Source of the DNA: an uncultured Bacteroidales bacterium
GTDB lineage: Bacteria; Bacteroidota; Bacteroidia; Bacteroidales; JAKIYJ01
Length of the DNA: 63,737 nt
Reading direction: 5' to 3'
Assembly: GCA_964504265.1 (NCBI GenBank)
Contig: CAZDEU010000004.1
Location: forward strand, 1 to 63,737
This document shows, piece after piece, positions 1 to 63,737 of this stretch. The notes under the pieces are model-generated. The model did no database searches, was not told where the DNA came from, and saw only the letters and a program-made list of their open reading frames with translations. A program made the translations under genes and the position numbers. Within the stretch, counting starts at the first letter, position 1; the number at the start of each line of letters is the position of its first letter.

Positions 1-2
1 TT

Positions 3-71
3 GTAGAAGTAAATGCAGGATTTTGCAAAAAATATGATATAAAAGAAGGTGATATAATAAAATTCAGATAA
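3..71 (+). CDS. 3' end of a DUF192-family protein (truncated by window edge)
   Basis: Frame 3 reads VEVNAGFCKKYDIKEGDIIKFR*, matching the typical DUF192 C-terminus (VLEVNAG....GI..GD.I); not in the ORF track. Confidence 0.7.
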   Translation, partial: VEVNAGFCKKYDIKEGDIIKFR

Positions 72-81
72 AAATTATAAT

Positions 82-1521
82 TTATTCTTTTACAAAGCTA
101 TCCAGTTCTTCAATTTCTTCAATAACAGCCTTAACAAAATTAGTTTTGGTGTCAACAAGCAAAATCATAGGAGTAGCAAGTAACGAATATTTATGAGCAA
201 ATTCACTGTTAACTCCGCCAACTGCTCTTAAATGTATCCAACCTGGTAAATCTTTTTTTGCTTCCTCCCATCTCGGAATTTCAGTTTCAGTTTCGTCGAG
301 ACTAACAGCAATTATATCGAGTATTGCTTTATTTTCATCATTGCTATACCATTTTTTTAATTTGTTTTTTTGAATAAAACAATGTTCGCAATCAGCCGAC
401 CAAATAAAAAGCAATTTATATTTTTTAGCATTATAAGAATAAAAATTAAAATCTTTTCCATTATCATCTTTTAAAGTAAAATCGGGAGCAGTAAACCCAG
501 TATTCATTTTCGACAACTCCTGAAGTCTGCGAATGATTTCGCGTTTATTAGCAGTTAAACAATTAGTATCGTCAATATGCTTTTTAATCATCTCAATACC
601 TGGTTTAATATCATACATTTGATAACCATTATTAAAATAATCAACCACCCAACCATAAACATGGGGGTGCCCCTTTGAGGCTTTTTCGCTGGCAATGCGA
701 CCAGCACGAGTAAACAGCGAGTCTCTTAATTCAATACTTGTAGACATTGCTCCATACATACCCATATAAGCATTAAGAAAGCGGTCCGATTCGGGTGTTC
801 TTATAATAAGAGAATCTTTAAAATTAATACCGTCGAAATAATTATTTAATAAAGCCAACACTCTTTCTTCCTGATTCCCGTACCATTTAACAGGTGGCAT
901 ATATTGAAACTGAAATAACCGACTTACAAAAAAATCTTTATAAGTTTCTGTTTGTTCGGCAAGCCATTTATTATATTCTTTACGTCTTTTTTCAAATTCT
1001 TTTGTGCCTTTTTTAAATAAAGAAGATTTGGTATTATCGTAATTAAGCAAAAAGTTTTTCAATAATTCAACAGGCGAGCGTTTAACAGAATTTTCGTTAA
1101 TAAAATAATTATTGATAGTATTTTCTTGTTCGCCAAAAGCAAAAGTTGTGCTATCGCTATTATTCATATACATAGGGTGCATAAAAATTTCAATATCCTG
1201 ATTATAAACAAGTAAAGTTTTTTCAGAAGGATATGGGCTGTCGCCTGGTTTTCCAACATAATCGGCTCTAAGTACAAATTCGCCTGGCAAAAATTTCGCA
1301 GGAATAACAAGTTTAGCTGATTCACCTTTTTTAACTTTATCAATTGTTACAATAGGATTTATTGCTCTGGCACCTTCAAAAGGTGTTAGTGTAAGTTTTG
1401 TTTCTTCTACACCTCTAATATTAACTGTAATAGTTCGGTCGTTTAGCTCCTGTGAATTAATATTTTTATTTGATAGAAATAAAATTATAAAACAAATAAA
1501 GAAATAAAGTTTTGTGTTCAT
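82..1521 (-). CDS. Exported TlpA/AhpC-TSA-type thiol-disulfide oxidoreductase with long N-terminal domains
   Basis: Signal peptide; C-terminal thioredoxin fold with APDFTL, FIWSADCEHC (WxxxCxxC) and ATPMILL cis-Pro loop. Confidence 0.85.
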   Translation of the reverse strand: MNTKLYFFICFIILFLSNKNINSQELNDRTITVNIRGVEETKLTLTPFEGARAINPIVTIDKVKKGESAKLVIPAKFLPGEFVLRADYVGKPGDSPYPSEKTLLVYNQDIEIFMHPMYMNNSDSTTFAFGEQENTINNYFINENSVKRSPVELLKNFLLNYDNTKSSLFKKGTKEFEKRRKEYNKWLAEQTETYKDFFVSRLFQFQYMPPVKWYGNQEERVLALLNNYFDGINFKDSLIIRTPESDRFLNAYMGMYGAMSTSIELRDSLFTRAGRIASEKASKGHPHVYGWVVDYFNNGYQMYDIKPGIEMIKKHIDDTNCLTANKREIIRRLQELSKMNTGFTAPDFTLKDDNGKDFNFYSYNAKKYKLLFIWSADCEHCFIQKNKLKKWYSNDENKAILDIIAVSLDETETEIPRWEEAKKDLPGWIHLRAVGGVNSEFAHKYSLLATPMILLVDTKTNFVKAVIEEIEELDSFVKE

Positions 1522-1677
1522 TTTAATTATACTTAAAATTAGTTAACGGCTTGCAATTTAAGAATTTTTTTATAAATAATAATCTGAATATAAATAAAGA
1601 ACTTATTGTTGTTTATATGTAATTAGTCGTATAAATATAGATATTTGTATTAATATTTTTATATCAAACATTTAAAA

Positions 1678-2700
1678 TTATTTAATTTGATTAACTTTAA
1701 TTGTATCACCCCAAATTAAATCGTTATTATAAAAAGGCTCAATAATTTTAGAATAATTAATAAAATTTTTATCGGGCAAAATTATTTCATATTTTTTTTT
1801 ATTCTTATTAGTAAGCGAATTTTTGCGTAACCAAGGGTTAAAAAGTTTTAGCAATTTGTAGTTAACATTCATTTTTAAGGCAAAATTACCAAGGTCAGCT
1901 ATAGTAGAATCTACAATATATTTTTGAGTTTTAAGGGGTTGATAAAGTTCGTTTTTTCTCAAATAAAAGCCGTATTTTGTTGGTTCTGAAATAATTAGTT
2001 TAAAAGCAATAATTCTGTATACATATCGTGCTGTTTCAGAATTTAGGTTTAAATAATAATAATATTGAGATTTTTGAATATTAACCTGATTTGAAAGTCC
2101 TGTATTTCCCATATTATAAGCAGCAGCCGTCATAGTCCAGTTGTTAAATTTTCTGTTCGATTCTTTAAAATATTTACAAGCGGCATCTGTAGCTTTTTCG
2201 AGGTTGTATCTTTCGTCAACCTCTTCTGTTATTTCAAGATTATAACTTTTAGCAGTAGATTTAAGGAATTGCCAAAAACCTGCAGCTCCTGCGGGCGAAA
2301 CAACATTGTCGAAACCGCTTTCAATTAAAGCAAGATATTTAAAATCGTCGGGAATATTATTTTCTTTAAGAATTGGTTCAATAACAGGAAAATAACGCCA
2401 AGCTCTTTTTATCATAAGCAAAGTATTTGATTGCCAAAATGTATTAACAAGTATTTCGCGTTCAAGAGCTTCGCGTATATAGAACAAGTCAGCAGGTACT
2501 GTTTCGCCTGCAAAATCAACTTTTTGAGGTATGTATGGTGATAATATCCTGTAGTTACTTGTAAAAGCTCTTTGGTAATCAAGGTCAGCTTCAGATTTGT
2601 AATCGTTAAAAGATTGTAACAAAAGAACAGAGAGAACACTAATAAGTAATATAATTATTGTTGGGATTCCCCATTTTAATGTTGAATTATTTAATGTCAT
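1678..2700 (-). CDS. Lytic transglycosylase (SLT domain, MltD-like, no LysM)
   Basis: N-terminal TM anchor; YLALIESGF catalytic Glu, AAGFWQF, DERY..EKAT.AA, AAYNMG and ET..YV motifs. Confidence 0.9.
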   Translation of the reverse strand: MTLNNSTLKWGIPTIIILLISVLSVLLLQSFNDYKSEADLDYQRAFTSNYRILSPYIPQKVDFAGETVPADLFYIREALEREILVNTFWQSNTLLMIKRAWRYFPVIEPILKENNIPDDFKYLALIESGFDNVVSPAGAAGFWQFLKSTAKSYNLEITEEVDERYNLEKATDAACKYFKESNRKFNNWTMTAAAYNMGNTGLSNQVNIQKSQYYYYLNLNSETARYVYRIIAFKLIISEPTKYGFYLRKNELYQPLKTQKYIVDSTIADLGNFALKMNVNYKLLKLFNPWLRKNSLTNKNKKKYEIILPDKNFINYSKIIEPFYNNDLIWGDTIKVNQIK

Positions 2701-2717
2701 AAATAAAAAAAGTATTA

Positions 2718-3791
2718 TTATTTAACATTTTTATTGGCTATATAGAATAAAATTGCAAATAAAAGAATGAAAAATAAACTGTAAACAATAGCATGAACAA
2801 AATACCAGACAGGTATAAAATATAAAACGCTTACCGACAAAAAAGCAAATACAACAGATAATGAAAAGTAAAGAATAGCAATATTTCTATCGCTTAAACC
2901 AATATATGATAAATGATGTGTTGTGTGATCTTTTCCGCCAACAAAAGGAGATTGTCCCTTTCTTATTCTTTTTATAAAAACTGTTGTAGTATCAATAATA
3001 GGTAAAGCAAAAACAAGAGCAACTGAAATAAACCTTTGTGCAATTGTGGTTATTCCTGTTTCGGAGGAAAAGTTCCAAAAAAAAGTTATACCAATAAAAG
3101 CGAGTACTAATCCAAGAAATTGACTGCCTGTATCGCCCATATACATTTTTGAAGGGTGCCAGTTATAAAACAAAAAACCAATAATTGAGGCTAATAAGCC
3201 TATAAGAGAAAAAAGATAAGGCGAATCAAGCCCTGTAAATACTATTAATACAATTATAACAGATAGTATAACAGGAAGTGATATAAGTGAAGTGATAGCG
3301 TCCATATTGTCAAGCATATTTATAGAATTCATCATACCAACAACCCATAATACTGTGAATAAATAATTTATGAAATCATTATTAAAAAAATTAACAAAAG
3401 TACCAGTTAAAATGAGTATTAAAGCACACGCAATTTGTGAAAATAATTTTATCCATACATTTGTATTAAATGCGTCATCGAATAAACCCATTAAAAAGGC
3501 AAGGCTTGTAGCCCAAATAAATCCCAAAAATTGATAATTGTACAGTAATTCTGTTGGGTCTAAAAAATATGGATAAGCCATTACTGACAAAAGGAAACAT
3601 ATATAGAAAGAAATTCCTCCGAACGAAGGTTTATTAACAGCAGCCCAGCGATCTTGAATAACTTCCTTATTTCTTATGCCTAGGGTTTTTGAAAATCTTA
3701 AGAAAAGCCCATTTATTATTATTGAAAAACTTAATGCTACAACAAAAAATATGCTGTATACTAAAATAAAATATTGATTAGAACCTGCCAA
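2718..3791 (-). CDS. MraY-like/WecA-type polyprenyl-phosphate sugar-1-phosphate transferase
   Basis: Polytopic membrane protein; GLFDD, NSINMLDNMD, YMGDTGS and DHTTHH motifs; TTG start. Confidence 0.88.
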   Translation of the reverse strand: MAGSNQYFILVYSIFFVVALSFSIIINGLFLRFSKTLGIRNKEVIQDRWAAVNKPSFGGISFYICFLLSVMAYPYFLDPTELLYNYQFLGFIWATSLAFLMGLFDDAFNTNVWIKLFSQIACALILILTGTFVNFFNNDFINYLFTVLWVVGMMNSINMLDNMDAITSLISLPVILSVIIVLIVFTGLDSPYLFSLIGLLASIIGFLFYNWHPSKMYMGDTGSQFLGLVLAFIGITFFWNFSSETGITTIAQRFISVALVFALPIIDTTTVFIKRIRKGQSPFVGGKDHTTHHLSYIGLSDRNIAILYFSLSVVFAFLSVSVLYFIPVWYFVHAIVYSLFFILLFAILFYIANKNVK

Positions 3792-3818
3792 CTTTTTTAA
3801 AATTTAATTTTAAGAAAA

Positions 3819-3826
3819 CAAAAGTA
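3819..3826 (-). promoter_or_regulatory. Candidate Bacteroidota -7 promoter element (TACTTTTG) for the WecA-like gene
   Basis: Matches TAnnTTTG, 27 nt before the start, intergenic; AT-rich background lowers specificity. Confidence 0.4.
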
Positions 3827-3843
3827 AAAAAAGAATTATGTTT

Positions 3844-4389
3844 TTATACAAAAGGACTAATAAAATCATTAAAAAAGGAGGCAATTTTATCTCTTTCAGA
3901 TACTATGGGCTCATCAACGCCCCAATTAATACCTAATGTAGAGTCATTCCAAAAAATAACACCTTCTGAATCTTTATTATAAAGGCTTGTACATTTATAT
4001 GAAAAAATTGTTTCATCTTCCAAAGTAACAAAACCATGAGCAAAGCCTTCTGGAATATAAAACATAGTATGATTTTCTTCAGTAAGTAAATGCATTTCCC
4101 ATTTCCCGTAAGAAGGCGATTTAGCCCTTATATCAACAGCTACATCCATAACAGCTCCTTTAATTACTCTTACTAACTTACCTTGAGCATAAGGAGGTTT
4201 TTGAAAATGAAGCCCTCTTATTACATTCTTTCCTGATTTTGATTGATTATCTTGAATAAAATTTACATCAATACCAGCATTTTTAAAATGAATTGCATTA
4301 TATGATTCAAAAAAATATCCTCTATTGTCAAAAAACACTTTAGGCTTAATTAAAACCAATCCTTCAATTTCTGATTTAATAAATTCCAT
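3844..4389 (-). CDS. rfbC: dTDP-4-dehydrorhamnose 3,5-epimerase
   Basis: D.RGYFFESY, QDNQSKS, RGLHFQ, QGKLVRV, GFAHGF motifs. Confidence 0.95.
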   Translation of the reverse strand: MEFIKSEIEGLVLIKPKVFFDNRGYFFESYNAIHFKNAGIDVNFIQDNQSKSGKNVIRGLHFQKPPYAQGKLVRVIKGAVMDVAVDIRAKSPSYGKWEMHLLTEENHTMFYIPEGFAHGFVTLEDETIFSYKCTSLYNKDSEGVIFWNDSTLGINWGVDEPIVSERDKIASFFNDFISPFV

Positions 4390-4390
4390 A

Positions 4391-6904
4391 TTATTTTACA
4401 TTTCGTTTGCGTTTGCGTTTTGTGGGCAATGGTATTAGCTTAGATAATTTTTTAAAATAAGTATCTTTTGGTTTTGCTCTTTTCTCTTCATCATAATAAC
4501 CATAGCCATAACCGTAGCCATAACCGTAGCCATAGCCATAGCCATAGCCATAGCCATAACCGTAACCGTAACCGTAACCGTAACCTTTTTTAGATTTATA
4601 TGAATAATATCGGCTTTGTACTTCAACACTATTAAGAACAAAAGACAAACGTGAAATATTGCTACCTTCGATAAGATGCTCCATATTTTCGATAAAAAAG
4701 CGTCTTGAATAGTCTGCTTTGTATACATAAACAGGATAATCGGCTAACTGCAACGACCTCATACCGTCAGTAACAATACCAATAGGTGGGTTATCAATAA
4801 TAATATAATTATAGCGTTTTTTTAGAAGTGCGAGAGCCTGTTCCATTTTAATACCAAGTATAAGCTCATAAGGGTTTGGAGGTACTGGACCAGCAGTAAT
4901 AAAATCAAGATTTTCAAGGTTACTATGTCTGATACAATCTTCAACACTATCTTTCCCCGAAAGAATAGTACTCATACCTCTTTTGTTTTCGACACCAAAG
5001 CCAACGTGAATCTTAGGTTTACGTAAGTCAAGGTCAATTACAACAATTTTTTTGTCTGAGAAAGACAATACGCCCGCAAGATTTATAGAAAAGAATGTTT
5101 TCCCTTCACCTGATATGGTAGAGGTTACAGCAATAACTTTAGAGCCAGGATCATCATTAATAAATTGCAAATTAGTTCTAATAGATCTTAAAGATTCAGC
5201 AATAAGGCTTTTAGGATTTTTATCAACAATTAATTGTGAAACAGGAATTCTATCTTTGTATCTAGGAATAACACCGAGAGCAGGTGCGTCTGTATATTTA
5301 GTAATATCATGCAAAGTTGTAATTGTGTTATATAAAAGGTATTTAGCAACAATAAGAACAATTCCCAAAATAAAACCAATGAGAAAACTACCCATCCATA
5401 TAAGTCTTCGATTAGGCGAAATAGGAGTAGATGGGACAGAAGCATATTGCAGAATTACATTTTTTGAAACATAGCCAGCTTTATCAATTAAGTATTTAGC
5501 TTTAGTGTCGACAAGTTGATTATAAAATCTTTCATTTATTGCGTAAATCCTTTTGAGGCTTGAATATTCAATTCTGTTATATTTTTCTGCTTCATAATTT
5601 AGAAAAGTATCATAGTCATTAATTCTTTGTTCAATTTCAATTTTCTTTTTAGCAATATTTTCTTTTAAAGCCTTAATATGTTCAAAAAGAATTTTTTTCT
5701 GAATATTGATTTGATAATCAATAGCTTTTACTTCACCACTATTATGTGTAACAGAATATAAAAGCAATTCTTTTTTTGTTAATAAGTCTCTTAAAGCACC
5801 AATTAAATTACTAAAAGATGATTGGAATTCACTACCTGAAATAATTGCAATAAGTTTATAAATGTCAATATTTTGCTCTGTAGTAATAAACTGTTCAATA
5901 GTTGCGAGATTGCTTTCTTCAACTGCAAGTTTAATAAGTTGGTTATCTAAGTCAGATACTCGACTTGAAATTGTAGGCAAATATAAGTCTTGAGATTCGT
6001 CAATTTCGTAATTTCTCTTGAAGCTTTCAAGATCATTTTCGGCAGCAATCAAATTATCGTAACTTTTAGACATTTGTTTGTCAATAAATTCAAGAGTTTT
6101 ATCTGCACTTTCAGCTTTTTTAGCTACATCATAAGCTAAAAATTCAACAGCTATGGCATTTACAATATCAGCAACTTTTTCTGGATTCCTATCGGTATAG
6201 GCTATAGATATAGTTTTAGCTTCAGGGTTAGCAATATTTATAAATATACGGTCAGCATAATACCCAGCAATATTTGAAGGATCATTCAATATAAAAAAGA
6301 ATGTACTGTTCAAAAGATTGTATGATGTAGCAATACCCTGTCCTGTATTTCTTAAAGACACATTTAAAGTAACTTCTGGAAAAACTGCAGGTTCACTTAT
6401 AGAGAATTCTTGATTCCTAGAAACATCGCCCGGCAAAAAATATGAAATTGCATAAGTAGCTTTTGAAGTAAATTGAATATATATTGGAATTCCATAAATA
6501 TCTTTATTATTAACTTGAGCATCAACAACATAAGGATTTGTTTTGTATTGTTCCTGATTTAGAATAGTACCCTTTCTGTTATATGTAATATCAAGTGGTA
6601 ATTTCGAAAGGGCTTGTTTAATAAAAACAGGAGATCTCATAAGAGCAATTCTTTCATTCAAACCAGCTCCATCATCTTGTAAATCTAGCGAACCGAGTAG
6701 TAGTCTATTTGTTTTATCCTGAACATCTAATTGAACTAAAGCTCTAGTAGAATAAAAAGGATATGTATATCTTAAATAAACAAAAGCTAAAAAAACAGCT
6801 ATTGTAACAAATACAACAAGAAATATTATATTTTTTTTAGCAATATGAAGGAAAAGCCTTATATCTATTTCGTCATTAAAAGCAGAAATCTTTTTTGTCG
6901 GCAT
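4391..6904 (-). CDS. wzc: Polysaccharide co-polymerase / BY-kinase (Wzc-like)
   Basis: Two TM segments flanking a coiled-coil periplasmic domain; Walker A TSTISGEGKT, DLDLRKP, IIIDNPP; C-terminal Tyr cluster. Confidence 0.93.
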   Translation of the reverse strand: MPTKKISAFNDEIDIRLFLHIAKKNIIFLVVFVTIAVFLAFVYLRYTYPFYSTRALVQLDVQDKTNRLLLGSLDLQDDGAGLNERIALMRSPVFIKQALSKLPLDITYNRKGTILNQEQYKTNPYVVDAQVNNKDIYGIPIYIQFTSKATYAISYFLPGDVSRNQEFSISEPAVFPEVTLNVSLRNTGQGIATSYNLLNSTFFFILNDPSNIAGYYADRIFINIANPEAKTISIAYTDRNPEKVADIVNAIAVEFLAYDVAKKAESADKTLEFIDKQMSKSYDNLIAAENDLESFKRNYEIDESQDLYLPTISSRVSDLDNQLIKLAVEESNLATIEQFITTEQNIDIYKLIAIISGSEFQSSFSNLIGALRDLLTKKELLLYSVTHNSGEVKAIDYQINIQKKILFEHIKALKENIAKKKIEIEQRINDYDTFLNYEAEKYNRIEYSSLKRIYAINERFYNQLVDTKAKYLIDKAGYVSKNVILQYASVPSTPISPNRRLIWMGSFLIGFILGIVLIVAKYLLYNTITTLHDITKYTDAPALGVIPRYKDRIPVSQLIVDKNPKSLIAESLRSIRTNLQFINDDPGSKVIAVTSTISGEGKTFFSINLAGVLSFSDKKIVVIDLDLRKPKIHVGFGVENKRGMSTILSGKDSVEDCIRHSNLENLDFITAGPVPPNPYELILGIKMEQALALLKKRYNYIIIDNPPIGIVTDGMRSLQLADYPVYVYKADYSRRFFIENMEHLIEGSNISRLSFVLNSVEVQSRYYSYKSKKGYGYGYGYGYGYGYGYGYGYGYGYGYGYGYYDEEKRAKPKDTYFKKLSKLIPLPTKRKRKRNVK
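4496..4585 (-). repeat. In-frame hexamer repeat, 15 x GG(T/C)TA(T/C), encoding (GY)15
   Basis: Counted directly: 15 contiguous 6-bp units (90 bp), arranged in runs of identical codon pairs. Confidence 0.97.
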
Positions 6905-6909
6905 TTTTA

Positions 6910-7680
6910 TTATTTTATAATATTTAATATTAATATTACAGTAGACAGCAGAGTTAAATAAGGAGTAAGACCTTCCACAATTCTGGAACTAACCCTGTCG
7001 CGTGGTTGTAAATAAATAATATCTTCAGATTGAAGTATTATATTACCTTGCCTTAACCCATCAATAGTAGATAAATCAATTAAATAAACTTCAGGATTAT
7101 TTAGATCGCCTCTTACAAGTTTTATGCGGTGAGTTTTAACATTGTAAGTACCTCCTGTTCTTGCCATTACTTCTAACAAAGTAGTATTTGGTTTTTCAAG
7201 TGTAACTACCTGAGCATTATTACCGCCTTTAAATACTAGGACTTTCATATCCGAAACTGTTAATAAAGCAAAAGGATCCTGATAAAATTCTGAATATTTA
7301 ACTTCTATAAGTTTTTCAGCTTCACGTAATGTCATGCCTTCAACAAATATTCTATCAATAATAGGAAATCGTATTGTACCATCATATTCAACACGAAAAG
7401 TAGTAAGCCTTTGTTGGTAATTAAGATCACCCATTATTCTTACCATAGTTTCGCCGTTATTTGAAAACAAAGTTAGATGTAATCTGTCGTGTTTTGATAT
7501 TCTATATTCATCAGTATATTCAGGATATTCAGGAAATTTAGCATAAGGGTAGCCAGGCTTCATTCTGAGCATCCTTGAAGGGTCAAAAATCTTACAGGAG
7601 CTTAAAATTAATGATGATAGTATTATTATTATAATAAATTTAAATTTCATTATTTTTATTTTGTTGTTAAAAATTTTCAC
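6910..7680 (-). CDS. wza: Polysaccharide export lipoprotein (Wza/Poly_export-SLBB); true start may be Met at 7650
   Basis: Lipobox LILSSC; YRI...D.L, VEYDGTI.FP, GMTL.EA, SLBB-like segment; adjacent to wzc. Confidence 0.88.
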   Translation of the reverse strand: MKIFNNKIKIMKFKFIIIIILSSLILSSCKIFDPSRMLRMKPGYPYAKFPEYPEYTDEYRISKHDRLHLTLFSNNGETMVRIMGDLNYQQRLTTFRVEYDGTIRFPIIDRIFVEGMTLREAEKLIEVKYSEFYQDPFALLTVSDMKVLVFKGGNNAQVVTLEKPNTTLLEVMARTGGTYNVKTHRIKLVRGDLNNPEVYLIDLSTIDGLRQGNIILQSEDIIYLQPRDRVSSRIVEGLTPYLTLLSTVILILNIIK

Positions 7681-7722
7681 AAAGTCATAATGTTTAGTTA
7701 ATAATAAAACAAAACTACAAAA

Positions 7723-8928
7723 TTAAGATTTTACTTTATTTTTTTCAAGTAATTTAAAATAAAGCTCCGACATATCATTAATCAATCTGGTATAATGAAA
7801 CTTCTCTTTTACGAATTTCCAACCACTTTCAGATAATTTCGCACGTAACTCTTTATCGTTAATTATTTGAAATAGCTTTGTGGAAAATTCATCTTCATTG
7901 CAATTTTTTGTTAACAGTGCTGTTTCATTCGGTAAAACAATATTTTCAATTCCGCCAACATTTGAAGTAACAATTGGTTTGTTTGATGCCTGTGCTTCAA
8001 TTAAACTAACAGGAGTTCCTTCATTTAAGGAAGTAGAAGCAATAATATCCATTCCTGCGTTAACACAGTCAACTTCTTTTATCCACGATGTAAACATTAT
8101 ATCAGTTTTTTCATTAGCTTTTGAAATATCAGATGCCCATGTTAAACCTAAACTTTCAGCAAGACATTGCATTTTCAATCTTTCTTCGCCGTCTCCTACA
8201 ATAAAAGCTCTTATTTTTTTGTCAGTTTGATTTTTAAGTTTTTTTATTGATTTTAAAAATAAAGTATGGTTTTTTATAGGTACTATTCTGCCAATTATAC
8301 CAATTGCGATTTCTTCATTACCAATGCAAAATTTTTCTCTGAATTTTTTTCTTTTCAACTCCATATCTTCCTGAAACCTAGATAAATCAAACCCTAAGGG
8401 AATAATACATATTTTATCTTCAGAACAAATTTTATATTTATATGCAAGGTCATTTTTTTGATTTTCGCTTAATGCAATAATACAAGAAGATTTTTTAGCA
8501 AGATTTCTTTCAATACATTTATAAACTCCAGCTTTTAAATTGCTAAAGTAAGCATCAAACACATGACCGTGAAAAGTATGAACAATAACAGGCACTTTTA
8601 GTTCAAAGGCTGCTTTTCGACCTAAGGCGCCAGCTTTTGAAGCATGAGTATGAACGATGTCGGGCTTGAAATCTGAAATAATTTTTTTTATTTTTTTTAA
8701 AGCAATATGATCCTGAAACGGATTTATAGATCTTTTCATTTCAGGAATTATCAACGGCTCTAAGCCCAGATTTCTAACAATATACTCTGAATTTTCTTCT
8801 GACTTCTCCTTGTCTCCGCCAATTAATAAAGTTTCAAAATCAGGTGACATATAACGCGATAAGTAAGCAGCATTATACGTTGGACCGCCTAAATTGAACC
8901 TGTTAATTATTCTTAATACTTTCGGCAT
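7723..8928 (-). CDS. Glycosyltransferase family 4 (GT-B)
   Basis: PDIVHTHASKAG, HTFHGH, SLNEGTPVSLIEA (EX7E) and TSNVGG motifs. Confidence 0.92.
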   Translation of the reverse strand: MPKVLRIINRFNLGGPTYNAAYLSRYMSPDFETLLIGGDKEKSEENSEYIVRNLGLEPLIIPEMKRSINPFQDHIALKKIKKIISDFKPDIVHTHASKAGALGRKAAFELKVPVIVHTFHGHVFDAYFSNLKAGVYKCIERNLAKKSSCIIALSENQKNDLAYKYKICSEDKICIIPLGFDLSRFQEDMELKRKKFREKFCIGNEEIAIGIIGRIVPIKNHTLFLKSIKKLKNQTDKKIRAFIVGDGEERLKMQCLAESLGLTWASDISKANEKTDIMFTSWIKEVDCVNAGMDIIASTSLNEGTPVSLIEAQASNKPIVTSNVGGIENIVLPNETALLTKNCNEDEFSTKLFQIINDKELRAKLSESGWKFVKEKFHYTRLINDMSELYFKLLEKNKVKS

Positions 8929-8944
8929 TATACTATTTTAAGAC

Positions 8945-8953
8945 GCAAAGTTA
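8945..8953 (-). promoter_or_regulatory. Candidate -7 promoter element (TAACTTTGC) upstream of GT4
   Basis: Exact TAnnTTTG(C) match 16 nt before the start, in the asnB-GT4 gap. Confidence 0.55.
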
Positions 8954-8962
8954 CAAAATCAA

Positions 8963-10861
8963 TTATCTATTAGCTAAATATTTTTTATACCAATGCTGAA
9001 ATACAATTAATCCATATATTCTGGCAACCGACTCATCAGGGTTTGACGAAAAAAGACATTTTTTTAATTTATTTATTTCCTGATAATTAAAAATGCCTTG
9101 TTCTATTATAAAAGATTCTGATAACAATTCTTTTTCGATAAGTTTTTTTAAATCAGTTCTGAACCATTTTAGTAAGGGAACTTCAAATCCATGCTTGGGG
9201 CGGTTAAGCAATTCTTCGGGCAATAACTTGCTGAAAGCCTTTTTTAAGATTATTTTTCGGTCATTATTATTGATTTTAAAATGTGCAGGTAAAGAAAACA
9301 CATAATCAACTAATTCGTGATCCAAAAAAGGTACTCTTACTTCCAAAGAATTTGCCATAGACATCATATCAACTTTTACTAACATATCATTTTGTAAGAC
9401 TAAATGCATGTCGGTATAAAAAATCTGATTAATATCTCCTTTGTTAGTAATTCCTGATAAAATTTTTTGTTTTCGTTCAATATAATTATCAAGTGAAAAA
9501 TATTCGTTCAAAAGTTTTTTTGCATCATTAACATCAGCAAATGCACACCAACGCCAATATCGGTCGGGTAATGATAATGATACACCTTTTGAATATCTGT
9601 CAAGTTGTCTTATTAAATTGCCAAATTTGCTGTTTCTCGACTTAGGTAAAACAGACCATAAAGGTGAAGTTAATTTTAAAATAGGAGCAATTCCTGCATA
9701 TTTTCTGGCTCTGTATTCTGCATAATGTTTGTTGTAACCACCAAACATTTCGTCGGCACCATCGCCCGACAACGCAACTGTAACATGTTTACGTGTTTCC
9801 TTGCTTAAAATATATACCGCAAGAGCCGATGAATCGGCAAAAGGCTCATCAATATAGTCAAGTATATTATAAAATTCGTTATAAATATCATCAGTAGTAA
9901 GCAAAAATTCTGTATGATTGGTTTTATATTTTTCGGCGACAAGCCTAGCGTAATAAGTTTCGTCGAACATAGCTTCATCTTTAAAACCAATAGAAAAAGT
10001 ATTTAGTTTTGATGTATGTTTTGAAGCTAATGCAACAATAACTGAAGAGTCAATTCCACCACTTAAAAATGCGCCGAGAGGCACATCAGAAATTAGCCTC
10101 TTTTCAACTGCCTTTTCTAATAATCTATCAATATTTTTAGCTGCTTCATCTATAGACAGATTACTATAAATTGTGTTTTTGTCAATAATGGGTATATTGT
10201 AAAAAGCTCCTTCTTCTATTTCTTTACCTGAAATTTTAATCCACGAACCTGCTTTTACTTTTTTAACTTCGTTAAAAATTGAATCAGGCGCTGGAATATA
10301 ATTTAATTGCAAATAATTAAGTAGCGATGTCTTATCAATAGTAAGTTTTACGCTATAAGCCATCATTGCTTTCATTTCTGAGGCAAATAGCAATTTTTCG
10401 TTATCTGTATATATTAAAAATGGTTTTATCCCTATTCTGTCTCTTGCAATAAATAATATATCTGTTTTTTTATCATATATTGCAAAAGCAAAAAAGCCCT
10501 GAAGTTTTTCAAGACATTTTTCTTTAAATATTATATATAATTTTAATAATACTTCTGTATCTGAATTTGTTCTGAAAGTATGTCCTTTATCAGTTAATTC
10601 TTTTTTTAATTGTTTAAAATTATATATTTCGCCGTTAAATACAATAACATATCTTTGACTTTCATCAAAAAATGGCTGAGACGCTGCTTCCGAAACATCA
10701 ATAACCGAAAGCCGTGCATGTCCTAAAGCTGCTTTTTCACCGACAAAAACACCTTGTTTGTCGGGACCTCTTAATTTAATAGCTTCAACAGCTTTATTAA
10801 TTTCAGGGAAAAATTTTTTGCCTGAATCCTCAAATGTATAAACTCCGGTTATTCCACACAT
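8963..10861 (-). CDS. asnB: Asparagine synthase (glutamine-hydrolysing)-family amidotransferase, polysaccharide-locus type
   Basis: N-terminal MCGI (Ntn Cys), RGPD, FNGEIYN, ARDR.GIKP, FLSGGIDSS, SGDGADE, E.RVPFLD. Confidence 0.92.
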   Translation of the reverse strand: MCGITGVYTFEDSGKKFFPEINKAVEAIKLRGPDKQGVFVGEKAALGHARLSVIDVSEAASQPFFDESQRYVIVFNGEIYNFKQLKKELTDKGHTFRTNSDTEVLLKLYIIFKEKCLEKLQGFFAFAIYDKKTDILFIARDRIGIKPFLIYTDNEKLLFASEMKAMMAYSVKLTIDKTSLLNYLQLNYIPAPDSIFNEVKKVKAGSWIKISGKEIEEGAFYNIPIIDKNTIYSNLSIDEAAKNIDRLLEKAVEKRLISDVPLGAFLSGGIDSSVIVALASKHTSKLNTFSIGFKDEAMFDETYYARLVAEKYKTNHTEFLLTTDDIYNEFYNILDYIDEPFADSSALAVYILSKETRKHVTVALSGDGADEMFGGYNKHYAEYRARKYAGIAPILKLTSPLWSVLPKSRNSKFGNLIRQLDRYSKGVSLSLPDRYWRWCAFADVNDAKKLLNEYFSLDNYIERKQKILSGITNKGDINQIFYTDMHLVLQNDMLVKVDMMSMANSLEVRVPFLDHELVDYVFSLPAHFKINNNDRKIILKKAFSKLLPEELLNRPKHGFEVPLLKWFRTDLKKLIEKELLSESFIIEQGIFNYQEINKLKKCLFSSNPDESVARIYGLIVFQHWYKKYLANR

Positions 10862-10871
10862 TGTTAATAAA

Positions 10872-12266
10872 TCAAATATGAATTGCTTCGCCGTAAGCTG
10901 CTGCTGCTGCTTCCATCAAAGATTCAGAAATTGTAGGGTGAGGGAAAATTGTTTTGATAAGTTCTTCGCCTGTAATTTCTAAATTTCGGGCTATAACAGC
11001 ACCGCCAACAATTTCGGTTACACTTGCACCTATCATGTGTACACCGAGTAATTCTCCGTATTTAGCGTCAAAAATCACTTTTATAAAGCCATCTTTTTCT
11101 CCTGCTGCACTGGCTTTACCTGATGCAGTAAGCGGGAATTTACCTACTTTAACTTCGTATCCTGCTTCAATTGCAGCTTTTTCTGTAAATCCGGTCGAAG
11201 CAATTTCGGGCTGTGTATAAGTACAGGCAGGAATATTTTTATAATTAAGAGGTTCAGGCGATTTCCCTGCAATGTTTTCAACGCAAATAATTGCTTCGTG
11301 CGAAGCTACGTGGGCTAATGCAGGACCTGGAATTACATCTCCAATAGCATAATAGCCTTCGATTTTGGTTTTGTAAAATTCATCTACTAATATTTTACCT
11401 TTATCTGTTTTAATACCACATTCGTCGAGCCCAATATTTTCGGTGTTAGGAGTAATACCAACCGCCGACAGTACTGTTGCGACTTCAATTATTTCTTCTC
11501 CTTTAGCAGTTTTTACAGTTACTTTACATAATTCTCCGCTTTTATCAATATCTGTAACAGAAGCCGATGTCATAATCTTAATTCCTGCTTTTTTAAAAGA
11601 ACGTGCAAGTTGTTTTGATACTTCTTCGTCTTCTAATGGCACTATTTCGGGCATATATTCGACTAATGTAACTTTTGTGCCTATTGAATTATAGAAGTAT
11701 GCAAACTCACTTCCAATAGCTCCCGAACCTATAACAAGCATTGATGCAGGTTGTTTTTTTAGTGTAAGGGCATCGCGATATCCAATAATTTTGTCGCCGT
11801 CTTGTTCCATACCTTCTAACTGCCTTGACCTTGCTCCGCTTGCAATAATGATGTGTTTGGTATTGTAAATAGTTTTTTCAGAATTAGGGGCAGTAACCTC
11901 TACTTGTTTGTTGGGTAGTACTTTGCCTCTGCCATTAATTAAAGTAATATTATTTTTTTTGATTAGATAACTAACTCCCTTGCTCATACCATCGGCAACG
12001 CTTCTACTCCTTTGTACCATTGCTTCCAAGTTGGGTGTAAAGTTCTCAGCATTAATATTAATGCCGTAATTTTCAGCATGTTTTAAATATTGATACACCT
12101 GAGCACTTTTCAGCAGGGCTTTAGTTGGAATACAGCCCCAGTTAAGGCATATACCACCGATTTCAGCCATTTCAACTAATGCTGTCTTCATTCCTAATTG
12201 CGATGCTCTGATGGCAGCAACGTAACCACCAGGTCCACTTCCTATTATTATTATGTCAAATTCCAT
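10872..12266 (-). CDS. lpdA: Dihydrolipoyl dehydrogenase
   Basis: GSGPGGYVAA FAD loop, GGICLNWGCIPTK redox disulfide, GSGAIGSE, C-terminal HPTISE. Confidence 0.97.
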   Translation of the reverse strand: MEFDIIIIGSGPGGYVAAIRASQLGMKTALVEMAEIGGICLNWGCIPTKALLKSAQVYQYLKHAENYGININAENFTPNLEAMVQRSRSVADGMSKGVSYLIKKNNITLINGRGKVLPNKQVEVTAPNSEKTIYNTKHIIIASGARSRQLEGMEQDGDKIIGYRDALTLKKQPASMLVIGSGAIGSEFAYFYNSIGTKVTLVEYMPEIVPLEDEEVSKQLARSFKKAGIKIMTSASVTDIDKSGELCKVTVKTAKGEEIIEVATVLSAVGITPNTENIGLDECGIKTDKGKILVDEFYKTKIEGYYAIGDVIPGPALAHVASHEAIICVENIAGKSPEPLNYKNIPACTYTQPEIASTGFTEKAAIEAGYEVKVGKFPLTASGKASAAGEKDGFIKVIFDAKYGELLGVHMIGASVTEIVGGAVIARNLEITGEELIKTIFPHPTISESLMEAAAAAYGEAIHI

Positions 12267-12298
12267 AATTTTTTATATTAAAATTAATAAAATGACTA

Positions 12299-14941
12299 TT
12301 AATTAACTTTTATTCTTTCAATCTGTTGTACAATTAAACTTATTTTACTTAAAGCATCAGATTGTTTCTTTTTTTCTGCTTCAACAACTTCAGTAGGAGC
12401 ATTGTTTACAAATTTTTCGTTTGATAATTTTTTTTCAACGGAGGCTAAAAACCCTTTTAAGTATGATAATTCTTCTTCAAGTTTATTTAATTCAGCCGAT
12501 TTGTCAATTTTGCCTTTTGCAGGAACAAAATATTCGGAAGTTCCGCTTACAAATGAATAAATATTTTCGGGCTTGCTTTCCGAATAGCTTATTCCGGATA
12601 AATTACATAATTTTATTATTACTGATGAAAAATTGTTTATTGCCATTAAATCTTCTTTTTTGTTTACTAAAAGAGATATTTCTTCTTTAAATGCAATATT
12701 GTTGTCTTTTCTTAAAGTTCTGATACAAATAATAATATCTTTAGCTTTATTAAAATCCTTAATAATATCTTGTTCAATGGTTTCAGATTTAACCCATTCC
12801 GAAGTCATTAAAAAATCTTCTGTATTCCTTTGTTTTATTAGACTGAAAATTTCTTCAGTAATAAAGGGCATAAAAGGGTGTAACAGTTTTATAATTTTTT
12901 CAAAAAACTCAATTGTGCTGTTATAGGTTTTTGTATCAATTGCTTCTCCAAAAGGGGGCTTAATAATTTCGAGATACCACGAACAAAAGTCGTCCCAAAT
13001 TAATTTGTAAACAGCCATTAAAGCATCCGAAATTCTGTACTTTTCGAAATGCTCATTAATAATATTAACCTCTTCCGATAATTTAGAATTGAACCATATA
13101 GTAGCATTTAAAGAATAATCAGGTTGAGGTTTATCATCAACTTCCCAGTTTTTAACAAGCCTAAGAGCGTTCCAAATTTTATTACTAAAATTTCTGCCTT
13201 GCTCGCAAAGGCTTTCATCAAAAGGCAAGTCGTTACCTGCGGGCGAGGTAAGTAACATGCCAGCTCTAACACCGTCGGCGCCATATATTTTAATTAACTC
13301 AAGTGGGTCGGGGCTGTTGCCAAGCGATTTAGACATTTTACGTCCTTTTTTATCTCTTACAATACCTGTAAGGTAAACATTATGAAAAGGAATTTGTTTG
13401 CGGTATTCTAAGCCTGCCATTATCATTCTAGCAACCCAAAAGAACAGAATTTCAGGAGCTGTGATAAGGTCGTTAGTTGGGTAATAATATTTAATGTCAG
13501 CATTATCAGGATTTCTGATTCCATCGAAAACAGAAATTGGCCATAGCCAGCTCGAAAACCAAGTGTCTAAAACATCTTCGTCTTGTTTAAGGTCGTTTAA
13601 CGTGATATTTTCATAACCTTTGATTTTTTTAGCAAGTATCAAAGCTTCATTTTCATTGCTTGCTACAACAAATTGACCGTCAGGTAAATACCATGCAGGA
13701 ATTCTTTGTCCCCACCATAATTGACGCGAAATGCACCAATCTCTGACATTTTCCATCCAATATTTATAGGTGTTTTTAAATTTTGTTGGATGAAATTTAA
13801 TAGTTTCGTTCATTACAACATTTAGAGCAGGCTTAGCCATATTGCTCATTTTCATAAACCATTGCAGCGAAAGTCTTGGTTCAATTACTTCATCGGTACG
13901 TTCTGAATAACCAACTTTATTAGTATAATTTTCAACTTTTTCTAACAATTTTTTTTCTTCAAGTTCTTTAACAATTAGTTTACGGGCTTCAAATCTGTCG
14001 GTACCAATATAAAAAACAGCTTTTTCGTTAAGAGTACCGTTATCGTTAAAAATATCAATAACAGGCAAATTATATTTTAACCCAATATTATAGTCGTTGA
14101 TGTCGTGAGCTGGAGTAATTTTTAAAGCGCCTGTTCCAAATTCAGGGTCAACGTATTCATCGGCAATAACTTTAACAACTCTGTTAACTAAAGGAACAAT
14201 AACATTTTTGCCGACAAAATGTTTATATCTATCATCACTAGGGTGAACACAAACCGCAGTATCGCCAAGAATTGTTTCAGGTCTGGTTGTAGCTATTGTA
14301 ATATATTCATTATTATTGCCTTCAACAAAGTATTTGCAATAATATAATTTCGAATTTTCTTCTTTATAAATTACCTCTTCGTCCGAAACAGCGGTTAGAG
14401 CTTTAGGATCCCAGTTAACCATTCTAACACCTCTATAAATAAGTCCTTTTCGGAATAAATCAACAAAAACTAAAATAACCGATTCGTAAAGGTCGGTGTC
14501 CATAGTAAATTTAGTTCTTTCCCAGTCGCAGGAGCAACCCAGTTTTTTAAGTTGTTCGAGAATAATGCTTCCATGCTTGTTTTTCCATTCGTAAGCATGT
14601 TTTAAAAATTCGTCTCTTGAAATATCTTTTTTGTCGATACCTTCATTTTTGAGTTTAGCAACAACTTTTGCTTCAGTAGCAATAGATGCATGGTCGGTGC
14701 CGGGTAACCACAAAGCATTTTTCCCGTTCATTCTTGCTTTTCTGACTAAAACATCCTGCAAAGTATTATTAAGTACATGCCCCATGTGCAGGACACCTGT
14801 AACATTGGGTGGTGGAATAACAATACAATAAGGTTCTCTTGAATCGGGTACTGATTTGAATAATTTGTTTTTCATCCATTTGTTATACCACTTCTCTTCA
14901 GTAAGAGCAGGATCATACTTAGGCTTAATTTCCATTTGCAT
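12299..14941 (-). CDS. valS: Valine--tRNA ligase
   Basis: [13 protein letters not shown] (HIGH), [17 protein letters not shown]-terminal coiled-coil arm. Confidence 0.98.
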
Positions 14942-14964
14942 TAGTCATTTTAAAAAAAAGATTT

Positions 14965-14972
14965 CAAAAGTA
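14965..14972 (-). promoter_or_regulatory. Candidate -7 promoter element (TACTTTTG) for valS
   Basis: TAnnTTTG match 23 nt upstream of the valS start. Confidence 0.5.
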
Positions 14973-15128
14973 CGAAATTTTTGCTTTCAAAATGAGTTTG
15001 TAAAGTACATAATGTTAAAAGTTAAAAATTGAATGTTAAAGGCAACAAATATCTTGTTTGTCTATAAAAATAGTAATTTGTAAATTTCACTTATTAATAT
15101 TTCTGCTACAAAAATTAAACAATAAGTC

Positions 15129-17105
15129 TTAATTTTTAGTAAAAACCAACACTACTTTGTTAAAATCAGCGGCTGCATTAATTACTCTTCTGTAATCTTC
15201 GTACATTTCGACAGGATGAAAAATTTTGCTGTAATATTCTTCAATAAGAACTTCAACTTCATTATTGTCAACTTTATAAGATGATTTAAAGACCATTATA
15301 TCGTTTTTTTCTTTATTTTTATATGTTTTATCAATAATTAGGTCGTCTAAATTTGTTACTTTATAACCTTCAGGAATATTGAATTTAATTAATCTGTAAT
15401 AATGTCTTGTATAATAATCTTCAACGTTAAGAATTCTTTTTTCGGTTTTATAAAATTCCATTTGAGGTCCAATCAGTTCGCCAATTTTAAATAAATGATT
15501 ATGTTGAGCTTTCTCAAAGAAGCTGTTAGTAGTAAGTTTAGCAGTTACAATAGCAGGTTTTACGCCAAAGCTTTTAGAGTCAAAATTAAAAAGTTTCAAA
15601 TCTTCAATTTCGCCGTCTTCATCAATGTGTTTAATAAGACTTTCTTCGAGTTCTTTTTTTGTTTCAGCATCTTTAACTCTTTCGTAAACTGTTTGGTAAA
15701 ATTCGCCGTTGTATCCACAAACAGAGTGATAAAAATCGTAAGTAACATCGTTGAAGCCATATTTTGCGAGGTCGGCAAAAATTTTCAAAGTGTCGCCAGT
15801 AGTTTTATAATCATTTTGAGGAATAAATCTGATGTTCCCAACGCCATATTCTTCGTTTTTAATTTTAACAGTTTTAACAAATAACCCATGATTAAAAATA
15901 AAATTGTAATCAGGGAAATTAAGTCTGTAATCATTACTTAAACTAGTAAATTTTTTAATACCTGAGAAGTATAGCATATACTCATCGGGGTATGCCCATA
16001 ATTCAAAGTTGGGGTCAAATTTATAGAGAAACCTGTCGCAGGTTAGTCCTACTTCAACGTCAATATCAAGCATTTTGATGAGGTTTGCAATAATAACAGT
16101 AACAGAAAATTCATTAGCAATTTTCAAACCCCATAATACACTTAGTTCAGTATCGGAGGGATAGGAAAAATCGCCAATTGTAAGATTAGATTTAACAAAA
16201 TCTTCAACAGCTCTAATTTTTTGTTCTTCATCAAGATTTTTTAAGGGTATTTCTTTTAGAATTTTTTTCAAAAATTTCATATCATTTTTACTAACATTAG
16301 CATAAACAGCTTTGTAAACAAGTTGAGCAAGTTCGCCGTAAGAATATAAATCAGCAAGGTTTCTGTATAAATTTTTAGTTAATTTATAACCAAAATACAT
16401 AATTTCAGCGTCATAAGCTGAATTGCGTTGATTTGGCATATATTTAACTGTATCCATTATAAGTTCCCATCTATTTTTTTCTTTTTGGGTTTGCAACGAA
16501 GTGTCAGACATTATATTAGGTAAGTCATTATATGATTTAAATTCAAATATTAATCCTAAAGGGCTAATGAGTTCAAACGAAAAATTTATTTGAGGAAATT
16601 TAGTTTGAACATCAAGTAAACTACCTTTAATTCTTGGGTTGGTTTTGTATAAATAAATATATTCAATTTCAGAATTAATATCAACACCATCAAAAGCAAA
16701 ATACCTGTATTTAGCGTCAGTATCTTCGTCAACTCCTTCTTTAATATTTTCATTTTTTAATTCAATAACCTGCCCTTTACTGTTTATAACACGTGCTTTT
16801 TCAATTAAAATATCATCTTTGTCATATATTGGCAGGTAAACTTTGTTAAAATAGTTAATACCTTCGTGTGTAAGCAGTTTTATTTTTTTATGAACAAGAT
16901 AAAATTCCATAAGATTGTCATCAACATAATAAAATTCACGACTAATAAAATTTTTAAGATAATAAACCGAAATGTTAGTGTCGGGCAAACTTATGGGCGT
17001 TAATACAGGATTTTCGTCCCAATTATAATTTTTTCTTTCGATATCATTATCTGCATAAGTATTATACGATAATAATAATAGTAAAAATAATGTTAATGTT
17101 CTCAT
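15129..17105 (-). CDS. DUF3857-domain exported protein with degenerate transglutaminase-like core
   Basis: Signal peptide; KARVI...G.V, FAFDGV..NSEIEY DUF3857 motifs; C-terminal IP.GYKV domain; no GDC catalytic motif. Confidence 0.75.
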   Translation of the reverse strand: MRTLTLFLLLLLSYNTYADNDIERKNYNWDENPVLTPISLPDTNISVYYLKNFISREFYYVDDNLMEFYLVHKKIKLLTHEGINYFNKVYLPIYDKDDILIEKARVINSKGQVIELKNENIKEGVDEDTDAKYRYFAFDGVDINSEIEYIYLYKTNPRIKGSLLDVQTKFPQINFSFELISPLGLIFEFKSYNDLPNIMSDTSLQTQKEKNRWELIMDTVKYMPNQRNSAYDAEIMYFGYKLTKNLYRNLADLYSYGELAQLVYKAVYANVSKNDMKFLKKILKEIPLKNLDEEQKIRAVEDFVKSNLTIGDFSYPSDTELSVLWGLKIANEFSVTVIIANLIKMLDIDVEVGLTCDRFLYKFDPNFELWAYPDEYMLYFSGIKKFTSLSNDYRLNFPDYNFIFNHGLFVKTVKIKNEEYGVGNIRFIPQNDYKTTGDTLKIFADLAKYGFNDVTYDFYHSVCGYNGEFYQTVYERVKDAETKKELEESLIKHIDEDGEIEDLKLFNFDSKSFGVKPAIVTAKLTTNSFFEKAQHNHLFKIGELIGPQMEFYKTEKRILNVEDYYTRHYYRLIKFNIPEGYKVTNLDDLIIDKTYKNKEKNDIMVFKSSYKVDNNEVEVLIEEYYSKIFHPVEMYEDYRRVINAAADFNKVVLVFTKN

Positions 17106-17164
17106 GTTCTTATGTTTTATAATATTTAAAAAAAATAATGTGTTTTTGTGTGTAACATTTTAAA

Positions 17165-19096
17165 TTATTTGGTTTTTGAAAGTATAACATTATCTTTATA
17201 AGCAGCTTTTAGTAATTTAAGCATTTCGTTAAAAGTTTTCTGTTCGTTCAGGTTTAACATTATATAATTCAAAATCAGTGAATAATTATAAATTATTGAA
17301 TTGTTTTTATGTTCATATTTAATATCAAAACTGAATTTATCATTAAAAAAGCTGCTATTATCAGGAATATATTTTACTTCATAACCTAAAGGGATGTTAA
17401 GTTTATAACATAGTTGTAGCGATTTTTTGAAATCATTTTCAGAAGGCAACACCCGGTCGTCTTTAAAAAATTTAGAATTTTCGAGCGATTTATCAAGATT
17501 CATATTTATATATAAATCATTATCATTTTTTTTGATATAGCTACCCAGTTCAAAATCGTATATATATAACATTTCAGCATCATTATTTTGAACAGAATAA
17601 TTATTCAGCAAATATTTATTACTTCCCTTTCGTGTTAAAAAGCTAATGTAATTTTTAACAGCCTCTTCGTTATTAGCAGCATCAATAGTTCGCTTACTGT
17701 CGCAATCGAAATAACCTTTTAAAATTACTTTTCCTGAGCCTTTCAGTAAATTATTTTCTATTGTAAGATTAACAGTATCGTTAAACAAATTAACTTCTGC
17801 GTCAACAATAGGGACAGTTTCAATAGAAAAATTTTCTTCATTACTTATTAATACTTCTTTACCCTGGATAAATTCGGTAGGCATACCAAAGCTGATATAA
17901 GAATCGGTTGCATCAAGAAAAATATATTGATTATTAGATTTGTTTTTATGTACAGCAATCATATGATTATCGACACAAGGCGAGGGTACGTCGTTATATT
18001 TATAAGGTAGCTTGCGAGAACCAACCCAAGCAGGGTGAGCATCAATGCCGAGCATTTCGAGCATAGTTACAATTAAAGTTGACATATCTTTGCAGTCGCC
18101 ATATCTGCTATGCATAATTTTATCAGGGTTTCTGGGAGTAAAACCTCCGAGTCCTTCAACAATAGCAATGTATTTAATATTTTTCTGAACCCATGAAAAA
18201 ACTTTTTTTACTTTAATAATTTCATCATCATTTTTGTCAATAATTTGGTCAAGAATGCTTTTAATTTCTTCAGTATTTTCGGTTTTAACTTTTTTTAGAA
18301 GGGAATAATACCAGTGATAAAGATCCGACACATTGCTCATTACATTTACTTTTTTGCCATCTTTTTTAGTATACGATTTAATGCTAACTATAATGTGAGG
18401 AACGTAATAAAGAGGGTCGGGAGCTCCATCTTCTTCTTTGTATGGTTCAATATTATTTAGTTTCCAGCTATATGTTGTTTCTTTTTTAGAAATGTTTTTA
18501 GTAAAATCAATGTTGTTTTCCAACATATTAACATAAATGTAATTAAGGTCAATATTATTATCGGCTGTTATTTTCAATTCACTTTTCAAAATGGGTGTAA
18601 GACCACCGAAAAAGAAAATTATAGGAAGCTGAGGATAATTATATTTTAGAGTAAAAGACTTAAAACTTATACTTCCTTTTTTGAGATTTTCATATTCAAA
18701 AGAAGTAGTAGTAATGTCTTCATAAAATATTGAATTACTAATATTTTGTTTTTTATCAAAATGTTTGACTATATATTTTTTATATTTATTTTTATCAGGA
18801 ATTTCAGCTAAAGTATAAGCACTTATATCGGTCATTTCTCTCAATTTGGAGTTTTCAATACTGTGTTTATAGTAAGCTGCACTTCTGTCGGATGTATAAT
18901 ATATAGTATTTTCATTTTTATGAATAAATTCTAAAGTATCTTTTTTAAATTTCAAAGAAGTAGCATCAAATTTATTAAGAATAACAAAGTCTTTGTCAGG
19001 ATATTTTTCGGCAAGATGTATATTATCAGATGGTTTTTGTCCATTTAAAGATAAGCACAGCCATATAGTTAAACAAAAAATTACAAAATATTTCAT
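17165..19096 (-). CDS. DUF3857 + transglutaminase-like domain exported protein
   Basis: WVQKNIKYIA, RYGDCKDM (Cys), DNHMI (His), FLDAT (Asp) triad; ATGA overlap with upstream gene. Confidence 0.85.
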   Translation of the reverse strand: MKYFVIFCLTIWLCLSLNGQKPSDNIHLAEKYPDKDFVILNKFDATSLKFKKDTLEFIHKNENTIYYTSDRSAAYYKHSIENSKLREMTDISAYTLAEIPDKNKYKKYIVKHFDKKQNISNSIFYEDITTTSFEYENLKKGSISFKSFTLKYNYPQLPIIFFFGGLTPILKSELKITADNNIDLNYIYVNMLENNIDFTKNISKKETTYSWKLNNIEPYKEEDGAPDPLYYVPHIIVSIKSYTKKDGKKVNVMSNVSDLYHWYYSLLKKVKTENTEEIKSILDQIIDKNDDEIIKVKKVFSWVQKNIKYIAIVEGLGGFTPRNPDKIMHSRYGDCKDMSTLIVTMLEMLGIDAHPAWVGSRKLPYKYNDVPSPCVDNHMIAVHKNKSNNQYIFLDATDSYISFGMPTEFIQGKEVLISNEENFSIETVPIVDAEVNLFNDTVNLTIENNLLKGSGKVILKGYFDCDSKRTIDAANNEEAVKNYISFLTRKGSNKYLLNNYSVQNNDAEMLYIYDFELGSYIKKNDNDLYINMNLDKSLENSKFFKDDRVLPSENDFKKSLQLCYKLNIPLGYEVKYIPDNSSFFNDKFSFDIKYEHKNNSIIYNYSLILNYIMLNLNEQKTFNEMLKLLKAAYKDNVILSKTK

Positions 19097-22000
19097 TTTT
19101 CAATTTCAATTATTTCATTGTTAAAATAAATCCATTTGTTTATAAGATTGCCTTTAGCCGAATAAATTGTTCTTTTGCCGTATTTTTCGCCTGTTTTGTA
19201 TATACAAATTTCATTAAGTTTACCATTTTGAAAATATTTTTTATAAACTCCATCAATATAACCGTTAACATAAACGCATTCTTCTCTTATATTGCCGTTA
19301 GTATAATAAGTTTTAAAAGGTCCTGTTGCCCAATCGTTAATATATTCTTGTTCATATTCTAAATTACCGTTTTCGTAGTATTTTAAATATTTACCTTCTA
19401 ACCATCCGTTTTTAAGAGTAAAAGACCTTGCGAGTTTACCATTGTTCCAGAAAATAAGTATTTCGCCTGTTTCGTTGTTAATATTTTTAGTAATAGTTTT
19501 GTTAGATTTTTTATAAGAGTACGAAACAAACACACCATCAACATATATACGCGAATGGTCGTTTTTGCCATCAATATAATACAGTGCTTCACCGTGTAAA
19601 TTGTCATCCTTATAGTAAGCTTTGCGTTTAATTTTACCATCATTGTCATATAAAACATAAGCGCCGTGTTTTTTGTCGTTTTTATAATTTATTTTATAAT
19701 CTAAAGAACCGTCGTAATTATAATATATCCATTCGCCTGTTTTTTCACCATATTCATAATTTCCTTCAAATCTTTTCTCTCCATTAGCATAAAAGCCTTT
19801 CCATAGTCCGTGTTCTTCATCGTTAAACATTTCACCAGATGATGCAATATTACCGTCGGGGTAATAATAAGTTTTATTCCCATGATAAATATTATTAAAC
19901 ACTTCGGCTTTCAAAAATATTGGGCATTGTTCACAAAATTTGATTTCAACTGTTCTTTTTCCGGGTGTTTCAAAAACTGTATCGAGTGGCATGCCTGCAG
20001 TATCGTAATAAATAGTAAATTTCAGAAGGTCTTTTTCAAAAAATTGTGCTGAGCTAAGTTTACCTAAAACATTATAAATATAGCTGAAACCTTCGTTTTC
20101 GCCATTAATATAAAACATTTTTTTGTTTAAAGAGCCGTTTCTGTAGTAGTATTCCCACGGGCCATCAACGTTTCCGTTGTTTATATAACCTTGAGCGTAA
20201 AGGTTTCCATTTCTGTAAAAATCCTGATAATAACCGTTAGAATTTCCATTTTCGTCGAACAAATATGTTGTTTCGGTTTTACCATTGGGATATAATTTTT
20301 TGAATTCACCAACGATTAAATCATCTTTGTACTCGTAGATGTCGGTTAGGCAAGCATTGGTTTCGTAATATTTCCATTTTCCGTTCTTACCTTTTTTATT
20401 ATATTGACCTTCGACTGAAATATTTCCATTTTCGTAGTAAGCTTTATACTTTAGGTTGCCACTTTTTCTTTTATCTTCCGAAATAATTTTTCCATCTTTA
20501 TCATAAAAACTATATTCAGTCAATTCACCGTTTTTGTAAACATGTTCGGAGATTTTCCAACCATCTTCGCTAAAAGAAACAGAAGTTCCATTTTCTTTAC
20601 CTGTTTCATCAAAATTTTCAACAGCATCTGTTTTACCATTTTCGAAGTAATACATAATTTCGCCAACTTTATTATCTTTTAAATATTTACCTTTGCTTTT
20701 AATTTGACCGTTTTCATAATATGTTGTAAAAGGGCCTTCAAGAAGACCGTTTTTATACGTGCTTTCTTCGCTAATTTGCCCGTTTCTGTAGTAAACTTTA
20801 TTTAGACCTTCAAGTTCGCCATTTAAATAATTTCGTTTAATTTCAATTTCACCCGAATCAAAATATTTAGTATACTCGCCTTCACCTTTTCCATTTACAA
20901 AAGGATATTCTGATTTAAGAGTTCCAATAGGATAAAAGTATCTGTATTTTCCGTTTTTAATTTCACCATCAGTAAAAGTTGTAATATAGTCGAGAATACC
21001 ATTAGTATAAATATTAGCATCACCATTGAGTTTATAATTTTTATAGAACGTAGCGAATCGGAGTAGTCCATTATCTAAATACACATAACTGGAGTCGATA
21101 TATTCGCCTTTATCAAAATAGCTTATTTCTTTAAGATTGCCGTTAGGATAATAGTATTTCCATTTACCAGTTTGTTTTCCATCGTTATCGTAATTGCCTT
21201 CGGAGTATTTTCTACCTGATAGGTCGTAATATTTAACAGAGCCTGTCAGAATATTTAAAGTAGAATTATAATCAAAATCTCCAAAAATATACACATAAAA
21301 ATTATTACTTCTTTTAATTCTGCCTTTTCCAAAATCGCCAAAATCGACTTCAATAAGATCGTTTCTGTTATAAATATTTTTAATAGCCCATATTCTAAAA
21401 TCTTCGGCAGCTTTATAATTTTTTTTAACAATTTTAGCTAATTTTTCATTTCTAATATGTTTAGAGATATAATATGAATACCCTGCAAATTTTTTATTTT
21501 TATTTAAATCAATGTAAAAATTCACATAATTATTGTGCCATATATTATTTTCGTCAACATCAATTTGGTTGAGCTGATCAAATACCAAAGCACTTTGTTT
21601 TACAAAGGGGTATGATAATTTGCTTTTCACTTTGTATTTTTTTTCTAAAGCAATATAATTATGAATCAGTTGGTCGATAAAAGAAAATTCTTGGTTGCCT
21701 TCAAGTTCGAGTTTGTTGCTTCCTTTAAAATCTTCCTCTGTCCAGTATTTAGAGCGTGAAATAATGTCAGCATAGCTTAACTGGTCAAAATTATCCCGTT
21801 TTTCGCCCGATAAAATGAGGTACATGCCAAAAGCCATAATAGCTTTTGTAGTTTGCTTTTCGTTAACAGCATATAATCCGAGGCTATGATGCACTCTGTC
21901 GTAAAGAGGATTTACTAATAAAGTTTTTTTGAAAATGTCGTAAGCTTTTTTGTGCTTGCCCGCAAGCGATAATGAAACACCATAATTATACCAAAGCGAA

Positions 22001-22407
22001 TAATTCATAGGAAATTCTTTTAATATTTCGGAGTACATATTCTGAGCCTTATCGTATTCTTCAATTTCATCAAGCGAAGAGCCGTAAAGCAAATAAAATT
22101 CGGTAGGTAGTTTATGTCTGAAGTTCCAGTATTTATCGCCTAGTTCAATTACATTATCATAATCGTTATTATAGAAATAAGCAATCATTTTCTCAGGCAG
22201 TGCATATTTAAAAAATAAAGAATCGCCTTCATAAATTTGTTCAAACAGTTTAATAGCTTCGTCTGTTTCTCCTTTACCTCGTAAATCTACTGCTTTTATT
22301 AAAATATCATAAGAAGCTGAGTAATTTAACTTTTCCTGAGAGTAAATTTCAATTTTTATTGTTGTTAATACCAATAATAAAAAAAAAGTAAAGATTTTGT
22401 TATTCAT
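19093..22407 (-). CDS. Exported TPR + MORN-variant repeat protein
   Basis: Signal peptide; TPR-like helices (LWYNYGVSLSLAGK); many G.W..YY.NG / EG.Y..G repeats over the C-terminal two thirds. Confidence 0.8.
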   Translation of the reverse strand: MNNKIFTFFLLLVLTTIKIEIYSQEKLNYSASYDILIKAVDLRGKGETDEAIKLFEQIYEGDSLFFKYALPEKMIAYFYNNDYDNVIELGDKYWNFRHKLPTEFYLLYGSSLDEIEEYDKAQNMYSEILKEFPMNYSLWYNYGVSLSLAGKHKKAYDIFKKTLLVNPLYDRVHHSLGLYAVNEKQTTKAIMAFGMYLILSGEKRDNFDQLSYADIISRSKYWTEEDFKGSNKLELEGNQEFSFIDQLIHNYIALEKKYKVKSKLSYPFVKQSALVFDQLNQIDVDENNIWHNNYVNFYIDLNKNKKFAGYSYYISKHIRNEKLAKIVKKNYKAAEDFRIWAIKNIYNRNDLIEVDFGDFGKGRIKRSNNFYVYIFGDFDYNSTLNILTGSVKYYDLSGRKYSEGNYDNDGKQTGKWKYYYPNGNLKEISYFDKGEYIDSSYVYLDNGLLRFATFYKNYKLNGDANIYTNGILDYITTFTDGEIKNGKYRYFYPIGTLKSEYPFVNGKGEGEYTKYFDSGEIEIKRNYLNGELEGLNKVYYRNGQISEESTYKNGLLEGPFTTYYENGQIKSKGKYLKDNKVGEIMYYFENGKTDAVENFDETGKENGTSVSFSEDGWKISEHVYKNGELTEYSFYDKDGKIISEDKRKSGNLKYKAYYENGNISVEGQYNKKGKNGKWKYYETNACLTDIYEYKDDLIVGEFKKLYPNGKTETTYLFDENGNSNGYYQDFYRNGNLYAQGYINNGNVDGPWEYYYRNGSLNKKMFYINGENEGFSYIYNVLGKLSSAQFFEKDLLKFTIYYDTAGMPLDTVFETPGKRTVEIKFCEQCPIFLKAEVFNNIYHGNKTYYYPDGNIASSGEMFNDEEHGLWKGFYANGEKRFEGNYEYGEKTGEWIYYNYDGSLDYKINYKNDKKHGAYVLYDNDGKIKRKAYYKDDNLHGEALYYIDGKNDHSRIYVDGVFVSYSYKKSNKTITKNINNETGEILIFWNNGKLARSFTLKNGWLEGKYLKYYENGNLEYEQEYINDWATGPFKTYYTNGNIREECVYVNGYIDGVYKKYFQNGKLNEICIYKTGEKYGKRTIYSAKGNLINKWIYFNNEIIEIEK

Positions 22408-22712
22408 GCTATTTTATTTTTTTAATTAAATTGTGAAAATTATTTTTATAAAAATAATAAGATTATAAAATAAGACTTTTAGACAAATTAATTTATTATA
22501 AAACATTGTTCATAGTTAAATTGTTAATTTGTTATGTTAATCTCAATAAAATATTTTGTAAAAATTATTTTGTAAAATAAAATAATATTATTTAATTTTC
22601 AAAGAAAAATTATTTAATTATTAAAATTAATTATATATAAATGATATAAATATTTGAAACTAAATAATTTGGTAAAATAATAGACAATAAAAATAATTTG
22701 GATAATATTATA

Positions 22713-22750
22713 AAAAAAGCATCTGTTTAGTTAAAAACAGATGCTTTTTT
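22713..22750. terminator. Intrinsic (likely bidirectional) terminator downstream of the threonine dehydrogenase gene
   Basis: Perfect 16-bp inverted repeat AAAAAAGCATCTGTTT / AAACAGATGCTTTTTT with 6-nt loop and U-tracts on both strands. Confidence 0.85.
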
Positions 22751-22774
22751 ATTTTTGTAGTAAAATATTATTAA

Positions 22775-23740
22775 TTACAATAAATTTTTCTTATGTTTAT
22801 CGCCAATAACATTAAGCATATCTTTAGTCATTGCATCTAAGTCATAAGAAGGTTTCCATCCCCATTCCTGTTGAGCTGCACTATCGTCGATCGACATAGG
22901 CCAAGAGTCGGCAATAGCTTGTCTGAAATCGGGTTTATATTCAATTTTAAAATCGGGTAAATATTTTTTAATAGAATTAGCGAGTTCACCTGCTGAAAAG
23001 CTCATAGCACCAACGTTGAAATCGCAGTGATGTTTTAATTTTGAGAAATCAGCTTGGAGCAAGTTTATTGTGGCTTTAAGACAATCGGGCATATACATCA
23101 TAGGCAGTCGAGTGTCTTCTTTAACAAAGCATTCGTATTTGCCAAATTTAACAGCATCATAATAAATAGCAACAGCATAATCGGTAGTTCCACCGCCGGG
23201 CAGAGTTTCGTTGCTAATTATGCCAGGGTATCTAAGCCCTCTAACATCAAGATTATATTTTTTAACATAATAATCGCCTAATAATTCACCAGCAACTTTA
23301 GTAATACCATACATAGTAGTTGGTTTTAGAACAGTTTGCTGCGGTGTGTTATTTCGAGGAGTAGAGGGTCCAAAAGCGGCAATAGAACTAGGGACAAGAA
23401 CTTGCTTTAATTTCTTTTCTCTTGCGAGTTCTAAAACATTAATTAAACCGTTCATATTAACATCCCATGCTAACATAGGATTTTGCTCACCTGTAGCTGA
23501 CAATATAGCAGCCATATTTATAATTATATTGATGTTGTGTTTATCAACAGCATCAAGCAGAGTTTCTTTTTTTGTAGCATCAAGATAAACGAATGGTCCT
23601 GAGTTTAAGAGTTTTTCAGAAGGGGCAGATTTTCGACCCGAAGCTATTACGTTATCATTACCGTAAATTTTTCTGAGTTCCATTGTTAATTCTGAGCCAA
23701 TTTGCCCAACAGAGCCAATAACTAATATTTTGTCGTTCAT
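22775..23740 (-). CDS. L-threonine 3-dehydrogenase, extended-SDR (GalE-like) type
   Basis: GSVGQIG, AILSATGE.NP, PSSIAAFG, MYGITK (YxxxK), PGGGTTDYAV, RQAIADSWP: signature of the SDR-type ThrDH family. Confidence 0.85.
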   Translation of the reverse strand: MNDKILVIGSVGQIGSELTMELRKIYGNDNVIASGRKSAPSEKLLNSGPFVYLDATKKETLLDAVDKHNINIIINMAAILSATGEQNPMLAWDVNMNGLINVLELAREKKLKQVLVPSSIAAFGPSTPRNNTPQQTVLKPTTMYGITKVAGELLGDYYVKKYNLDVRGLRYPGIISNETLPGGGTTDYAVAIYYDAVKFGKYECFVKEDTRLPMMYMPDCLKATINLLQADFSKLKHHCDFNVGAMSFSAGELANSIKKYLPDFKIEYKPDFRQAIADSWPMSIDDSAAQQEWGWKPSYDLDAMTKDMLNVIGDKHKKNLL

Positions 23741-23789
23741 AATATTAAGGTTAAATTTTTAAAAATTCATTTTTTAAATTAATTATCAA

Positions 23790-23797
23790 CAAACGTA
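23790..23797 (-). promoter_or_regulatory. Candidate -7 promoter element (TACGTTTG) for the threonine dehydrogenase gene
   Basis: TAnnTTTG match 49 nt upstream of the start. Confidence 0.5.
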
Positions 23798-23879
23798 TAA
23801 TTTTTTTTGTAATATACAAACTGCAATAATGAATTTTATATAATATTTTTTAACATATAAAAAAAATATATATATTTTA

Positions 23880-24953
23880 TTAAGAGTCAACTGATGCTTT
23901 CAGCCGTTCAGCATTTTCTGCTATTTGTAGTGCATCAATAAACTGCTGTATTTCACCATCCATCACAACTGGTAAATTAAACGAACTCAGGCCTATTCTG
24001 TGATCTGTAACACGACCTTGCGAATAATTATAAGTTCTAATTTTTGCAGAACGGTCGCCAGTCGATACCATAGTTTTTCTTTTACTTGATATTTCATCAA
24101 GGTGTTTTTTATATTCAATCTCATATATACGGCTTCTTAATACATTCAGTGCTTGATCATAATTTCTTAACTGAGATTTTTCATCTTGACAAATTACAAC
24201 TATACCAGTTGGAATATGAGTTAATCTAATTGCTGAATAAGTTGTATTAACTGACTGTCCGCCAGGTCCCGATGAGCAGTAAGTATCTTTTCTAATATCC
24301 GATTGTTTTAATTCAACATCAATTTCATCTGCTTCGGGCAAAACAACAACCGAAGCAGCCGAGGTATGTACTCTTCCCATAGTTTCTGTTTGAGGAACAC
24401 GTTGCACACGGTGTACACCAGATTCGTATTTCAGTTGACCATATACTTTATTTCCAGAAACATTAGCTATAATTTCCTTAAAACCACCTGCAGTACCTTC
24501 AGTTATTTGAACAATTTCAAGTTTCCACCCTTTTTTTTCTGCATATTTAGTATACATTCTGAATAAATCGCCTGCAAAAATTGAAGCCTCATCACCGCCA
24601 GTACCTGCTCTAATTTCGAGAATTGCATTTTTGCTATCTTGTGGGTCTTCAGGAATAAGTAAAATTTTTATTTCTTCATCCATTTTTTCTTTTTGCAGAT
24701 TAAGCATCAACAACTCTTCTTTAGCCATATTTTTAAACTCATCGTCTTTCTCGTTGTAAAGAACATCTTTAGCAGATTCAATGTCTTGCAGAAGTTTATT
24801 ATATTGATGAAACGCATCAACGAGTGGTTGCAATTCTTTATAATCCTTATTGAGTTTGATATATCTTTTCATATCTTTCATAACATCAGGATTATTAATT
24901 TCCTTTTCAAGATTACAGAATTTGTCGTAAATAGATTTTAGTTTGTCGAGCAT
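23880..24953 (-). CDS. prfA: Peptide chain release factor 1
   Basis: RAGTGGDEA, HRVQRVPQTE (PxT = RF1), SGPGGQSVN (GGQ). Confidence 0.98.
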   Translation of the reverse strand: MLDKLKSIYDKFCNLEKEINNPDVMKDMKRYIKLNKDYKELQPLVDAFHQYNKLLQDIESAKDVLYNEKDDEFKNMAKEELLMLNLQKEKMDEEIKILLIPEDPQDSKNAILEIRAGTGGDEASIFAGDLFRMYTKYAEKKGWKLEIVQITEGTAGGFKEIIANVSGNKVYGQLKYESGVHRVQRVPQTETMGRVHTSAASVVVLPEADEIDVELKQSDIRKDTYCSSGPGGQSVNTTYSAIRLTHIPTGIVVICQDEKSQLRNYDQALNVLRSRIYEIEYKKHLDEISSKRKTMVSTGDRSAKIRTYNYSQGRVTDHRIGLSSFNLPVVMDGEIQQFIDALQIAENAERLKASVDS

Positions 24954-24986
24954 ATTTAAAATTTTAATTAAAAATCATAAAAAAAA

Positions 24987-25020
24987 TACTGCATTCTGTA
25001 TTAATTTTCAGAATGCAGTA
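24987..25020 (-). terminator. Hairpin plus U-tract between the OmpA-family gene and prfA
   Basis: Perfect 12-bp stem TACTGCATTCTG / CAGAATGCAGTA with 10-nt loop, followed on the minus strand by a T run. Confidence 0.7.
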
Positions 25021-25099
25021 AAAATTATAATATAATACGAGCTAAAGATAAAAAAACCAAAAACTTAATTTTTTAAGAATGCAATAATTCATTTAATGA

Positions 25100-27235
25100 T
25101 TAATTTTCAGGAATTTCATTAATATTTTCTTCAGGAACATCATTAGTATTTTCTTCAGGATTTACAGTTCCACTTTTAATAATTTCAATTTCAGTTTGTT
25201 TGCCAGGTTCAATTTCAGTACTTGGTACGTAGTCATCTCTAAGAATTTTAAAAGTAGTACGTCTGTTTAATTGGTGAGCGGCTTCTTTTTCATCGTTAGA
25301 TGATAAAGTAGCAATAAAATCGTCTGTAATAAGAGCACCTTTTTTAAAATAATATGGTTTTCCGTTATAAACAACAGTTTTATCAGTTTCAAGTTCACGA
25401 GGTACATCTTCGCCATATCCTTTTGCTACCATTCTGTCAGCAGCAATACCTTTAGAAATTAAATAATCAACAACCGATTGTGCTCTTTTTTGAGAAAGGT
25501 CATAATTATATTCATCAGAAGCACGAGTATCGGTATGAGAACCTAATTCAACCACAATGTTTTCGTTAGTAATAAGAGTTTCATAAAGACCATTTAAAGA
25601 ATCTCTGAATTGGGGTTTAAGATCCCATTTAGCAAGGTCATAAAGTATTTCAGGAAGGACAATAGGTTTTATTGGTATAGGGGCTAAAACAAAATCAAGG
25701 ACTAAGTCGGTACTTTTTGTAAGTCCAACTGTAGTTTCAGTGCCTCTGTCGCCAAAATATCCATCTTTTTTTACAGTTAGAACATAAGAAGTATTTTCAA
25801 TTATCTGAGATTTGTCAAAGCTATAAGCGCCAGTAGAGTTAGTAGTATCAACATAAGAAGACCCATCAGAGCCTGTACAAGTAACAACTGCACCCGGTAA
25901 TATTTTTGATGAACTTTCGTCAGTAACTTTACCTGCAAGAGTAAAAATCAGAGGAGGTCTTATGAAATAATAAATGTCATCATTACCTCTACCACCTTTG
26001 CGGTTCGATGACAAATAACCTTCTTCTTTATTACCTAAGAAAATTATTGCAAAATCGTCAGCTTCTGAATTAATAGGGTATTTCATATTTTCGGGGGTAC
26101 CCCAGCTCTCACCTGTTTTTGTAACTTTAAAAATGTCGAGTCCTCCCATACCAATATGGCCATTAGATGAAAAATATAAAGTATTTTCATCTCTCAAATA
26201 AGGATACATTTCATCTTCGGGTGTATTAATTGTTGGACCTAAGTTTTCGGGTTTGCCCCATGCTTTAGATTTAGATGTTCTTTTAATAACCCAAATGTCT
26301 TTACCGCCTTGTCCACCCGACATATTAGAAGAAAAATAAAGTTCAAGTTCGTTAGAGCTTAACGAAGGATGCCCAACAGTAAAACTATCAGGAGCTATTT
26401 CAATAAGTTGAGGTTCGCTCCAGCCTCTCCCTTTTTTCTTTGCTTCGTAAATTTGACAGCCCAATTGTTTTTTTCTTTCAACAAGACAACGAGTAAAATA
26501 AATTACATTAGCTTTATCGTTTAAAATTGCAGCACCTTCATTAACAGGAGAATTAATATTATCTTCATCTAAAAGAGTTGGTGAACTCCAAGTACCAGCT
26601 CTTGATTGAGAAGTAATCCATATATCTGTAAAATTTTCACCGGTCCAATCATCAGAACGATTACCGGTAGAACCGGCTCTATTAGAAGTAAACATCAGCG
26701 CCTTAAATTTCTTGTCGGCCCAGGCAGTTGCAAAATCACTTTCGCGTGTATTGAATTTTTTTTCATTTAAAACTTCGTATCTCGTTGGGCTATCAATCCA
26801 TTTTTGAGCCAGAGCCGAAGACTCAGCCCCTCTGCTACCTCTTGGGTCAGAAGGTGCTTTTTTTGCGTATTCATTATATTGAATAATGGCATCAGGGTAT
26901 TTTCCGTTTGCTTTAAGAGCATCGGCGTAATACAATATAGCAATAGGGTCAGGATAATTTGTCCTGACTACTCTTTTATAACTGTTTTCAGCATTTTTAA
27001 AATCACCTTTCATTCTATGGCATTCAGCTATCATGAAAAGCAACCTTGCTTTTTCAGTTCTGTTACTTTTTACTTTGCTGTAAGCTTTTTTGTACAAGTC
27101 AATTGCCAGCGAATACTGGTTAAGTTTAAAAGCATCATCGGCTTCCTGAGCATAGTTTTTAGGCTGAGAATATGCAGAAACAGTCATCATCAGCACAACC
27201 ATAATGCAACTTACTATAGTACGACCAATTTTCAT
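25100..27235 (-). CDS. PorE-like TPR-PD40-CRD-OmpA peptidoglycan-binding protein
   Basis: TPRs, PD40 propeller repeats (GHPSLS, LYFSS.GH.GMGGLDIF), carboxypeptidase-regulatory-like domain, OmpA C (SHTD.R, LSQKRAQSV, NRRT). Confidence 0.85.
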   Translation of the reverse strand: MKIGRTIVSCIMVVLMMTVSAYSQPKNYAQEADDAFKLNQYSLAIDLYKKAYSKVKSNRTEKARLLFMIAECHRMKGDFKNAENSYKRVVRTNYPDPIAILYYADALKANGKYPDAIIQYNEYAKKAPSDPRGSRGAESSALAQKWIDSPTRYEVLNEKKFNTRESDFATAWADKKFKALMFTSNRAGSTGNRSDDWTGENFTDIWITSQSRAGTWSSPTLLDEDNINSPVNEGAAILNDKANVIYFTRCLVERKKQLGCQIYEAKKKGRGWSEPQLIEIAPDSFTVGHPSLSSNELELYFSSNMSGGQGGKDIWVIKRTSKSKAWGKPENLGPTINTPEDEMYPYLRDENTLYFSSNGHIGMGGLDIFKVTKTGESWGTPENMKYPINSEADDFAIIFLGNKEEGYLSSNRKGGRGNDDIYYFIRPPLIFTLAGKVTDESSSKILPGAVVTCTGSDGSSYVDTTNSTGAYSFDKSQIIENTSYVLTVKKDGYFGDRGTETTVGLTKSTDLVLDFVLAPIPIKPIVLPEILYDLAKWDLKPQFRDSLNGLYETLITNENIVVELGSHTDTRASDEYNYDLSQKRAQSVVDYLISKGIAADRMVAKGYGEDVPRELETDKTVVYNGKPYYFKKGALITDDFIATLSSNDEKEAAHQLNRRTTFKILRDDYVPSTEIEPGKQTEIEIIKSGTVNPEENTNDVPEENINEIPEN

Positions 27236-27422
27236 AATTTTGTTAATTTTATCTGATTAAAAAGTTTTTACGTTTTAAAATCAAGGTTTATATATAATTA
27301 AAAAAAGTTTTCAATTTTATTAAAAAAATATTTCACAACAAAAATACTAATGAGTTAATAAATTTCAAAATTATTGTATAAAGATAATAAAACATTAAAA
27401 ATTATTATTATTAATATTGTTT

Positions 27423-27659
27423 TCAAGTGTTTTTTTTATTTATAATATCATTATTAGGTTCAACATCAAAAGATTTTTCATCAATTTCGAGTTCAGTTTC
27501 ACTTGAGGAAGTTATTTTTTTTGCTTCAGCTATCAACTTACCAATTTTTTTTGCTACTTCGGGTAATTTCTTTGGTCCAATAACCATGATAAGAACTGTA
27601 ACAATAACAAGTAATTCCCCCCCACTTATATTAAAAAAACATAAAACACCTTTTAACAT
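27423..27659 (-). CDS. tatA: Twin-arginine translocase TatA/TatB-family subunit
   Basis: GGELL, TM helix, GPKKLPE hinge and amphipathic helix. Confidence 0.8.
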   Translation of the reverse strand: MLKGVLCFFNISGGELLVIVTVLIMVIGPKKLPEVAKKIGKLIAEAKKITSSSETELEIDEKSFDVEPNNDIINKKNT

Positions 27660-27675
27660 AACTTAAAGTTTCATT

Positions 27676-27684
27676 GCAAAACTA
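27676..27684 (-). promoter_or_regulatory. Candidate -7 promoter element (TAGTTTTGC) for tatA
   Basis: TAnnTTTG(C) match 16 nt upstream of the start. Confidence 0.5.
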
Positions 27685-27843
27685 ATGTTTTTTTTCAATT
27701 AAAAAACTTATGCAAATAATATTTTACGTTATAATTATTATCAAAGTTACAAAATTAGCATTATAAACAACACTAAGTATTTAATTTGAAAATAAAAAAA
27801 GCTGTAAAAAAATTACAGCTCATATAATATATAAAATATAATA

Positions 27844-29748
27844 TTAATTTTTTATTAGCTTAAATTGTTGTAAAGAATTACCAATCATTACATTAATTAA
27901 ATATACCCCTGATAACAAATTTGAAATATCAATTTTAATATTTTCATTTCCACTTTGTAAAATATCTAAAACTTTATTGCCAGCCATATCGTTTATCTGA
28001 ACCTTAACAGAGCCATTAAATCCCTGAGCATTTACAAATATATGGTTTTGAGCAGGGTTAGGGAATATTTTAACTTCAAAATTTTCCGAAAAAATATAAT
28101 TTACAGCTATTATATTAAAATATTCAAAATTTCCATCGTAATCTGTTTGTTTAATTCTGTAATATTGAATTCCATCAGCGGGTTTATCATCAATATAATT
28201 ATATTGAATAACTTTATTACTATTACCATTTCCGTTAATTTTAGCTATTGTTTCCCAATTATTAAGATTATCAGTTGATTTTTCTAAAGCAAAATAATCG
28301 TTGTTTGTTTCGGAAGCTGTAATCCATTCAATAAAAATTGTTTTTTCTTGTTGGTGTCCGTTGAATGATAATAGTGTAATAGGTAAGGGGGATGGTTCGT
28401 TTATGCCATCTTGTAGTAATTTAATATGATTTGAGCTTATATTACTATTTGTTGAGCTATAAATATTATTTGCAACTAAAAAATAAGTTTTTTCTGGTTC
28501 AAAAATATTTTTTGCTAAAGAAGAATTATTTTTAGAAAATTTTTCAAAATGCAAAATAACTATGTTATCGTTAGGTGCAGCCTTTAAAACAGCAGATTCA
28601 AAATATGCAACTATTGCACCATCACTATCTTCAAGATGGTAATTAGAGGCTTTTTGAGCAGAATCAGGATTTAGTGCTAAATTAAAAACCAGAATAATAT
28701 TATTATTATTAATATCATAAGATATTGAAATAATATAAGGGTGATTAGTATTAACAAGATTTTCACCTGACACATCTCCAATAACGTTTATAGTGTTTCC
28801 ATCTTCAAATGTTAAATTTGCATTATCGTCAACATTTAAATCATTATAGATAATTATATTTGCTTCAGAAGTTACTGTGGAATTACTATCAATTATTAAA
28901 TTATAAAATTCCAAAACATTAACACCACCTCCGGCAACAAGAGTAATATTAGAATTAGTAAAAATAATTGTACTTTGATCAAAATCAAATGTTGCATCAT
29001 TATCAATTTGCCAAAATTCACCTGCAATAACAAATTCGCTATTACCAGCTTTAACAGAACCGCTTCCTGTTGCTATAAAATTGCCTTTAACATAAAAGTT
29101 AGCTGAATCTAATTGCAAATCGGCCGAGCCAGTAATCTCAACATCTCCAAAAACATTAATACTCGAATTACTTACATCTAATTTACCACTTCCAAAAAAT
29201 AAAACATTTCCATAAATGTTAATTTCACCATTATTTGATGTAATTGTGTTATTGCCGGCAAGTTTGAAAGTGGACGTTGAATTGCCAATATTTATTGTAC
29301 CATTATCATTGATAATAGTTCCTCCACCTGTAAAATTAAAATCACTAATAAAATTTAAGGCGCCATTTGAAATTAAAATATTACCACCTGAATTAACACT
29401 GCAATAAACATTTAATCTTCCGTTGCCAATATCCAAAACAGCATCATTACCTATCTTAATATTATCTAGAACATTGACAATAATGCTATCATTTATTTTA
29501 AGTTTGTTAGGATTAGGGTTCATCTGTAATTTAGCAAAAGTTGTATTAATATCAATTACAGGCTGATGTACTTCTGAAGACAGCCATGGAATTACAACAT
29601 CTTTAGTAGAATCAGGCACGCCATTGCTCCAGTTATTAGGGTTAGACCATAATTCATTGGAAATTCCCGTCCATGTGGTTGATTGTGAATTTAGTGATAC
29701 AGGAATAATGAAAAGAAAAAAAATAAGTGTTTTATTTAAAAGGTTCAT
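27844..29748 (-). CDS. T9SS type A cargo protein (beta-helix-like repeats, Ig-like domain)
   Basis: Signal peptide; WTG....W..P.NW..GVP N-terminus; G/N/I-rich repeats; PLPITLLSF; CTD KIFPNPA...SGVYLI...FKLIKN. Confidence 0.85.
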   Translation of the reverse strand: MNLLNKTLIFFLFIIPVSLNSQSTTWTGISNELWSNPNNWSNGVPDSTKDVVIPWLSSEVHQPVIDINTTFAKLQMNPNPNKLKINDSIIVNVLDNIKIGNDAVLDIGNGRLNVYCSVNSGGNILISNGALNFISDFNFTGGGTIINDNGTINIGNSTSTFKLAGNNTITSNNGEINIYGNVLFFGSGKLDVSNSSINVFGDVEITGSADLQLDSANFYVKGNFIATGSGSVKAGNSEFVIAGEFWQIDNDATFDFDQSTIIFTNSNITLVAGGGVNVLEFYNLIIDSNSTVTSEANIIIYNDLNVDDNANLTFEDGNTINVIGDVSGENLVNTNHPYIISISYDINNNNIILVFNLALNPDSAQKASNYHLEDSDGAIVAYFESAVLKAAPNDNIVILHFEKFSKNNSSLAKNIFEPEKTYFLVANNIYSSTNSNISSNHIKLLQDGINEPSPLPITLLSFNGHQQEKTIFIEWITASETNNDYFALEKSTDNLNNWETIAKINGNGNSNKVIQYNYIDDKPADGIQYYRIKQTDYDGNFEYFNIIAVNYIFSENFEVKIFPNPAQNHIFVNAQGFNGSVKVQINDMAGNKVLDILQSGNENIKIDISNLLSGVYLINVMIGNSLQQFKLIKN

Positions 29749-29888
29749 AATCTATTTATTACATTCGTGGTTTTACATACAAACATATATATTATTAAAT
29801 ATATTGTATTAAAAAATAAAAAAAAATCATTTTTAAAACAATGAATCTCAATAATATATAAAATTTTAAGAGGGGAATCAAAACTTAT

Positions 29889-29897
29889 GCAAAGATA
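29889..29897 (-). promoter_or_regulatory. Candidate -7 promoter element (TATCTTTGC) upstream of the T9SS cargo gene
   Basis: Exact TAnnTTTG(C) match in the 615-bp intergenic region. Confidence 0.5.
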
Positions 29898-30082
29898 AAA
29901 AGAAAATTTAAATTAACAATGTAACCTAAGTATAATATTTATTTTTATTCCAAATGCCAAATTAATATAAAATATTATATATATTTGATATTTAATTTGT
30001 TAACCTAATTTTTGCCATAATTTAACAAATAATATTATTTTTAAAAAATTAAGTATTTCCCCTTATGATACCTTTAAAATTT

Positions 30083-30099
30083 TGTCCCAATAATGGACA
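30083..30099. promoter_or_regulatory. Palindrome TGTCC-N7-GGACA, candidate activator-binding site
   Basis: Perfect 5-bp arms; 12/17 identical to the site at 34224-34240. Confidence 0.45.
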
Positions 30100-30363
30100 C
30101 TAAATTTTTATTATTTGCATATCAATATTTTACATTAGTAAAAAAATATACTATTTTAAAAAAATTTTGTATATAATCCAAATTAGATAAAAATTGGATG
30201 TAATAATATATGGTTTATTAATAAAATGAATGATTTATGTAACAAATATATAAATTATTAAATCAGAATGCCATTTTAGCTATATATAACATAAAATTAC
30301 CTAATAATTTTCAAGAAAAATAAACAAATAAAAAGGAATAAAGCTGCGTTAAAAATAAAAATA

Positions 30364-30915
30364 CTAGTTATAAGCTACTATAACATCAAAAGTTCCTGTA
30401 TAAAGCCCGTAAGGTTGATTGACATCAACAGAAAGAGTAGCACCTACATCAATACTAGATTGACCTAATGAGTTAAGTACGGTACTGCTACCAACATTAG
30501 AAATAAAATTATCAATTAACATTGAATTACTGCCAGAATTGATAATTGCAGATGCAGGAAGAATAATACTGATTGAAGCGTTAGGGTGTCCTGTAATTGA
30601 AAAGTTAGCTGCAGTATGAGTACCGCTGTTTATAAGTGAAACGCCACCTGTACTAGTACGGTTACCATTAGCTGCAACTACAACAGTACCTGTAGAAGAT
30701 GTACCTGCTGCAATATCACCAAAATCTAAATCAGCAATTTTATTTATTTGTATTGGTTGGACAATATTAGCAGTAACGTAAGGAACAGCAACTTGCTGAA
30801 TACCTGGGCTAGGACTTGGTGCGCCACCAGGGCCGCTAGGTCCTTGAGACATGCTTATTTTGGGCAATGCCCAAATAAACAAACCAATTAATATATAAAT
30901 TATATTCCTAAGCAT
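30364..30915 (-). CDS. DUF4402-type pilin-like protein with Pro/Gly-rich N-terminus
   Basis: Signal peptide; TANIVQPIQINKIADLDFGDIAAGT; C-terminal GLYTGTFDVIVAYN. Confidence 0.8.
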   Translation of the reverse strand: MLRNIIYILIGLFIWALPKISMSQGPSGPGGAPSPSPGIQQVAVPYVTANIVQPIQINKIADLDFGDIAAGTSSTGTVVVAANGNRTSTGGVSLINSGTHTAANFSITGHPNASISIILPASAIINSGSNSMLIDNFISNVGSSTVLNSLGQSSIDVGATLSVDVNQPYGLYTGTFDVIVAYN

Positions 30916-30919
30916 TTTT

Positions 30920-33451
30920 CTAATCTGATACTACAAATTTAATAAATAATTTTTGATTTTCCAAATTTATTTTGGAAAAATATACACCTTTTGATAAAAA
31001 ATTTAAATTATTTTTGGCATCATTGGAGCTAAAGACCATTGCTCCTGAGGTTGAGAAGACATCAACCGAAATTAAATTTTCATCTTTTGGTATATTTACT
31101 GTTAAAACATTATCGTAAAAATAAGCTTTAGCAGATACATTATCTGTATTATCCGCAATATTATTGTTTAATGACATATCAATTATCATAAACCTGTTTG
31201 AAATATCTTCAGGATTTGCATAAAAAGAATATGGCTCATTTTTATTAATAATAATATCTTTTATTTTGTCTACTACAACAATATCCCTTTCCGAAATATT
31301 ATCAGTAAATTCTAAAACGTAATTACCTTCTACGTCAACATCAAAATGAATGAAAAGATTATTAATATTACTTAAATCATTAATACAATGTATAGCAGTT
31401 TCGGTATAATCTTTAATTGAATACAACTGAGGAGCTTCACTTATACCAAATAATTTTGCAGCATCGTAGTTATGATCATAAGTGTTAAGAGCATTTTCAT
31501 TAAACATAACAATATGTTCATCGGAATAATTATTTCCATTTACTGTAAGCTTAATATATTGATTATTATTGTTTTTAAAAGAAATTTGTTCGGCAACCTG
31601 AGCTTGCGAATTTATTTGAATATTAGCTGTTTGTGAAGTTGCTTGTACAAAGAACCCTTGCCCTGACGCAATGTAGCGGCTTCCGCCGTTTGTTCCCATA
31701 CTACCATTCCATGTAGCATATTGAAAACCGTTCCAAACATATATTGTGCTACCAATATTGTTTTTAACCCAGCCTTGCGATAAATTCCAGTCAATAGGAG
31801 CAGGGTATGGGTTGCCAATTAGGTTCCAACCTGTCATTCCTGAAGAAAATCCAGTAAGGGTTAAATTAATAGCAGGTAAAGTACCTGAATTTATAATACC
31901 TTTAAAATTAACTGTGGTATCATAATCAGCCCACACTGCATAGCCTTGTCCTATAGGCATAGGTAATACGCCAATTGTAATATAATTACCAAAATCATTT
32001 ATTGATTCATCATAAGGTTTTAACCATAAACCATAAAAGGTATTTGTAATTGCATTTGAAATAGGAGAAGTAACCAAATGCCAGTTATTTTCAGATAAAT
32101 ATCTTTCAACATTTTCAAAGCCATTGCCTAAGCGATTACCTTTAATAATAAGAGTAGCATCGCCTATATCAGAAGATTTTACAGTAATAATACCTTCATT
32201 ATAAAGGTTATTATTAACAATAAGAGCCATTTCTGGATTTATTGTAATTTTAGCACCTAAACTAAGTGAAATATTTTTACATTCAGCAGGATTTGAAAGT
32301 ATTTCATTTATAATTAATTCATTATTATAATAGTTATAATGGGGAATTATAACGCTATCAGCAGAATTTGGAACTAAGTTGATATCCCAATTAGCTGGTT
32401 CGTTCCATTCGCTGTTAACAGAGCCTGTCCACACGCAAGTTTTTTCGACAGGACCTTGCTGCCATCTTAGAATAGGAAATCCATTGTTGACAAGAGGATC
32501 AATTGTCCAGATATTAGAGAAGTCCCAACCTAAATTAGTAAAAGTAGATTGAGTTTGCATTTGCAGTGTATTGATGCCAATTCCTAAGGGTGATGTACTT
32601 TGCATATCGGTGTTCCAAAAAGTGTTGGCAATAATCCCGACGTGTCCTTGTCCTGCAACACCTCCTTTACCTGAAGATGTACCTTGAAAAATTACAGAAG
32701 CAGTATAACAATTTACTATATCGTTATAAGTAGAATCCCAAGCTGAGCCAACAAAACCACCAGTTCCCCAACCACCTTTTACATTACAAACCGAATAGCA
32801 ATTATCGGTATACGAAAATGCAGTTACATAGCCAATTAGTCCACCAGTGCTTCCTCCCCCATCAACACTTCCAGTAGCGAAGCATTTTGAAACTTTAGAA
32901 ATTTTACCCCATTGACCCAATAAAATTCCAACAAGTGAACCAGTATTGCTAGCACCTCTAATGTCAACATTAGTTAAGCCAAGATTTTTTACAGAACCAC
33001 CGAGTGCAATTCTTCCAAAAAACCCTATATTACTTGTTGAAGTTCTTTTAATGAATAAATTTGAAATTATATGTCCTTGCCCGTCATACGAACCAGTAAA
33101 AGGAGTTGTATTATTACCAATAGGTGACCAACCACTACCATTATCCCATGAGGATGTAGTAGAAGCATCAATATCAGTAGTTTGAATAAAATATTTATCC
33201 CATTGGTTTGGATTTTGGCTTAGCCATTGTAGTTCACTTAGTGAAGAAATTTGATAAGGGTCATTAATAGTACCACTGCCAATAGGAATAGTTTTAATAT
33301 CGTTAAAATCTAAATTTCCAAATATCGCTTCTGTATTAGAAGCGTTATTAGGTTTATAATTTGTATAAAAATTATTATTAGAAGAATGTAAAATTGCAGT
33401 TGATAAATAAATTAAGAGAAATAGAAAAATATGTTTATTAACCGATTTCAT
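30920..33451 (-). CDS. T9SS type A cargo protein with GLUG-motif domain
   Basis: GSGT..DPYQI, W.PIG....FTG.YDG.GH, repeated GGL.G/TGSLVG GLUG units, GWNLIGNPYP domain, CTD-like end (SKGVYF.KI). Confidence 0.82.
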   Translation of the reverse strand: MKSVNKHIFLFLLIYLSTAILHSSNNNFYTNYKPNNASNTEAIFGNLDFNDIKTIPIGSGTINDPYQISSLSELQWLSQNPNQWDKYFIQTTDIDASTTSSWDNGSGWSPIGNNTTPFTGSYDGQGHIISNLFIKRTSTSNIGFFGRIALGGSVKNLGLTNVDIRGASNTGSLVGILLGQWGKISKVSKCFATGSVDGGGSTGGLIGYVTAFSYTDNCYSVCNVKGGWGTGGFVGSAWDSTYNDIVNCYTASVIFQGTSSGKGGVAGQGHVGIIANTFWNTDMQSTSPLGIGINTLQMQTQSTFTNLGWDFSNIWTIDPLVNNGFPILRWQQGPVEKTCVWTGSVNSEWNEPANWDINLVPNSADSVIIPHYNYYNNELIINEILSNPAECKNISLSLGAKITINPEMALIVNNNLYNEGIITVKSSDIGDATLIIKGNRLGNGFENVERYLSENNWHLVTSPISNAITNTFYGLWLKPYDESINDFGNYITIGVLPMPIGQGYAVWADYDTTVNFKGIINSGTLPAINLTLTGFSSGMTGWNLIGNPYPAPIDWNLSQGWVKNNIGSTIYVWNGFQYATWNGSMGTNGGSRYIASGQGFFVQATSQTANIQINSQAQVAEQISFKNNNNQYIKLTVNGNNYSDEHIVMFNENALNTYDHNYDAAKLFGISEAPQLYSIKDYTETAIHCINDLSNINNLFIHFDVDVEGNYVLEFTDNISERDIVVVDKIKDIIINKNEPYSFYANPEDISNRFMIIDMSLNNNIADNTDNVSAKAYFYDNVLTVNIPKDENLISVDVFSTSGAMVFSSNDAKNNLNFLSKGVYFSKINLENQKLFIKFVVSD

Positions 33452-33496
33452 TTTCTTCTTTGAATTTTAATAATTTTTATAATTTTTTTTTGATTA

Positions 33497-33543
33497 ACAA
33501 TAAAGATAGATGCAAAAAGGTAATCAGCATCTATCTTTATTGT
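33497..33543. terminator. 17-bp perfect stem-loop immediately 3' of the putative major pilin gene
   Basis: ACAATAAAGATAGATGC / GCATCTATCTTTATTGT with 13-nt loop; terminator or mRNA-stabilising hairpin. Confidence 0.8.
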
Positions 33544-33554
33544 AAAATTAAATT

Positions 33555-34064
33555 TTAATTATAAGCAACAGTTACATCAAAGGTGCCGATGTATAAACCA
33601 GGTGTTTGGTTAGCATCAACATGTAAGTCTGCACCTACGTTTAAATCAGCTTCACCAAGTGCGTCAAGAGTGCCAGCAGCACCAAGGCTTGATACAAAAT
33701 TATCTACTGTCATGTCATCAGAACCTGATGAAATGATAATAGATGTAGGTAAAGCAATTGAAAAAGTAGCATTGGCATACCCTTGAATTTCAAAGTTTGC
33801 TTCGTTACCATCGTTTGTAGCAATAAGAGTAGCGCCACCAGTGCTAGTACGGTTACCTGTTGTAGCATCAATAGTTACTGTTCCAATTGCAGTTCCAGCA
33901 GCTATATCGCCAAAATCAAGATCAACAATTTTGTTAATCTGTAAAGGTTGTACAATGTTAGCTGTTGCATTTGCTGTTTCAGTTGCAGATGATGTTTGAG
34001 CTTTTAATTGATTTGTAAAAGCAATCATTAATAGTCCAGCAAAAATTAAAATTGTTTTTTTCAT
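33555..34064 (-). CDS. DUF4402-type pilin-like protein (putative major subunit)
   Basis: Signal peptide LKA|Q; alternating N-terminal strand ATETANATANIV; LDFGDI; C-terminal GLYIGTFDVTVAYN; own promoter and 3' hairpin. Confidence 0.82.
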   Translation of the reverse strand: MKKTILIFAGLLMIAFTNQLKAQTSSATETANATANIVQPLQINKIVDLDFGDIAAGTAIGTVTIDATTGNRTSTGGATLIATNDGNEANFEIQGYANATFSIALPTSIIISSGSDDMTVDNFVSSLGAAGTLDALGEADLNVGADLHVDANQTPGLYIGTFDVTVAYN

Positions 34065-34115
34065 GATAAATAAAAGTTTAATTAATAATTATTTTGTTTT
34101 GTTTGAACCGTACTT

Positions 34116-34132
34116 TTCAATACTTATGCCAA
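34116..34132 (-). promoter_or_regulatory. Sigma54 -24/-12 promoter (TTGGCATAAGTATTGAA)
   Basis: TGGCA-N6-TTG spacing as in the RpoN consensus (GA rather than GC at -12), 51 nt before the pilin start. Confidence 0.7.
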
Positions 34133-34158
34133 AAAAAATTAAATATTATTTTTCTGAA

Positions 34159-34171
34159 AATCAATATGTTG
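34159..34171 (+). promoter_or_regulatory. IHF-type binding site (AATCAATATGTTG)
   Basis: Exact match to WATCAANNNNTTR, located between the sigma54 promoter and the candidate UAS. Confidence 0.5.
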
Positions 34172-34213
34172 AAAAAATATATATTTATTATGATTTTCAA
34201 TATTTATTCAAAT

Positions 34214-34240
34214 TGGGAAAAATTGTCCCATTATGAAACA
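34214..34240. promoter_or_regulatory. Candidate upstream activator sequence(s)
   Basis: Overlapping TGGGA-N7-TCCCA (34214-34230) and TGT-N11-ACA (34224-34240), about 80-110 bp upstream of the -24 element. Confidence 0.5.
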
Positions 34241-34250
34241 AGACAAATGC

Positions 34251-36833
34251 TTATTTGTCATTTTTTCTTTTGAAAACAAAATTAATATCGCTAATAAAAT
34301 CTCCTTCGTAAGAATCATTAATATAAATTTCCTGATTTATATTAGATGTATAATAATTCAAATTATTTAACTGCGTAATATCTAACGATATATTATGTTT
34401 GCCTGGCGATAACCCCAAATAATTATAATATCCATTCTTATCTGTTAAACATTTATGTACTAAAACTTCTTTATTATTATAAATATTTACAATAATACGG
34501 GGAGCGGGTTTTTGTTTACCTTTTTCATCTTCAATTATTATTTGCCCCTCAATTTCACCCATTGGTTTAACCGGTACATATATTTTTTTAATCTGATTAG
34601 GTTCAGGATAAACTGCTATAGTTTCGTAATCAAGCATCCACGCAATACTTTTAAATCCTGCATTTTTAACAGAAACAATATATTTTGTATATGGTTCTAA
34701 AGAAACAAACCTGTGAACTGTATCATTATTATACATTACTCTAATACCCTTACTAATGCCAACCGATGCGTCTGCTACTAACTCTTCGTCGGGTTGTCTG
34801 ATACTATCGTGATTAATATCAAGAAATACCATTACATCTATAATACCTTTACCAACATTATAACGGTTAGTAGGGCATACAGGCTGAACTGCATTACTAA
34901 ATATTAAACTTCCCGAAAAAGATTGATTGCTGAACCAATTTTTTTTATTCAGACCGAAACTAAATGAACTTCTTAACGCATTAAGGTCTATATAGGCATT
35001 TGCCATAAACATAGTTGACTTTTCAGGAAAATTATGGTTACACGAAATACTGGCAAAAACATTTTTATTAAATCTTTTTTGTGCTTGTAACCTGATGTTA
35101 GATAATGAAGATTTTTTTAAATCAGCAAACGAATAGGCATAAATACTCCACTGATTAGGCAAAAAAACAGACGCATTTAGTCCCGCTGTAATAACATCAA
35201 CATTTTTGAACGACATTGCCGAAATCATCCCAAGATTAAAACGCCGGTATACCAACGATAGATTAGATTCATAAATATGTATTCCACCTACAATAGTGTT
35301 ATTATATCTATATGTATTTTTAAAATATCCTTTAACTTTTTTAAAAGAAAGAGGAATATTAGTGCTTAGCATAGCTTCACATTTGTTTTTAGTTAAAACA
35401 GCATCCTGCTTATGGTCATATAGCTTATAATCACTTTCGATAGAAAAATTATTTTTCATTCTGTACATTAAAGATGCCTGTTGAAAAGCTTTATCAATAT
35501 AAGAATAACTAAAGATAGTATTATTAAAAGGTATAACCGAAGCCCTTACAAAAGGTAAATATCTGCTATACTTATTGCGTTCGAAGGTTTCGTAGCCTGC
35601 ACTAATAGTAGCTCTTCTGTTTATTCCATACGAAAAAATTCCATGTGCAAATCTATAAGCAAGGCTATCAAATGTAAAACCTGAGTATATCTGATATTCT
35701 AGTTTGTTTTTAGGAACAAAAATAAAAGGTATATTAATAACATATTCTTCAATTTTTTCTTCGCCCCAGGGCCCATAGTGTTTAAGAATAATAGTTGAAT
35801 TACCATAAACAAGCGGAATTTCAAATTTATATTGTCCGTTAACATCGGCAGTAGTAAAATCTAACAAAACATTATTAACATAAAGCTCAATTTCCCAGCC
35901 TGGCTTGGATTCCTTTTGCAGAACAAAAGTCCCATACGATTTTCTGAACGTAGTAGGAGTATTCGATAGTTTGGCACCCAACAAGCTAGTCGTAACCTGC
36001 GAAAGAAGAGGAATATTGATAACACCAATATCAACCTGACGCAAATATTTTCTATCATTATCTACAAAATACCAGTTAGCAGCTTGATTATACATTTGAA
36101 TATTTTCAGAATTATCTAATTTGGTTTTTATATTTAGTTCGCCTCCTAATAGCTCTGAGCCTAAATTAGTTTTCATAGAATAAGACGGCATACTTTCTTC
36201 AATTTGTTTCATACTTAAATTCCAATCAACTACAGCACCGCTTAATATTTTATGTTTTCTGTAGAACACAGTATCAACAGGCATATCACCAGTTAAAGAC
36301 ATTAAATTTTCACGAATTTTCTCAATTCTTAATAATTTTACTACAGGTAATTCTACGTCAGAGTGTAAAAATACAGTTAAAGAACGAAAATCAAATTTCA
36401 TTTTAAAACCGAACAAATATTCATAAATAAGAATAGGCATAAACAAATCGTTATATGTTTTAATGTACTGTTTGTTAGTTGCCTGATACATTTTATCTCT
36501 GAAAACAAACTTTTTAGTTATAGTATTAATTTTATAAAAATTTTGTTCGTTGCCAATATATCCCCATACAGAGTCAATTTCCATTGAATGGGCAACAAAT
36601 ATTTTTAACAGGTTAAACATGCCAATAACAGGCATATATACCTGATTATCATAATATATTGCATCAATATTAAAATAACCTAAATTTTCGACCGAAAGCT
36701 TTACATAAAACTCGTCATAATAATCTTCATTATTTTCAAAATATACATTGTTTTGTGCTTTAGAGTTAAATATGCCAATAAAAGAAACTACAGAAAAAAC
36801 TATAAAATAAATACAAATTTTTGCTTCTTTCAT
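34251..36833 (-). CDS. Usher-like outer-membrane protein with C-terminal SdrD-B/carboxypeptidase-regulatory-like domains
   Basis: Signal peptide SKA|Q; 860 aa; beta-strand-rich; plug-like segment ELYVNNVLL...G.YKFEIPL.YG...I.LK.YGPWGE; VFLDIN.D..RQPDE; TD.NGYY...L.PG. Confidence 0.68.
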   Translation of the reverse strand: MKEAKICIYFIVFSVVSFIGIFNSKAQNNVYFENNEDYYDEFYVKLSVENLGYFNIDAIYYDNQVYMPVIGMFNLLKIFVAHSMEIDSVWGYIGNEQNFYKINTITKKFVFRDKMYQATNKQYIKTYNDLFMPILIYEYLFGFKMKFDFRSLTVFLHSDVELPVVKLLRIEKIRENLMSLTGDMPVDTVFYRKHKILSGAVVDWNLSMKQIEESMPSYSMKTNLGSELLGGELNIKTKLDNSENIQMYNQAANWYFVDNDRKYLRQVDIGVINIPLLSQVTTSLLGAKLSNTPTTFRKSYGTFVLQKESKPGWEIELYVNNVLLDFTTADVNGQYKFEIPLVYGNSTIILKHYGPWGEEKIEEYVINIPFIFVPKNKLEYQIYSGFTFDSLAYRFAHGIFSYGINRRATISAGYETFERNKYSRYLPFVRASVIPFNNTIFSYSYIDKAFQQASLMYRMKNNFSIESDYKLYDHKQDAVLTKNKCEAMLSTNIPLSFKKVKGYFKNTYRYNNTIVGGIHIYESNLSLVYRRFNLGMISAMSFKNVDVITAGLNASVFLPNQWSIYAYSFADLKKSSLSNIRLQAQKRFNKNVFASISCNHNFPEKSTMFMANAYIDLNALRSSFSFGLNKKNWFSNQSFSGSLIFSNAVQPVCPTNRYNVGKGIIDVMVFLDINHDSIRQPDEELVADASVGISKGIRVMYNNDTVHRFVSLEPYTKYIVSVKNAGFKSIAWMLDYETIAVYPEPNQIKKIYVPVKPMGEIEGQIIIEDEKGKQKPAPRIIVNIYNNKEVLVHKCLTDKNGYYNYLGLSPGKHNISLDITQLNNLNYYTSNINQEIYINDSYEGDFISDINFVFKRKNDK

Positions 36834-36907
36834 CAGAAATAATTTTTTTATAATTACACCTTATTATATAGCACAATAAAAATTTGTATTAATAATAAAC
36901 AACATAT

Positions 36908-45116: not shown

Positions 45117-47612
45117 TTATTCAATCGACTGGTTTATAGAAAAATGGAATTGACCTTTATTAACATTAGGCAATCCTGGAATTTCGTCAATACCATAACC
45201 ATAATCAAGTCCTAACAAGCCAAACATCGGCAAATTAATTCTGACACCAATACCAAATGACCTTTTAACGTCAAGGGGATTAAATTCAGAAAATTTCAAC
45301 CAGGTGTTACCAGCTTCAATAAATCCAAGAACGTAAATAGTAGCCATTGGGCTAGGCGAAACAAGGTATCTTAATTCCATTGTATATTTGTTAAATATAG
45401 TGCCACCAATATAATTTGAATTACTTCGTGGTGTAACAGAATTATTTGAATAACCTCTTAAACCTATAAGTTCTCTGCCGTCTAATGCAAAACCTGAAAG
45501 TCCATCACCACCTAAATAAAATCTCTCGAAAGGAGCAATACCAAGGTCTTTGTTAAACAATCCGAGAAACCCAAATCTGGCACGTGTATTCATTACCAAT
45601 TTCCCTGCCAATTTTGTATAAAGAGATGTACTAACTTTATATTTGTGATATTCAAGCCATTTAAATTTTTCTTGACTTGATAAAACTGAATAGTCTCTGT
45701 TATTAATAAGCGAATAAGGTAAAGTAGATTGAGCCATAAAAGACACTTCAGAACCTGATCGGGGAAATATAGGAGCATCAATTGAGTTACGTGCAAGTGT
45801 TAGAGTTGCAGAAATATTATTTGAATAACCATCAGAAAAAGCAAAAGTAGAAGAATAATTCTTTAATTGATAATACTGATAGCTTAAATCAGTCATTAAA
45901 GTAAAATAGTCATCGGGCCATTGCAAGCGTTTGCCGTACCCTAAAGCAATGCCAGTAATTCTTATAGAAGCATAATCACTTTCTTCTTTTTTATAGCCGT
46001 TGGTTTGCATAGAATGGTACACCGAAAAACTTAAACTGTTTGGGTTTTTACCGCCGAACCAAGGTTCAACAAAAGCTGCGTTATAAGACTGATAAGTAGG
46101 TCCGTTAGATTGAGCTCTAATACTTATACGTTGCCCATCACCAGAAGGTATTGGGGTCCATCCCCCTTTTTTAAAAATATTACGTCCCGAAAAATTATTA
46201 AACGACAGACCAAGTGTGCCAACAATAGTACCCACTCCCCAGCCTGCAGAGAGTTCAACCTGATCCGAAGATGTTTCTTCAACTATATATTCAAGGTCAA
46301 CAGTACCGTCAACAGGGTTTGGAATAGGGGTAACATCCATTTTTTCTTGATCAAAATATCTGAGTTGCGCAAGTTCGCGTTGAGTTCTTATAATATCGGC
46401 CCTACTAAATAATTGCCCTGGTTTTGTTCTTATTTCACGCATAATAACGTGGTCGCTGGTTTTGGTGTTGCCCTTAATAGTAACCTTGTTAATTGTAGCT
46501 TGCTTGCCTTCATTAATTCTAATTTCAAGATCAATTGAATCGCTGTCAACATTAATTTCAACTGGGTTTACATTAAAAAAAAGATAACCATCATCTAAGT
46601 AAAGAGAGCTTACATCTCTGCCTTCCATATTCATATATAGGTTGGTTTCGAGCAATTTTTGATTATAGATGTCACCTTTTTTAATTCTTAGTACATCGTT
46701 GAGCTCAGAATCTGAATATTTAGTATTGCCAACCCAGGTAATATTTCCGAAATAATATTTTACTCCTTCCGAAATATGTAGATTAACATCAATATGTTTG
46801 CTATCAATAATATAAATACTATCACTAATTATAGCAGCATCTCTGAAGCCTAATTCATTGTAAGCTTCAAGTAACTTATTTTTATCAGATTTATAATCTT
46901 CTTCAATATATCTTGAAGTTTTAAAAAGTCTGTATATTTTTTTTTCTTTAGTATTTTTTAAAGTACGTTTAATTTTTGTTGCTTCAAAGTTATTATTCCC
47001 AAAGATGTTAATTTTACGAACTTTAACACGTGAATTTTTGTCAATAATAATTTCTATGTCTATGCCATCGTTAATAGTATCAGTTGACTGTTTAATATCA
47101 ACCTGAGTATTCAAAAACCCTTTATCAATAAAATATTGTTGCGATTTATCCTTAATTCTGAAGAGCATATTTTTATTAACAGGGTCGCCACGAGTAATGT
47201 TTATTTCGTCTTTGATATTATCAGCTTCAGATTTTCTAATACCTTTAAATGAGAATTTTGACAGACGAGGTCTTTCAGAAACATAAATATCAAGGAAAAT
47301 AGTATTGTTAATAATATTAGAAGCAGAAATTTTTATGTTTTCAAAGAGACCTTGTTTCCAAATATTGTCAACAGCTTTAGAAATTTGCTCGCCGGGTATA
47401 CTAATCATATCGCCAACAGCAAGCCCCGATAACATTATAATTACATTATGGTCGAAGTTTTGTGTTCCATAAACAGTGATACCTCCGATTACATAATCAG
47501 TAGGTTTAGTGTAATCAACAACGGTATTTGGGTCGCTGAGAGAAATCTGTGAATTAGCTTGAGAAACAAGTAACAAAAACAGGCAGTATAAAATAAATCT
47601 TTTAAAATACAT
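45117..47612 (-). CDS. bamA: Outer membrane protein assembly factor BamA
   Basis: POTRA repeats, LSAGWG barrel start, ERFYLGGDG, LIGLRGY, C-terminal GQFHFSINQ. Confidence 0.96.
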   Translation of the reverse strand: MYFKRFILYCLFLLLVSQANSQISLSDPNTVVDYTKPTDYVIGGITVYGTQNFDHNVIIMLSGLAVGDMISIPGEQISKAVDNIWKQGLFENIKISASNIINNTIFLDIYVSERPRLSKFSFKGIRKSEADNIKDEINITRGDPVNKNMLFRIKDKSQQYFIDKGFLNTQVDIKQSTDTINDGIDIEIIIDKNSRVKVRKINIFGNNNFEATKIKRTLKNTKEKKIYRLFKTSRYIEEDYKSDKNKLLEAYNELGFRDAAIISDSIYIIDSKHIDVNLHISEGVKYYFGNITWVGNTKYSDSELNDVLRIKKGDIYNQKLLETNLYMNMEGRDVSSLYLDDGYLFFNVNPVEINVDSDSIDLEIRINEGKQATINKVTIKGNTKTSDHVIMREIRTKPGQLFSRADIIRTQRELAQLRYFDQEKMDVTPIPNPVDGTVDLEYIVEETSSDQVELSAGWGVGTIVGTLGLSFNNFSGRNIFKKGGWTPIPSGDGQRISIRAQSNGPTYQSYNAAFVEPWFGGKNPNSLSFSVYHSMQTNGYKKEESDYASIRITGIALGYGKRLQWPDDYFTLMTDLSYQYYQLKNYSSTFAFSDGYSNNISATLTLARNSIDAPIFPRSGSEVSFMAQSTLPYSLINNRDYSVLSSQEKFKWLEYHKYKVSTSLYTKLAGKLVMNTRARFGFLGLFNKDLGIAPFERFYLGGDGLSGFALDGRELIGLRGYSNNSVTPRSNSNYIGGTIFNKYTMELRYLVSPSPMATIYVLGFIEAGNTWLKFSEFNPLDVKRSFGIGVRINLPMFGLLGLDYGYGIDEIPGLPNVNKGQFHFSINQSIE

Positions 47613-47618
47613 AGAAAG

Positions 47619-48359
47619 CTAAATTAATTGTTCGCTAATCATTCCGAATCGTCTTTCGCGTTTTTGAAATTCAATAATAGCTTTAAAGAAATCATCTTTT
47701 CTGAAGTCGGGCCAGAGTTTTTCAGAAAAATAAAGTTCAGAATAGGCTATTTGCCAAAGTAAAAAGTTGCTGATTCTTTCTTCACCACTAGTTCTGATGA
47801 GTAATTCAGGGAAAGGTATTCCTTTAGAATTGAGATTGTTGGTAACAAGGTCTTCATCAATATCATCAATATTCAATTTATTTTCTTTCACAAGATTAGC
47901 AATTTTTTTAACAGCATCAACAATTTCCCAGCGGGAGCTATAACTGAGAGCCAGAATCAAAGTAAGACCATTATTATCGGAAGTTTTAGACATAGCTTCT
48001 TTAAGGTCATTATAACATTCAGTAGGCAAGTTAAGCAAATCGCCGATTGCAAGTAAACGAATATTATTCTTATTTAGTGTAATAGTTTCATTTTTAATTG
48101 TATTAACAAGAAGACCCATTAAAGCATTAATTTCGTCAGTAGGTCTTTTCCAGTTTTCTTTTGAGAAAGCATATAGTGTAAGATATTTAACACCAATTTC
48201 GGCGGCTGCTTCCGACACTTCACGTACCGAAGTTACCCCGTTTTCATGTCCATAAATACGGCTTTTCCCTTGCTGTTTAGCCCATCTTCCATTACCGTCC
48301 ATAATTATAGCTATGTGTTGAGGCAATTTGTCTTTATCAATATTATCCTTGAATGTCAT
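47619..48359 (-). CDS. uppS: Isoprenyl transferase (undecaprenyl diphosphate synthase)
   Basis: HIAIIMDGNGRWA, YAFSKENWKR, LLIRTSGEERISNFLLWQ. Confidence 0.97.
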   Translation of the reverse strand: MTFKDNIDKDKLPQHIAIIMDGNGRWAKQQGKSRIYGHENGVTSVREVSEAAAEIGVKYLTLYAFSKENWKRPTDEINALMGLLVNTIKNETITLNKNNIRLLAIGDLLNLPTECYNDLKEAMSKTSDNNGLTLILALSYSSRWEIVDAVKKIANLVKENKLNIDDIDEDLVTNNLNSKGIPFPELLIRTSGEERISNFLLWQIAYSELYFSEKLWPDFRKDDFFKAIIEFQKRERRFGMISEQLI

Positions 48360-48395
48360 TATTATAAACTTAATTTAAAATATTACACTGATAGT

Positions 48396-49256
48396 TCAAT
48401 ATCTATATTCATGAAATTTAGATGATCCGCCACTTCTATAGGCATCACAGCGTTTCGAGAAAGGACTTTTGAGCGAATATGTTATAAAAATTCCAATAAA
48501 AGAATACCAGTCATTATTTTGAGAATTACCTCTTTGTAGCCCTTCGTGTGCAGCATTACCATCACTACTAATAGATCTGTCGGCAAGTGCAGCAGCAATG
48601 GAAGTATTTTCGGCTGCTAATTTTTCAGTATCAACATAAGTAGTACTTACATCATCAATATAATCAGTAAAAGTTTTTCTCATACTCCACTCACCGCCTA
48701 TACACCAACTATTTCCTATACTATATTTAACACCTAATCCAAAAGGGATAGAGATTGCAGTAAGAGAATATTTGTTGCGTTCGGGCATAAAAGAAGTACC
48801 TTGTCCTTCAGTTCCAAGTGGTTGCAAGTCGTATAAAACTCCATTATAATATGCTTGCGGATTAAAATGAAACACAGCTAGACCTGCGAACATATAGGGT
48901 GAAAAATACATTTTGCTTCCTTTGCCCGTAACATAAGGGAAAAAATTAAGTTCAAGTTGTGCAGATATGTCAGTAATAGGAGAACGAAAGCTAAGATTTC
49001 TAAATTCATTATGTTTAATTACAGCATCATCAGATTGAATAGTGCCGTAAAGGCCGTTCAATTTAAAAGCCCATCTAGGATTAATGTTATAGCGGTATAT
49101 TAAGCCGGCGGCTGGTTTAGCCATTGCAAAAGGTGTAGTAGGGTTAATATCGCCCATATAATATGAATAACCCAAAAACAAACCAGCTTCAGAGCGTTGA
49201 GCCTCAATAGTAGAAAAAGCCGAGAGGGTCAGCAAAAACAGAAGAGTTCGTTTCAT
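48396..49256 (-). CDS. porG: T9SS protein PorG (DUF6089 beta-barrel); start re-called at MKRT (ORF track extends to 49337)
   Basis: Signal peptide, YMGDINP, RNLSF.S, SPYMFAG, TFTDYIDD, DWYSF; C-terminal Cys (KRCDAY); position directly upstream of uppS-bamA. Confidence 0.72.
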   Translation of the reverse strand: MKRTLLFLLTLSAFSTIEAQRSEAGLFLGYSYYMGDINPTTPFAMAKPAAGLIYRYNINPRWAFKLNGLYGTIQSDDAVIKHNEFRNLSFRSPITDISAQLELNFFPYVTGKGSKMYFSPYMFAGLAVFHFNPQAYYNGVLYDLQPLGTEGQGTSFMPERNKYSLTAISIPFGLGVKYSIGNSWCIGGEWSMRKTFTDYIDDVSTTYVDTEKLAAENTSIAAALADRSISSDGNAAHEGLQRGNSQNNDWYSFIGIFITYSLKSPFSKRCDAYRSGGSSKFHEYRY

Positions 49257-49476
49257 GTAATTAAAGAATTGATTATTAAAGGTATCATAATAAACTCGCA
49301 AGTTTTTAATCATTTCCATTTGTGTTTTTTCAAACATGCTCGTTTTAAAAAATCATATTTTAACAAACAGTTGATAATTCAATTATTAGATTTGTTATAA
49401 AAAAACAACAACTTACATGTAAAATACCAAAAACTTATCAACTATATGTTATATGGTGATGCGAGAATATAATACC

Positions 49477-50418
49477 CTAATATCTAAGTTTTGGTACTAC
49501 TGAAGCAGATGTTGGTATTTTATATGTAACGGAAAAAAGTGCAAAAATGTATGCGTCTCTGTCAAAAGGGTCGCCTCTTTGCTGACCGGCTGCAGTTTGT
49601 CCTTCGTCAATTTTCACCCATGGGTCGGAAGTATTGCTAGGATCAGCGAAATATCTTGCGAGTTCGCCGAGTTCACCTTTAGCGGCATAAATAGCATCGG
49701 GGTCAAAATAAGTAGTACTAACATCATCCATGTAATCGGTAAAAGTCATTCGGTAACCATATTCAAAACCAACAGACCATTTATTGTCGATAGCATATTT
49801 AAAGCCTATTCCATAAGGGATAGTAAATTGCACAAGATTATATTCATCACGAGTAGGAACAAGACCTTGCCCTTCGGTAGAAAGAGGTTTAAGTTGGTAC
49901 CAATCGCCTTTGTATTTAGCTTTTGGGTTAAAATAGAAACCGCCTACGCCTGCAAACAGGTATGAAGAAATATGAATAGATCTAAGTCCTTTAACTCCTT
50001 CGAGATTATATCGATGACCTTCTCTTTTGAATTCAGTAAAATAAAATTCAGCTTGAGCAGACCATTCGAGAAGGTATGATCTGAAATGAAGGTTACGATT
50101 GCTTCTTGCTTCTTCTTTAGTAAATTTATCGTGACCACCAATCCAACCGTACAAAAGATTTACTCTAGCGCCAAAAAGTCGGTTAAACATAATACCATAA
50201 GCACCATGGAAGCCTGGTCTAATACTAGGGAAGTCGAAATCCCTTAAACCATTAGTACCAATACGATTAGCACCGCCGAGTTCACCTAAAAAATTGGTTG
50301 CTGTGAAACCAAAAGTAAGATACTGGTCTTTACCTTTTAAAATTCCTTGAGCAAACAAATTATCTGATAATATCAGAGAAATCACACTTATAATTAGTAA
50401 TAATTTTTTCATTTTCAT
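49477..50418 (-). CDS. DUF6089-family outer membrane beta-barrel (PorG paralog)
   Basis: NFLGELGG, RNLHFRS, L.PLSTEGQG, TFTDYMDDVSTTY, RGDP..RDAY; shares blocks with the adjacent PorG. Confidence 0.78.
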   Translation of the reverse strand: MKMKKLLLIISVISLILSDNLFAQGILKGKDQYLTFGFTATNFLGELGGANRIGTNGLRDFDFPSIRPGFHGAYGIMFNRLFGARVNLLYGWIGGHDKFTKEEARSNRNLHFRSYLLEWSAQAEFYFTEFKREGHRYNLEGVKGLRSIHISSYLFAGVGGFYFNPKAKYKGDWYQLKPLSTEGQGLVPTRDEYNLVQFTIPYGIGFKYAIDNKWSVGFEYGYRMTFTDYMDDVSTTYFDPDAIYAAKGELGELARYFADPSNTSDPWVKIDEGQTAAGQQRGDPFDRDAYIFALFSVTYKIPTSASVVPKLRY

Positions 50419-50553
50419 ATTTTTTTAATAACACATTTTTTAAAAATTTATTATTAATTCTTTTGCGAATAAGTAAAAACAGTATTAAATTTTACATTTC
50501 ACAATTTATCATAATAAAAAAATTACTTATGACAAATATTTTTATCTAAACCT

Positions 50554-50562
50554 GCAAATGTA
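50554..50562 (-). promoter_or_regulatory. Candidate -7 promoter element (TACATTTGC) for the DUF6089-porG-uppS-bamA genes
   Basis: Exact TAnnTTTG(C) match in the nadK-DUF6089 gap. Confidence 0.5.
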
Positions 50563-50627
50563 CAAATTTTAGATACGATTTTCAAGTATAAAAAAATATT
50601 TTTAATTTTTTTTACAAAATTCGATAA

Positions 50628-51506
50628 TTAATTTCTGATATCACGTCCCCACAATAATTTATTACGCAAAGATGCAAAAAAACTATGATTAATCAATTCA
50701 ATAAAATTCATATAATAATCAGCTTTACGAACAATAATTTCATCGCCGGGTTGTCCAGCATTGTGTCTTGAGTCTAAAGAAATCCAAAATCCAGCCGACC
50801 TGCTTGATAGCTTCATTTTAATAATACTGTTGTCGGGTATTACTACAGGTCGCACAGCAAGATTATGAGGTGCAATAGGAGTAATAACAAGATTGTGAGC
50901 ATCAGGGGTAAGTATAGGTCCACCACAACTCAAAGAGTAAGCAGTTGAACCAGTTGGAGTAGCTATAATTAATCCGTCTGCCCAATACGAATTAAGAAAT
51001 TGTTCATTTATGTAAGTATGTATTGTAATCATAGAAGAAGAATCTTTTTTCTGAATTGCTGCTTCATTAAGAGCATAATTAAAACTATCTTCAAGTTTAC
51101 TAACAGTAGTGCTTACTTTTAAAAGTGTCCTATGATTAATTTTATAATTTTTATTAATAATATCAGCTATTGCTTGTTCGAGATGTTCAATAGGTATACT
51201 TGAAATGAAACCCAATCTGCCTAAATTGATACCAAGAACAGGTATTGCAGAATTGCCAATAATTGAAATTGTATCAAGTAAGGTGCCATCACCACCAATA
51301 CTGAGCAAAACATCAGCATCTAAAATATTTTTTTTTTCATCATAAATATTGTAAACATCAGGTAAGATTGATGCTTCAGAAGCGACATCATATAAAAATT
51401 TATTCAATAAAATATTACAGTTATAAGTTGTAAGTGTACCAATTAGTTGTTTCAAAAAAGATGGTAATCTTTCGGACAAAGTTTTGCCATAAATTGCTAT
51501 TTTCAT
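50628..51506 (-). CDS. nadK: NAD kinase
   Basis: SIGGDGTLL, GINLGRLGF, ALNE, DGLIIATPTGSTAYSLSCGGP. Confidence 0.97.
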   Translation of the reverse strand: MKIAIYGKTLSERLPSFLKQLIGTLTTYNCNILLNKFLYDVASEASILPDVYNIYDEKKNILDADVLLSIGGDGTLLDTISIIGNSAIPVLGINLGRLGFISSIPIEHLEQAIADIINKNYKINHRTLLKVSTTVSKLEDSFNYALNEAAIQKKDSSSMITIHTYINEQFLNSYWADGLIIATPTGSTAYSLSCGGPILTPDAHNLVITPIAPHNLAVRPVVIPDNSIIKMKLSSRSAGFWISLDSRHNAGQPGDEIIVRKADYYMNFIELINHSFFASLRNKLLWGRDIRN

Positions 51507-51517
51507 ATTAAATAATT

Positions 51518-52906
51518 TTATAATGATGATATAAAATGAATAAAAATTCCGTTTTCATTTAAACTATTAAAAGAGTATTCTAATCTTACAATTTTATCAT
51601 AATATGTTACAAAATCAATACCTATACCTTGCCCAAACAAAAAAGTATTATTTAGTTTATTAGTATTATTTTTTTTATTGTCATAAGCATAAGCTGCATC
51701 GCAATACAAATTTAAATAAAAAGATAAAGGTACTTTTTTAAATTTTTGAGCTTTTATTAATGGAAGGTTAATAATTTTTTGAGGCAAAATCTGATATTTT
51801 AAATTAGTTTTAGTTAGAATCATATTTTTACCGTTAACAGAATAGTATTCAAAGCCACGCACAAAAGTATTACCAAAACCAAGAATATTCCGATGATTAA
51901 ATAAAATTTTATCACCAATAGTTATTTTGCCTGATAATCCTGCTGCAATAAATAAGTTTTCAGAAAGTTGAGTATATTTTTTGAATGAGCCTTCAATATA
52001 AAACATATCAATATCTTCTTTTTTCAATATACCAAATCCTTTTTTTTCAATTCTTCCTTCAATAAAATAACCTGTTAAAGGATAAGGTCTAAAATCTCTG
52101 TGGTCGTCTCTGTAACTATAAATAAATGTAAAGTATTCTTGTTTAGGCGAGGAAGAATAATCGGGATTAAGCGTAAATAAAGTATCTGCAAATGAAACCA
52201 TGTCATAGGCAACTGATAATGTATGATAATTATAAAAATCGGGGCGATAGGTTAATTGAGAAGTAGCATTATAATTAGTTTTTACATTAGCCCCTGGAAT
52301 ATTTAAAAATTGAAATTTATCGTTGTATAAATTATAAGCAATATCATCAGTTGTTGTATACGAAGTAGCAAAAGCCAAACCTAATGTTTTATTTTTATTA
52401 ATATTCGGGCTTTGATAAGAGAGTCCAATGCTTTTATCAAGACCCGAACGTGCTAATATTTTAAGTATTTCTTTTCTTCCTCTAAAATTATCAATAACTA
52501 CATATAAACCATAATAAATTCTTGACAAATCCCATTTTTTAAGCCATGTATTAAAATTCTGATCTGCTAATTCAAAAAATGGCAGAGGCCATATATAATG
52601 TCTTTCAATCAAATTAATATAAATCTCACTAAAATTTGTATCAAGATTAATTATATTTATATCAACAAAATTAAACAAAGAAGTATTAAGCAAATTTTGT
52701 TTTGCCTGAATTATTTGTTTATTAAAAGCGGCTGTGTCAAGTGTATCGCCTTTTTTGAAAGGAATTTCTCTGAAAATAATATTTTCTTTTGTAATTTTAT
52801 TTCCACTTATAACAATATTTTTAATAATAATTTTGCCGTCATTAAATTGAGGAAAAGTATTAAAAATGTATAAAAAACAAAAACAAAAAAGTAAAATATG
52901 AGGCAC
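51518..52906 (-). CDS. Omp85/TamA-like outer membrane protein with a single POTRA domain
   Basis: I.ISGNKITKE.II.RE POTRA, NFRGR, VRGFEYY (VRGY-like), barrel strands; GTG start. Confidence 0.78.
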   Translation of the reverse strand: MPHILLFCFCFLYIFNTFPQFNDGKIIIKNIVISGNKITKENIIFREIPFKKGDTLDTAAFNKQIIQAKQNLLNTSLFNFVDINIINLDTNFSEIYINLIERHYIWPLPFFELADQNFNTWLKKWDLSRIYYGLYVVIDNFRGRKEILKILARSGLDKSIGLSYQSPNINKNKTLGLAFATSYTTTDDIAYNLYNDKFQFLNIPGANVKTNYNATSQLTYRPDFYNYHTLSVAYDMVSFADTLFTLNPDYSSSPKQEYFTFIYSYRDDHRDFRPYPLTGYFIEGRIEKKGFGILKKEDIDMFYIEGSFKKYTQLSENLFIAAGLSGKITIGDKILFNHRNILGFGNTFVRGFEYYSVNGKNMILTKTNLKYQILPQKIINLPLIKAQKFKKVPLSFYLNLYCDAAYAYDNKKNNTNKLNNTFLFGQGIGIDFVTYYDKIVRLEYSFNSLNENGIFIHFISSL

Positions 52907-52909
52907 TTT

Positions 52910-53572
52910 TCAAATGTTCAAATAATGTATAAATGAGTCGTAGCGGTCTTTTAAATTATCAAAAAAATCGCTTTCAAAAAAAGATGCTTTGACCACATAT
53001 TGATATCTGTTAAATGTTTGTAACACAGATGTTATGTCCATTCTGTTTAATTTAAGAGTAATTTCAATTTTTGTGCTGTCAGTATGAGTAGCAACATACA
53101 TGCTTAGAATTTTAGCATCGTTGCTTTCAACAATATTGGCAATTTCTGTTAGACTGTAATCGTTTAAGTTAAGTTCCAGAACAATAATTCCACCTGGGTT
53201 CCATGCAGATATTATTTCAGAAAAACCTTTAACAAGATTTTGCAAAAGTATTACACCGAGATATATATTATCGTCTCCAACAACAGGTATAAGCGAAAGA
53301 TTAAAAGAGCCAGCTGTTTTAATAATTTCAAAAATATGTTTGTCGGTGGTTACAAATGCTCCTGTAAGCGAAAGCCTATGGTTGCCAATAGCATCATTAA
53401 AGTTGTTATGTTCTAATATGTCGCCTTCAGAAATAATACCAAGAAATTGCTCATTATTAACTATAGGCAGATGTGAAACTTTAAACTCTTCCATCAGTTT
53501 AAGAGCTTCAACTGCTGTATCCGATGTTTTTAACGGAGTTACAGAATCTGAAATTAATTTTTGAGCTATCAT
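52910..53572 (-). CDS. CBS-domain protein
   Basis: Tandem CBS (SHLPIV...FLGIISE; LIPVV...YLGVI) plus C-terminal ACT-like region; usual neighbour of nadK in Bacteroidota. Confidence 0.9.
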   Translation of the reverse strand: MIAQKLISDSVTPLKTSDTAVEALKLMEEFKVSHLPIVNNEQFLGIISEGDILEHNNFNDAIGNHRLSLTGAFVTTDKHIFEIIKTAGSFNLSLIPVVGDDNIYLGVILLQNLVKGFSEIISAWNPGGIIVLELNLNDYSLTEIANIVESNDAKILSMYVATHTDSTKIEITLKLNRMDITSVLQTFNRYQYVVKASFFESDFFDNLKDRYDSFIHYLNI

Positions 53573-53790
53573 AAGGGTACAAATATTGCAAAAAAATCTG
53601 AAAAAACTAAAGTTTTAAAAAATATTTATTTTTTTTTCAAAATTTTTCAGAAATTAGTTGCAATTTCAGAATCAAATGGACTCAAATAGTCTAAATAGTT
53701 GCAGAAATATTTATATTTGCCACAAAGACACGAAACTACAAAAAGATTTACAACATTATACGAATAAATTATACTCTTAATATTTCCCAA

Positions 53791-54981
53791 CTAAATAACG
53801 TTTTCTTCTTTTAGCTTTTTTATTTCTTCATTACTTAGCCCAAGCCATTTAGAATATATCTCGAAATTATGCTGCCCTATCTCAGGTATTAGCCCTTTGG
53901 TAGGCAATTCCGGAATTGAAGTCATTTTAATAGGATTACCTGCAATAATAACTTTTCCTGTTTGTTCAGATGACACCTCTACAAGCATATTTCTTGCTTT
54001 AAGTTGAGGATTCTCCATTACCTTATCAATAGTATTTATTGGACTATGTGGAATACCAGCATTTTCAAAAATTTCGCACCATTCTGCTACAGTCTTACTT
54101 GCAAAGATATTATCTAAAATTGGAATCAAAACGTCAATATTGTTAGTTCTGTCTTCATTACCAGTAAATCTATCGTCTTCAGTAAGATTTGAAGCTCCAA
54201 TAACATTACACATTTTAATCCATAAGTTATCATTGCCAATACCTATTACAAAATAATCATCTTTTGCCTTAAATGCCTGAAAAGGAGTAATAGTTGGATG
54301 CCTATTGCCTATTGGCTGTGGTGCGACTCCATCAATCTGATACCTTAACATAGCATTTTCCAATATAGCTAACTGACAATCAAGCATGGATATATCAATT
54401 TGTTGTCCTTTACCAGTTATAGTACGATGATATAAAGCTGAAGTAATGCCTATTGCGGTAAATAAAGAAGCAGTAATATCTCCAATCGACATGCCAACTC
54501 TTGTAGGTTTGCTATTTGCCCAGCCTGTAATACTCATAATTCCTCCCATAGCCTGAGCAAGTATATCGTAAGAAGGTTTATTAGAGTAAGGTCCAGTATG
54601 TCCAAAACCAGACGATGAAGCATAAATAAGCCGTGGGTTAATCTCTTTTAATTTATCCCAGCCAATACCTAGTTTCTCCATAGTGCCTGGTCTGAAATTT
54701 TCGACTAACACATCAGCTTTTTCGACTAATTTTAGTAATATTTCTTTACCTTTTTGAGTCTTAAGGTTAAGAGAAATACTTTTTTTCTCTCTGTTAATAC
54801 TCATAAAATAAAGACTTTTTCCATTTCTGAAAGGACCAAACTGACGACTATCATCGCCTGTATTTGGTATTTCAACTTTAACAACTTCTGCACCTAAGTC
54901 ATTCAATAACATAGTGCAAAAAGGACCTGCCAGAACTCTTGACAAGTCCAAGACAACAACATTTTCTAAAGGTTTAGACAT
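53791..54981 (-). CDS. CoA-transferase family III (CaiB/BaiF/Frc-like)
   Basis: VLDLSRVLAGPFC, GDDSR, NREKKS, ENFRPG, SSGFG.TGP, catalytic Asp in SIGDITA. Confidence 0.93.
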   Translation of the reverse strand: MSKPLENVVVLDLSRVLAGPFCTMLLNDLGAEVVKVEIPNTGDDSRQFGPFRNGKSLYFMSINREKKSISLNLKTQKGKEILLKLVEKADVLVENFRPGTMEKLGIGWDKLKEINPRLIYASSSGFGHTGPYSNKPSYDILAQAMGGIMSITGWANSKPTRVGMSIGDITASLFTAIGITSALYHRTITGKGQQIDISMLDCQLAILENAMLRYQIDGVAPQPIGNRHPTITPFQAFKAKDDYFVIGIGNDNLWIKMCNVIGASNLTEDDRFTGNEDRTNNIDVLIPILDNIFASKTVAEWCEIFENAGIPHSPINTIDKVMENPQLKARNMLVEVSSEQTGKVIIAGNPIKMTSIPELPTKGLIPEIGQHNFEIYSKWLGLSNEEIKKLKEENVI

Positions 54982-54983
54982 TA

Positions 54984-57329
54984 TTATTTCTTATTCACTT
55001 TTTTAAATTCCAACGCAACTTTTTCTGCCGTAATTGGCATTGATTTTAATCTTATACCTAATCCATCTTCAATAGCATTAGCCACCATAGGAGCTGCTGG
55101 TAACATAGTATGTTCTCCAACACCTCTGGCGCCAAAAGGTCCATCAGGCTGAGCAACTTCAACAATAATTGGGACTACCTCATCAGGAATATCCATTGAT
55201 GTAGGTATTTTATAATCTGTAAAATTTGGATTAAGCATACGCCCTTTTTCATCAAATCGCATATCTTCGTATAGTACAGTTGCTAAGCCCTGTAATAAAC
55301 CACCAGTTATTTGCCCTTTTACAAGATCAGGGTTTATCGCTTTTCCAACATCAAGTGCTTCAACAGCTTTAAGAACTTTCATTTTACCAGTTTGCTTGTC
55401 AATTTCTAATTTAATAGCTGCTGCTCCAACAGTATAATGAACATTTGGATGCCCGCCCTGGCTTGTTTCGGGGTTACTATTAGTTGATGAAAATTCAGGC
55501 ATAAAAATTCCTCTACCAATTATAGGACCACCTTTATATGTGCCATCTTCAGCTTGAATTCCATAAATTACAAAATCTTTCAGAGGTAATTTAAAATCAG
55601 GTTTTGTATGACACTTAACAGTTTCATCTTCTAAATAAAGCATATCTTCGGGAAGGTGTTTGGTTCTTGATACAAGACTTATAATTTGAGTACGAGCATC
55701 TATAGCAGCTTTTTTAACTGCATTACCAGTTGACCAAGTAATATGTGAAGCTACAGTTTGCCATTCATAAGGATTACGGTCGGTATCTGGGTTTTCAGAT
55801 CTTATTTTTGATGGCGGCACACCAAGAATTTCGCCTGCTATTTGAGCCATAACAGTTAAAAAGCCTTGTCCTATATCCATTGCCGACACTAAAATATTAA
55901 TACTACCATCTTCATTAAACTTTAAAAATGCTGAAGAAGACGCATTAGGAGGCATAGCAGGAGCTTTCCACAACAATGAAAAACCTTTGCCAATAACTTT
56001 ATTTGGATCATTCGAAACTTCTTTTTTACCCCATTCAATTTCAGTTTTAACTTTTTCTATAGCCTCGTGTAGTCCATTAGGGTTCATATCAGCACCATAA
56101 GCCAGCGAGTCGCCTTCCTTTATAGCGTTAATTTTTCTGAATTCAACGGCATCCATGCCTAATTTATCGGCAATTCTGCTCATGTGTGATTCTAAACCGA
56201 ACAAAAATTCTGAATATCCAAAACCTCTGTATGCACCTGTGGGGGGCATATTAGTATATATACAAACAGAATCAATAGAAAGGTTAGGGATACGATAAGG
56301 ACCTATAGCTGATAAACCTGCTGCATTTACAACATTAGCACCATATTCAACATAAGCACCTGCATCCCAATATAATTGATGCTGCATAGCCGTTATTTTA
56401 CCGTCATTTTTAACACCAATTTTTAGTTTTGCAACAACACCAAGACGCTGATAGGTATTATAAAATTCCTGGGCTCTTGTCCAACGAATTTTTATAGGGT
56501 TACCTTTTACTTTTGTAGCAAGAGCGGCTGATAATATTTCCATAGTAACGCCAGCTTTACCGCCAAATCCACCGCCAACGTGAGGTGCAATAACCCTTAC
56601 ATCTTTATGTTGGACACCCAATTTTGAAAGTGCTTCAGCAAAAAGGTGTCTTTGAGTAAATGGAGATTGAGAAGAAGCCCAAACGGTTAGCCTGCCCGAT
56701 AAATCAAATTTTGCAATAGCAACGTGAGTTTCAAGAGCACAATGTGCATATCTAGGAACTTCGTAAGTGTCGTCTAAAATAAAATCAGCTTCATTAAAGC
56801 CTTTTTCAGGTTCACCTTTTCTGATTTTCCTCCAATGTGCAATATTGGTTCCGTCTTGAGGAAAAAACCAAGGAACATGTTCATAAGTGCCAAGGTCGGG
56901 GTGTATTCTTATAGTATCATCTTTCAAAGCATCCATTTGGTCAAGAACTTCAGGTAAAGGTTCGTATTCCACTTTTACAAGTTTGGCAGCTTTTAATGCA
57001 GCTTTTTGATTTCTTGCAACAACCGCTGCAACCTGTTCTCCAACAAATCTAACCCTATCCTGTGCAAAAATATATCTATCTTTTGTATATAAACCGAATT
57101 TAAAAGGGAAATCTTTACCAGTAAAAACTTTTACAACTCCTGGAATTTTTTCTGCTTCAGAAATATCAATACTTTTTATAATAGCGTGAGCATAAGTACT
57201 TTCAACTATTTCCGCATACATTAAGTTAGGTCCAAATTCTAAGTCATCAGAATATAAAGCTGCGCCTGAAATTTTTTCTAATCCGTCTATTCTTTGAACA
57301 GATTTACCGACATATCTCAAATCATTCAT
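54984..57329 (-). CDS. Xanthine dehydrogenase-family molybdopterin-binding large subunit
   Basis: AHAII, GGGFGGK, YRGFG, DIGQG, G.AINP..V.GQI.GG..QG, GARGVGE (catalytic Glu). Confidence 0.93.
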   Translation of the reverse strand: MNDLRYVGKSVQRIDGLEKISGAALYSDDLEFGPNLMYAEIVESTYAHAIIKSIDISEAEKIPGVVKVFTGKDFPFKFGLYTKDRYIFAQDRVRFVGEQVAAVVARNQKAALKAAKLVKVEYEPLPEVLDQMDALKDDTIRIHPDLGTYEHVPWFFPQDGTNIAHWRKIRKGEPEKGFNEADFILDDTYEVPRYAHCALETHVAIAKFDLSGRLTVWASSQSPFTQRHLFAEALSKLGVQHKDVRVIAPHVGGGFGGKAGVTMEILSAALATKVKGNPIKIRWTRAQEFYNTYQRLGVVAKLKIGVKNDGKITAMQHQLYWDAGAYVEYGANVVNAAGLSAIGPYRIPNLSIDSVCIYTNMPPTGAYRGFGYSEFLFGLESHMSRIADKLGMDAVEFRKINAIKEGDSLAYGADMNPNGLHEAIEKVKTEIEWGKKEVSNDPNKVIGKGFSLLWKAPAMPPNASSSAFLKFNEDGSINILVSAMDIGQGFLTVMAQIAGEILGVPPSKIRSENPDTDRNPYEWQTVASHITWSTGNAVKKAAIDARTQIISLVSRTKHLPEDMLYLEDETVKCHTKPDFKLPLKDFVIYGIQAEDGTYKGGPIIGRGIFMPEFSSTNSNPETSQGGHPNVHYTVGAAAIKLEIDKQTGKMKVLKAVEALDVGKAINPDLVKGQITGGLLQGLATVLYEDMRFDEKGRMLNPNFTDYKIPTSMDIPDEVVPIIVEVAQPDGPFGARGVGEHTMLPAAPMVANAIEDGLGIRLKSMPITAEKVALEFKKVNKK

Positions 57330-57802
57330 TTTACATCCTCCTTTTTTGAAGTTGCTAAAACGGCATCAATAATAGGTGTATAACCTGTACAACGGCATAA
57401 ATTACCTGCCAAAGCTTCTTTAACTTCCTCTCTCGTTGGGTCAGGATTACGCATCAGCAGTTCGTGGGCAGAGATTATAACGCCAGGAGCACAAAAACCG
57501 CATTGAAATGAATTCATTTCAACGAAGTTTTTTTGAAGAGGGCTAATATCTGGATTAGATAATCCTTCTACTGTAGTTACTTCATGCTGATCGACTTCAA
57601 CGGCAAAAATAAGACAACTTCTAACGCTTTTATTATCAATTAGTACTGCACAAGCACCACAATCGCCTCTGTCGCAGCCGCATTTAGGACTTTTAACTCC
57701 TAACTTATCGCGTAAAACATCAAGCAATATGTCGTTGTTGTCAACATCAATATTGCGGGTTTCTCCGTTAAGTTTAAAAGTAATATTAGTTTTAGTATTC
57801 AT
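57326..57802 (-). CDS. Molybdenum hydroxylase small [2Fe-2S] subunit
   Basis: KCGCDRGDCGAC, C, QCGFCAPG, GNLCRCTGY. Confidence 0.95.
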   Translation of the reverse strand: MNTKTNITFKLNGETRNIDVDNNDILLDVLRDKLGVKSPKCGCDRGDCGACAVLIDNKSVRSCLIFAVEVDQHEVTTVEGLSNPDISPLQKNFVEMNSFQCGFCAPGVIISAHELLMRNPDPTREEVKEALAGNLCRCTGYTPIIDAVLATSKKEDVK

Positions 57803-57803
57803 A

Positions 57804-58697
57804 TTAACCTCCTAAATAATTAAATGGTTCAATTTTTTCGCCTTTGCATCTTCTTTCAGCAATTTGCAAACCTCGTTCAAGCATAATTCCAGCTAAATGT
57901 AATCGATATTCTTTACTTGCACGGATATCGGTTATCGGAGAAATCTCTTGATTTATAATACTTTTTGCTTGTTCAATAATATCATTTGACAAAGGCTTAT
58001 TATTCAACAATTCTTCAATTTTTGAAATTCGTTTTGGAATTGGACCCACTGCACAAAATGCAATTTTATAATTATACTTATTATCAACCATAATACCTAC
58101 ACCGGCTTGAGCTAAATCTTCGCCCGAATATCTACCTAATTTAACATAACAAGTGCCATTAGGTTTTGACGGTAAAGAGATTTCTACATTTACAACAACT
58201 TCGCCAGTTTTTATAGCAGTTTTTTTAGGACCTATAAACCACTCGTTAATTGGTATGCTACGTTTACCGTTTATACTAATAAGATTAACCTTAGCGTCAT
58301 AAACCAATAAAGGAGGGCCTGAATCAAGTGAAGGTACTGCAGAACAAATATTACCTACCATAGTAGCTCTATTTCTAGTGCCAACTGAAGCAACTGTTCG
58401 TGCAGCTTCCCAAAGTAAATATAATTCCGATTTAATAATTTCGGAATCTATGATTTGCGAAAAAGTAACGCCAGCTCCAATAAAGATTTTATCGCTATTA
58501 ATTTCAATTTTATCTACATTATTAATAGCTTTAATATCAATGATTGCATCGGGTTTTTCAATATCTTCTTTAATTTTAAGCACAAGATCGGTGCCACCTG
58601 ACAAAATTTTGGCAGAGGCACCAAACTTATTAAGAAGTTCTATTGTTTCTTCCCAACTTTGTGGCTTAAAATATTCAAAATCGTGTGTAGCAGGCAT
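57804..58697 (-). CDS. Molybdenum hydroxylase FAD-binding medium subunit
   Basis: LSGGTDL, IGAGVT, RNRATMVGN, PITDIRAS.EYR; no [4Fe-4S] insert. Confidence 0.93.
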   Translation of the reverse strand: MPATHDFEYFKPQSWEETIELLNKFGASAKILSGGTDLVLKIKEDIEKPDAIIDIKAINNVDKIEINSDKIFIGAGVTFSQIIDSEIIKSELYLLWEAARTVASVGTRNRATMVGNICSAVPSLDSGPPLLVYDAKVNLISINGKRSIPINEWFIGPKKTAIKTGEVVVNVEISLPSKPNGTCYVKLGRYSGEDLAQAGVGIMVDNKYNYKIAFCAVGPIPKRISKIEELLNNKPLSNDIIEQAKSIINQEISPITDIRASKEYRLHLAGIMLERGLQIAERRCKGEKIEPFNYLGG

Positions 58698-58725
58698 AAT
58701 AAAATCTCCTTATAATTTTGATAAA

Positions 58726-59538
58726 TTACGGTTCAAAAGCGATAATACGACACATTGAAGATTCCAGTTCAATACCGCGCAATGGGAATAAACCAATCCA
58801 CAAACGTTTATTGCTTACTTTCGCAATGTCGCCTCCAATGTTTTCAGCATGAACAAGTTTTTTAGGGAATAATTTAAGGTGCATTACCTGATAAAATTCT
58901 TCGTACGGGAACATTTCTTCCCAAGTTTTACCATATTTGGCTTTTAGTTTGTTTTCGGCTTCAACAAAACTTTTAGGATGCCAATCTTTTATAATAGTAT
59001 TCATTGGATGGTCGGCACTACCGCAGTCAACACCAATCCATTTTATTTTCATTTCCAAAGCCCATTTATGAAAATCAGGACTTGGACCAGGATGTTTTAC
59101 AAAATACCGTACTTCGTCTGATTCGGGCTGATCCCATGCATATTTATGATAACCTGTATTAATAAGTAGTATATCACCTTTTTGGATATCTACTTTACTC
59201 ATAAGCATTTCGGGTGTGTAAAGGTCGTAATCTCCAACTTCGTTAGATATGTCAACTACTACACCTGAGCCAATCCATTCTTCAATAGGAACATCACCAA
59301 TAGAGCGGCCGCTTGCGTGAAAGTGAATTTCGCCATCAATGTGAGTACCTACGTGGTTTGATGTCGTAATAATCTGACCATTAGCACCTTGTCCCATGTG
59401 AGCGCCAGCAATTCTTTTAAAATATTGAATTCCTAATGGCATATAACTTGGCCAAGGTGGAGTGTGAATACTTAAACGTTGTGTAAGGTCATAAACCTTT
59501 AGTTCACTCATAAATTTTAAAAAATCATTTGTTTCCAT
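58726..59538 (-). CDS. Cyclase-family metal-dependent hydrolase (kynurenine formamidase fold)
   Basis: NHVGTHID (HxGTHxD) motif, GDILLINTG, IGVD..SADH, HAEN. Confidence 0.9.
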   Translation of the reverse strand: METNDFLKFMSELKVYDLTQRLSIHTPPWPSYMPLGIQYFKRIAGAHMGQGANGQIITTSNHVGTHIDGEIHFHASGRSIGDVPIEEWIGSGVVVDISNEVGDYDLYTPEMLMSKVDIQKGDILLINTGYHKYAWDQPESDEVRYFVKHPGPSPDFHKWALEMKIKWIGVDCGSADHPMNTIIKDWHPKSFVEAENKLKAKYGKTWEEMFPYEEFYQVMHLKLFPKKLVHAENIGGDIAKVSNKRLWIGLFPLRGIELESSMCRIIAFEP

Positions 59539-59571
59539 AGTTGTGAGTTTAAATTATTTTATTGTGATTAA

Positions 59572-60975
59572 TTATTTTAAAGTTTCGATAAATCCATTAA
59601 AAGCATTGATAAAAGGTTGTGTTGGAGCACTTAAAACACCAGCTCCAACCTGACCAATGCCTGGTTCTTTGTGAGCTACACCAGTATCAATAAATGGTGT
59701 AATATTTTTTTGGACTACTTTTACAACATCAACACCTGTAGGTGTACCTCTGAAATTAAGATTAGGAATTTGATAAATATTATTTTCACCAACAGTAATT
59801 TCGTACATAGTTAAAGAATAATTCAAGGCATCGGAGGCATTTCCGCCTACAAACTGAACAATAGCAGGAGCTGCGGCAATTGCAAAACCGCCAAGACCAC
59901 CTGTTTCGGTAATAGCACTGTCGCCAATATCAGGATTAGCATCATCTTTTGTAAAGCCCGGAAAATAAAGAGCATCGGGTACAGGCGATTTACCTGTAAA
60001 CCATTTAGTTCCTGTACCAGCCAATTGAATACCCCATTCAGTTCCATTACGAGCCATAACCACAGCCATGCTGCTTCCTTCAATATTACGTGCAGCATCA
60101 AGGACAACTTTACAGACAGGCATACTTAAGTTAAGGAAAAAATGGTCGTTGCCGTTAATAAACTCAAGAACTTTTGCAGCATCTTCTTTTTTGTCGGCAG
60201 TAAGAACTATAGCAGGGGCAAGGGTTCTGTAGAGTAACGAAGTCCCTGCACGGTTTCTGTTATGAACTTCATCGCCCATGTGTAAAGCCTGAGCAATAAG
60301 ATTTTTTAAATCAATTTTACCAATGTGCTCAACAGCTTTTTTCAGTACAGGGTAAAGTACATCTTCCATCCATCGAAGACGTGTTATAACTTCTTCACTA
60401 AAAGCACCATAACGTAATACTTTACCAAGCCCTTCATTCAAAGTACAATAAGCATAATTACCGTATTTTTCGTTTTTAATAATAAAAACAGGCATAGAAG
60501 GAGAAACAATACCAGCCATAGGTCCAACAGCCGAATGTTCATGACATGGTGCATATTCAATTTGTCCTGAAGAAGCTAATTTTTCTGCTTCTTCGGTTGT
60601 TGAAGCCATTTTTTCGTATATCAAAGCACCAATTATTGCACCTCTTGTTGGTCCACACATATTTTCCCATTTTACTGGAGGACCCGAATGAAGTATAAGA
60701 TTTTTTTTCATTCCGGGTATTACGTTAATGGCAACATCTAAGCCTACCAAAAAAGGAGTTCCGCTTAGAACTATGTTTAATGCTTTTTTGTTTGCCTCTT
60801 CAATAAAATCTTTATTTTTCTTTAGCAGATTATCTGCTTCAGGGTTATTAATCAATGATGGCTTCCAGTCGAGCTGAATTACATTTATACCATTTTTTTC
60901 AAGGTCTGACGAAAAACTTTCAAGACCTGTATTAATAACATTAAGTTTTTTTTCGAATAAATCTTTAACAGCCAT
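59572..60975 (-). CDS. DUF1116 protein (YlbE/YahG; AllG-like oxamate carbamoyltransferase subunit)
   Basis: ILHSGPP, PCHEH.AVGPMAG, NEGLGKVLRYGA, AL.MGDE.HNRN, RNGTE.GI, PDIGDSAITE, GVAHKEPG.GQVGAG. Confidence 0.9.
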   Translation of the reverse strand: MAVKDLFEKKLNVINTGLESFSSDLEKNGINVIQLDWKPSLINNPEADNLLKKNKDFIEEANKKALNIVLSGTPFLVGLDVAINVIPGMKKNLILHSGPPVKWENMCGPTRGAIIGALIYEKMASTTEEAEKLASSGQIEYAPCHEHSAVGPMAGIVSPSMPVFIIKNEKYGNYAYCTLNEGLGKVLRYGAFSEEVITRLRWMEDVLYPVLKKAVEHIGKIDLKNLIAQALHMGDEVHNRNRAGTSLLYRTLAPAIVLTADKKEDAAKVLEFINGNDHFFLNLSMPVCKVVLDAARNIEGSSMAVVMARNGTEWGIQLAGTGTKWFTGKSPVPDALYFPGFTKDDANPDIGDSAITETGGLGGFAIAAAPAIVQFVGGNASDALNYSLTMYEITVGENNIYQIPNLNFRGTPTGVDVVKVVQKNITPFIDTGVAHKEPGIGQVGAGVLSAPTQPFINAFNGFIETLK

Positions 60976-62531
60976 TATTTGTCTCCTTTCAACTTAATAA
61001 TATTTGCACCAAGAATACTTGCTGCAGCATTTGATTCTACTACAATAACGCCGGAATTTTGTAGCGAATATACAATTTCTTTTTTATTTTGAGGATCATT
61101 AGCTGTTCCAGTAACTGAACAAATAATAACCAAATCATTACGCTTTGCATTAATTCTGTTTAAAACAGGTAATAATTCAGATAAAGGCTCGTTGTGTGAA
61201 CCGTAACCAATAACGATGTCAAGTAAAATTACAGCAACTTCTTTATCTATAGCTTCTTCCTCAAATTTTTTCATTCTAAGCGAAAAATCAATCATTGGAT
61301 GAGGTCTACCAACAGTAAATTCATCATCTCCCAAATCAATAACAGTATTTTCAACAGACTTCCAAACATTTTGAAGTTTAAAATCTTTATTTAAAGGTAT
61401 ATTACTATTAACAAAACCAATGATATCTTTAAAAATCAACTGAGTTTCATCGCATAATGTGCCACCGCTGAAAAGACCTCTTAAATATTTTCCATTCGTC
61501 TTTTTGGCAAGTTCGTCAGCTCGTTTTATTAAACTTTGATTACGTTTAATTATATCTGCTTTAACATCTTGGTAGTCTAAGTTTTTTGATAATTTAACGG
61601 CAATTAATGCAGCTTCTTCAAGAGTTACGGCAGAAATCATACCTGCTTTTTCTGCAATATCATGATTAGCACCAATGAATATTGCAACAATAGGTTTATT
61701 GATTTTTTTAGCTTCGTCTGCAATTTTTGCAAGTGTATCAGTATGCGGAGGTTTAGACACCAAAAGAATAACTTTAGTGTTGTTGTCTTCGGCAAGAGCT
61801 TTCATAGCCTGAATAAACATTATTCCGCCAATTTCTTTTTTTACATCTCTACCGCCGGTACCAATAGCTTGTGAAATACCACAGCCAGCTTCAGAAATAA
61901 GACAACTTACTTCTTGCAAACCTGTTCCCGATGCAGCAACAATGCCAATATCACCTTTATTAACAGCATTTGCAAAAGCTAAGGGAACTCCGTTAATAAT
62001 GGCAGTTCCACAATCAGGTCCCATAACCAATAATCCTTTTTCAGATGCAATAGTTTTTAGTTTCAACTCATCTTCAACTGCAATATTATCCGAAAATATC
62101 ATAACATGCAAACCCCTGTCAAGAGCCTTATATGCTTCGTAAGCAGCATATTTGCCTGCAACTGAAATTATTGAAAGATTGGCATCAAGCATTTTTTCTA
62201 ATGCACTGTCAAGACTCTTAGGTTTAAAACCAACATTATCGTCGCTTTTTTTATTTCTGATATTTGCAAGCAATTCTTCAATTTTAGAAATTGCATTATC
62301 AATACCTTGTTGCGATTCGGCTTTTATAGCAATCAATAGGTCAGTGTCGCCACTATTTTCAAATTCTTTTAATAAAATACCGGACGCATCAAGTATTGAT
62401 CGGTTTTCTTTAGTTCCCATCACAACTCCTGAATCAATAATGCCCGGCAGTTTGTTTATTTCGCCTGCAACCAGCATCAGACTGACTGAGTCGAAATATT
62501 CTCCTTTTCTGATAATTCCTTTTGTGTACAT
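60975..62531 (-). CDS. fdrA: FdrA-family acyl-CoA synthetase-like protein (AllF-like)
   Basis: Y.DSVSLM, ISVAG.YAA, MIFSDN, MGPDCGT, ASGTGLQE, IGTGGRD, GLFSGGTL, FTVGRPHPMID. Confidence 0.92.
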   Translation of the reverse strand: MYTKGIIRKGEYFDSVSLMLVAGEINKLPGIIDSGVVMGTKENRSILDASGILLKEFENSGDTDLLIAIKAESQQGIDNAISKIEELLANIRNKKSDDNVGFKPKSLDSALEKMLDANLSIISVAGKYAAYEAYKALDRGLHVMIFSDNIAVEDELKLKTIASEKGLLVMGPDCGTAIINGVPLAFANAVNKGDIGIVAASGTGLQEVSCLISEAGCGISQAIGTGGRDVKKEIGGIMFIQAMKALAEDNNTKVILLVSKPPHTDTLAKIADEAKKINKPIVAIFIGANHDIAEKAGMISAVTLEEAALIAVKLSKNLDYQDVKADIIKRNQSLIKRADELAKKTNGKYLRGLFSGGTLCDETQLIFKDIIGFVNSNIPLNKDFKLQNVWKSVENTVIDLGDDEFTVGRPHPMIDFSLRMKKFEEEAIDKEVAVILLDIVIGYGSHNEPLSELLPVLNRINAKRNDLVIICSVTGTANDPQNKKEIVYSLQNSGVIVVESNAAASILGANIIKLKGDK

Positions 62532-62566
62532 TTTTTTAAAATAATTTATAAAGGTAAAAAATAAAT

Positions 62567-63397
62567 TTAATTTAGATTTTGTTTAATTAATAAATTTTTC
62601 ATTGTTAATAAAAAACCAGATAAAATATCTTCTCCCGAAGTAGAACCGCATGATAACAAAGGATTAACAGCTTGCTGAACTTCTGAATTAATATTTTTAA
62701 ATAAAAAATCAAGAACATGGATAAAACTACTGTTAAACCAACCGTTGCAAGCAGCTTTTAGTTGATAATCAACAATAATGTTAGAACTGCGTGAAAGTTC
62801 AAAAACATTTTTTCTTAATACTGAAGTATCAATGTTGGTAATTTGTTCCCAAACAAACAAAGCGTATAAATAACCTGTAATAAAATCGTCGCCTGAAGGT
62901 GTTAACCCCTTCCCTTTACCTTTAATTAAAGGTATCCCATTAAGAGAACCATCTTCAAATAAAGTATTTATACCTTTTTTCAGACTAATGTATAGTTCTT
63001 TTTCAAAACCTTTCAAATTAGTTTGAGAATTATTTTGAACAAAAAGCAATGAGTTCACGTTTAATAAGCCTTTCAGAGTATAAATTATAGTATTAATTTT
63101 AAAAAGTAAAACAGTTAAATCAATTTCCTGAAAAATATAAACGGAAGACCATCGCTTTTCATTGTCAATATTAAAAGAAAAAACTTTAGTATTAATATTT
63201 GAATTTGTAACTTCGATATAATCAATAACATCCGAATTAAAATCATCAACAATAATATTAAAAGGTCCTGATGGTTTGTCTGAAGTAGCAATAGTAATAA
63301 AGCTATTATCGTTAAATAAATTAACAACATTTTTAAAAGTGCTGTGAACTTTATAAAAACCTTTGTCAATATGGTCGCCTAAGTTTATAAGCTTCAT
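62567..63397 (-). CDS. DUF2877 protein (YlbF/YahE; AllH-like)
   Basis: VHSTF..VVN, G.G.GLTPSGDDF..G, G.TSG.D.LSG motifs. Confidence 0.88.
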   Translation of the reverse strand: MKLINLGDHIDKGFYKVHSTFKNVVNLFNDNSFITIATSDKPSGPFNIIVDDFNSDVIDYIEVTNSNINTKVFSFNIDNEKRWSSVYIFQEIDLTVLLFKINTIIYTLKGLLNVNSLLFVQNNSQTNLKGFEKELYISLKKGINTLFEDGSLNGIPLIKGKGKGLTPSGDDFITGYLYALFVWEQITNIDTSVLRKNVFELSRSSNIIVDYQLKAACNGWFNSSFIHVLDFLFKNINSEVQQAVNPLLSCGSTSGEDILSGFLLTMKNLLIKQNLN

Positions 63398-63419
63398 TAT
63401 TTTTTAAATTTTATCAGCA

Positions 63420-63427
63420 CAAAGTTA
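63420..63427 (-). promoter_or_regulatory. Candidate -7 promoter element (TAACTTTG) for the catabolic operon
   Basis: TAnnTTTG match 22 nt upstream of the first gene. Confidence 0.5.
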
Positions 63428-63507
63428 TAAGTAATTTTTAAATTTGAAAAAAATCAAATTTTTTGGTAGCTCCCTATGAGCGACCTTATTGTAGAAAGTG
63501 AAATTAA

Positions 63508-63632
63508 GATTGACGAAGTACGATTGACGAAATACGATTGACGAAGTACGATTGACGAAGTACGATTGACGAAGTACGATTGACGAAGTACGATTGGCGA
63601 AGTACGATTGACGAAGTACGATTGACGAAGTA
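63508..63632. repeat. Tandem repeat, 9 x 14 bp (GATTGACGAAGTAC)
   Basis: Counted directly: units start at 63508, every 14 nt; unit 2 has AAATAC, unit 7 has GATTGGC, unit 9 is truncated. Confidence 0.97.
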
Positions 63633-63737
63633 AAAACTAAGATAAAAGTATATTATATATCGATAAAACGAATCATCAATAAAATCGTAATTCGTAAATC
63701 TAAAATCGTAAATATCAATTTACATAGCATATTTCCA

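What the first reader, a model, noticed from the sequence alone, without database searches (positions are those of the whole stretch)
27844..33451. T9SS cargo genes interleaved with chaperone-usher-like pilins
Seen: the 843-aa GLUG/CTD protein sits between two pilin paralogs, and its stop is 4 bp from the start of the second pilin, implying co-transcription. A second T9SS cargo follows. Both cargos contain a WTG...W..P.NW..VP module. Known: T9SS and chaperone-usher are independent export routes. Inference: the pilus may recruit T9SS-secreted adhesins in place of a classical two-domain tip adhesin, for which no gene is evident here. That would make a hybrid appendage.
Basis: partly seen in the sequence, partly recalled or inferred. 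Interest (0 to 1): 0.68.

Follow-up and report, generated by a model that had tools for sequence, protein, structure and literature searches.

The report
Pilus operon carrying T9SS adhesin genes
An uncultured Bacteroidota bacterium has a divergent chaperone-usher pilus operon with a gene for a RemA-like adhesin exported by a different route (type IX secretion) embedded in it; this pairing recurs in about half of 80 related loci, so the two export systems probably build one adhesive apparatus, though physical attachment is unproven.

Summary
On the minus strand lie a sigma54 activator, a chaperone, a minor DUF4402 pilin, an 860-aa outer-membrane protein, the major pilin P169, the 843-aa CTD protein T843, a 4-nt spacer, the pilin paralog P183, a 615-bp gap and the 634-aa CTD protein T634.

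AlphaFold models confirm chaperone-usher machinery. The 275-aa protein matches CfaA, CsuC, Caf1M and FimC. The 860-aa protein matches the FimD and PapC ushers over its full length, although no Pfam or PDB sequence search detects this.

The C-terminal ~500 residues of T843 (WTG motif, conserved module, variant type A CTD) belong by profile to the family of F. johnsoniae RemA and RemZ. RemZ is a proven T9SS substrate. The window also encodes PorE- and PorG-like proteins.

Linkage recurs. 40 of 81 usher clusters carry such a CTD gene, in four gene orders, often overlapping the next pilin gene by 4 nt.

T843-like proteins also occur outside these loci, usually beside tiny PID-CTERM proteins. The mature N-termini of those proteins are Pro/Gly-rich, like the N-terminal insert of P183.

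T634 is absent from the closest orthologous locus.

The hybrid-appendage idea is plausible and has a precedent in Mfa5 of type V pili, but it is not demonstrated.

The parts
38434..39777 (-). sigma54-dependent response-regulator/activator (447 aa), first gene of the locus
   Evidence: Sigma54_activat E 4.5e-65, AAA lid, weak receiver and HTH. A 454-464-aa gene sits in the same position upstream of the chaperone in the closest related loci.
37455..38282 (-). periplasmic PapD-like pilus chaperone (275 aa)
   Evidence: AlphaFold model pLDDT 90.2. Foldseek PDB top hits are CfaA, CsuC, Caf1M, FimC and PapD, E 5e-9 to 1e-6, prob 1.0. Pfam PapD_N is only E 1e-3; 21 of 44 family members hit PapD_N at E<=0.1.
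36908..37441 (-). minor, 'pre-usher' type DUF4402 pilin (177 aa)
   Evidence: DUF4402 E 8.9e-17. 38 of its 40 best BLAST relatives are the pilin gene immediately upstream of the usher in other loci. Low RNA contig depth.
34251..36833 (-). outer-membrane usher (860 aa), divergent family without a Pfam Usher match
   Evidence: AlphaFold model pLDDT 87. Foldseek PDB: FimD and PapC over the full length, E 1.3e-26 to 5e-16; next-best barrels (LptD, Occ porins) about 1e-6. No usher hit in Pfam, NCBIfam or PDB sequence searches.
34116..34131 (-). sigma54-type promoter motif TGGCATAAGTATTGAA, 67 nt upstream of the major pilin ATG
   Evidence: TGGCAY-N5-TTGAA lies 63-86 nt upstream of major-type pilin genes in the window and in L009 (x2), L010, L014, L015 and L021. 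There are only 18 matches in 1.4 Mb on both strands.
33555..34064 (-). major DUF4402 pilin P169 (169 aa)
   Evidence: DUF4402 E 9e-34. RNA-run contig depth is 48-92 against 0-7 for neighbouring genes in X26, with the same trend in X27 and X28. Gly 14 residues from the C-terminus and a penultimate Tyr are conserved.
33497..33543 (-). strong hairpin between the major pilin and the 843-aa gene, attenuator-like
   Evidence: MFE -23.2 kcal/mol, z -6.4, 0 of 200 shuffles as stable. Highly expressed RNA contigs end at 33520-33597. There is no U-tract after it.
30920..33451 (-). T843: Sec signal, GLUG-type head (about residues 58-330), WTG motif, RemA/RemZ-type module, variant type A CTD
   Evidence: homologs carry PF07581; residues 337-810 are homologous to the C-terminal ~600 aa of in-operon CTD proteins of other loci; the module profile hits RemA and RemZ.
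32369..32431 (-). WTGSVNSEWNEPANWDINLVP motif (residues 341-361) opening the conserved module
   Evidence: The regex hit 22 of 995 ORFs, all CTD proteins, and always about 600 aa from the C-terminus in the in-operon proteins. Weak Amnionless-N matches in relatives.
31163..32443 (-). conserved pre-CTD module (residues 337-763), RemA/RemZ family
   Evidence: Profile A7 against PDB: RemA 8gl6_D E 1.1e-37; RemZ 8gl8_D E 9.2e-28. A search with residues 337-843 found 10050 representative clusters at E<=1e-3.
30923..31162 (-). NRF motif plus variant type A CTD lacking the PNP start (residues 764-843; Pfam match 783-841)
   Evidence: Alignment A2. 38 of 40 members hit TIGR04183 at E<=0.01, 26 of 40 hit Pfam Por_Secre_tail and 16 of 40 hit NF033708. 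The near-invariant C-terminal Lys column is kept (K838).
30916..30919 (-). 4-nt spacer (AAAA) between the T843 stop and the P183 start
   Evidence: RNA-run contigs X29 (30694-30959) and X25 (30761-30985) run across it.
30364..30915 (-). P183: major-type pilin paralog with a Pro/Gly-rich N-terminal insert (QGPSGPGGAPSPSPGIQQVAVPY)
   Evidence: DUF4402 E 1.8e-32. The insert is conserved in the ortholog L081 P184 and absent from other major-type pilins. It has the highest Pro+Gly density of the 158 pilins.
27844..29748 (-). T634: second T9SS cargo with a canonical type A CTD, after a 615-bp gap; accessory, not conserved
   Evidence: Por_Secre_tail E 3.5e-12. The CTD hits the NucA CTD 8glk_D at E 1.4e-3. 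The passenger is homologous to the N-terminal half of the in-operon CTD proteins of L017 and L029. Absent from L081.
27799..27821 (-). terminator-like hairpin with a T-run closing the gene row

Best explanation
Shown:
- This is a sigma54-controlled operon for a divergent, Bacteroidota-type chaperone-usher fibre. The parts are a PapD-like chaperone, a FimD/PapC-fold usher, a minor pre-usher DUF4402 pilin, and a highly expressed major DUF4402 pilin followed by an attenuator-like hairpin.
- Downstream of that hairpin lies a gene pair separated by 4 nt: T843 and the specialised pilin P183.
- T843 is a modular surface adhesin. It has a variable GLUG-type head, a conserved RemA/RemZ-family stalk module and a type A CTD.

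Inferred from homology to RemZ and from PorE/PorG genes in the same window:
- T843 crosses the inner membrane by Sec and the outer membrane by the T9SS, not through the usher.

Inferred:
- The pilus and the adhesin act as one adhesive apparatus.
- The most likely form is that the T9SS-delivered adhesin is held on the fibre by a pilin, with P183 as the candidate holder in this genome. P183's Pro/Gly-rich N-terminus resembles the mature N-terminus of the PID-CTERM mini-proteins encoded next to T843 homologs elsewhere. The adhesin would then take the role of the missing two-domain tip adhesin.
- T634 is a further T9SS cargo with its own promoter region. It is an accessory neighbour, not a core part.

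Confidence by step:
- chaperone-usher operon: about 0.9
- T843 is a T9SS cargo: about 0.85
- functional coupling: about 0.7
- physical docking on the fibre: about 0.35
For: Machinery:
- Chaperone and usher folds.
- Three DUF4402 pilins with Sec signals.
- The C-terminal Gly-14 / penultimate-Tyr signature is conserved.

Expression:
- Major pilin RNA contig depth is 10-20 times that of its neighbours.
- Hairpin between the major pilin and T843.
- sigma54 motif conserved upstream of major-type pilins, next to a sigma54 activator gene.
- RNA-run contigs cross the T843/P183 junction.

T843 as T9SS cargo:
- CTD matches.
- The module profile hits RemA and RemZ at E 1e-37 and 9e-28. RemZ was trapped in the SprA translocon as a type A substrate (PMC10994853).
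- PorE- and PorG-like genes lie in the window.

Linkage:
- 40 of 81 usher clusters hold a CTD gene; 42 of 328 in-cluster genes against 9 of 667 outside.
- Four gene orders occur: P-P-C-T-P-U, T-P..C-P-U, U-T and U-P-T-P.
- A 4-nt T/pilin overlap occurs in more than 20 loci.
- P-T-P is conserved in the closest ortholog, L081.
- Heads vary (Gly_rich_2, GEVED, LamG, DUF2341, Ig, GLUG) on a constant stalk.

Holder idea:
- 6 of 8 non-pilus contexts of T843 homologs have adjacent PID-CTERM mini-proteins.
- None was found in the 80 usher loci or the window.
- P183 and its ortholog carry a similar Pro/Gly-rich N-terminal insert.

Precedent: Mfa5.
Against: - There is no direct evidence of contact between T843 and any pilin.
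- The T843 module is generic: 10050 representative clusters. Homologs outside pilus loci fit the in-operon module profile better than T843 itself (216-252 bits against 190). Nothing in T843 is visibly specialised for a pilus.
- About half of the usher loci lack a CTD gene nearby. That includes most loci of the window's own usher clade (L004, L009, L014 and others) and a subgroup with only pilin and usher.
- T sits next to different pilin subtypes in different clades.
- The Pro/Gly-rich similarity is low-complexity sequence and could be coincidental.
- T843's own CTD score is marginal, and T843 alone finds no PDB relative.
- The pilin fold itself was not modelled.
- The junction-spanning RNA contigs have low depth (about 3), come from a strain about 97% identical, and DNA carry-over cannot be excluded.
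Confidence: 0.5

Rival explanations
1. Adhesion island. The pilus and the T9SS adhesins are co-transcribed only so that they appear together. For example, the fibres could give long-range attachment and the RemA-like adhesins short-range binding or gliding. T843 stays on the cell surface like RemA and never touches the fibre.
For: - The T843 module and CTD are the same as in homologs with no pilus genes nearby.
- The family is huge.
- RemA is a cell-surface gliding adhesin.
- Many usher loci have no CTD gene.
- The position of T within the operon varies.
Against: - Simple co-regulation does not explain a recurrent 4-nt overlap with a pilin gene.
- It does not explain retention of T inside the operon through at least four rearranged gene orders.
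- It does not explain the either/or pattern of a PID-CTERM mini-protein or pilins beside T homologs.
- It does not explain the P183-specific N-terminal insert conserved with the T gene in L081.
Confidence: 0.33
2. T843 is the real tip adhesin and leaves through the usher. Its C-terminal CTD-like beta-sandwich would serve as the pilin domain taken up by the chaperone, and the resemblance to T9SS CTDs would be incidental.
For: - T occupies a position where classical operons encode minor or tip subunits, downstream of the major pilin and hairpin.
- The CTD lacks the canonical PNP start and scores only marginally.
- There is no other tip adhesin gene.
Against: - 38 of 40 in-operon C-termini match TIGR04183.
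- The same module and CTD occur in many proteins with no chaperone or usher nearby.
- The module family includes RemZ and RemA. RemZ was caught inside the T9SS translocon.
- The pilin HMM finds no DUF4402 domain in any T protein.
- T proteins of up to 3100 aa would have to pass through an usher pore.
Confidence: 0.05
3. The chaperone-usher-like machinery does not make a pilus. It assembles a surface coat or sheath of DUF4402 protein, as Myxococcus spore coat protein U is assembled by archaic chaperone-usher systems (from my own knowledge). T proteins would be co-assembled coat components.
For: - The chaperone's best structural matches include the archaic CsuC class.
- DUF4402 pilins have no solved relative by sequence.
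- Many usher relatives carry a peptidoglycan-binding SPOR domain, which is unusual for pilus ushers.
Against: - One pilin is expressed far above the others and is followed by an attenuator, the classical layout of a fibre operon.
- The loci carry multiple pilin paralogs with major and minor classes.
- Nothing indicates sporulation in these Bacteroidota.
Confidence: 0.08
4. Chance or mobile insertion. CTD genes are common in Bacteroidota, and these two simply landed next to a pilus operon.
For: - T634 is absent from the closest orthologous locus.
- T634 is separated by 615 bp of AT-rich spacer.
Against: - For T843: enrichment of 42 of 328 against 9 of 667 genes.
- The P-T-P order is conserved in L081.
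- The overlaps are conserved.
- There is no composition break.
Confidence: 0.04

Closest known systems
Archaic (Csu) and alternate (CFA/I, class 5) chaperone-usher pili of Proteobacteria
   Same: - A periplasmic two-domain chaperone whose model best matches CfaA and CsuC.
- An usher with the FimD/PapC fold.
- Small Sec-exported pilins.
- The window's chaperone-pilin-usher-pilin gene order resembles cfaABCE (gene order recalled from my own knowledge).
- The pilin C-terminus keeps Gly-14 and the penultimate Tyr.
   Different: - No sequence-level match of the usher, chaperone or pilins to Pfam Usher, SCPU or Fimbrial families or to PDB sequences.
- The pilins are DUF4402.
- There is no two-domain tip adhesin (CsuE or CfaE equivalent).
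- Regulation is by sigma54.
- Many usher relatives have a SPOR domain.
- The host phylum is Bacteroidota.
Mfa1 type V fimbriae of Porphyromonas gingivalis with the accessory protein Mfa5
   Same: A fibre assembled by one route carries an accessory or tip protein that has a C-terminal domain targeting it to the T9SS (PMC7835359). The accessory gene lies in the fimbrial operon.
   Different: - Type V pilins are lipoprotein precursors polymerised by protease-triggered strand exchange, with no chaperone or usher.
- Mfa5 has a von Willebrand factor domain, not a RemA-type module.
- Here the fibre machinery is chaperone-usher.
RemA and RemZ (Fjoh_0808, Fjoh_0803) of Flavobacterium johnsoniae
   Same: - The conserved pre-CTD module of T843 and of the in-operon proteins matches RemA residues 982-1348 and RemZ residues 524-1025 by profile.
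- Both have a type A CTD.
- Both have variable N-terminal binding heads.
   Different: - RemA carries a lectin head and is a mobile gliding adhesin (PMC10994853, citing Shrivastava 2012). T843 has a GLUG-type head.
- T843 alone does not reach RemA or RemZ by pairwise search.
- I know of no link between remA and chaperone-usher genes, and it was not tested here.
SprB with its cognate SprF/PorP-like outer-membrane partner (type B CTD cargo)
   Same: A T9SS adhesin is encoded next to a dedicated partner needed for its display (recalled from my own knowledge; used as an analogy only).
   Different: T843 has a type A, not a type B, CTD. The neighbouring outer-membrane protein has an usher fold, not a PorP/SprF barrel.

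Membership tests
Chaperone-usher pathway | Periplasmic two-domain PapD-like chaperone | tested here: met
   Model pLDDT 90. Foldseek top 40 hits are almost all CU chaperones (CfaA, CsuC, Caf1M, FimC, PapD), E down to 4.6e-9. Sequence level is weak: PapD_N E 1e-3.
Chaperone-usher pathway | Outer-membrane usher: large beta-barrel with plug, plus N- and C-terminal periplasmic domains | tested here: met
   Model pLDDT 87. Full-length matches to FimD and PapC at E 1e-26 to 5e-16, twenty orders better than other barrels. Pfam Usher is not matched.
Chaperone-usher pathway | Pilins with an incomplete Ig fold and an N-terminal donor strand; C-terminal Gly-14 and penultimate Tyr | tested here: inconclusive
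   The C-terminal Gly-14 / penultimate-Tyr signature is present and conserved. A profile search against PDB sequences gave no hit.
Chaperone-usher pathway | Two-domain tip adhesin (lectin domain plus pilin domain) | tested here: not met
   The locus holds only single-domain pilins of 169-183 aa, and no T protein has a DUF4402 domain.
Archaic (sigma, Csu-type) chaperone-usher subfamily | SCPU-domain subunits and a CsuC/CsuD-like chaperone and usher | tested here: inconclusive
   The pilins hit DUF4402, not SCPU. CsuC is among the best chaperone matches but is not separable from CfaA or Caf1M. The usher matches reported were to FimD and PapC.
T9SS type A cargo | C-terminal type A sorting domain (TIGR04183 / PF18962) | tested here: met
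   T634: 42.4 bits against a cut-off of 23; Pfam 46.9 against 27. T843: 23.4 against 23 (marginal); Pfam 21.5 against 27 (below). 38 of 40 related in-operon C-termini hit TIGR04183. The near-invariant C-terminal Lys column is kept in T843. A single conserved Lys contacts PorV in RemZ; that the two are the same position is my reading, not a direct alignment.
T9SS type A cargo | T9SS machinery in the same genome | tested here: met
   PorE family 554 bits (E 3.5e-166, just under the cut-off of 600) at 25100-27235. PorG 195.8 bits (cut-off 130) at 48396-49337. Core genes (sprA, porV, gldKLMN) are not in the window.
T9SS type A cargo | Secretion depends on the T9SS; CTD removed on export | not testable with these tools
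   Needs a T9SS mutant or proteomics.
RemA/RemZ adhesin family | Conserved ~400-500-aa region preceding the CTD | tested here: met
   Profile A7, which includes T843 residues 337-763, hits RemA at E 1.1e-37 and RemZ at E 9.2e-28. T843 is tied to A7 members at E 1e-13 to 1e-66. T843 alone gives no PDB hit.
RemA/RemZ adhesin family | Movement along the cell surface driven by the gliding motor | not testable with these tools
   Requires live-cell imaging.
GLUG-motif proteins (PF07581) | Significant match to the GLUG repeat | tested here: not met
   T843 itself: E 1.9, 9.5 bits against 20.5. Most homologs of its N-terminal third carry PF07581, and L034's in-operon relative scores E 1.4e-15. This makes it a divergent GLUG-type head by homology.
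Type V (FimA/Mfa) pili | Lipoprotein pilin precursors; no chaperone or usher | tested here: not met
   The pilins are DUF4402, and their N-termini read as ordinary Sec signals ending in ..AQ, with no lipobox Cys visible by eye. A chaperone and an usher are present. Used only as a functional analogy.

The most novel reading that the evidence does not exclude
RemA-family T9SS adhesins in general need a dedicated holder protein that offers a Pro/Gly-rich N-terminal peptide. In most genomes the holder would be a tiny PID-CTERM-anchored protein. In these loci it would be a chaperone-usher pilin (P183 here; the Q-E-x-PPRP pre-usher pilins in Bacteroidales). The result would be a true two-pathway organelle: a chaperone-usher fibre tipped or decorated with an interchangeable T9SS-delivered adhesin head.
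Probability: 0.3. Interest if true: 0.85.

Novelty: new variant of a known kind. Interest (0 to 1): 0.7.

Why it matters
Chaperone-usher pili are textbook organelles of Proteobacteria, while Bacteroidota are known for type V pili and the T9SS.

- **A widespread, unnamed usher family.** At least 595 usher relatives were found among species-representative genomes. The usher escapes Pfam, NCBIfam and PDB sequence searches. No paper in the searchable library mentions DUF4402.
- **A possible answer to how T9SS adhesins are retained.** If T9SS adhesins are displayed on these fibres, it would be a second, independent case after Mfa5 of T9SS cargo completing a fibre built by another route. It would also suggest how type A cargo such as RemA is held at the surface.
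- **Swappable heads.** Variable heads on a constant stalk suggest that binding specificity can be exchanged. This matters for attachment and biofilm formation in wastewater, digester and gut Bacteroidota.

The idea is directly testable in cultured relatives.

Tried and rejected
- **PDB sequence searches.** Profiles or single sequences for the usher (A1), chaperone (single sequence and A3) and pilin (single sequence and A4) gave no hit to any chaperone-usher component. Only fold comparison showed the relationship.
- **Literature.** 'DUF4402' found 0 papers. 'Chaperone-usher' with Bacteroidota or archaic found nothing describing this system. Shrivastava 2012 is not held.
- **CTD detection.** A second CTD HMM seeded from canonical CTDs drifted onto the C-terminal beta-sandwich of the ushers and found no further true CTD genes. 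I discarded it. The CTD counts therefore rest on the first HMM, which was cross-checked with TIGR04183 and Pfam.
- **sigma54 consensus.** The TGGCAC-N5-TTGCW consensus with 2 mismatches was barely above chance in the window (35 matches against 21.7 expected). The signal became convincing only as TGGCAY-N5-TTGAA positioned upstream of pilin genes across loci.
- **Source contig.** The look-up for the usher protein found nothing on record.
- **Module specificity.** I asked whether the T843 module marks pilus-linked proteins. It does not.
- **Sortase-type attachment.** I considered PorU joining T843 to the free N-terminus of a tip pilin. I set it aside because these proteins appear to start with Gln after signal cleavage (read by eye). 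From my own knowledge, that Gln is usually cyclised in Bacteroidota, which would block the amine.
- **Major pilin to T843 junction.** No listed RNA contig crosses the hairpin.

Full report
**What is in the sequence.** Eight genes lie head to tail on the minus strand between 27844 and 39777:
- a sigma54-dependent response regulator (38434-39777);
- a 275-aa protein (37455-38282);
- a 177-aa DUF4402 protein (36908-37441);
- an 860-aa protein (34251-36833);
- a 169-aa DUF4402 protein, P169 (33555-34064);
- the 843-aa protein T843 (30920-33451);
- a 183-aa DUF4402 protein, P183 (30364-30915);
- after 615 bp, the 634-aa protein T634 (27844-29748), followed by a terminator-like hairpin.

The T843 stop and the P183 start are separated by AAAA. 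T634 has a clear type A CTD. T843 has a marginal one: TIGR04183 23.4 bits against a cut-off of 23, and Pfam below its gathering score. GLUG is not significant in T843 itself (E 1.9), but most homologs of its N-terminal third carry PF07581. The WTG..W..NW..VP motif is in both cargos. Among 995 ORFs of the window and 80 related loci it occurs in 22, and all 22 are CTD proteins.

**Is the machinery really chaperone-usher?** Sequence methods hardly see it:
- The 275-aa protein hits PapD_N at E 1e-3.
- The 860-aa protein hits only a C-terminal SdrD_B/CarboxypepD_reg sandwich.
- Profile searches of PDB sequences found no chaperone-usher part.

AlphaFold models built on homolog alignments are confident: pLDDT 90 for the chaperone and 87 for the usher. 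Fold comparison is unambiguous:
- The 275-aa model matches CfaA, CsuC, Caf1M, FimC and PapD at E 5e-9 to 1e-6.
- The 860-aa model matches the FimD and PapC ushers over their full length at E 1e-26 to 5e-16. Unrelated barrels reach only about 1e-6.

The DUF4402 proteins keep a Gly 14 residues from the C-terminus and a penultimate Tyr. From my own knowledge, this is the classical chaperone-recognition signature of pilus subunits. The pilin fold was not modelled.

The usher family is large. More than 915 proteins were found in the protein search and at least 595 confirmed relatives among GTDB species genomes, almost all Bacteroidota. They are annotated as hypothetical or, because many carry a SPOR domain, as 'FtsN'.

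**Expression logic.**
- A sigma54-type motif, TGGCAY-N5-TTGAA, lies 63-86 nt upstream of major-type pilin genes in the window (34116-34131) and in five other loci. There are only 18 matches in 1.4 Mb on both strands. This fits the neighbouring activator gene.
- In metatranscriptome assemblies from digesters and wastewater, P169 has 10-20 times the contig depth of its neighbours. The abundant contigs stop at a strong hairpin just after P169 (33497-33543; -23 kcal/mol; z -6.4).
- P169 is therefore the major subunit. T843 and P183 lie where classical operons place minor components.
- Two RNA-run contigs cross the T843/P183 junction. Depth is low, the strain is about 97% identical, and DNA carry-over cannot be excluded.

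**What T843 is.** Residues 337-810 are homologous to the last ~600 residues of large CTD proteins encoded inside usher loci of other genomes (E 1e-13 to 1e-66). Those proteins share three elements in order: the WTG motif, a ~450-aa module, and an 'NRF' motif followed by a type A CTD that lacks the usual PNP start. Of 40 such C-termini, 38 hit TIGR04183 and 26 hit Pfam Por_Secre_tail.

A profile of the module without the CTD hits two PDB chains: RemA (E 1e-37) and RemZ (E 9e-28) of Flavobacterium johnsoniae. RemZ is the type A substrate that was trapped inside the SprA translocon, and RemA is the gliding adhesin (PMC10994853). The window also encodes a PorE-family protein and PorG. T843 is therefore best read as a RemA-family T9SS adhesin with a GLUG-type head.

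The heads of its in-operon relatives differ: Gly_rich_2, GEVED, LamG, DUF2341, Ig and GLUG. The pattern is a constant stalk with exchangeable heads.

**Does the linkage recur?** I fetched 80 loci around usher homologs, called ORFs, and marked pilins, chaperones, ushers and CTDs with HMMs seeded from the window.
- 40 of 81 clusters contain a CTD gene on the operon strand.
- 42 of 328 in-cluster genes are CTD genes, against 9 of 667 flanking genes.
- The commonest order, in many Bacteroidales, is pilin-pilin-chaperone-T-pilin-usher. T overlaps the next pilin gene by 4 nt in more than 20 loci.
- Other orders are T-pilins-chaperone-pilin-usher, usher-T, and the window's usher-pilin-T-pilin.
- The closest ortholog of T843 (60% identity) sits in the same pilin-T-pilin arrangement, 2 nt before its second pilin. 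Unrelated metabolic genes follow it, so T634 is not conserved.
- The passenger of T634 is nevertheless related to the N-terminal half of the in-operon proteins of L017 and L029.

**Limits of that support.**
- About half the loci lack a CTD gene. That includes most of the window's own usher clade and a subgroup with only pilin and usher.
- Many loci are related, so the counts are not independent events.
- The module is not special to pilus loci. It defines a family of about 10,000 representative clusters.
- Of nine T843 homologs looked up by context, only the closest is in a pilus locus.
- Homologs outside pilus loci fit the in-operon module profile better than T843 does.

**A lead on the mechanism.** Six of the eight non-pilus contexts have one to three tiny genes (64-81 aa) directly beside the T homolog. 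Each encodes a signal peptide, a Pro/Gly-rich stretch, and a PIDGG-type motif followed by a transmembrane helix and a basic tail. Pfam calls three of them PID_CTERM. A pattern scan found none in the 80 usher loci or in the window.

P183 and its ortholog differ from all other major-type pilins by an N-terminal insert, QGPSGPGGAPSPSPG and QPNGPGGPPGNGPG respectively. It resembles the mature N-termini of those mini-proteins, for example QPGGPGGPPEPEDPPVG. It is the most Pro/Gly-dense stretch among the 158 pilins. The Bacteroidales pre-usher pilins that follow T begin Q-E-x-PPRP.

This suggests that RemA-family adhesins work with a neighbouring holder protein, and that in pilus loci a pilin is the holder. 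The similarity is low-complexity and the sampling is small, so I treat it as a hypothesis.

**Verdict.**
- Shown: a divergent Bacteroidota chaperone-usher fibre operon under sigma54-type control, with an embedded RemA-family T9SS cargo gene adjacent to a specialised pilin gene, in a recurrent association.
- Inferred: export of T843 by the T9SS (strong), functional coupling with the fibre (fair), and physical display on the fibre through P183 (possible, about one in three).
- Main rival: co-regulated but physically separate adhesins.
- Unlikely: passage of T843 through the usher, given RemZ and the many stand-alone homologs.
- Nearest precedent: Mfa5 of type V fimbriae (PMC7835359).

I found no description of this chaperone-usher family or of its link to the T9SS in the searchable literature.

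Noticed in passing
window 34116-34131 (-); L009 13791-13806 and 18888-18903; L010 4442-4457; L014 13170-13185 (-); L015 9898-9913; L021 1411-1426: A conserved sigma54-type promoter motif, TGGCAY-N5-TTGAA, lies 63-86 nt upstream of major-type DUF4402 pilin genes. The -12 element is TTGAA rather than TTGC. Three more copies lie after the usher at truncated contig ends (L008, L011, L013).
   Followed up: partly
L082 7706-7900; L084 23-235 and 4361-4573; L087 7282-7491, 9753-9956 and 13830-14051; L089 7781-7999; L092 8369-8590; L093 2394-2639: Tiny PID-CTERM-type proteins (signal peptide, Pro/Gly-rich stretch, PIDGG motif, transmembrane helix, basic tail) are encoded directly beside RemA-family T9SS cargo genes in 6 of 8 non-pilus contexts. 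L084 also has an exosortase-like gene. This association between T9SS type A cargo and a CTERM-sorting system is not explained.
   Followed up: partly
window 25100-27235 (-), 48396-49337 (-), 49477-50418 (-), 45117-47612 (-): T9SS accessory genes lie in the same window: a PorE-family protein (TPR / beta-propeller / OmpA; 554 bits) only about 600 bp downstream of T634, PorG, and a second PorG-like gene. BamA is also present.
   Followed up: partly
window 33497-33543 (-): A 17-bp perfect stem lies directly after the major pilin gene, with no U-tract. Abundant RNA contigs end here. It is probably an attenuator or RNA-stabilising hairpin that sets the ratio of major pilin to minor components.
   Followed up: partly
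proteins P0034-P0120; loci L018-L080: Most Bacteroidales relatives of the usher are 1000-1470 aa long and carry a SPOR (peptidoglycan-binding) domain. The window's clade, at 840-870 aa, lacks it. A peptidoglycan-tethered usher would be unusual.
   Followed up: no
L019, L033, L045, L048, L052, L060, L065, L069, L071, L077: A subgroup of loci has only a short pilin (142-182 aa, starting QVVVTGH..) and the usher. There is no chaperone, major pilin or CTD gene within 9 kb. How these could work is unclear.
   Followed up: no
L017 734-4117; L029 1356-4736: These in-operon CTD proteins carry two WTG motifs. They look like a fusion of a T634-like N-terminal half and a T843-like C-terminal module, so the window's two cargos correspond to one protein elsewhere.
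   Followed up: partly
L057 about 5260-9316: Here the in-operon CTD gene appears as two ORFs (729 aa and 576 aa, 129 bp apart). It may be a frameshifted or split T gene.
   Followed up: no
window 19093-22407 (-): A 1104-aa secreted protein has an N-terminal TPR region and dozens of YxxNG-type repeats. It gives a weak match to the LIC20035 adhesin family (E 8e-28, below cut-off). Function unknown.
   Followed up: no
window 34088: One highly covered metatranscriptome contig (X26, depth 92) ends at 34088 with Illumina adapter sequence. This is 24 nt upstream of the P169 ATG and 28 nt downstream of the sigma54-type motif. It may be an RNA 5' end.
   Followed up: no

What the first reader, a model, noticed from the sequence alone, without database searches (positions are those of the whole stretch)
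34065..34250. Textbook sigma54 promoter architecture (-24/-12, IHF, UAS) dedicated to one pilin
Seen within 186 bp: TTGGCATAAGTATTGAA (34116-34132), an exact IHF consensus (34159-34171) flanked by the inverted pair TGAAAATCA/TGATTTTCA, and palindromes at 34214-34240, in the right order and spacing. A GAFTGA-containing bEBP heads the locus. Inference: the assembly machinery is expressed separately, while the major subunit is switched on through RpoN by the local activator.
Basis: partly seen in the sequence, partly recalled or inferred. Interest (0 to 1): 0.68.

Follow-up and report, generated by a model that had tools for sequence, protein, structure and literature searches.

The report
Conserved sigma-54 promoter of a Bacteroidota pilin
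The gap upstream of a fibre-subunit (DUF4402 "pilin") gene holds a sigma-54-type promoter and an upstream activator site that recur in about 40 related Bacteroidota loci, and metatranscriptomes show the gene as an abundant single-gene mRNA; it is a sound but fairly ordinary regulatory annotation in an unstudied pilus family.

Summary
The gene and promoter are on the minus strand. The -24/-12 element (TGGCAT-N5-TTGAA, 34131-34116) and the distal site (TTGTCCCATTATGAAACA, 34223-34240) are far beyond chance. 42 of 46 non-identical orthologous pilin upstream regions carry TGGCAY-N5-TTG 35-72 nt before the ATG on the sense strand, 0 on the antisense strand, against 0.18 in shuffles.

GTCCC sites (or TTCG..CGAA sites in a second bEBP subgroup) sit at fixed offsets of about -93 and -114 from the GG. 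A GAFTGA bEBP heads the locus here and in at least 14 related loci. The IHF match and the 9-nt inverted pair are at chance level.

The -12 element is not textbook: it has A instead of C, and TTGAA is the commonest form in this clade. RNA contigs in 19 of 22 metatranscriptome runs examined cover only the pilin ORF, at depth up to 264. The usher gene had almost no depth in the four runs laid over the whole locus. No contig passes 34089, which is 16 nt downstream of the predicted +1 (34105/34104), so the exact start is unconfirmed. rpoN could not be checked.

Verdict: a sigma-54/bEBP promoter dedicated to the pilin gene, confidence about 0.8. It is a new member of a known kind.

The parts
34126..34131 (-). 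-24 element TGGCAT, with GG at 34130/34129
   Evidence: GG and the A at position 4 are invariant in 42 of 42 aligned orthologous sites, and T precedes GG in 38 of 42.
34116..34120 (-). -12 element TTGAA: G at 34118, and A instead of the canonical C at 34117
   Evidence: TTG is invariant at exactly 5 nt from TGGCAY in 42 of 42 orthologs. The pentamer is TTGAA in 24, TTGGC in 7 and TTGC[CT] in only 5. TSS-mapped F. psychrophilum sigma-54 promoters also lack C at -12.
34104..34105 (-). Predicted transcription start (C34105/A34104), inferred from -24/-12 geometry
   Evidence: C is conserved in 32 of 42 orthologs and A in 35 of 42 at exactly this offset. It was not confirmed by RNA.
34083..34089 (-). 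Observed upstream limit of the abundant pilin RNA
   Evidence: Contigs in six RNA runs end at 34083-34089 and none of the 22 runs examined goes further. In X33 a contig of depth 91.8 ends at 34088 and runs straight into Illumina adapter sequence.
34155..34171 (.). IHF-consensus match (34159-34171, plus strand) overlapping a loosely conserved element ATTGATTTTCAG (34166-34155, minus strand), centred near -60
   Evidence: The consensus is at chance frequency in the window. In orthologs 14 of 41 regions have a match with at most 1 mismatch against 7.1 expected, several at the same offset of -45 to -41 from GG. Function unknown.
34206..34246 (.). Upstream activator region: TTGTCCCATTATGAAACA (34223-34240, plus strand), palindrome TGGGACAATTTTTCCCA (34230-34214, minus strand), a sense-strand copy TTTCCCAATTTGAAT (34220-34206) and a degenerate TTGTCTTGTTTCA (34246-34234). 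It is centred about -100 to -135 from the predicted +1.
   Evidence: Pattern: 1 hit against 0.02 expected. It matches L088's TTGTCCCATTTTGAAACA at 17 of 18 positions but in the opposite orientation. GTCCC lies at -93/-94 and -113/-115 from GG in related loci.
34194..34212 (-). Degenerate copy of the promoter (TTTGAATAAATATTGAAAA) 80 nt upstream. It lacks GG.
   Evidence: Direct repeat D1, 84% identical. It is homologous to the TTGGCAAATAATTGAT that follows the GTCCC site in L014, L097 and L029.
33555..34064 (-). DUF4402 pilin-like subunit gene (169 aa, with a signal peptide), the regulated gene
   Evidence: Pfam DUF4402, E 9e-34. The AlphaFold2 model has pLDDT 87.5. The best PDB fold matches are chaperone-usher subunits, but weak: E 1.5e-3, TM 0.35-0.45.
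33497..33543 (-). 17-bp stem hairpin 12 nt after the pilin stop codon; likely terminator or mRNA stabiliser
   Evidence: Free energy -22.8 kcal/mol, z-score -7.9. Most RNA contigs stop at or before it; X17 and X20 read through.
38434..39777 (-). bEBP (REC-AAA+-HTH) heading the locus; presumed activator
   Evidence: Sigma54_activat E 4.5e-65, and GAFTGA is present. The phospho-acceptor Asp is replaced by Asn.
34251..38282 (-). Assembly genes: PapD-like chaperone 37455-38282, minor DUF4402 36908-37441, usher-like 860-aa protein 34251-36833
   Evidence: The gene order is conserved in L002, L101, L013, L093, L038, L043, L107 and L040. RNA depth over them is 0-2.

Best explanation
The 186-bp gap between the usher-like gene and the DUF4402 pilin gene is a sigma-54-dependent promoter region that serves the pilin gene alone.

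Sigma-54 holoenzyme would bind TGGCAT(-24)/TTGAA(-12) at 34131-34116 as a closed complex. The NtrC-family bEBP encoded at the head of the locus (38434-39777) would bind the GTCCC-type sites 90-135 bp upstream. It would reach the promoter by looping over an A/T-tract-rich spacer that holds a loosely conserved element near -60. It would then use ATP and its GAFTGA loop to open the promoter, with initiation predicted at C34105/A34104.

The product is a short monocistronic mRNA ended by a strong hairpin (33497-33543). This makes the fibre subunit far more abundant than the chaperone, usher and regulator transcripts.

- **Shown:** the motifs, their conservation, geometry and orientation; the bEBP domains; the pilin-only abundant RNA; no transcription through the intergenic region.
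- **Inferred:** binding of sigma-54 and of this particular bEBP, the exact +1, and the looping or bending step.
For: - **Promoter conservation.** TGGCAY-N5-TTG is found in 34 of 46 non-identical orthologous pilin upstream regions in strict form and 42 of 46 in loose form. All are on the sense strand, 0 on the antisense strand, with shuffle means of 0.016 and 0.18. The site ends 35-72 nt before the ATG.
- **Start-site conservation.** A CA dinucleotide is conserved exactly where sigma-54 geometry puts +1.
- **Upstream sites.** GTCCC sites lie at -93/-94 and -113/-115 from GG. In loci whose bEBP is only distantly like the window's (211-227 bits against 417-535), TTCG-N-CGAA sites take the same two positions. 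The window's site is unique in 63.7 kb, with 0.02 expected.
- **Synteny.** bEBP, chaperone, DUF4402, usher and pilin are syntenic in at least 8 loci besides the window, and a bEBP lies within the held flank in at least 14. The bEBP has PF00158 and GAFTGA.
- **Dedicated promoter.** The scoring-matrix scan gives the window site 21.1 bits against 17.4 for the next best. Hits of 19 bits or more in the loci lie almost only before pilin genes.
- **No housekeeping promoter.** The Bacteroidota sigmaA box TAnnTTTG is absent here and at chance level in orthologs, 3 of 46 against 3.2 expected.
- **RNA.** In 19 of 22 metatranscriptome runs, contigs cover the pilin ORF only, at depths of 3-264. None covers 34090-34500. 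In the four runs laid over the whole locus the usher gene has about 0 depth and the bEBP gene 1-5. DNA runs assemble straight through the region.
- **Precedent.** Sigma-54 promoters are experimentally mapped in Bacteroidota, and the three examples read lack C at -12 (PMC9723704).
Against: - The -12 position is A, not the canonical C, though this is the majority state in the clade.
- The RNA boundary (34083-34089, with an adapter-flanked end at 34087/34088 in X33) lies 16-17 nt downstream of the predicted +1. No indexed RNA run holds 31-mers from 34066-34140. Either the 5' end is trimmed or processed, or the libraries lose it, or initiation is not where sigma-54 geometry predicts.
- rpoN was not seen: it is absent from the window, and whole-genome scans were not possible.
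- The window's best GTCCC site is inverted and offset by about half a helical turn relative to most orthologs.
- The bEBP lacks its phospho-acceptor Asp, so how it is switched on is unclear.
- No binding or genetic data exist.
Confidence: 0.8

Rival explanations
1. A sigma-70-type promoter drives the pilin gene: TTGAAA (34120-34115) as a -35 box, an 18-nt spacer, and CAAAAT (34096-34091) as a -10 box, with initiation at about 34084-34086. On this reading the TGGCA element is incidental or is an operator.
For: The consensus scan lists this pair at 9 of 12 matches. Its predicted start coincides with the observed RNA boundary of 34083-34089.
Against: Such matches are at chance level in this region: 8 found against 7.6 expected. 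Bacteroidota sigmaA recognises TTTG/TAnnTTTG, not TTGACA/TATAAT (PMC9723704 supplement), and no TAnnTTTG is present. Nothing resembling a -10 box is conserved 18 nt after TTGAA in orthologs. The invariant TGGCA at fixed spacing and the co-located bEBP would be left unexplained.
Confidence: 0.07
2. The TGGCAY-N5-TTG element is the operator of another DNA-binding protein or the target of another alternative sigma factor, not of sigma-54. The neighbouring bEBP would then act elsewhere.
For: The canonical -12 C is missing in 37 of 42 sites. Extra TGGCA copies occur at about -57, -22/-11 and +22 in many orthologs, as if a TGGCA-binding factor were involved. The RNA end does not fit the sigma-54 +1.
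Against: GG-N10-G spacing, strand and distance to the ATG are exactly those of sigma-54 promoters. The bEBP gene is syntenic with the pilin locus, and upstream sites change together with the bEBP subfamily. No other high-scoring site exists in the loci for the bEBP to serve. Mapped Bacteroidota sigma-54 promoters also have a non-C base at -12.
Confidence: 0.08
3. There is no promoter here. The pilin mRNA is a stable processing product of a long operon transcript started upstream of the bEBP or chaperone, as with papBA to papA.
For: The 5' end at 34088 lies in an AU-rich stretch that could be an endonuclease site. The 3' hairpin could stabilise a processed fragment.
Against: There is no RNA coverage of 34090-34500 in any of the 22 runs, including runs with pilin depths of 92 and 264. 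In the four runs laid over the whole locus, usher depth was about 0. Orphan pilin copies far from any assembly operon keep the same promoter motif (for example L005, L097, L029).
Confidence: 0.03

Closest known systems
Sigma-54/PilR-dependent type IV pilin promoters (pilA of Pseudomonas aeruginosa, Myxococcus xanthus, Geobacter); from my own knowledge, type IV pili named as sigma-54 targets in PMC12316311
   Same: The major fibre subunit gene has its own -24/-12 promoter. It is activated by an NtrC-family bEBP bound to repeated upstream sites, and the assembly genes are transcribed separately. A very abundant monocistronic subunit mRNA results.
   Different: The fibre here is not a type IV pilin. 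It is a DUF4402 subunit with a chaperone-usher-like fold and partners. The activator is encoded inside the pilus locus. In the window it lacks the phospho-acceptor Asp and an adjacent kinase. The -12 element is TTGAA.
Experimentally mapped sigma-54 (SM4) promoters of Flavobacterium psychrophilum, e.g. remFG-sprCDBF (PMC9723704)
   Same: Same phylum. They have a TGGCAC-like -24 element with a G 11 nt after the GG. The -12 position is not C in the three examples read (TTGT, TTGT, AGT). Their targets are cell-surface and envelope functions.
   Different: The target genes differ (gliding adhesin and chaperones). No upstream activator sites or linked bEBP are described for them in the text I read. 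Those promoters have mapped TSSs and mutagenesis; this one does not.
Archaic (sigma-clade) chaperone-usher pili: Csu of Acinetobacter, CupE of Pseudomonas (PMC9452303, PMC10104325)
   Same: A small Ig-like subunit, a PapD-like chaperone, a large outer-membrane protein and several minor subunits. Some sources call DUF4402 proteins 'spore coat protein U-like'.
   Different: To my knowledge Csu and CupE are controlled by non-sigma-54 two-component systems and are transcribed as operons led by the major subunit. Here the major subunit lies after the usher with its own sigma-54 promoter. The usher-like protein has no Pfam Usher match, and a T9SS-sorted 843-aa protein sits in the locus.

Membership tests
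sigma-54-dependent promoter | TGGCAC-like -24 element with an invariant GG | tested here: met
   TGGCAT at 34131-34126. GG is invariant in 42 of 42 orthologous sites.
sigma-54-dependent promoter | -12 element TTGC(W), with GC exactly 10 nt after GG | tested here: inconclusive
   Spacing and TTG are met (42 of 42). The C is replaced by A here, and by A or G in 37 of 42 orthologs. Three TSS-mapped F. psychrophilum sigma-54 promoters also lack the C.
sigma-54-dependent promoter | A cognate bEBP with an AAA+ sigma-54 interaction domain and the GAFTGA loop | tested here: met
   PF00158 at E 4.5e-65, GFERGAFTGA present. The gene is syntenic in many related loci.
sigma-54-dependent promoter | Upstream activator sites about 80-150 bp from the promoter | tested here: met
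   GTCCC-type site at 34223-34240, with 0.02 expected. Offsets of -93 and -114 are conserved, and the site type co-varies with the bEBP subgroup. Binding itself was not tested.
sigma-54-dependent promoter | Transcription start 11-13 nt downstream of the -12 GC | tested here: inconclusive
   The predicted start is 34105/34104, with a conserved CA there. RNA contigs stop at 34083-34089 and none goes beyond. Only assembled contigs were available, not raw 5' ends.
sigma-54-dependent promoter | rpoN present in the genome, and expression dependent on it | not testable with these tools
   No rpoN was found among the window ORFs scanned.
NtrC-family response-regulator bEBP | Receiver domain with a phospho-acceptor Asp | tested here: not met
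   The receiver match is below Pfam's cut-off (26.6 bits against 30.2). The conserved CLD is CIN in the window protein, an Asp-to-Asn change. Ser82 and Lys104 are kept.
NtrC-family response-regulator bEBP | C-terminal helix-turn-helix DNA-binding domain | tested here: inconclusive
   HTH_50 scores E 0.0023, below the cut-off. The C-terminal GIGKSTIYRM motif is nearly invariant among homologues.
IHF-assisted sigma-54 promoter | An IHF site between the upstream sites and the promoter, beyond chance, and IHF encoded in the genome | tested here: inconclusive
   There is an exact WATCAANNNNTTR at 34159-34171, but the pattern occurs 16 times against 13.3 expected in the window. Orthologs show modest enrichment: 14 of 41 with at most 1 mismatch against 7.1 expected. 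An IHF gene and its Bacteroidota binding specificity were not testable.
Chaperone-usher pilus (archaic type) | A PapD-like periplasmic chaperone, an usher, and an Ig-like subunit | tested here: inconclusive
   PapD_N scores E 0.0011, below the cut-off. The 860-aa protein has no Usher-family hit in Pfam, NCBIfam or PDB sequences. The subunit model's best PDB matches are Caf1, PapG pilin domain, FimA, CfaB and CsuE, at weak scores.
Bacteroidota sigmaA (housekeeping) promoter | A -7 box TAnnTTTG, with or without a -33 TTTG | tested here: not met
   None in 34065-34250. It occurs in 3 of 46 orthologs against 3.2 expected in shuffles.

The most novel reading that the evidence does not exclude
DUF4402 fibres may be a widespread Bacteroidota chaperone-usher-like pilus whose major subunit is under a clade-specific sigma-54 module. 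That module has a non-canonical -12 element (TTGAA), two activator sites at fixed helical phase, and phased extra TGGCA copies. The window's organism would run it with a bEBP that has lost its phosphorylation site, so that activation is independent of a kinase or constitutive. This would make the fibre one of the most abundant transcripts of this lineage in anaerobic digesters. The non-C -12 base could be what allows very high output.
Probability: 0.25. Interest if true: 0.6.

Novelty: new member of a known kind. Interest (0 to 1): 0.45.

Why it matters
DUF4402 proteins are unstudied: no paper in the searched library mentions the family. Yet this one is transcribed strongly in many digester and wastewater metatranscriptomes.

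A conserved, sharply defined sigma-54/bEBP module gives a first regulatory handle on these fibres. It predicts the activator's binding motifs: TGTCCC-N5-GRAAC in one subgroup and TTCGAAAACGAA in another. It shows that in this clade the -12 C of sigma-54 promoters is dispensable, so scoring matrices built from Proteobacteria will miss such promoters. It also points to a cultured relative, Fluviicola taffensis, in which the predictions can be tested.

It does not overturn anything. Sigma-54 control of surface appendages is a well-known theme.

Tried and rejected
- A close-relative scan of the genome collection with the pilin alone found nothing. The alignment-based scans worked.
- I first took two other gene clusters in the window for chaperone-usher loci. 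Pfam shows they are OmpH/BamA/UppS and RmlC/Wzz/Wza.
- rpoN was not found among the window ORFs scanned, and the rest of the genome could not be examined.
- No Rfam family matches the gap or the leader.
- Neither the pilin nor the usher-like protein has a sequence match in the PDB.
- The PLoS One sigma-54 supplement labelled as the seed matrix turned out to hold protein motifs, so it gave no -12 base frequencies.
- I tried to test the 5'-end offset in an ortholog (L031). The contigs were low-depth, diverged and covered the ORF only, so this was uninformative.
- Extra RNA runs from a study that holds the DNA contained no pilin RNA.
- A second sigma-54 promoter 22 nt downstream, using the GG at 34109/34108, was considered as an explanation for the RNA end. 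I rejected it because it has no TTG or G at -13, and orthologs with TGGCA at +22 also lack any -12 element.

Full report
**What is there.** The finding lies in the 186-bp gap (34065-34250) between two minus-strand genes. Upstream is an 860-aa usher-like ORF (34251-36833). Downstream is a 169-aa ORF (33555-34064) that is a DUF4402 protein with a signal peptide (Pfam E 9e-34).

The locus, all on the minus strand, reads as follows:
- a bEBP at 38434-39777 (Sigma54_activat E 4.5e-65, with GAFTGA)
- a weak PapD-like chaperone at 37455-38282
- a minor DUF4402 at 36908-37441
- the usher-like protein
- the pilin
- an 843-aa protein with a T9SS sorting domain at 30920-33451
- a third DUF4402 at 30364-30915

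An AlphaFold2 model of the pilin is confident (pLDDT 87.5). Its best PDB fold matches are almost all chaperone-usher subunits (Caf1, PapG pilin domain, HdaB, FimA, CfaB, CsuE), though at weak scores (E 1.5e-3, TM 0.35-0.45). 'Pilin' is therefore reasonable but not proven.

**Checking the observation.**
- Within the window alone the -24/-12 match is only mildly unusual: TGGCAY-N5-TTGM has 2 hits against 0.64 expected.
- The IHF consensus is at chance, with 16 hits against 13.3 expected.
- A perfect 9-nt inverted repeat is expected in 43% of shuffles of this 19% G+C stretch.
- The distal GC-containing site stands out: TGTCCC-N5-GRNAC has one hit in 63.7 kb against 0.02 expected.
- The -12 element is TTGA, not the canonical TTGC.

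**Comparative evidence.** I collected 156 related loci from metagenomes and from MAGs or genomes, using an alignment of the closest pilins. I called DUF4402 ORFs in them with a profile.
- Among the 46 close orthologs with non-identical upstream regions, 42 carry [TCA]GG[CT][AG][CT]-N5-[TC]TG within 100 nt of the ATG on the sense strand. None carries it on the antisense strand, and the shuffle mean is 0.18. For the strict form TGGCAY-N5-TTG the figures are 34, 0 and 0.016.
- These orthologs are 45-72% identical to the window's pilin. They come from Fluviicola, Saprospiraceae, Lentimicrobiaceae and various Bacteroidales.
- GG, the A of TGGCA and the TTG are invariant. The -12 pentamer is TTGAA in 24, TTGGC in 7 and TTGC[CT] in only 5, so the window's TTGAA is the majority state.
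- A CA dinucleotide is conserved (32 and 35 of 42) exactly where sigma-54 geometry places +1. In the window this is C34105/A34104.
- The Bacteroidota housekeeping box TAnnTTTG is absent here and at chance in orthologs.
- A scoring matrix built from the sites gives the window's promoter 21.1 bits, with the next best at 17.4. Hits of 19 bits or more in the 3 Mb of loci fall almost only before pilin genes, including truncated and tandem copies. None lies before the bEBP, chaperone or usher genes.

**Upstream sites.** With sequences anchored on the GG, one set of loci has GTCCC at -93/-94 and again at -113/-115, two helical turns apart. This set includes L002, L009, L012, L005, L014, L018 and L021. 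A second set (Fluviicola and Saprospiraceae loci) has TTCG-N-CGAA at the same two positions.

Where the bEBP gene is on the held fragment, the first set has bEBPs much like the window's (417-535 bits) and the second has distant ones (211-227 bits). This co-variation is what one expects if the linked bEBP binds these sites.

The window belongs to the first set, but its arrangement is rearranged. Its best copy, TTGTCCCATTATGAAACA (34223-34240), matches 17 of 18 positions of the site in its closest relative L088 but lies on the opposite strand. A one-mismatch sense copy (TTTCCCAATTTGAAT, 34220-34206) and a degenerate one flank it.

IHF-like matches are modestly enriched: 14 of 41 regions against 7.1 expected. 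I cannot say whether a bending protein binds there. The spacer is full of A/T tracts.

**Expression.** The pilin gene is present in many anaerobic-digester, bioreactor and wastewater metatranscriptomes. I laid the assembled contigs of 22 RNA runs on the region.
- 19 runs have contigs over the pilin ORF, at depths of 3 to 264. None has anything between 34090 and 34500 except one spurious 24-nt match.
- In the four runs laid over the whole locus, the usher gene has almost no depth, and the bEBP and T9SS-protein genes have depths of 1-5.
- DNA runs assemble straight through the gap, so the break is not an assembly artefact.
- A 17-bp hairpin (free energy -22.8 kcal/mol, z-score -7.9) lies 12 nt after the stop codon.

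This supports a strong promoter inside the gap and a monocistronic mRNA, and it rules out read-through from the assembly genes.

The 5' limit, however, is 34083-34089 in six runs. In X33 a 92-fold contig ends at 34088 directly on Illumina adapter sequence, which indicates a real fragment end. That is 16-17 nt downstream of the predicted +1, and no indexed RNA run holds 31-mers from 34066-34140. Three explanations are possible:
- Loss of the extreme 5' end during RNase H/Pol I second-strand synthesis. From my own knowledge, 8-20 nt is a known loss.
- Processing in the AU-rich leader.
- A start that is not the sigma-54 one.

A sigma-70-like pair (TTGAAA-18-CAAAAT) would predict a start at about 34085. 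It is a chance-level match, it is not conserved, and it is not the kind of promoter Bacteroidota sigmaA uses.

**Comparison with what is known.** Sigma-54 promoters with typical -24/-12 elements have been mapped and mutated in Flavobacterium psychrophilum (PMC9723704). The three promoter sequences I could read in its supplement have TTGT, TTGT and AGT at -12. A non-C -12 base therefore has precedent in the phylum, whereas the general consensus is TGGCAC-N5-7-TTGCT (PMC12316311).

Functionally the closest analogue is the PilR/sigma-54-controlled type IV pilin gene. There too the subunit has its own enhancer-dependent promoter and the machinery is transcribed apart. Here the fibre is of the chaperone-usher kind. 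No paper in the searched library mentions DUF4402. I file this as a new member of a known kind.

**Open points.**
- rpoN could not be sought. The presence of an intact GAFTGA bEBP is indirect evidence for it.
- The window's bEBP has Asn in place of the phospho-acceptor Asp and no neighbouring kinase, whereas L002 has a kinase next to its bEBP. How it is activated is therefore unknown.
- Binding of sigma-54 and of the bEBP, and the role of the -60 element, are inferences.

I put the sigma-54/bEBP explanation at about 0.8.

Noticed in passing
window 38434-39777 (-), residues ~50-57: The bEBP's receiver domain has Asn where homologues have the phospho-acceptor Asp (CLD becomes CIN), and its acidic pocket is altered (VEDD becomes LDHD). 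The upstream neighbour is a sulfatase gene, not a histidine kinase, whereas L002 has a PAS/HisKA kinase there. The pilin is nevertheless highly transcribed in situ.
   Followed up: partly
window 34083-34089: The abundant pilin RNA ends here in six independent runs, adapter-flanked at 34087/34088 in X33. This is 16-17 nt downstream of the sigma-54-predicted +1. It may be a processing site in the AU-rich leader or a library artefact.
   Followed up: partly
window 34194-34212 (-): A degenerate copy of the promoter (TTTGAATAAATATTGAAAA, 84% identical, no GG) lies 80 nt upstream. In L014, L097 and L029 the homologous position reads TTGGCAAATAATTGAT right after the GTCCC site, as if an upstream sigma-54-like element had decayed in the window.
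   Followed up: partly
related loci, positions relative to the GG (e.g. L005, L013, L022, L093, L034, L031): Extra TGGCAY copies recur at about -57 (or -67), -22 or -11, and +22 from the promoter's GG. These are roughly multiples of 11 bp, and some form TGCCA-N5-TGGCA palindromes (L011, L015). The window lacks them. Their function is unknown.
   Followed up: no
whole window: The canonical pattern TGG-N9-TTGCW has 0 matches on either strand against 4.4 expected from shuffles. This may reflect avoidance of spurious sigma-54 sites.
   Followed up: no
L093 (8001-8501 and 13098-13598), L107/L040 (~8915), L013 (~8941); many loci truncated at a pilin gene (L045-L050, L055, L112-L118): Related genomes carry several pilin paralogues, often in tandem or at contig ends. 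Each has its own TGGCAY-N5-TTG promoter, and orphan copies far from any assembly operon keep it too. One MAG (CAISZK01) has at least eight copies.
   Followed up: partly
window 30364-33451 (-); L001 710-3849: Downstream of the pilin sits an ~850-aa protein, with a T9SS C-terminal sorting domain in the window, followed 4 nt later by another DUF4402 gene. An ORF of similar size followed by a DUF4402 gene is also seen in L001. A T9SS cargo inside a chaperone-usher-like locus is unusual.
   Followed up: no
window 33497-33543 (-): A perfect 17-bp stem hairpin (free energy -22.8 kcal/mol, z-score -7.9) follows the pilin stop codon without a following T-run. It is likely a terminator or stabiliser. 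Two RNA runs read through it into the next gene.
   Followed up: partly
L077, L079, L086, L087, L131, L143, L145 (Sphingomonadales and soil loci), ~150 nt upstream of DUF4402 genes: Distant DUF4402 genes of Alphaproteobacteria share a conserved YGRCRTAAGTCTTGCW element about 150 nt upstream (e.g. CGGCGTAAGTCTTGCT). It may be a canonical sigma-54 promoter with TTGC. If so, sigma-54 control would be a family-wide trait.
   Followed up: no
window 43825-48359 and 3844-7680: By ORF sizes these clusters look like further pilus loci, but they are not. The first is OmpH-OmpH-BamA-UppS. The second is RmlC, a Wzz/tyrosine-kinase protein and a Wza-type polysaccharide export protein.
   Followed up: yes

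Follow-up and report, generated by a model that had tools for sequence, protein, structure and literature searches.

Two groups of described relatives are of note for the locus considered here. The first is a pair of paralogous gene sets of Escherichia coli, allFGH and the orphan set yahEFG; oxamate carbamoyltransferase activity of AllFGH has been demonstrated with purified protein (PMC11326118). The second is the cyclase family of hydrolases, which includes the lactam hydrolase isatin hydrolase as well as the ring-opening dihydrophloroglucinol cyclohydrolase (PMC6117287, PMC10470551). Members of both meet in one eight-gene operon of an uncultured Bacteroidales bacterium, within the 63,737-nucleotide stretch of DNA that was analysed (the window). 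A literature search found no paper describing this eight-gene cluster, which is highly conserved, widespread, and apparently undescribed so far.

Organization and distribution of the operon

The operon comprises eight intact ORFs, all on the minus strand, at 53791-63397 (Table 1). A first-pass annotation had described eight tightly packed genes, and these limits prove exact; in gene order, the intergenic gaps are 35, -1, 33, 28, 1, -4, and 2 bp, such that the AllF stop and the AllG start share 1 nt and the FeS-subunit and Mo genes have 4 nt in common. The gene identities that it proposed are upheld by NCBIfam and by Pfam, whose assignments for all eight ORFs lie far over the gathering scores. 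In this genome, the AllH-like gene opens the operon and the CoA-transferase gene closes it.

Table 1. Features of the operon and its upstream region
Feature	Position	Strand	Assignment
AllH/YahE-like subunit, 276 aa	62567..63397	-	Pfam PF11392 AllH, 81 bits, residues 160-265
AllF/FdrA/YahF-like subunit, 518 aa	60975..62531	-	Pfam CoA_binding + Ligase_CoA; NCBIfam NF004760 FdrA
AllG/YahG-like subunit, 467 aa	59572..60975	-	Pfam PF06545 AllG, 336 bits
Cyclase-family metal-dependent hydrolase, 270 aa	58726..59538	-	Pfam PF04199 Cyclase, 121 bits
Mo-hydroxylase FAD-binding subunit, 297 aa	57804..58697	-	Pfam FAD_binding_5 + CO_deh_flav_C
Mo-hydroxylase subunit with two [2Fe-2S] clusters, 158 aa	57326..57802	-	Pfam Fer2 + Fer2_2
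Molybdopterin-binding catalytic subunit, XDH-family, 781 aa	54984..57329	-	Pfam Ald_Xan_dh_C + MoCoBD_1 + MoCoBD_2
Family III CoA-transferase, 396 aa	53791..54981	-	Pfam CoA_transf_3, 427 bits
Non-coding region 5' of operon, to window end	63398..63737	-	presumed promoter site

The non-coding region upstream contains a tandem repeat (14 bp x 8.9, at 63508-63632), and assemblies of the same organism stop at this array; neither an Rfam family nor a sigma-54-type promoter was found in the region. The remaining 54 kb of the window encode envelope, EPS, and housekeeping functions, and allantoinase, carbamate kinase, amidase, nucleobase permease, and Moco genes are all absent from them, so that the first-pass list of genes not seen is correct for the window. 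T9SS sorting domains, DUF6089, and a UppS-BamA-OmpH block in the window speak for a Bacteroidota origin, as do the best AllG matches (below).

Four metatranscriptome runs yielded contigs that cover the whole set of eight genes and bridge five junctions (CoA-transferase/Mo, Mo/FeS, FeS/FAD, cyclase/AllG, and AllG/AllF). Given the tiny gaps and these junction-crossing contigs, the genes behave as an operon, as had been claimed. Furthermore, a neighbourhood survey, in which 80 loci were retrieved with the AllG-like protein, has recovered the same collinear gene set in 80+ loci, spread over more than 15 phyla. The AllH-like gene precedes AllF in most loci, the cyclase adjoins AllG in 62 of 71 informative loci, and in 47 of 58 it is followed, with order and strand kept, by the XDH genes; in the other 11 of these 58, cyclase and AllFG occur without adjoining XDH genes. 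Such grouping is far beyond chance. It is scarcely credible that the genes are mere neighbours with no common pathway, given more than 45 loci that are collinear across more than 15 phyla within unrelated flanks, the start/stop codon overlaps, and the transcripts that span the junctions. The best AllG matches are from Bacteroidales, and no carriers are closer or more common than uncultured Bacteroidales, which contradicts the earlier view that the operon is unusual for Bacteroidota. Other carriers include Cloacimonadota and Elusimicrobiota, and both the carriers and their habitats (wastewater, landfill, and digester samples) are in keeping with the anaerobic setting proposed at first.

The AllH/AllF/AllG-like trio and the cyclase

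The AllF-like protein scores 511 bits with the NCBIfam FdrA model (cut-off 433) and shares 42% identity with E. coli YahF and 39% with AllF. It has a succinyl-CoA-synthetase-alpha-like fold without the phospho-histidine of SucD; in an alignment, this protein, like its two E. coli paralogues, has no equivalent of the histidine of SucD GHAGA. The motifs typical of the family (GPDCGTAIING, GTGGRD, and GRPHPMID) are retained. The AllG-like protein, with 66-79% identity across more than 15 phyla, shares 46% identity with YahG and 43% with AllG. Its N-terminal ~50 residues are the counterpart of the E. coli FdrA C-terminal tail, residues 8-47 matching FdrA profile positions 508-547. The AllH-like protein is the least conserved part of the operon (23-36% identity between phyla), and its C-terminal half shares 35% identity with E. 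coli AllH and 26% with YahE. The likeness to AllFGH first claimed thus stands in that all three subunits of the sole known oxamate carbamoyltransferase have counterparts here; however, the trio is no nearer to AllFGH than to YahEFG (39-46% identity for the AllF- and AllG-like proteins), and it shares the yah gene order and the yah F/G boundary. Both E. coli paralogue sets have a carbamate kinase, whereas the search for arcC that had been proposed, extending to 10 kb from each of 82 loci, found none; consequently, carbamoyl-phosphate formation is only putative here.

The cyclase is kynurenine-formamidase/isatin-hydrolase-like: its nearest solved structures are KynB (4cob, 47 bits) and isatin hydrolase, and it scores 56 bits with the arylformamidase equivalog, versus a cut-off of 223. 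Its metal motif H-V-G-T-H-I-D-G-E-I-H (His/His/Asp/His) is intact, identity across phyla is 69-84%, and it is the proposed ring-opening enzyme.

The CoA-transferase and accessory genes in relatives

The NCBIfam model nearest to the CoA-transferase is CoA:oxalate CoA-transferase, at 383 bits and below the cut-off of 522; models for succinate-glutarate and succinyl-CoA:mesaconate transferases are also near, and the nearest solved relatives are YfdE (4hl6, 331 bits) and SUGCT. Orthologues with 57-69% identity follow the Mo gene in loci of Bacteroidales, Cloacimonadota, and Chlorobiota. Among the other loci of the CoA-transferase type, all those with enough sequence have an amidase signature enzyme after the CoA-transferase; in one locus (L091), the amidase lies directly after the Mo gene. 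The canonical unit in this lineage is nine genes, the eight plus the amidase. The best full-length solved relative of the amidase is malonamidase E2, a modest match (145 bits) that ties with partial matches to GatA. Ten of the 82 loci, chiefly from Cloacimonadota, end in a permease, for which the best NCBIfam model is the uracil permease UraA (359 bits), with lower scores for RutG (299 bits) and xanthine permease (223 bits). The first residue of the NAT/NCS2 signature motif is Glu in uracil transporters and Gln in xanthine transporters; here, the motif begins with Glu (ENxGxxxxT). The window copy lacks both amidase and permease. In another lineage, a trio of thiolase, DUF35 protein, and an unknown protein (U249) replaces the CoA-transferase; thiolase-superfamily enzymes require an active methylene. 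The UraA-type permease, the malonamidase-E2-like amidase, and the thiolase variant together favour a pyrimidine-derived C3 (malonyl-type) product over the oxamate/oxalate-like product first suggested.

An oxalate-like product would belong to a route in which a hydantoin- or parabanate-type five-membered ureide is oxidised and hydrolysed to oxalurate, which the trio would split into carbamoyl phosphate and oxamate, the amidase then giving oxalate and the CoA-transferase oxalyl-CoA. In this model, the trio would keep the reaction of its homologue, which is proven on oxalurate (PMC11326118), oxamate hydrolysis would suit the amidase, and it would be understandable that the CoA-transferase finds its best matches in NCBIfam and the PDB with oxalate CoA-transferase YfdE and formyl-CoA transferase. 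However, the route is considered unlikely: the YfdE equivalog cut-off is missed, neither allantoin-pathway genes nor an oxalyl-CoA decarboxylase are present in the window or the 82 neighbourhoods, the permease associated with the cluster is uracil-type, the amidase is nearest to malonamidase, and C2 oxalyl chemistry offers no evident substrate for a thiolase-superfamily module. Furthermore, hydantoin and parabanate are not, to our knowledge, abundant anaerobic metabolites.

The molybdenum hydroxylase

The Mo subunit, 67-78% identical among cluster loci, falls under every NCBIfam equivalog cut-off (XdhA, 529 vs 780; 4-hydroxybenzoyl-CoA reductase [4-HBCR] alpha, 515 vs 995). Alignment to bovine XDH places Ala at both E802 and R880, with F914 and the catalytic E1261 retained, a pattern found in 43-44 of 45 cluster copies. 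An identity as xanthine dehydrogenase was rejected given Ala at both xanthine-binding positions, and without this Glu and Arg, purines, which the first-pass annotation had entertained, are unlikely substrates. In the FeS subunit, the Cys residues lie at positions 43/48/51/63 and 101/104/136/138. The FAD subunit has four scattered Cys only and thus no HcrB-type [4Fe-4S] insertion, which favours a hydroxylase over a reductase.

These findings bear on three other proposals. A purine fermentation module, in which the Mo enzyme would convert hypoxanthine or xanthine, the cyclase would serve as amidohydrolase for xanthine or urate, and the trio would phosphorolyse the resulting ureido-imidazole, would be in line with the classical ties of XDH-family enzymes and AllFGH homologues to purine catabolism and with the best NCBIfam names, XdhA/B/C. 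However, it is very improbable, given the replaced xanthine-binding residues, XdhA/PucD equivalog scores all far under their cut-offs, and a permease that is uracil-type rather than xanthine-type; in addition, the known clostridial purine route involves neither a CoA-transferase nor an amidase or thiolase, and no formiminoglycine/glycine genes lie nearby. Alternatively, a pathway through heteroaryl- or aryl-CoA would begin with a thioester made by the CoA-transferase, or by the FdrA-like protein as a CoA ligase; a 4-HBCR-like Mo enzyme would (de)hydroxylate the ring, the cyclase would open a lactam or diketone, and thiolase/DUF35 would shorten the chain. The closest solved Mo relative by a wide margin is indeed 4-HBCR alpha (346 bits; runner-up 253), either a CoA-transferase or a thiolase/DUF35 (BbsAB-like) module is always attached, and FdrA-type proteins have the SCS-alpha fold with a CoA-binding domain. 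Yet such a pathway is decidedly unlikely: the FAD subunit lacks the insertion specific to 4-HBCR, 4-HBCR equivalog scores are about half of the cut-offs, scores are just as high for E. coli XdhA-type proteins, the AllF-like protein has neither the phospho-histidine nor an ATP-grasp partner, the one member of the trio family with characterised biochemistry does not depend on CoA, and the amidase and uracil-type permease are left unexplained.

The third proposal changes the order of steps: the cyclase would open a uracil-type ring first, the trio would remove the carbamoyl group, and the Mo enzyme would be a late aldehyde oxidoreductase (e.g., malonic semialdehyde to malonate) before CoA transfer. 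The Ala/Ala pair resembles aldehyde oxidases, which also lack E802/R880-type residues, and the dispensability of the XDH genes beside cyclase and AllFG is as expected of a late, replaceable step. Nevertheless, this order is improbable, since NCBIfam aldehyde-oxidoreductase models score under the XdhA and 4-HBCR models and the amidase is left without an amide substrate. Furthermore, we know of no precedent for opening the aromatic uracil ring by hydrolysis unless it is first oxidised or reduced, and the Rut pathway requires O2.

A model for anaerobic ureide catabolism

Taken together, these results have led to a general scheme, to which we assign a probability of roughly 0.75: Mo-hydroxylation, hydrolytic ring opening, AllFGH-type ureide cleavage, and amide plus CoA chemistry would act in turn on a nitrogen heterocycle. 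Much the same logic was proposed at first, and it fits the conserved gene order and the amidase in relatives. The operon would then be dedicated to the catabolism of a small cyclic ureide, for which uracil is the most probable candidate and thymine a possible second one; the specific assignment through barbiturate and malonamate is tentative. In this model, the Mo/FeS/FAD hydroxylase would place a water-derived oxygen on C6 of uracil to give barbiturate, with electrons passing via FAD to NAD+ or ferredoxin, and the cyclase-family metallohydrolase would open the non-aromatic barbiturate ring to ureidomalonate. Ureidomalonate is an N-acylurea one CH2 longer than oxalurate, its next homologue. 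The AllH/AllF/AllG-like complex, with phosphate, would convert it to carbamoyl phosphate and malonamate, much as E. coli AllFGH acts on oxalurate; the carbamoyl phosphate might yield ATP through a carbamate kinase encoded elsewhere or enter biosynthesis. The amidase, adjacent in relatives and outside this window's gene set, would release malonate and NH3, and the family III CoA-transferase would form malonyl-CoA, to be decarboxylated to acetyl-CoA elsewhere. The uracil scheme does not account for the thiolase/DUF35/U249 trio, which is a point against it.

The UraA-type permease with its Glu-first motif and the Ala/Ala Mo site argue for a pyrimidine over a purine. A C3 dicarboxylate is supported by the nearness of the CoA-transferase to small-dicarboxylate transferases and by the thiolase of the alternative module, and an amide product by the malonamidase-E2-like amidase after the CoA-transferase in relatives. 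However, it should be noted that the Mo subunit has as its closest relative of solved structure an enzyme acting on a CoA thioester, that the loci have no carbamate kinase nearby, that the trio is just 39-46% identical to the E. coli sets, that few loci have the permease and the window has neither it nor the amidase, and that the malonamidase match is no better than the partial GatA matches, all of which count against the uracil route. The loci without adjoining XDH genes imply that hydroxylation is not always coupled, unless XDH is encoded elsewhere. If the uracil scheme is true, a pyrimidine-type ring would supply carbon, nitrogen, and possibly ATP, and the operon would represent a counterpart of the oxidative pyrimidine pathway that needs no oxygen and is carried out by enzymes unrelated to those known for the latter.

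The operon and its surroundings

The first-pass annotation had placed an eight-gene operon at one end of the window, and the ORF listing together with Pfam and NCBIfam assignments gives the same limits and the same gene families (see the table). The eight ORFs fill the interval exactly, with intergenic gaps of 35, -1, 33, 28, 1, -4, and 2 bp in the order of transcription, and their sizes agree with those of homologues from other genomes. Outside the operon, the window codes for functions unrelated to it (a CBS-domain protein, NAD kinase, UppS, BamA, OmpH, DUF6089 proteins, T9SS-tail proteins, EPS genes, and ValRS), and this gene content favours an origin in Bacteroidota; the genes listed as missing at first pass are indeed missing, and no allantoin genes (allB/C/D/E included), carbamate kinase, amidase, nucleobase permease, or Moco genes are found in the window. 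The GC content of the cluster is higher (0.347 vs. 0.300), but its GC3 is that of the flanking housekeeping genes; consequently, there is no sign of recent acquisition, and recent horizontal transfer into this genome was rejected for lack of evidence.

Features of the window and of related loci, in coordinates of each stretch
Feature	Source	Coordinates	Strand	Length	Basis or remark
Operon, eight ORFs	window	53791-63397	minus		ORF listing
AllH/DUF2877-like protein	operon		minus	276 aa	Pfam, NCBIfam
FdrA/AllF-like protein	operon		minus	518 aa	NF004760, 511 bits, above cut-off
AllG/DUF1116-like protein	operon		minus	467 aa	Pfam, NCBIfam
Cyclase-family protein	operon		minus	270 aa	PF04199
XDH-family FAD subunit	operon		minus	297 aa	Pfam, NCBIfam
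XDH-family [2Fe-2S] subunit	operon		minus	158 aa	Pfam, NCBIfam
XDH-family molybdopterin subunit	operon		minus	781 aa	Pfam, NCBIfam
Family III CoA-transferase	operon		minus	396 aa	Pfam, NCBIfam
AllG-like N-terminus	window	60835-60954		~50 residues	matches FdrA tail
Spacer after transferase gene	window	53573-53790		218 bp	followed by CBS gene
Tandem array	window	63508-63632			14-bp unit GATTGACGAAGTAC x 8.9, 96% matches
Two adjoining paralogous DUF6089/OMP beta-barrel genes	window	48396-50418		313 aa each	between NAD kinase and UppS
DUF4402/T9SS locus	window	27844-39777			three DUF4402 genes alternating with genes for large proteins that have C-terminal T9SS sorting domains
Sigma-54-dependent response regulator	window	38434-39777			beside DUF4402/T9SS genes
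U249	L040, Variant B locus	5254-6003		249 aa	one of the U249 loci
AllF-AllG fusion	L023, Verrucomicrobiota MAG	8411-11401		997 aa	one ORF
Small inserted ORF	L020, Variant B locus	14126-14503			between cluster genes
XdhA	L095, E. coli	2346-4604			annotated putative xanthine dehydrogenase; Gln, Ala at bovine Glu802, Arg880 (alignment)

A near-perfect tandem array is situated ~110 bp upstream of the AllH-like gene, the first of the operon. Other, independent assemblies of this organism stop 165-218 bp upstream of that gene, i.e., at the array, and in an attempt to extend the upstream region all contigs with an identical AllH were found to terminate at the repeat. Rfam scans of the window, of four related loci, and, at a relaxed threshold, of the 438 bp upstream detected no family, and a riboswitch or leader for the operon was rejected on this ground. 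There is no sigma-54 promoter upstream of the operon, and scans for sigma-70 promoters and terminators gave background levels only. Elsewhere in the window, the DUF4402/T9SS genes with their response regulator may constitute a regulated surface or fimbrial locus that has nothing to do with the operon.

Distribution, conservation, and transcription

The AllG-like protein has thousands of relatives, the best 120 all being at least 72% identical. When each GTDB species was represented by one genome, a scan yielded at least 545 stretches that code for such a relative; 80 listed loci and Pfam-annotated contigs were analysed. The grouping seen at first pass recurs: among the listed loci, the cyclase gene directly follows AllG in 62 of 71 informative cases and the three XDH genes come next in 47 of 58. 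Eleven of these 58 carry the cyclase and AllFG with no adjacent XDH, which is a weak point of the route proposed below. Nearly all loci with the cyclase/XDH block have the gene order and strand of the window; in L042 and L081, both from Elusimicrobiota, the block instead precedes AllHFG on the upstream side. The cluster occurs in Bacteroidales, Cloacimonadota, Ignavibacteria, Verrucomicrobiota, Kiritimatiellia, Lentisphaerae, Elusimicrobiota, Myxococcota, Spirochaetota, Chlorobiota, Acidobacteriota, Zixibacteria, Eisenbacteria, Rifleibacteriota, and others. Given the Bacteroidales among them, the supposition that the operon is unusual for Bacteroidota is not supported.

Identity to the window proteins is 69-84% for the cyclase, 67-78% for the Mo subunit, 66-79% for AllG, and 47-65% for AllF; these values are unusually high for such distances, with the exception of AllH (23-36% only). 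Flanking genes vary locus by locus, and thus the cluster behaves as a self-contained module. To judge by their sequences, the other neighbours in L042, L072, and L081 are housekeeping genes (NusA, IF-2, TruB, RibF-like, and similar ones) and thus uninformative. In three loci (L006, L020, and L038) small ORFs of 125-136 aa are inserted between cluster genes; by eye, they carry a 'GxxExxY'/PD-(D/E)XK-type motif, which suggests selfish insertions that leave the cluster undisrupted.

The organism is detected in wastewater, landfill, bioreactor, and digester metagenomes. Contigs of four metatranscriptomic runs, in which transcription of the window's copy is seen in wastewater and digester communities, together cover all eight operon genes, and such contigs span the CoAT/Mo, Mo/FeS, FeS/FAD, Cyc/AllG, and AllG/AllF junctions, with DNA carry-over possible in both observations. 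The crossing of five junctions agrees with the reading of the genes as an operon.

The Mo-hydroxylase, cyclase, and CoA-transferase

All three parts of an XDH-type enzyme, the Moco, two-[2Fe-2S], and FAD subunits, are present, as in the XDH/4-hydroxybenzoyl-CoA reductase (4-HBCR) family, and the Mo subunit shares with that family the catalytic Glu (bovine E1261) and Phe914. At both xanthine-binding positions, E802 and R880 in bovine numbering, it has Ala, and this combination of Ala/Ala with the kept Glu/Phe is found in 43-44 of 45 cluster copies. The Mo subunit reaches no equivalog cut-off (NCBIfam XdhA, 529 vs. a cut-off of 780). Xanthine dehydrogenase sensu stricto was rejected because of the two replacements and the missed XdhA cut-off, and we read the enzyme as a putative hydroxylase that acts on something other than xanthine. 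The best match in the PDB is the alpha subunit of 4-HBCR, the enzyme on which a rival explanation, a heteroaryl-CoA route, is modelled. However, the FAD subunit, with its four scattered Cys, lacks the [4Fe-4S] insertion of 4-HBCR, and all three subunits fall below the equivalog cut-offs (515 vs. 995, 167 vs. 258, and 118 vs. 405), so that an identification as 4-HBCR itself was rejected. In another rival explanation, the Mo enzyme would act late, as an aldehyde oxidoreductase, rather than in a first hydroxylation.

The cyclase matches PF04199 with 121 bits (gathering score 23) and has the HxGTHxDxxxH metal motif as HVGTHIDGEIH (His/His/Asp/His). Members of this family hydrolyse amides, a lactam (isatin), and a cyclic diketone (PMC4243253, PMC6117287, PMC10470551). 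Kynurenine formamidase, isatin hydrolase, and dihydrophloroglucinol cyclohydrolase have the fold family and metal-binding motif in common with the operon enzyme, but the latter stands apart in an extremely conserved clade of its own that is linked to AllG, and its nearest solved member scores only ~47 bits. Kynurenine formamidase (KynB) was rejected, since the arylformamidase/KynB equivalog TIGR03035 gives 56 bits against a cut-off of 223 and there are no kynurenine-pathway genes nearby, i.e., no tryptophan-pathway context.

In the transferase, a CoA_transf_3 domain covers the full length (427 bits, residues 5-372), and the nearest enzymes are small-dicarboxylate transferases: YfdE, SUGCT, and the succinate-glutarate and mesaconate enzymes. 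The acetyl-CoA:oxalate CoA-transferase YfdE and the formyl-CoA transferase Frc themselves were rejected, since their equivalog cut-offs are missed (383 vs. 522 and 306 vs. 504, respectively) and the oxalyl-CoA decarboxylase partner is lacking: no TPP decarboxylase is found in the window or in the relatives' loci.

The AllH/AllF/AllG-like trio

Three adjacent subunits are homologous to AllF (FdrA), AllG (DUF1116), and AllH (DUF2877) by Pfam/NCBIfam matches above cut-offs and by BLASTP against the E. coli proteins, with identities of 39/43/35% to AllF/G/H and 42/46/26% to YahF/G/E. By this measure, orthology to allFGH is indistinguishable from orthology to yahEFG. The gene order is yah-like. Furthermore, the N-terminus of the AllG-like protein matches the C-terminal end of the FdrA profile from E. 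coli; consequently, the F/G boundary is unlike that of allFG and resembles that of yahFG. The AllF-like protein keeps family-specific motifs and, like the two E. coli paralogues AllF and YahF, lacks the SCS-alpha phospho-histidine, and a classical CoA-ligase mechanism was therefore rejected.

The sole known biochemistry of the family is the reaction carbamoyl phosphate + oxamate <-> oxalurate + Pi of purified AllFGH, a carbamoyltransferase function assigned in 2024 with one substrate only (PMC11326118). As in E. coli AllFGH, the three subunit families are present and adjacent with family motifs kept, and the putative mode of the trio is probably the same, a phosphorolytic cleavage of an N-acylurea. 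However, the order is H-F-G rather than the F-G-H of E. coli (FdrA-YlbE-YlbF), the F/G boundary is shifted by ~50 residues, there is no nearby carbamate kinase (AllK) or allB/C/D/E, and the trio is found together with a cyclase-family hydrolase and, as a rule, with a Mo-hydroxylase. Given these differences in context and identity, the substrate is probably not oxalurate. The first-pass reading, in which the operon would produce oxamate or oxalate by way of oxalurate, retains the one substrate known for the family and is a rival explanation.

The yahEFG-yahI-yahJ cluster of E. coli shares the order (DUF2877, FdrA-like, DUF1116), similar subunit sizes, and slightly higher identity (42-46%), and it too pairs the trio with a putative ring-opening hydrolase. 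In yah, however, the hydrolase is YahJ of the amidohydrolase superfamily rather than a cyclase-family protein; a carbamate-kinase-like YahI is present; and there is no Mo-hydroxylase, cyclase, CoA-transferase, or amidase. No functional data on yah were found in the literature searched. Both E. coli sets, allFGH-allK and yahEFG-yahI, include a carbamate kinase gene. In contrast, no homologue lies within 10 kb of the cluster in 82 loci, and this absence is another weak point of the proposed route.

Variants and additional genes

Related loci fall into two variants. In Variant A (Bacteroidales, most Cloacimonadota, and one Chlorobiota locus), the Mo gene is followed by the CoA-transferase and then by an amidase-signature enzyme of ~430 aa, whose best full-length alignment, a modest match, is to malonamidase E2. 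The amidase follows the transferase in every sufficiently long Variant A locus except the window, and in one locus (L091) the amidase is present and the transferase absent. The window, unlike L003-L008, L089, and L090, has only the spacer at this position, and neither the spacer nor any other part of the window contains a detectable remnant of the amidase gene. Variant B (Ignavibacteria, Verrucomicrobiota, Lentisphaerae, Elusimicrobiota, some Cloacimonadota, and Rifleibacteriota) lacks the transferase and has instead a conserved trio of U249, an Ltp-type thiolase, and a DUF35 protein. U249 occurs in L020-L022, L026, L040, L049, L093, L094, and ~15 further loci, always followed by the thiolase and DUF35 genes and always adjoining AllF/AllG/cyclase genes. 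Its ~3000 relatives are all annotated as hypothetical, it matches no Pfam, NCBIfam, or PDB profile, and its AlphaFold2 model (pLDDT 44) is too poor for a fold search; from the order of secondary structure, our guess is a candidate GNAT. The proposed route does not account for this module, also a weak point. The module argues only for an active-methylene product, i.e., a C3 rather than an oxalyl compound.

A permease adjoins the cluster in 10 loci, eight of them from Cloacimonadota, and in nine of the 10 it lies at the cluster end on the same strand. The model that it matches best is the uracil permease UraA (359 bits vs. 299 for RutG and 223 for a xanthine permease). In NCS2/NAT uracil carriers the signature motif begins with Glu, and so does that of the permease. 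A purine route, a further rival, is the alternative that agrees least with the active-site and permease data. A 522-aa membrane protein after AllG in L030 was considered as a purine permease and dropped, as it has no Pfam match.

A proposed route

Taken together, these results have led to a model in which we infer every substrate and product; what the data show directly are the content and order of the genes, their conservation and transcription, and the active-site features. A uracil-type permease, in loci having one, would import the substrate; the Mo enzyme would hydroxylate C6 of uracil or thymine to give (5-methyl)barbiturate; and the cyclase-fold hydrolase would open the non-aromatic ring, which yields ureidomalonate, i.e., oxalurate lengthened by one CH2. 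The AllHFG-like complex would then use phosphate to cleave ureidomalonate to carbamoyl phosphate and malonamate, the amidase would convert malonamate to malonate and ammonia, and the transferase would form malonyl-CoA. That the window itself has neither amidase nor permease is a weak point. The general scheme of hydroxylation, ring opening, AllFGH-type cleavage, and amide/CoA chemistry on an N-heterocycle is likely to be correct, while for the assignment to uracil we estimate a probability of about 0.4. That the cluster encodes a previously unknown, O2-independent, energy-conserving uracil/thymine route, with a cyclase-family 'barbiturase' and YahEFG/AllFGH-type phosphorolysis to carbamoyl phosphate and malonamate, is a tentative and, on balance, doubtful proposition.

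If true, this would be a fourth bacterial strategy of pyrimidine catabolism beside the reductive, Rut, and aerobic oxidative ones, and an energy-conserving one, since the carbamoyl phosphate is worth one ATP. It would supply two new enzymes (a barbiturase with the cyclase fold and a carbamoyltransferase for ureidomalonate) and the first substrate for the orphan Yah-type branch, explain how many uncultured anaerobes, among them Bacteroidales, Cloacimonadota, Ignavibacteria, Verrucomicrobiota, and Elusimicrobiota, live on nucleic-acid bases in sludge and sediments, and improve the annotation of many genes in MAGs that at present carry the labels 'xanthine dehydrogenase', 'acyl-CoA synthetase FdrA', or 'DUF1116'. 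Whatever the substrate, the cluster is a well-defined, readily testable target, and its wide distribution, strong conservation, expression in situ, and direct testability give it high practical interest.

Comparison with known systems

The Yah-type relatives of AllFGH are orphans, and the cluster represents a third branch, a very widespread one, which in hundreds of anaerobic species is tied to a ring-opening hydrolase and to a Mo-hydroxylase. No published description of it was found in the literature searched. The aerobic oxidative pyrimidine pathway of Rhodococcus and Mycobacterium comprises uracil/thymine dehydrogenase, barbiturase, and ureidomalonase: a Mo/Fe-S/flavin enzyme hydroxylates uracil to barbiturate, hydrolytic ring opening yields ureidomalonate, and ureidomalonase hydrolyses the latter to urea and malonate. 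The chemistry of its first two steps is identical to that proposed for the operon. The pathway is mentioned in PMC4051656 and PMC3758960, and its barbiturase has the AtzD 'Toblerone' fold (PMC3758960). In contrast, the operon hydrolase has the cyclase fold, and no barbiturase of the AtzD/cyanuric-acid-hydrolase fold is found among the eight proteins or their recurrent neighbours. Furthermore, the carriers of the cluster are anaerobes, and in place of ureidomalonase they have an AllFGH-type complex plus an amidase, which implies carbamoyl phosphate and malonamate as products. The resemblance to the oxidative pathway is thus one of proposed chemistry only.

With no barbiturase fold, allantoin genes, carbamate kinase partner, or distinct allFGH orthology, the cluster is a member of neither pathway. 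As proposed, its workings would be a hybrid, in which the first two steps follow the aerobic oxidative pyrimidine pathway and the third follows the anaerobic end of allantoin degradation.
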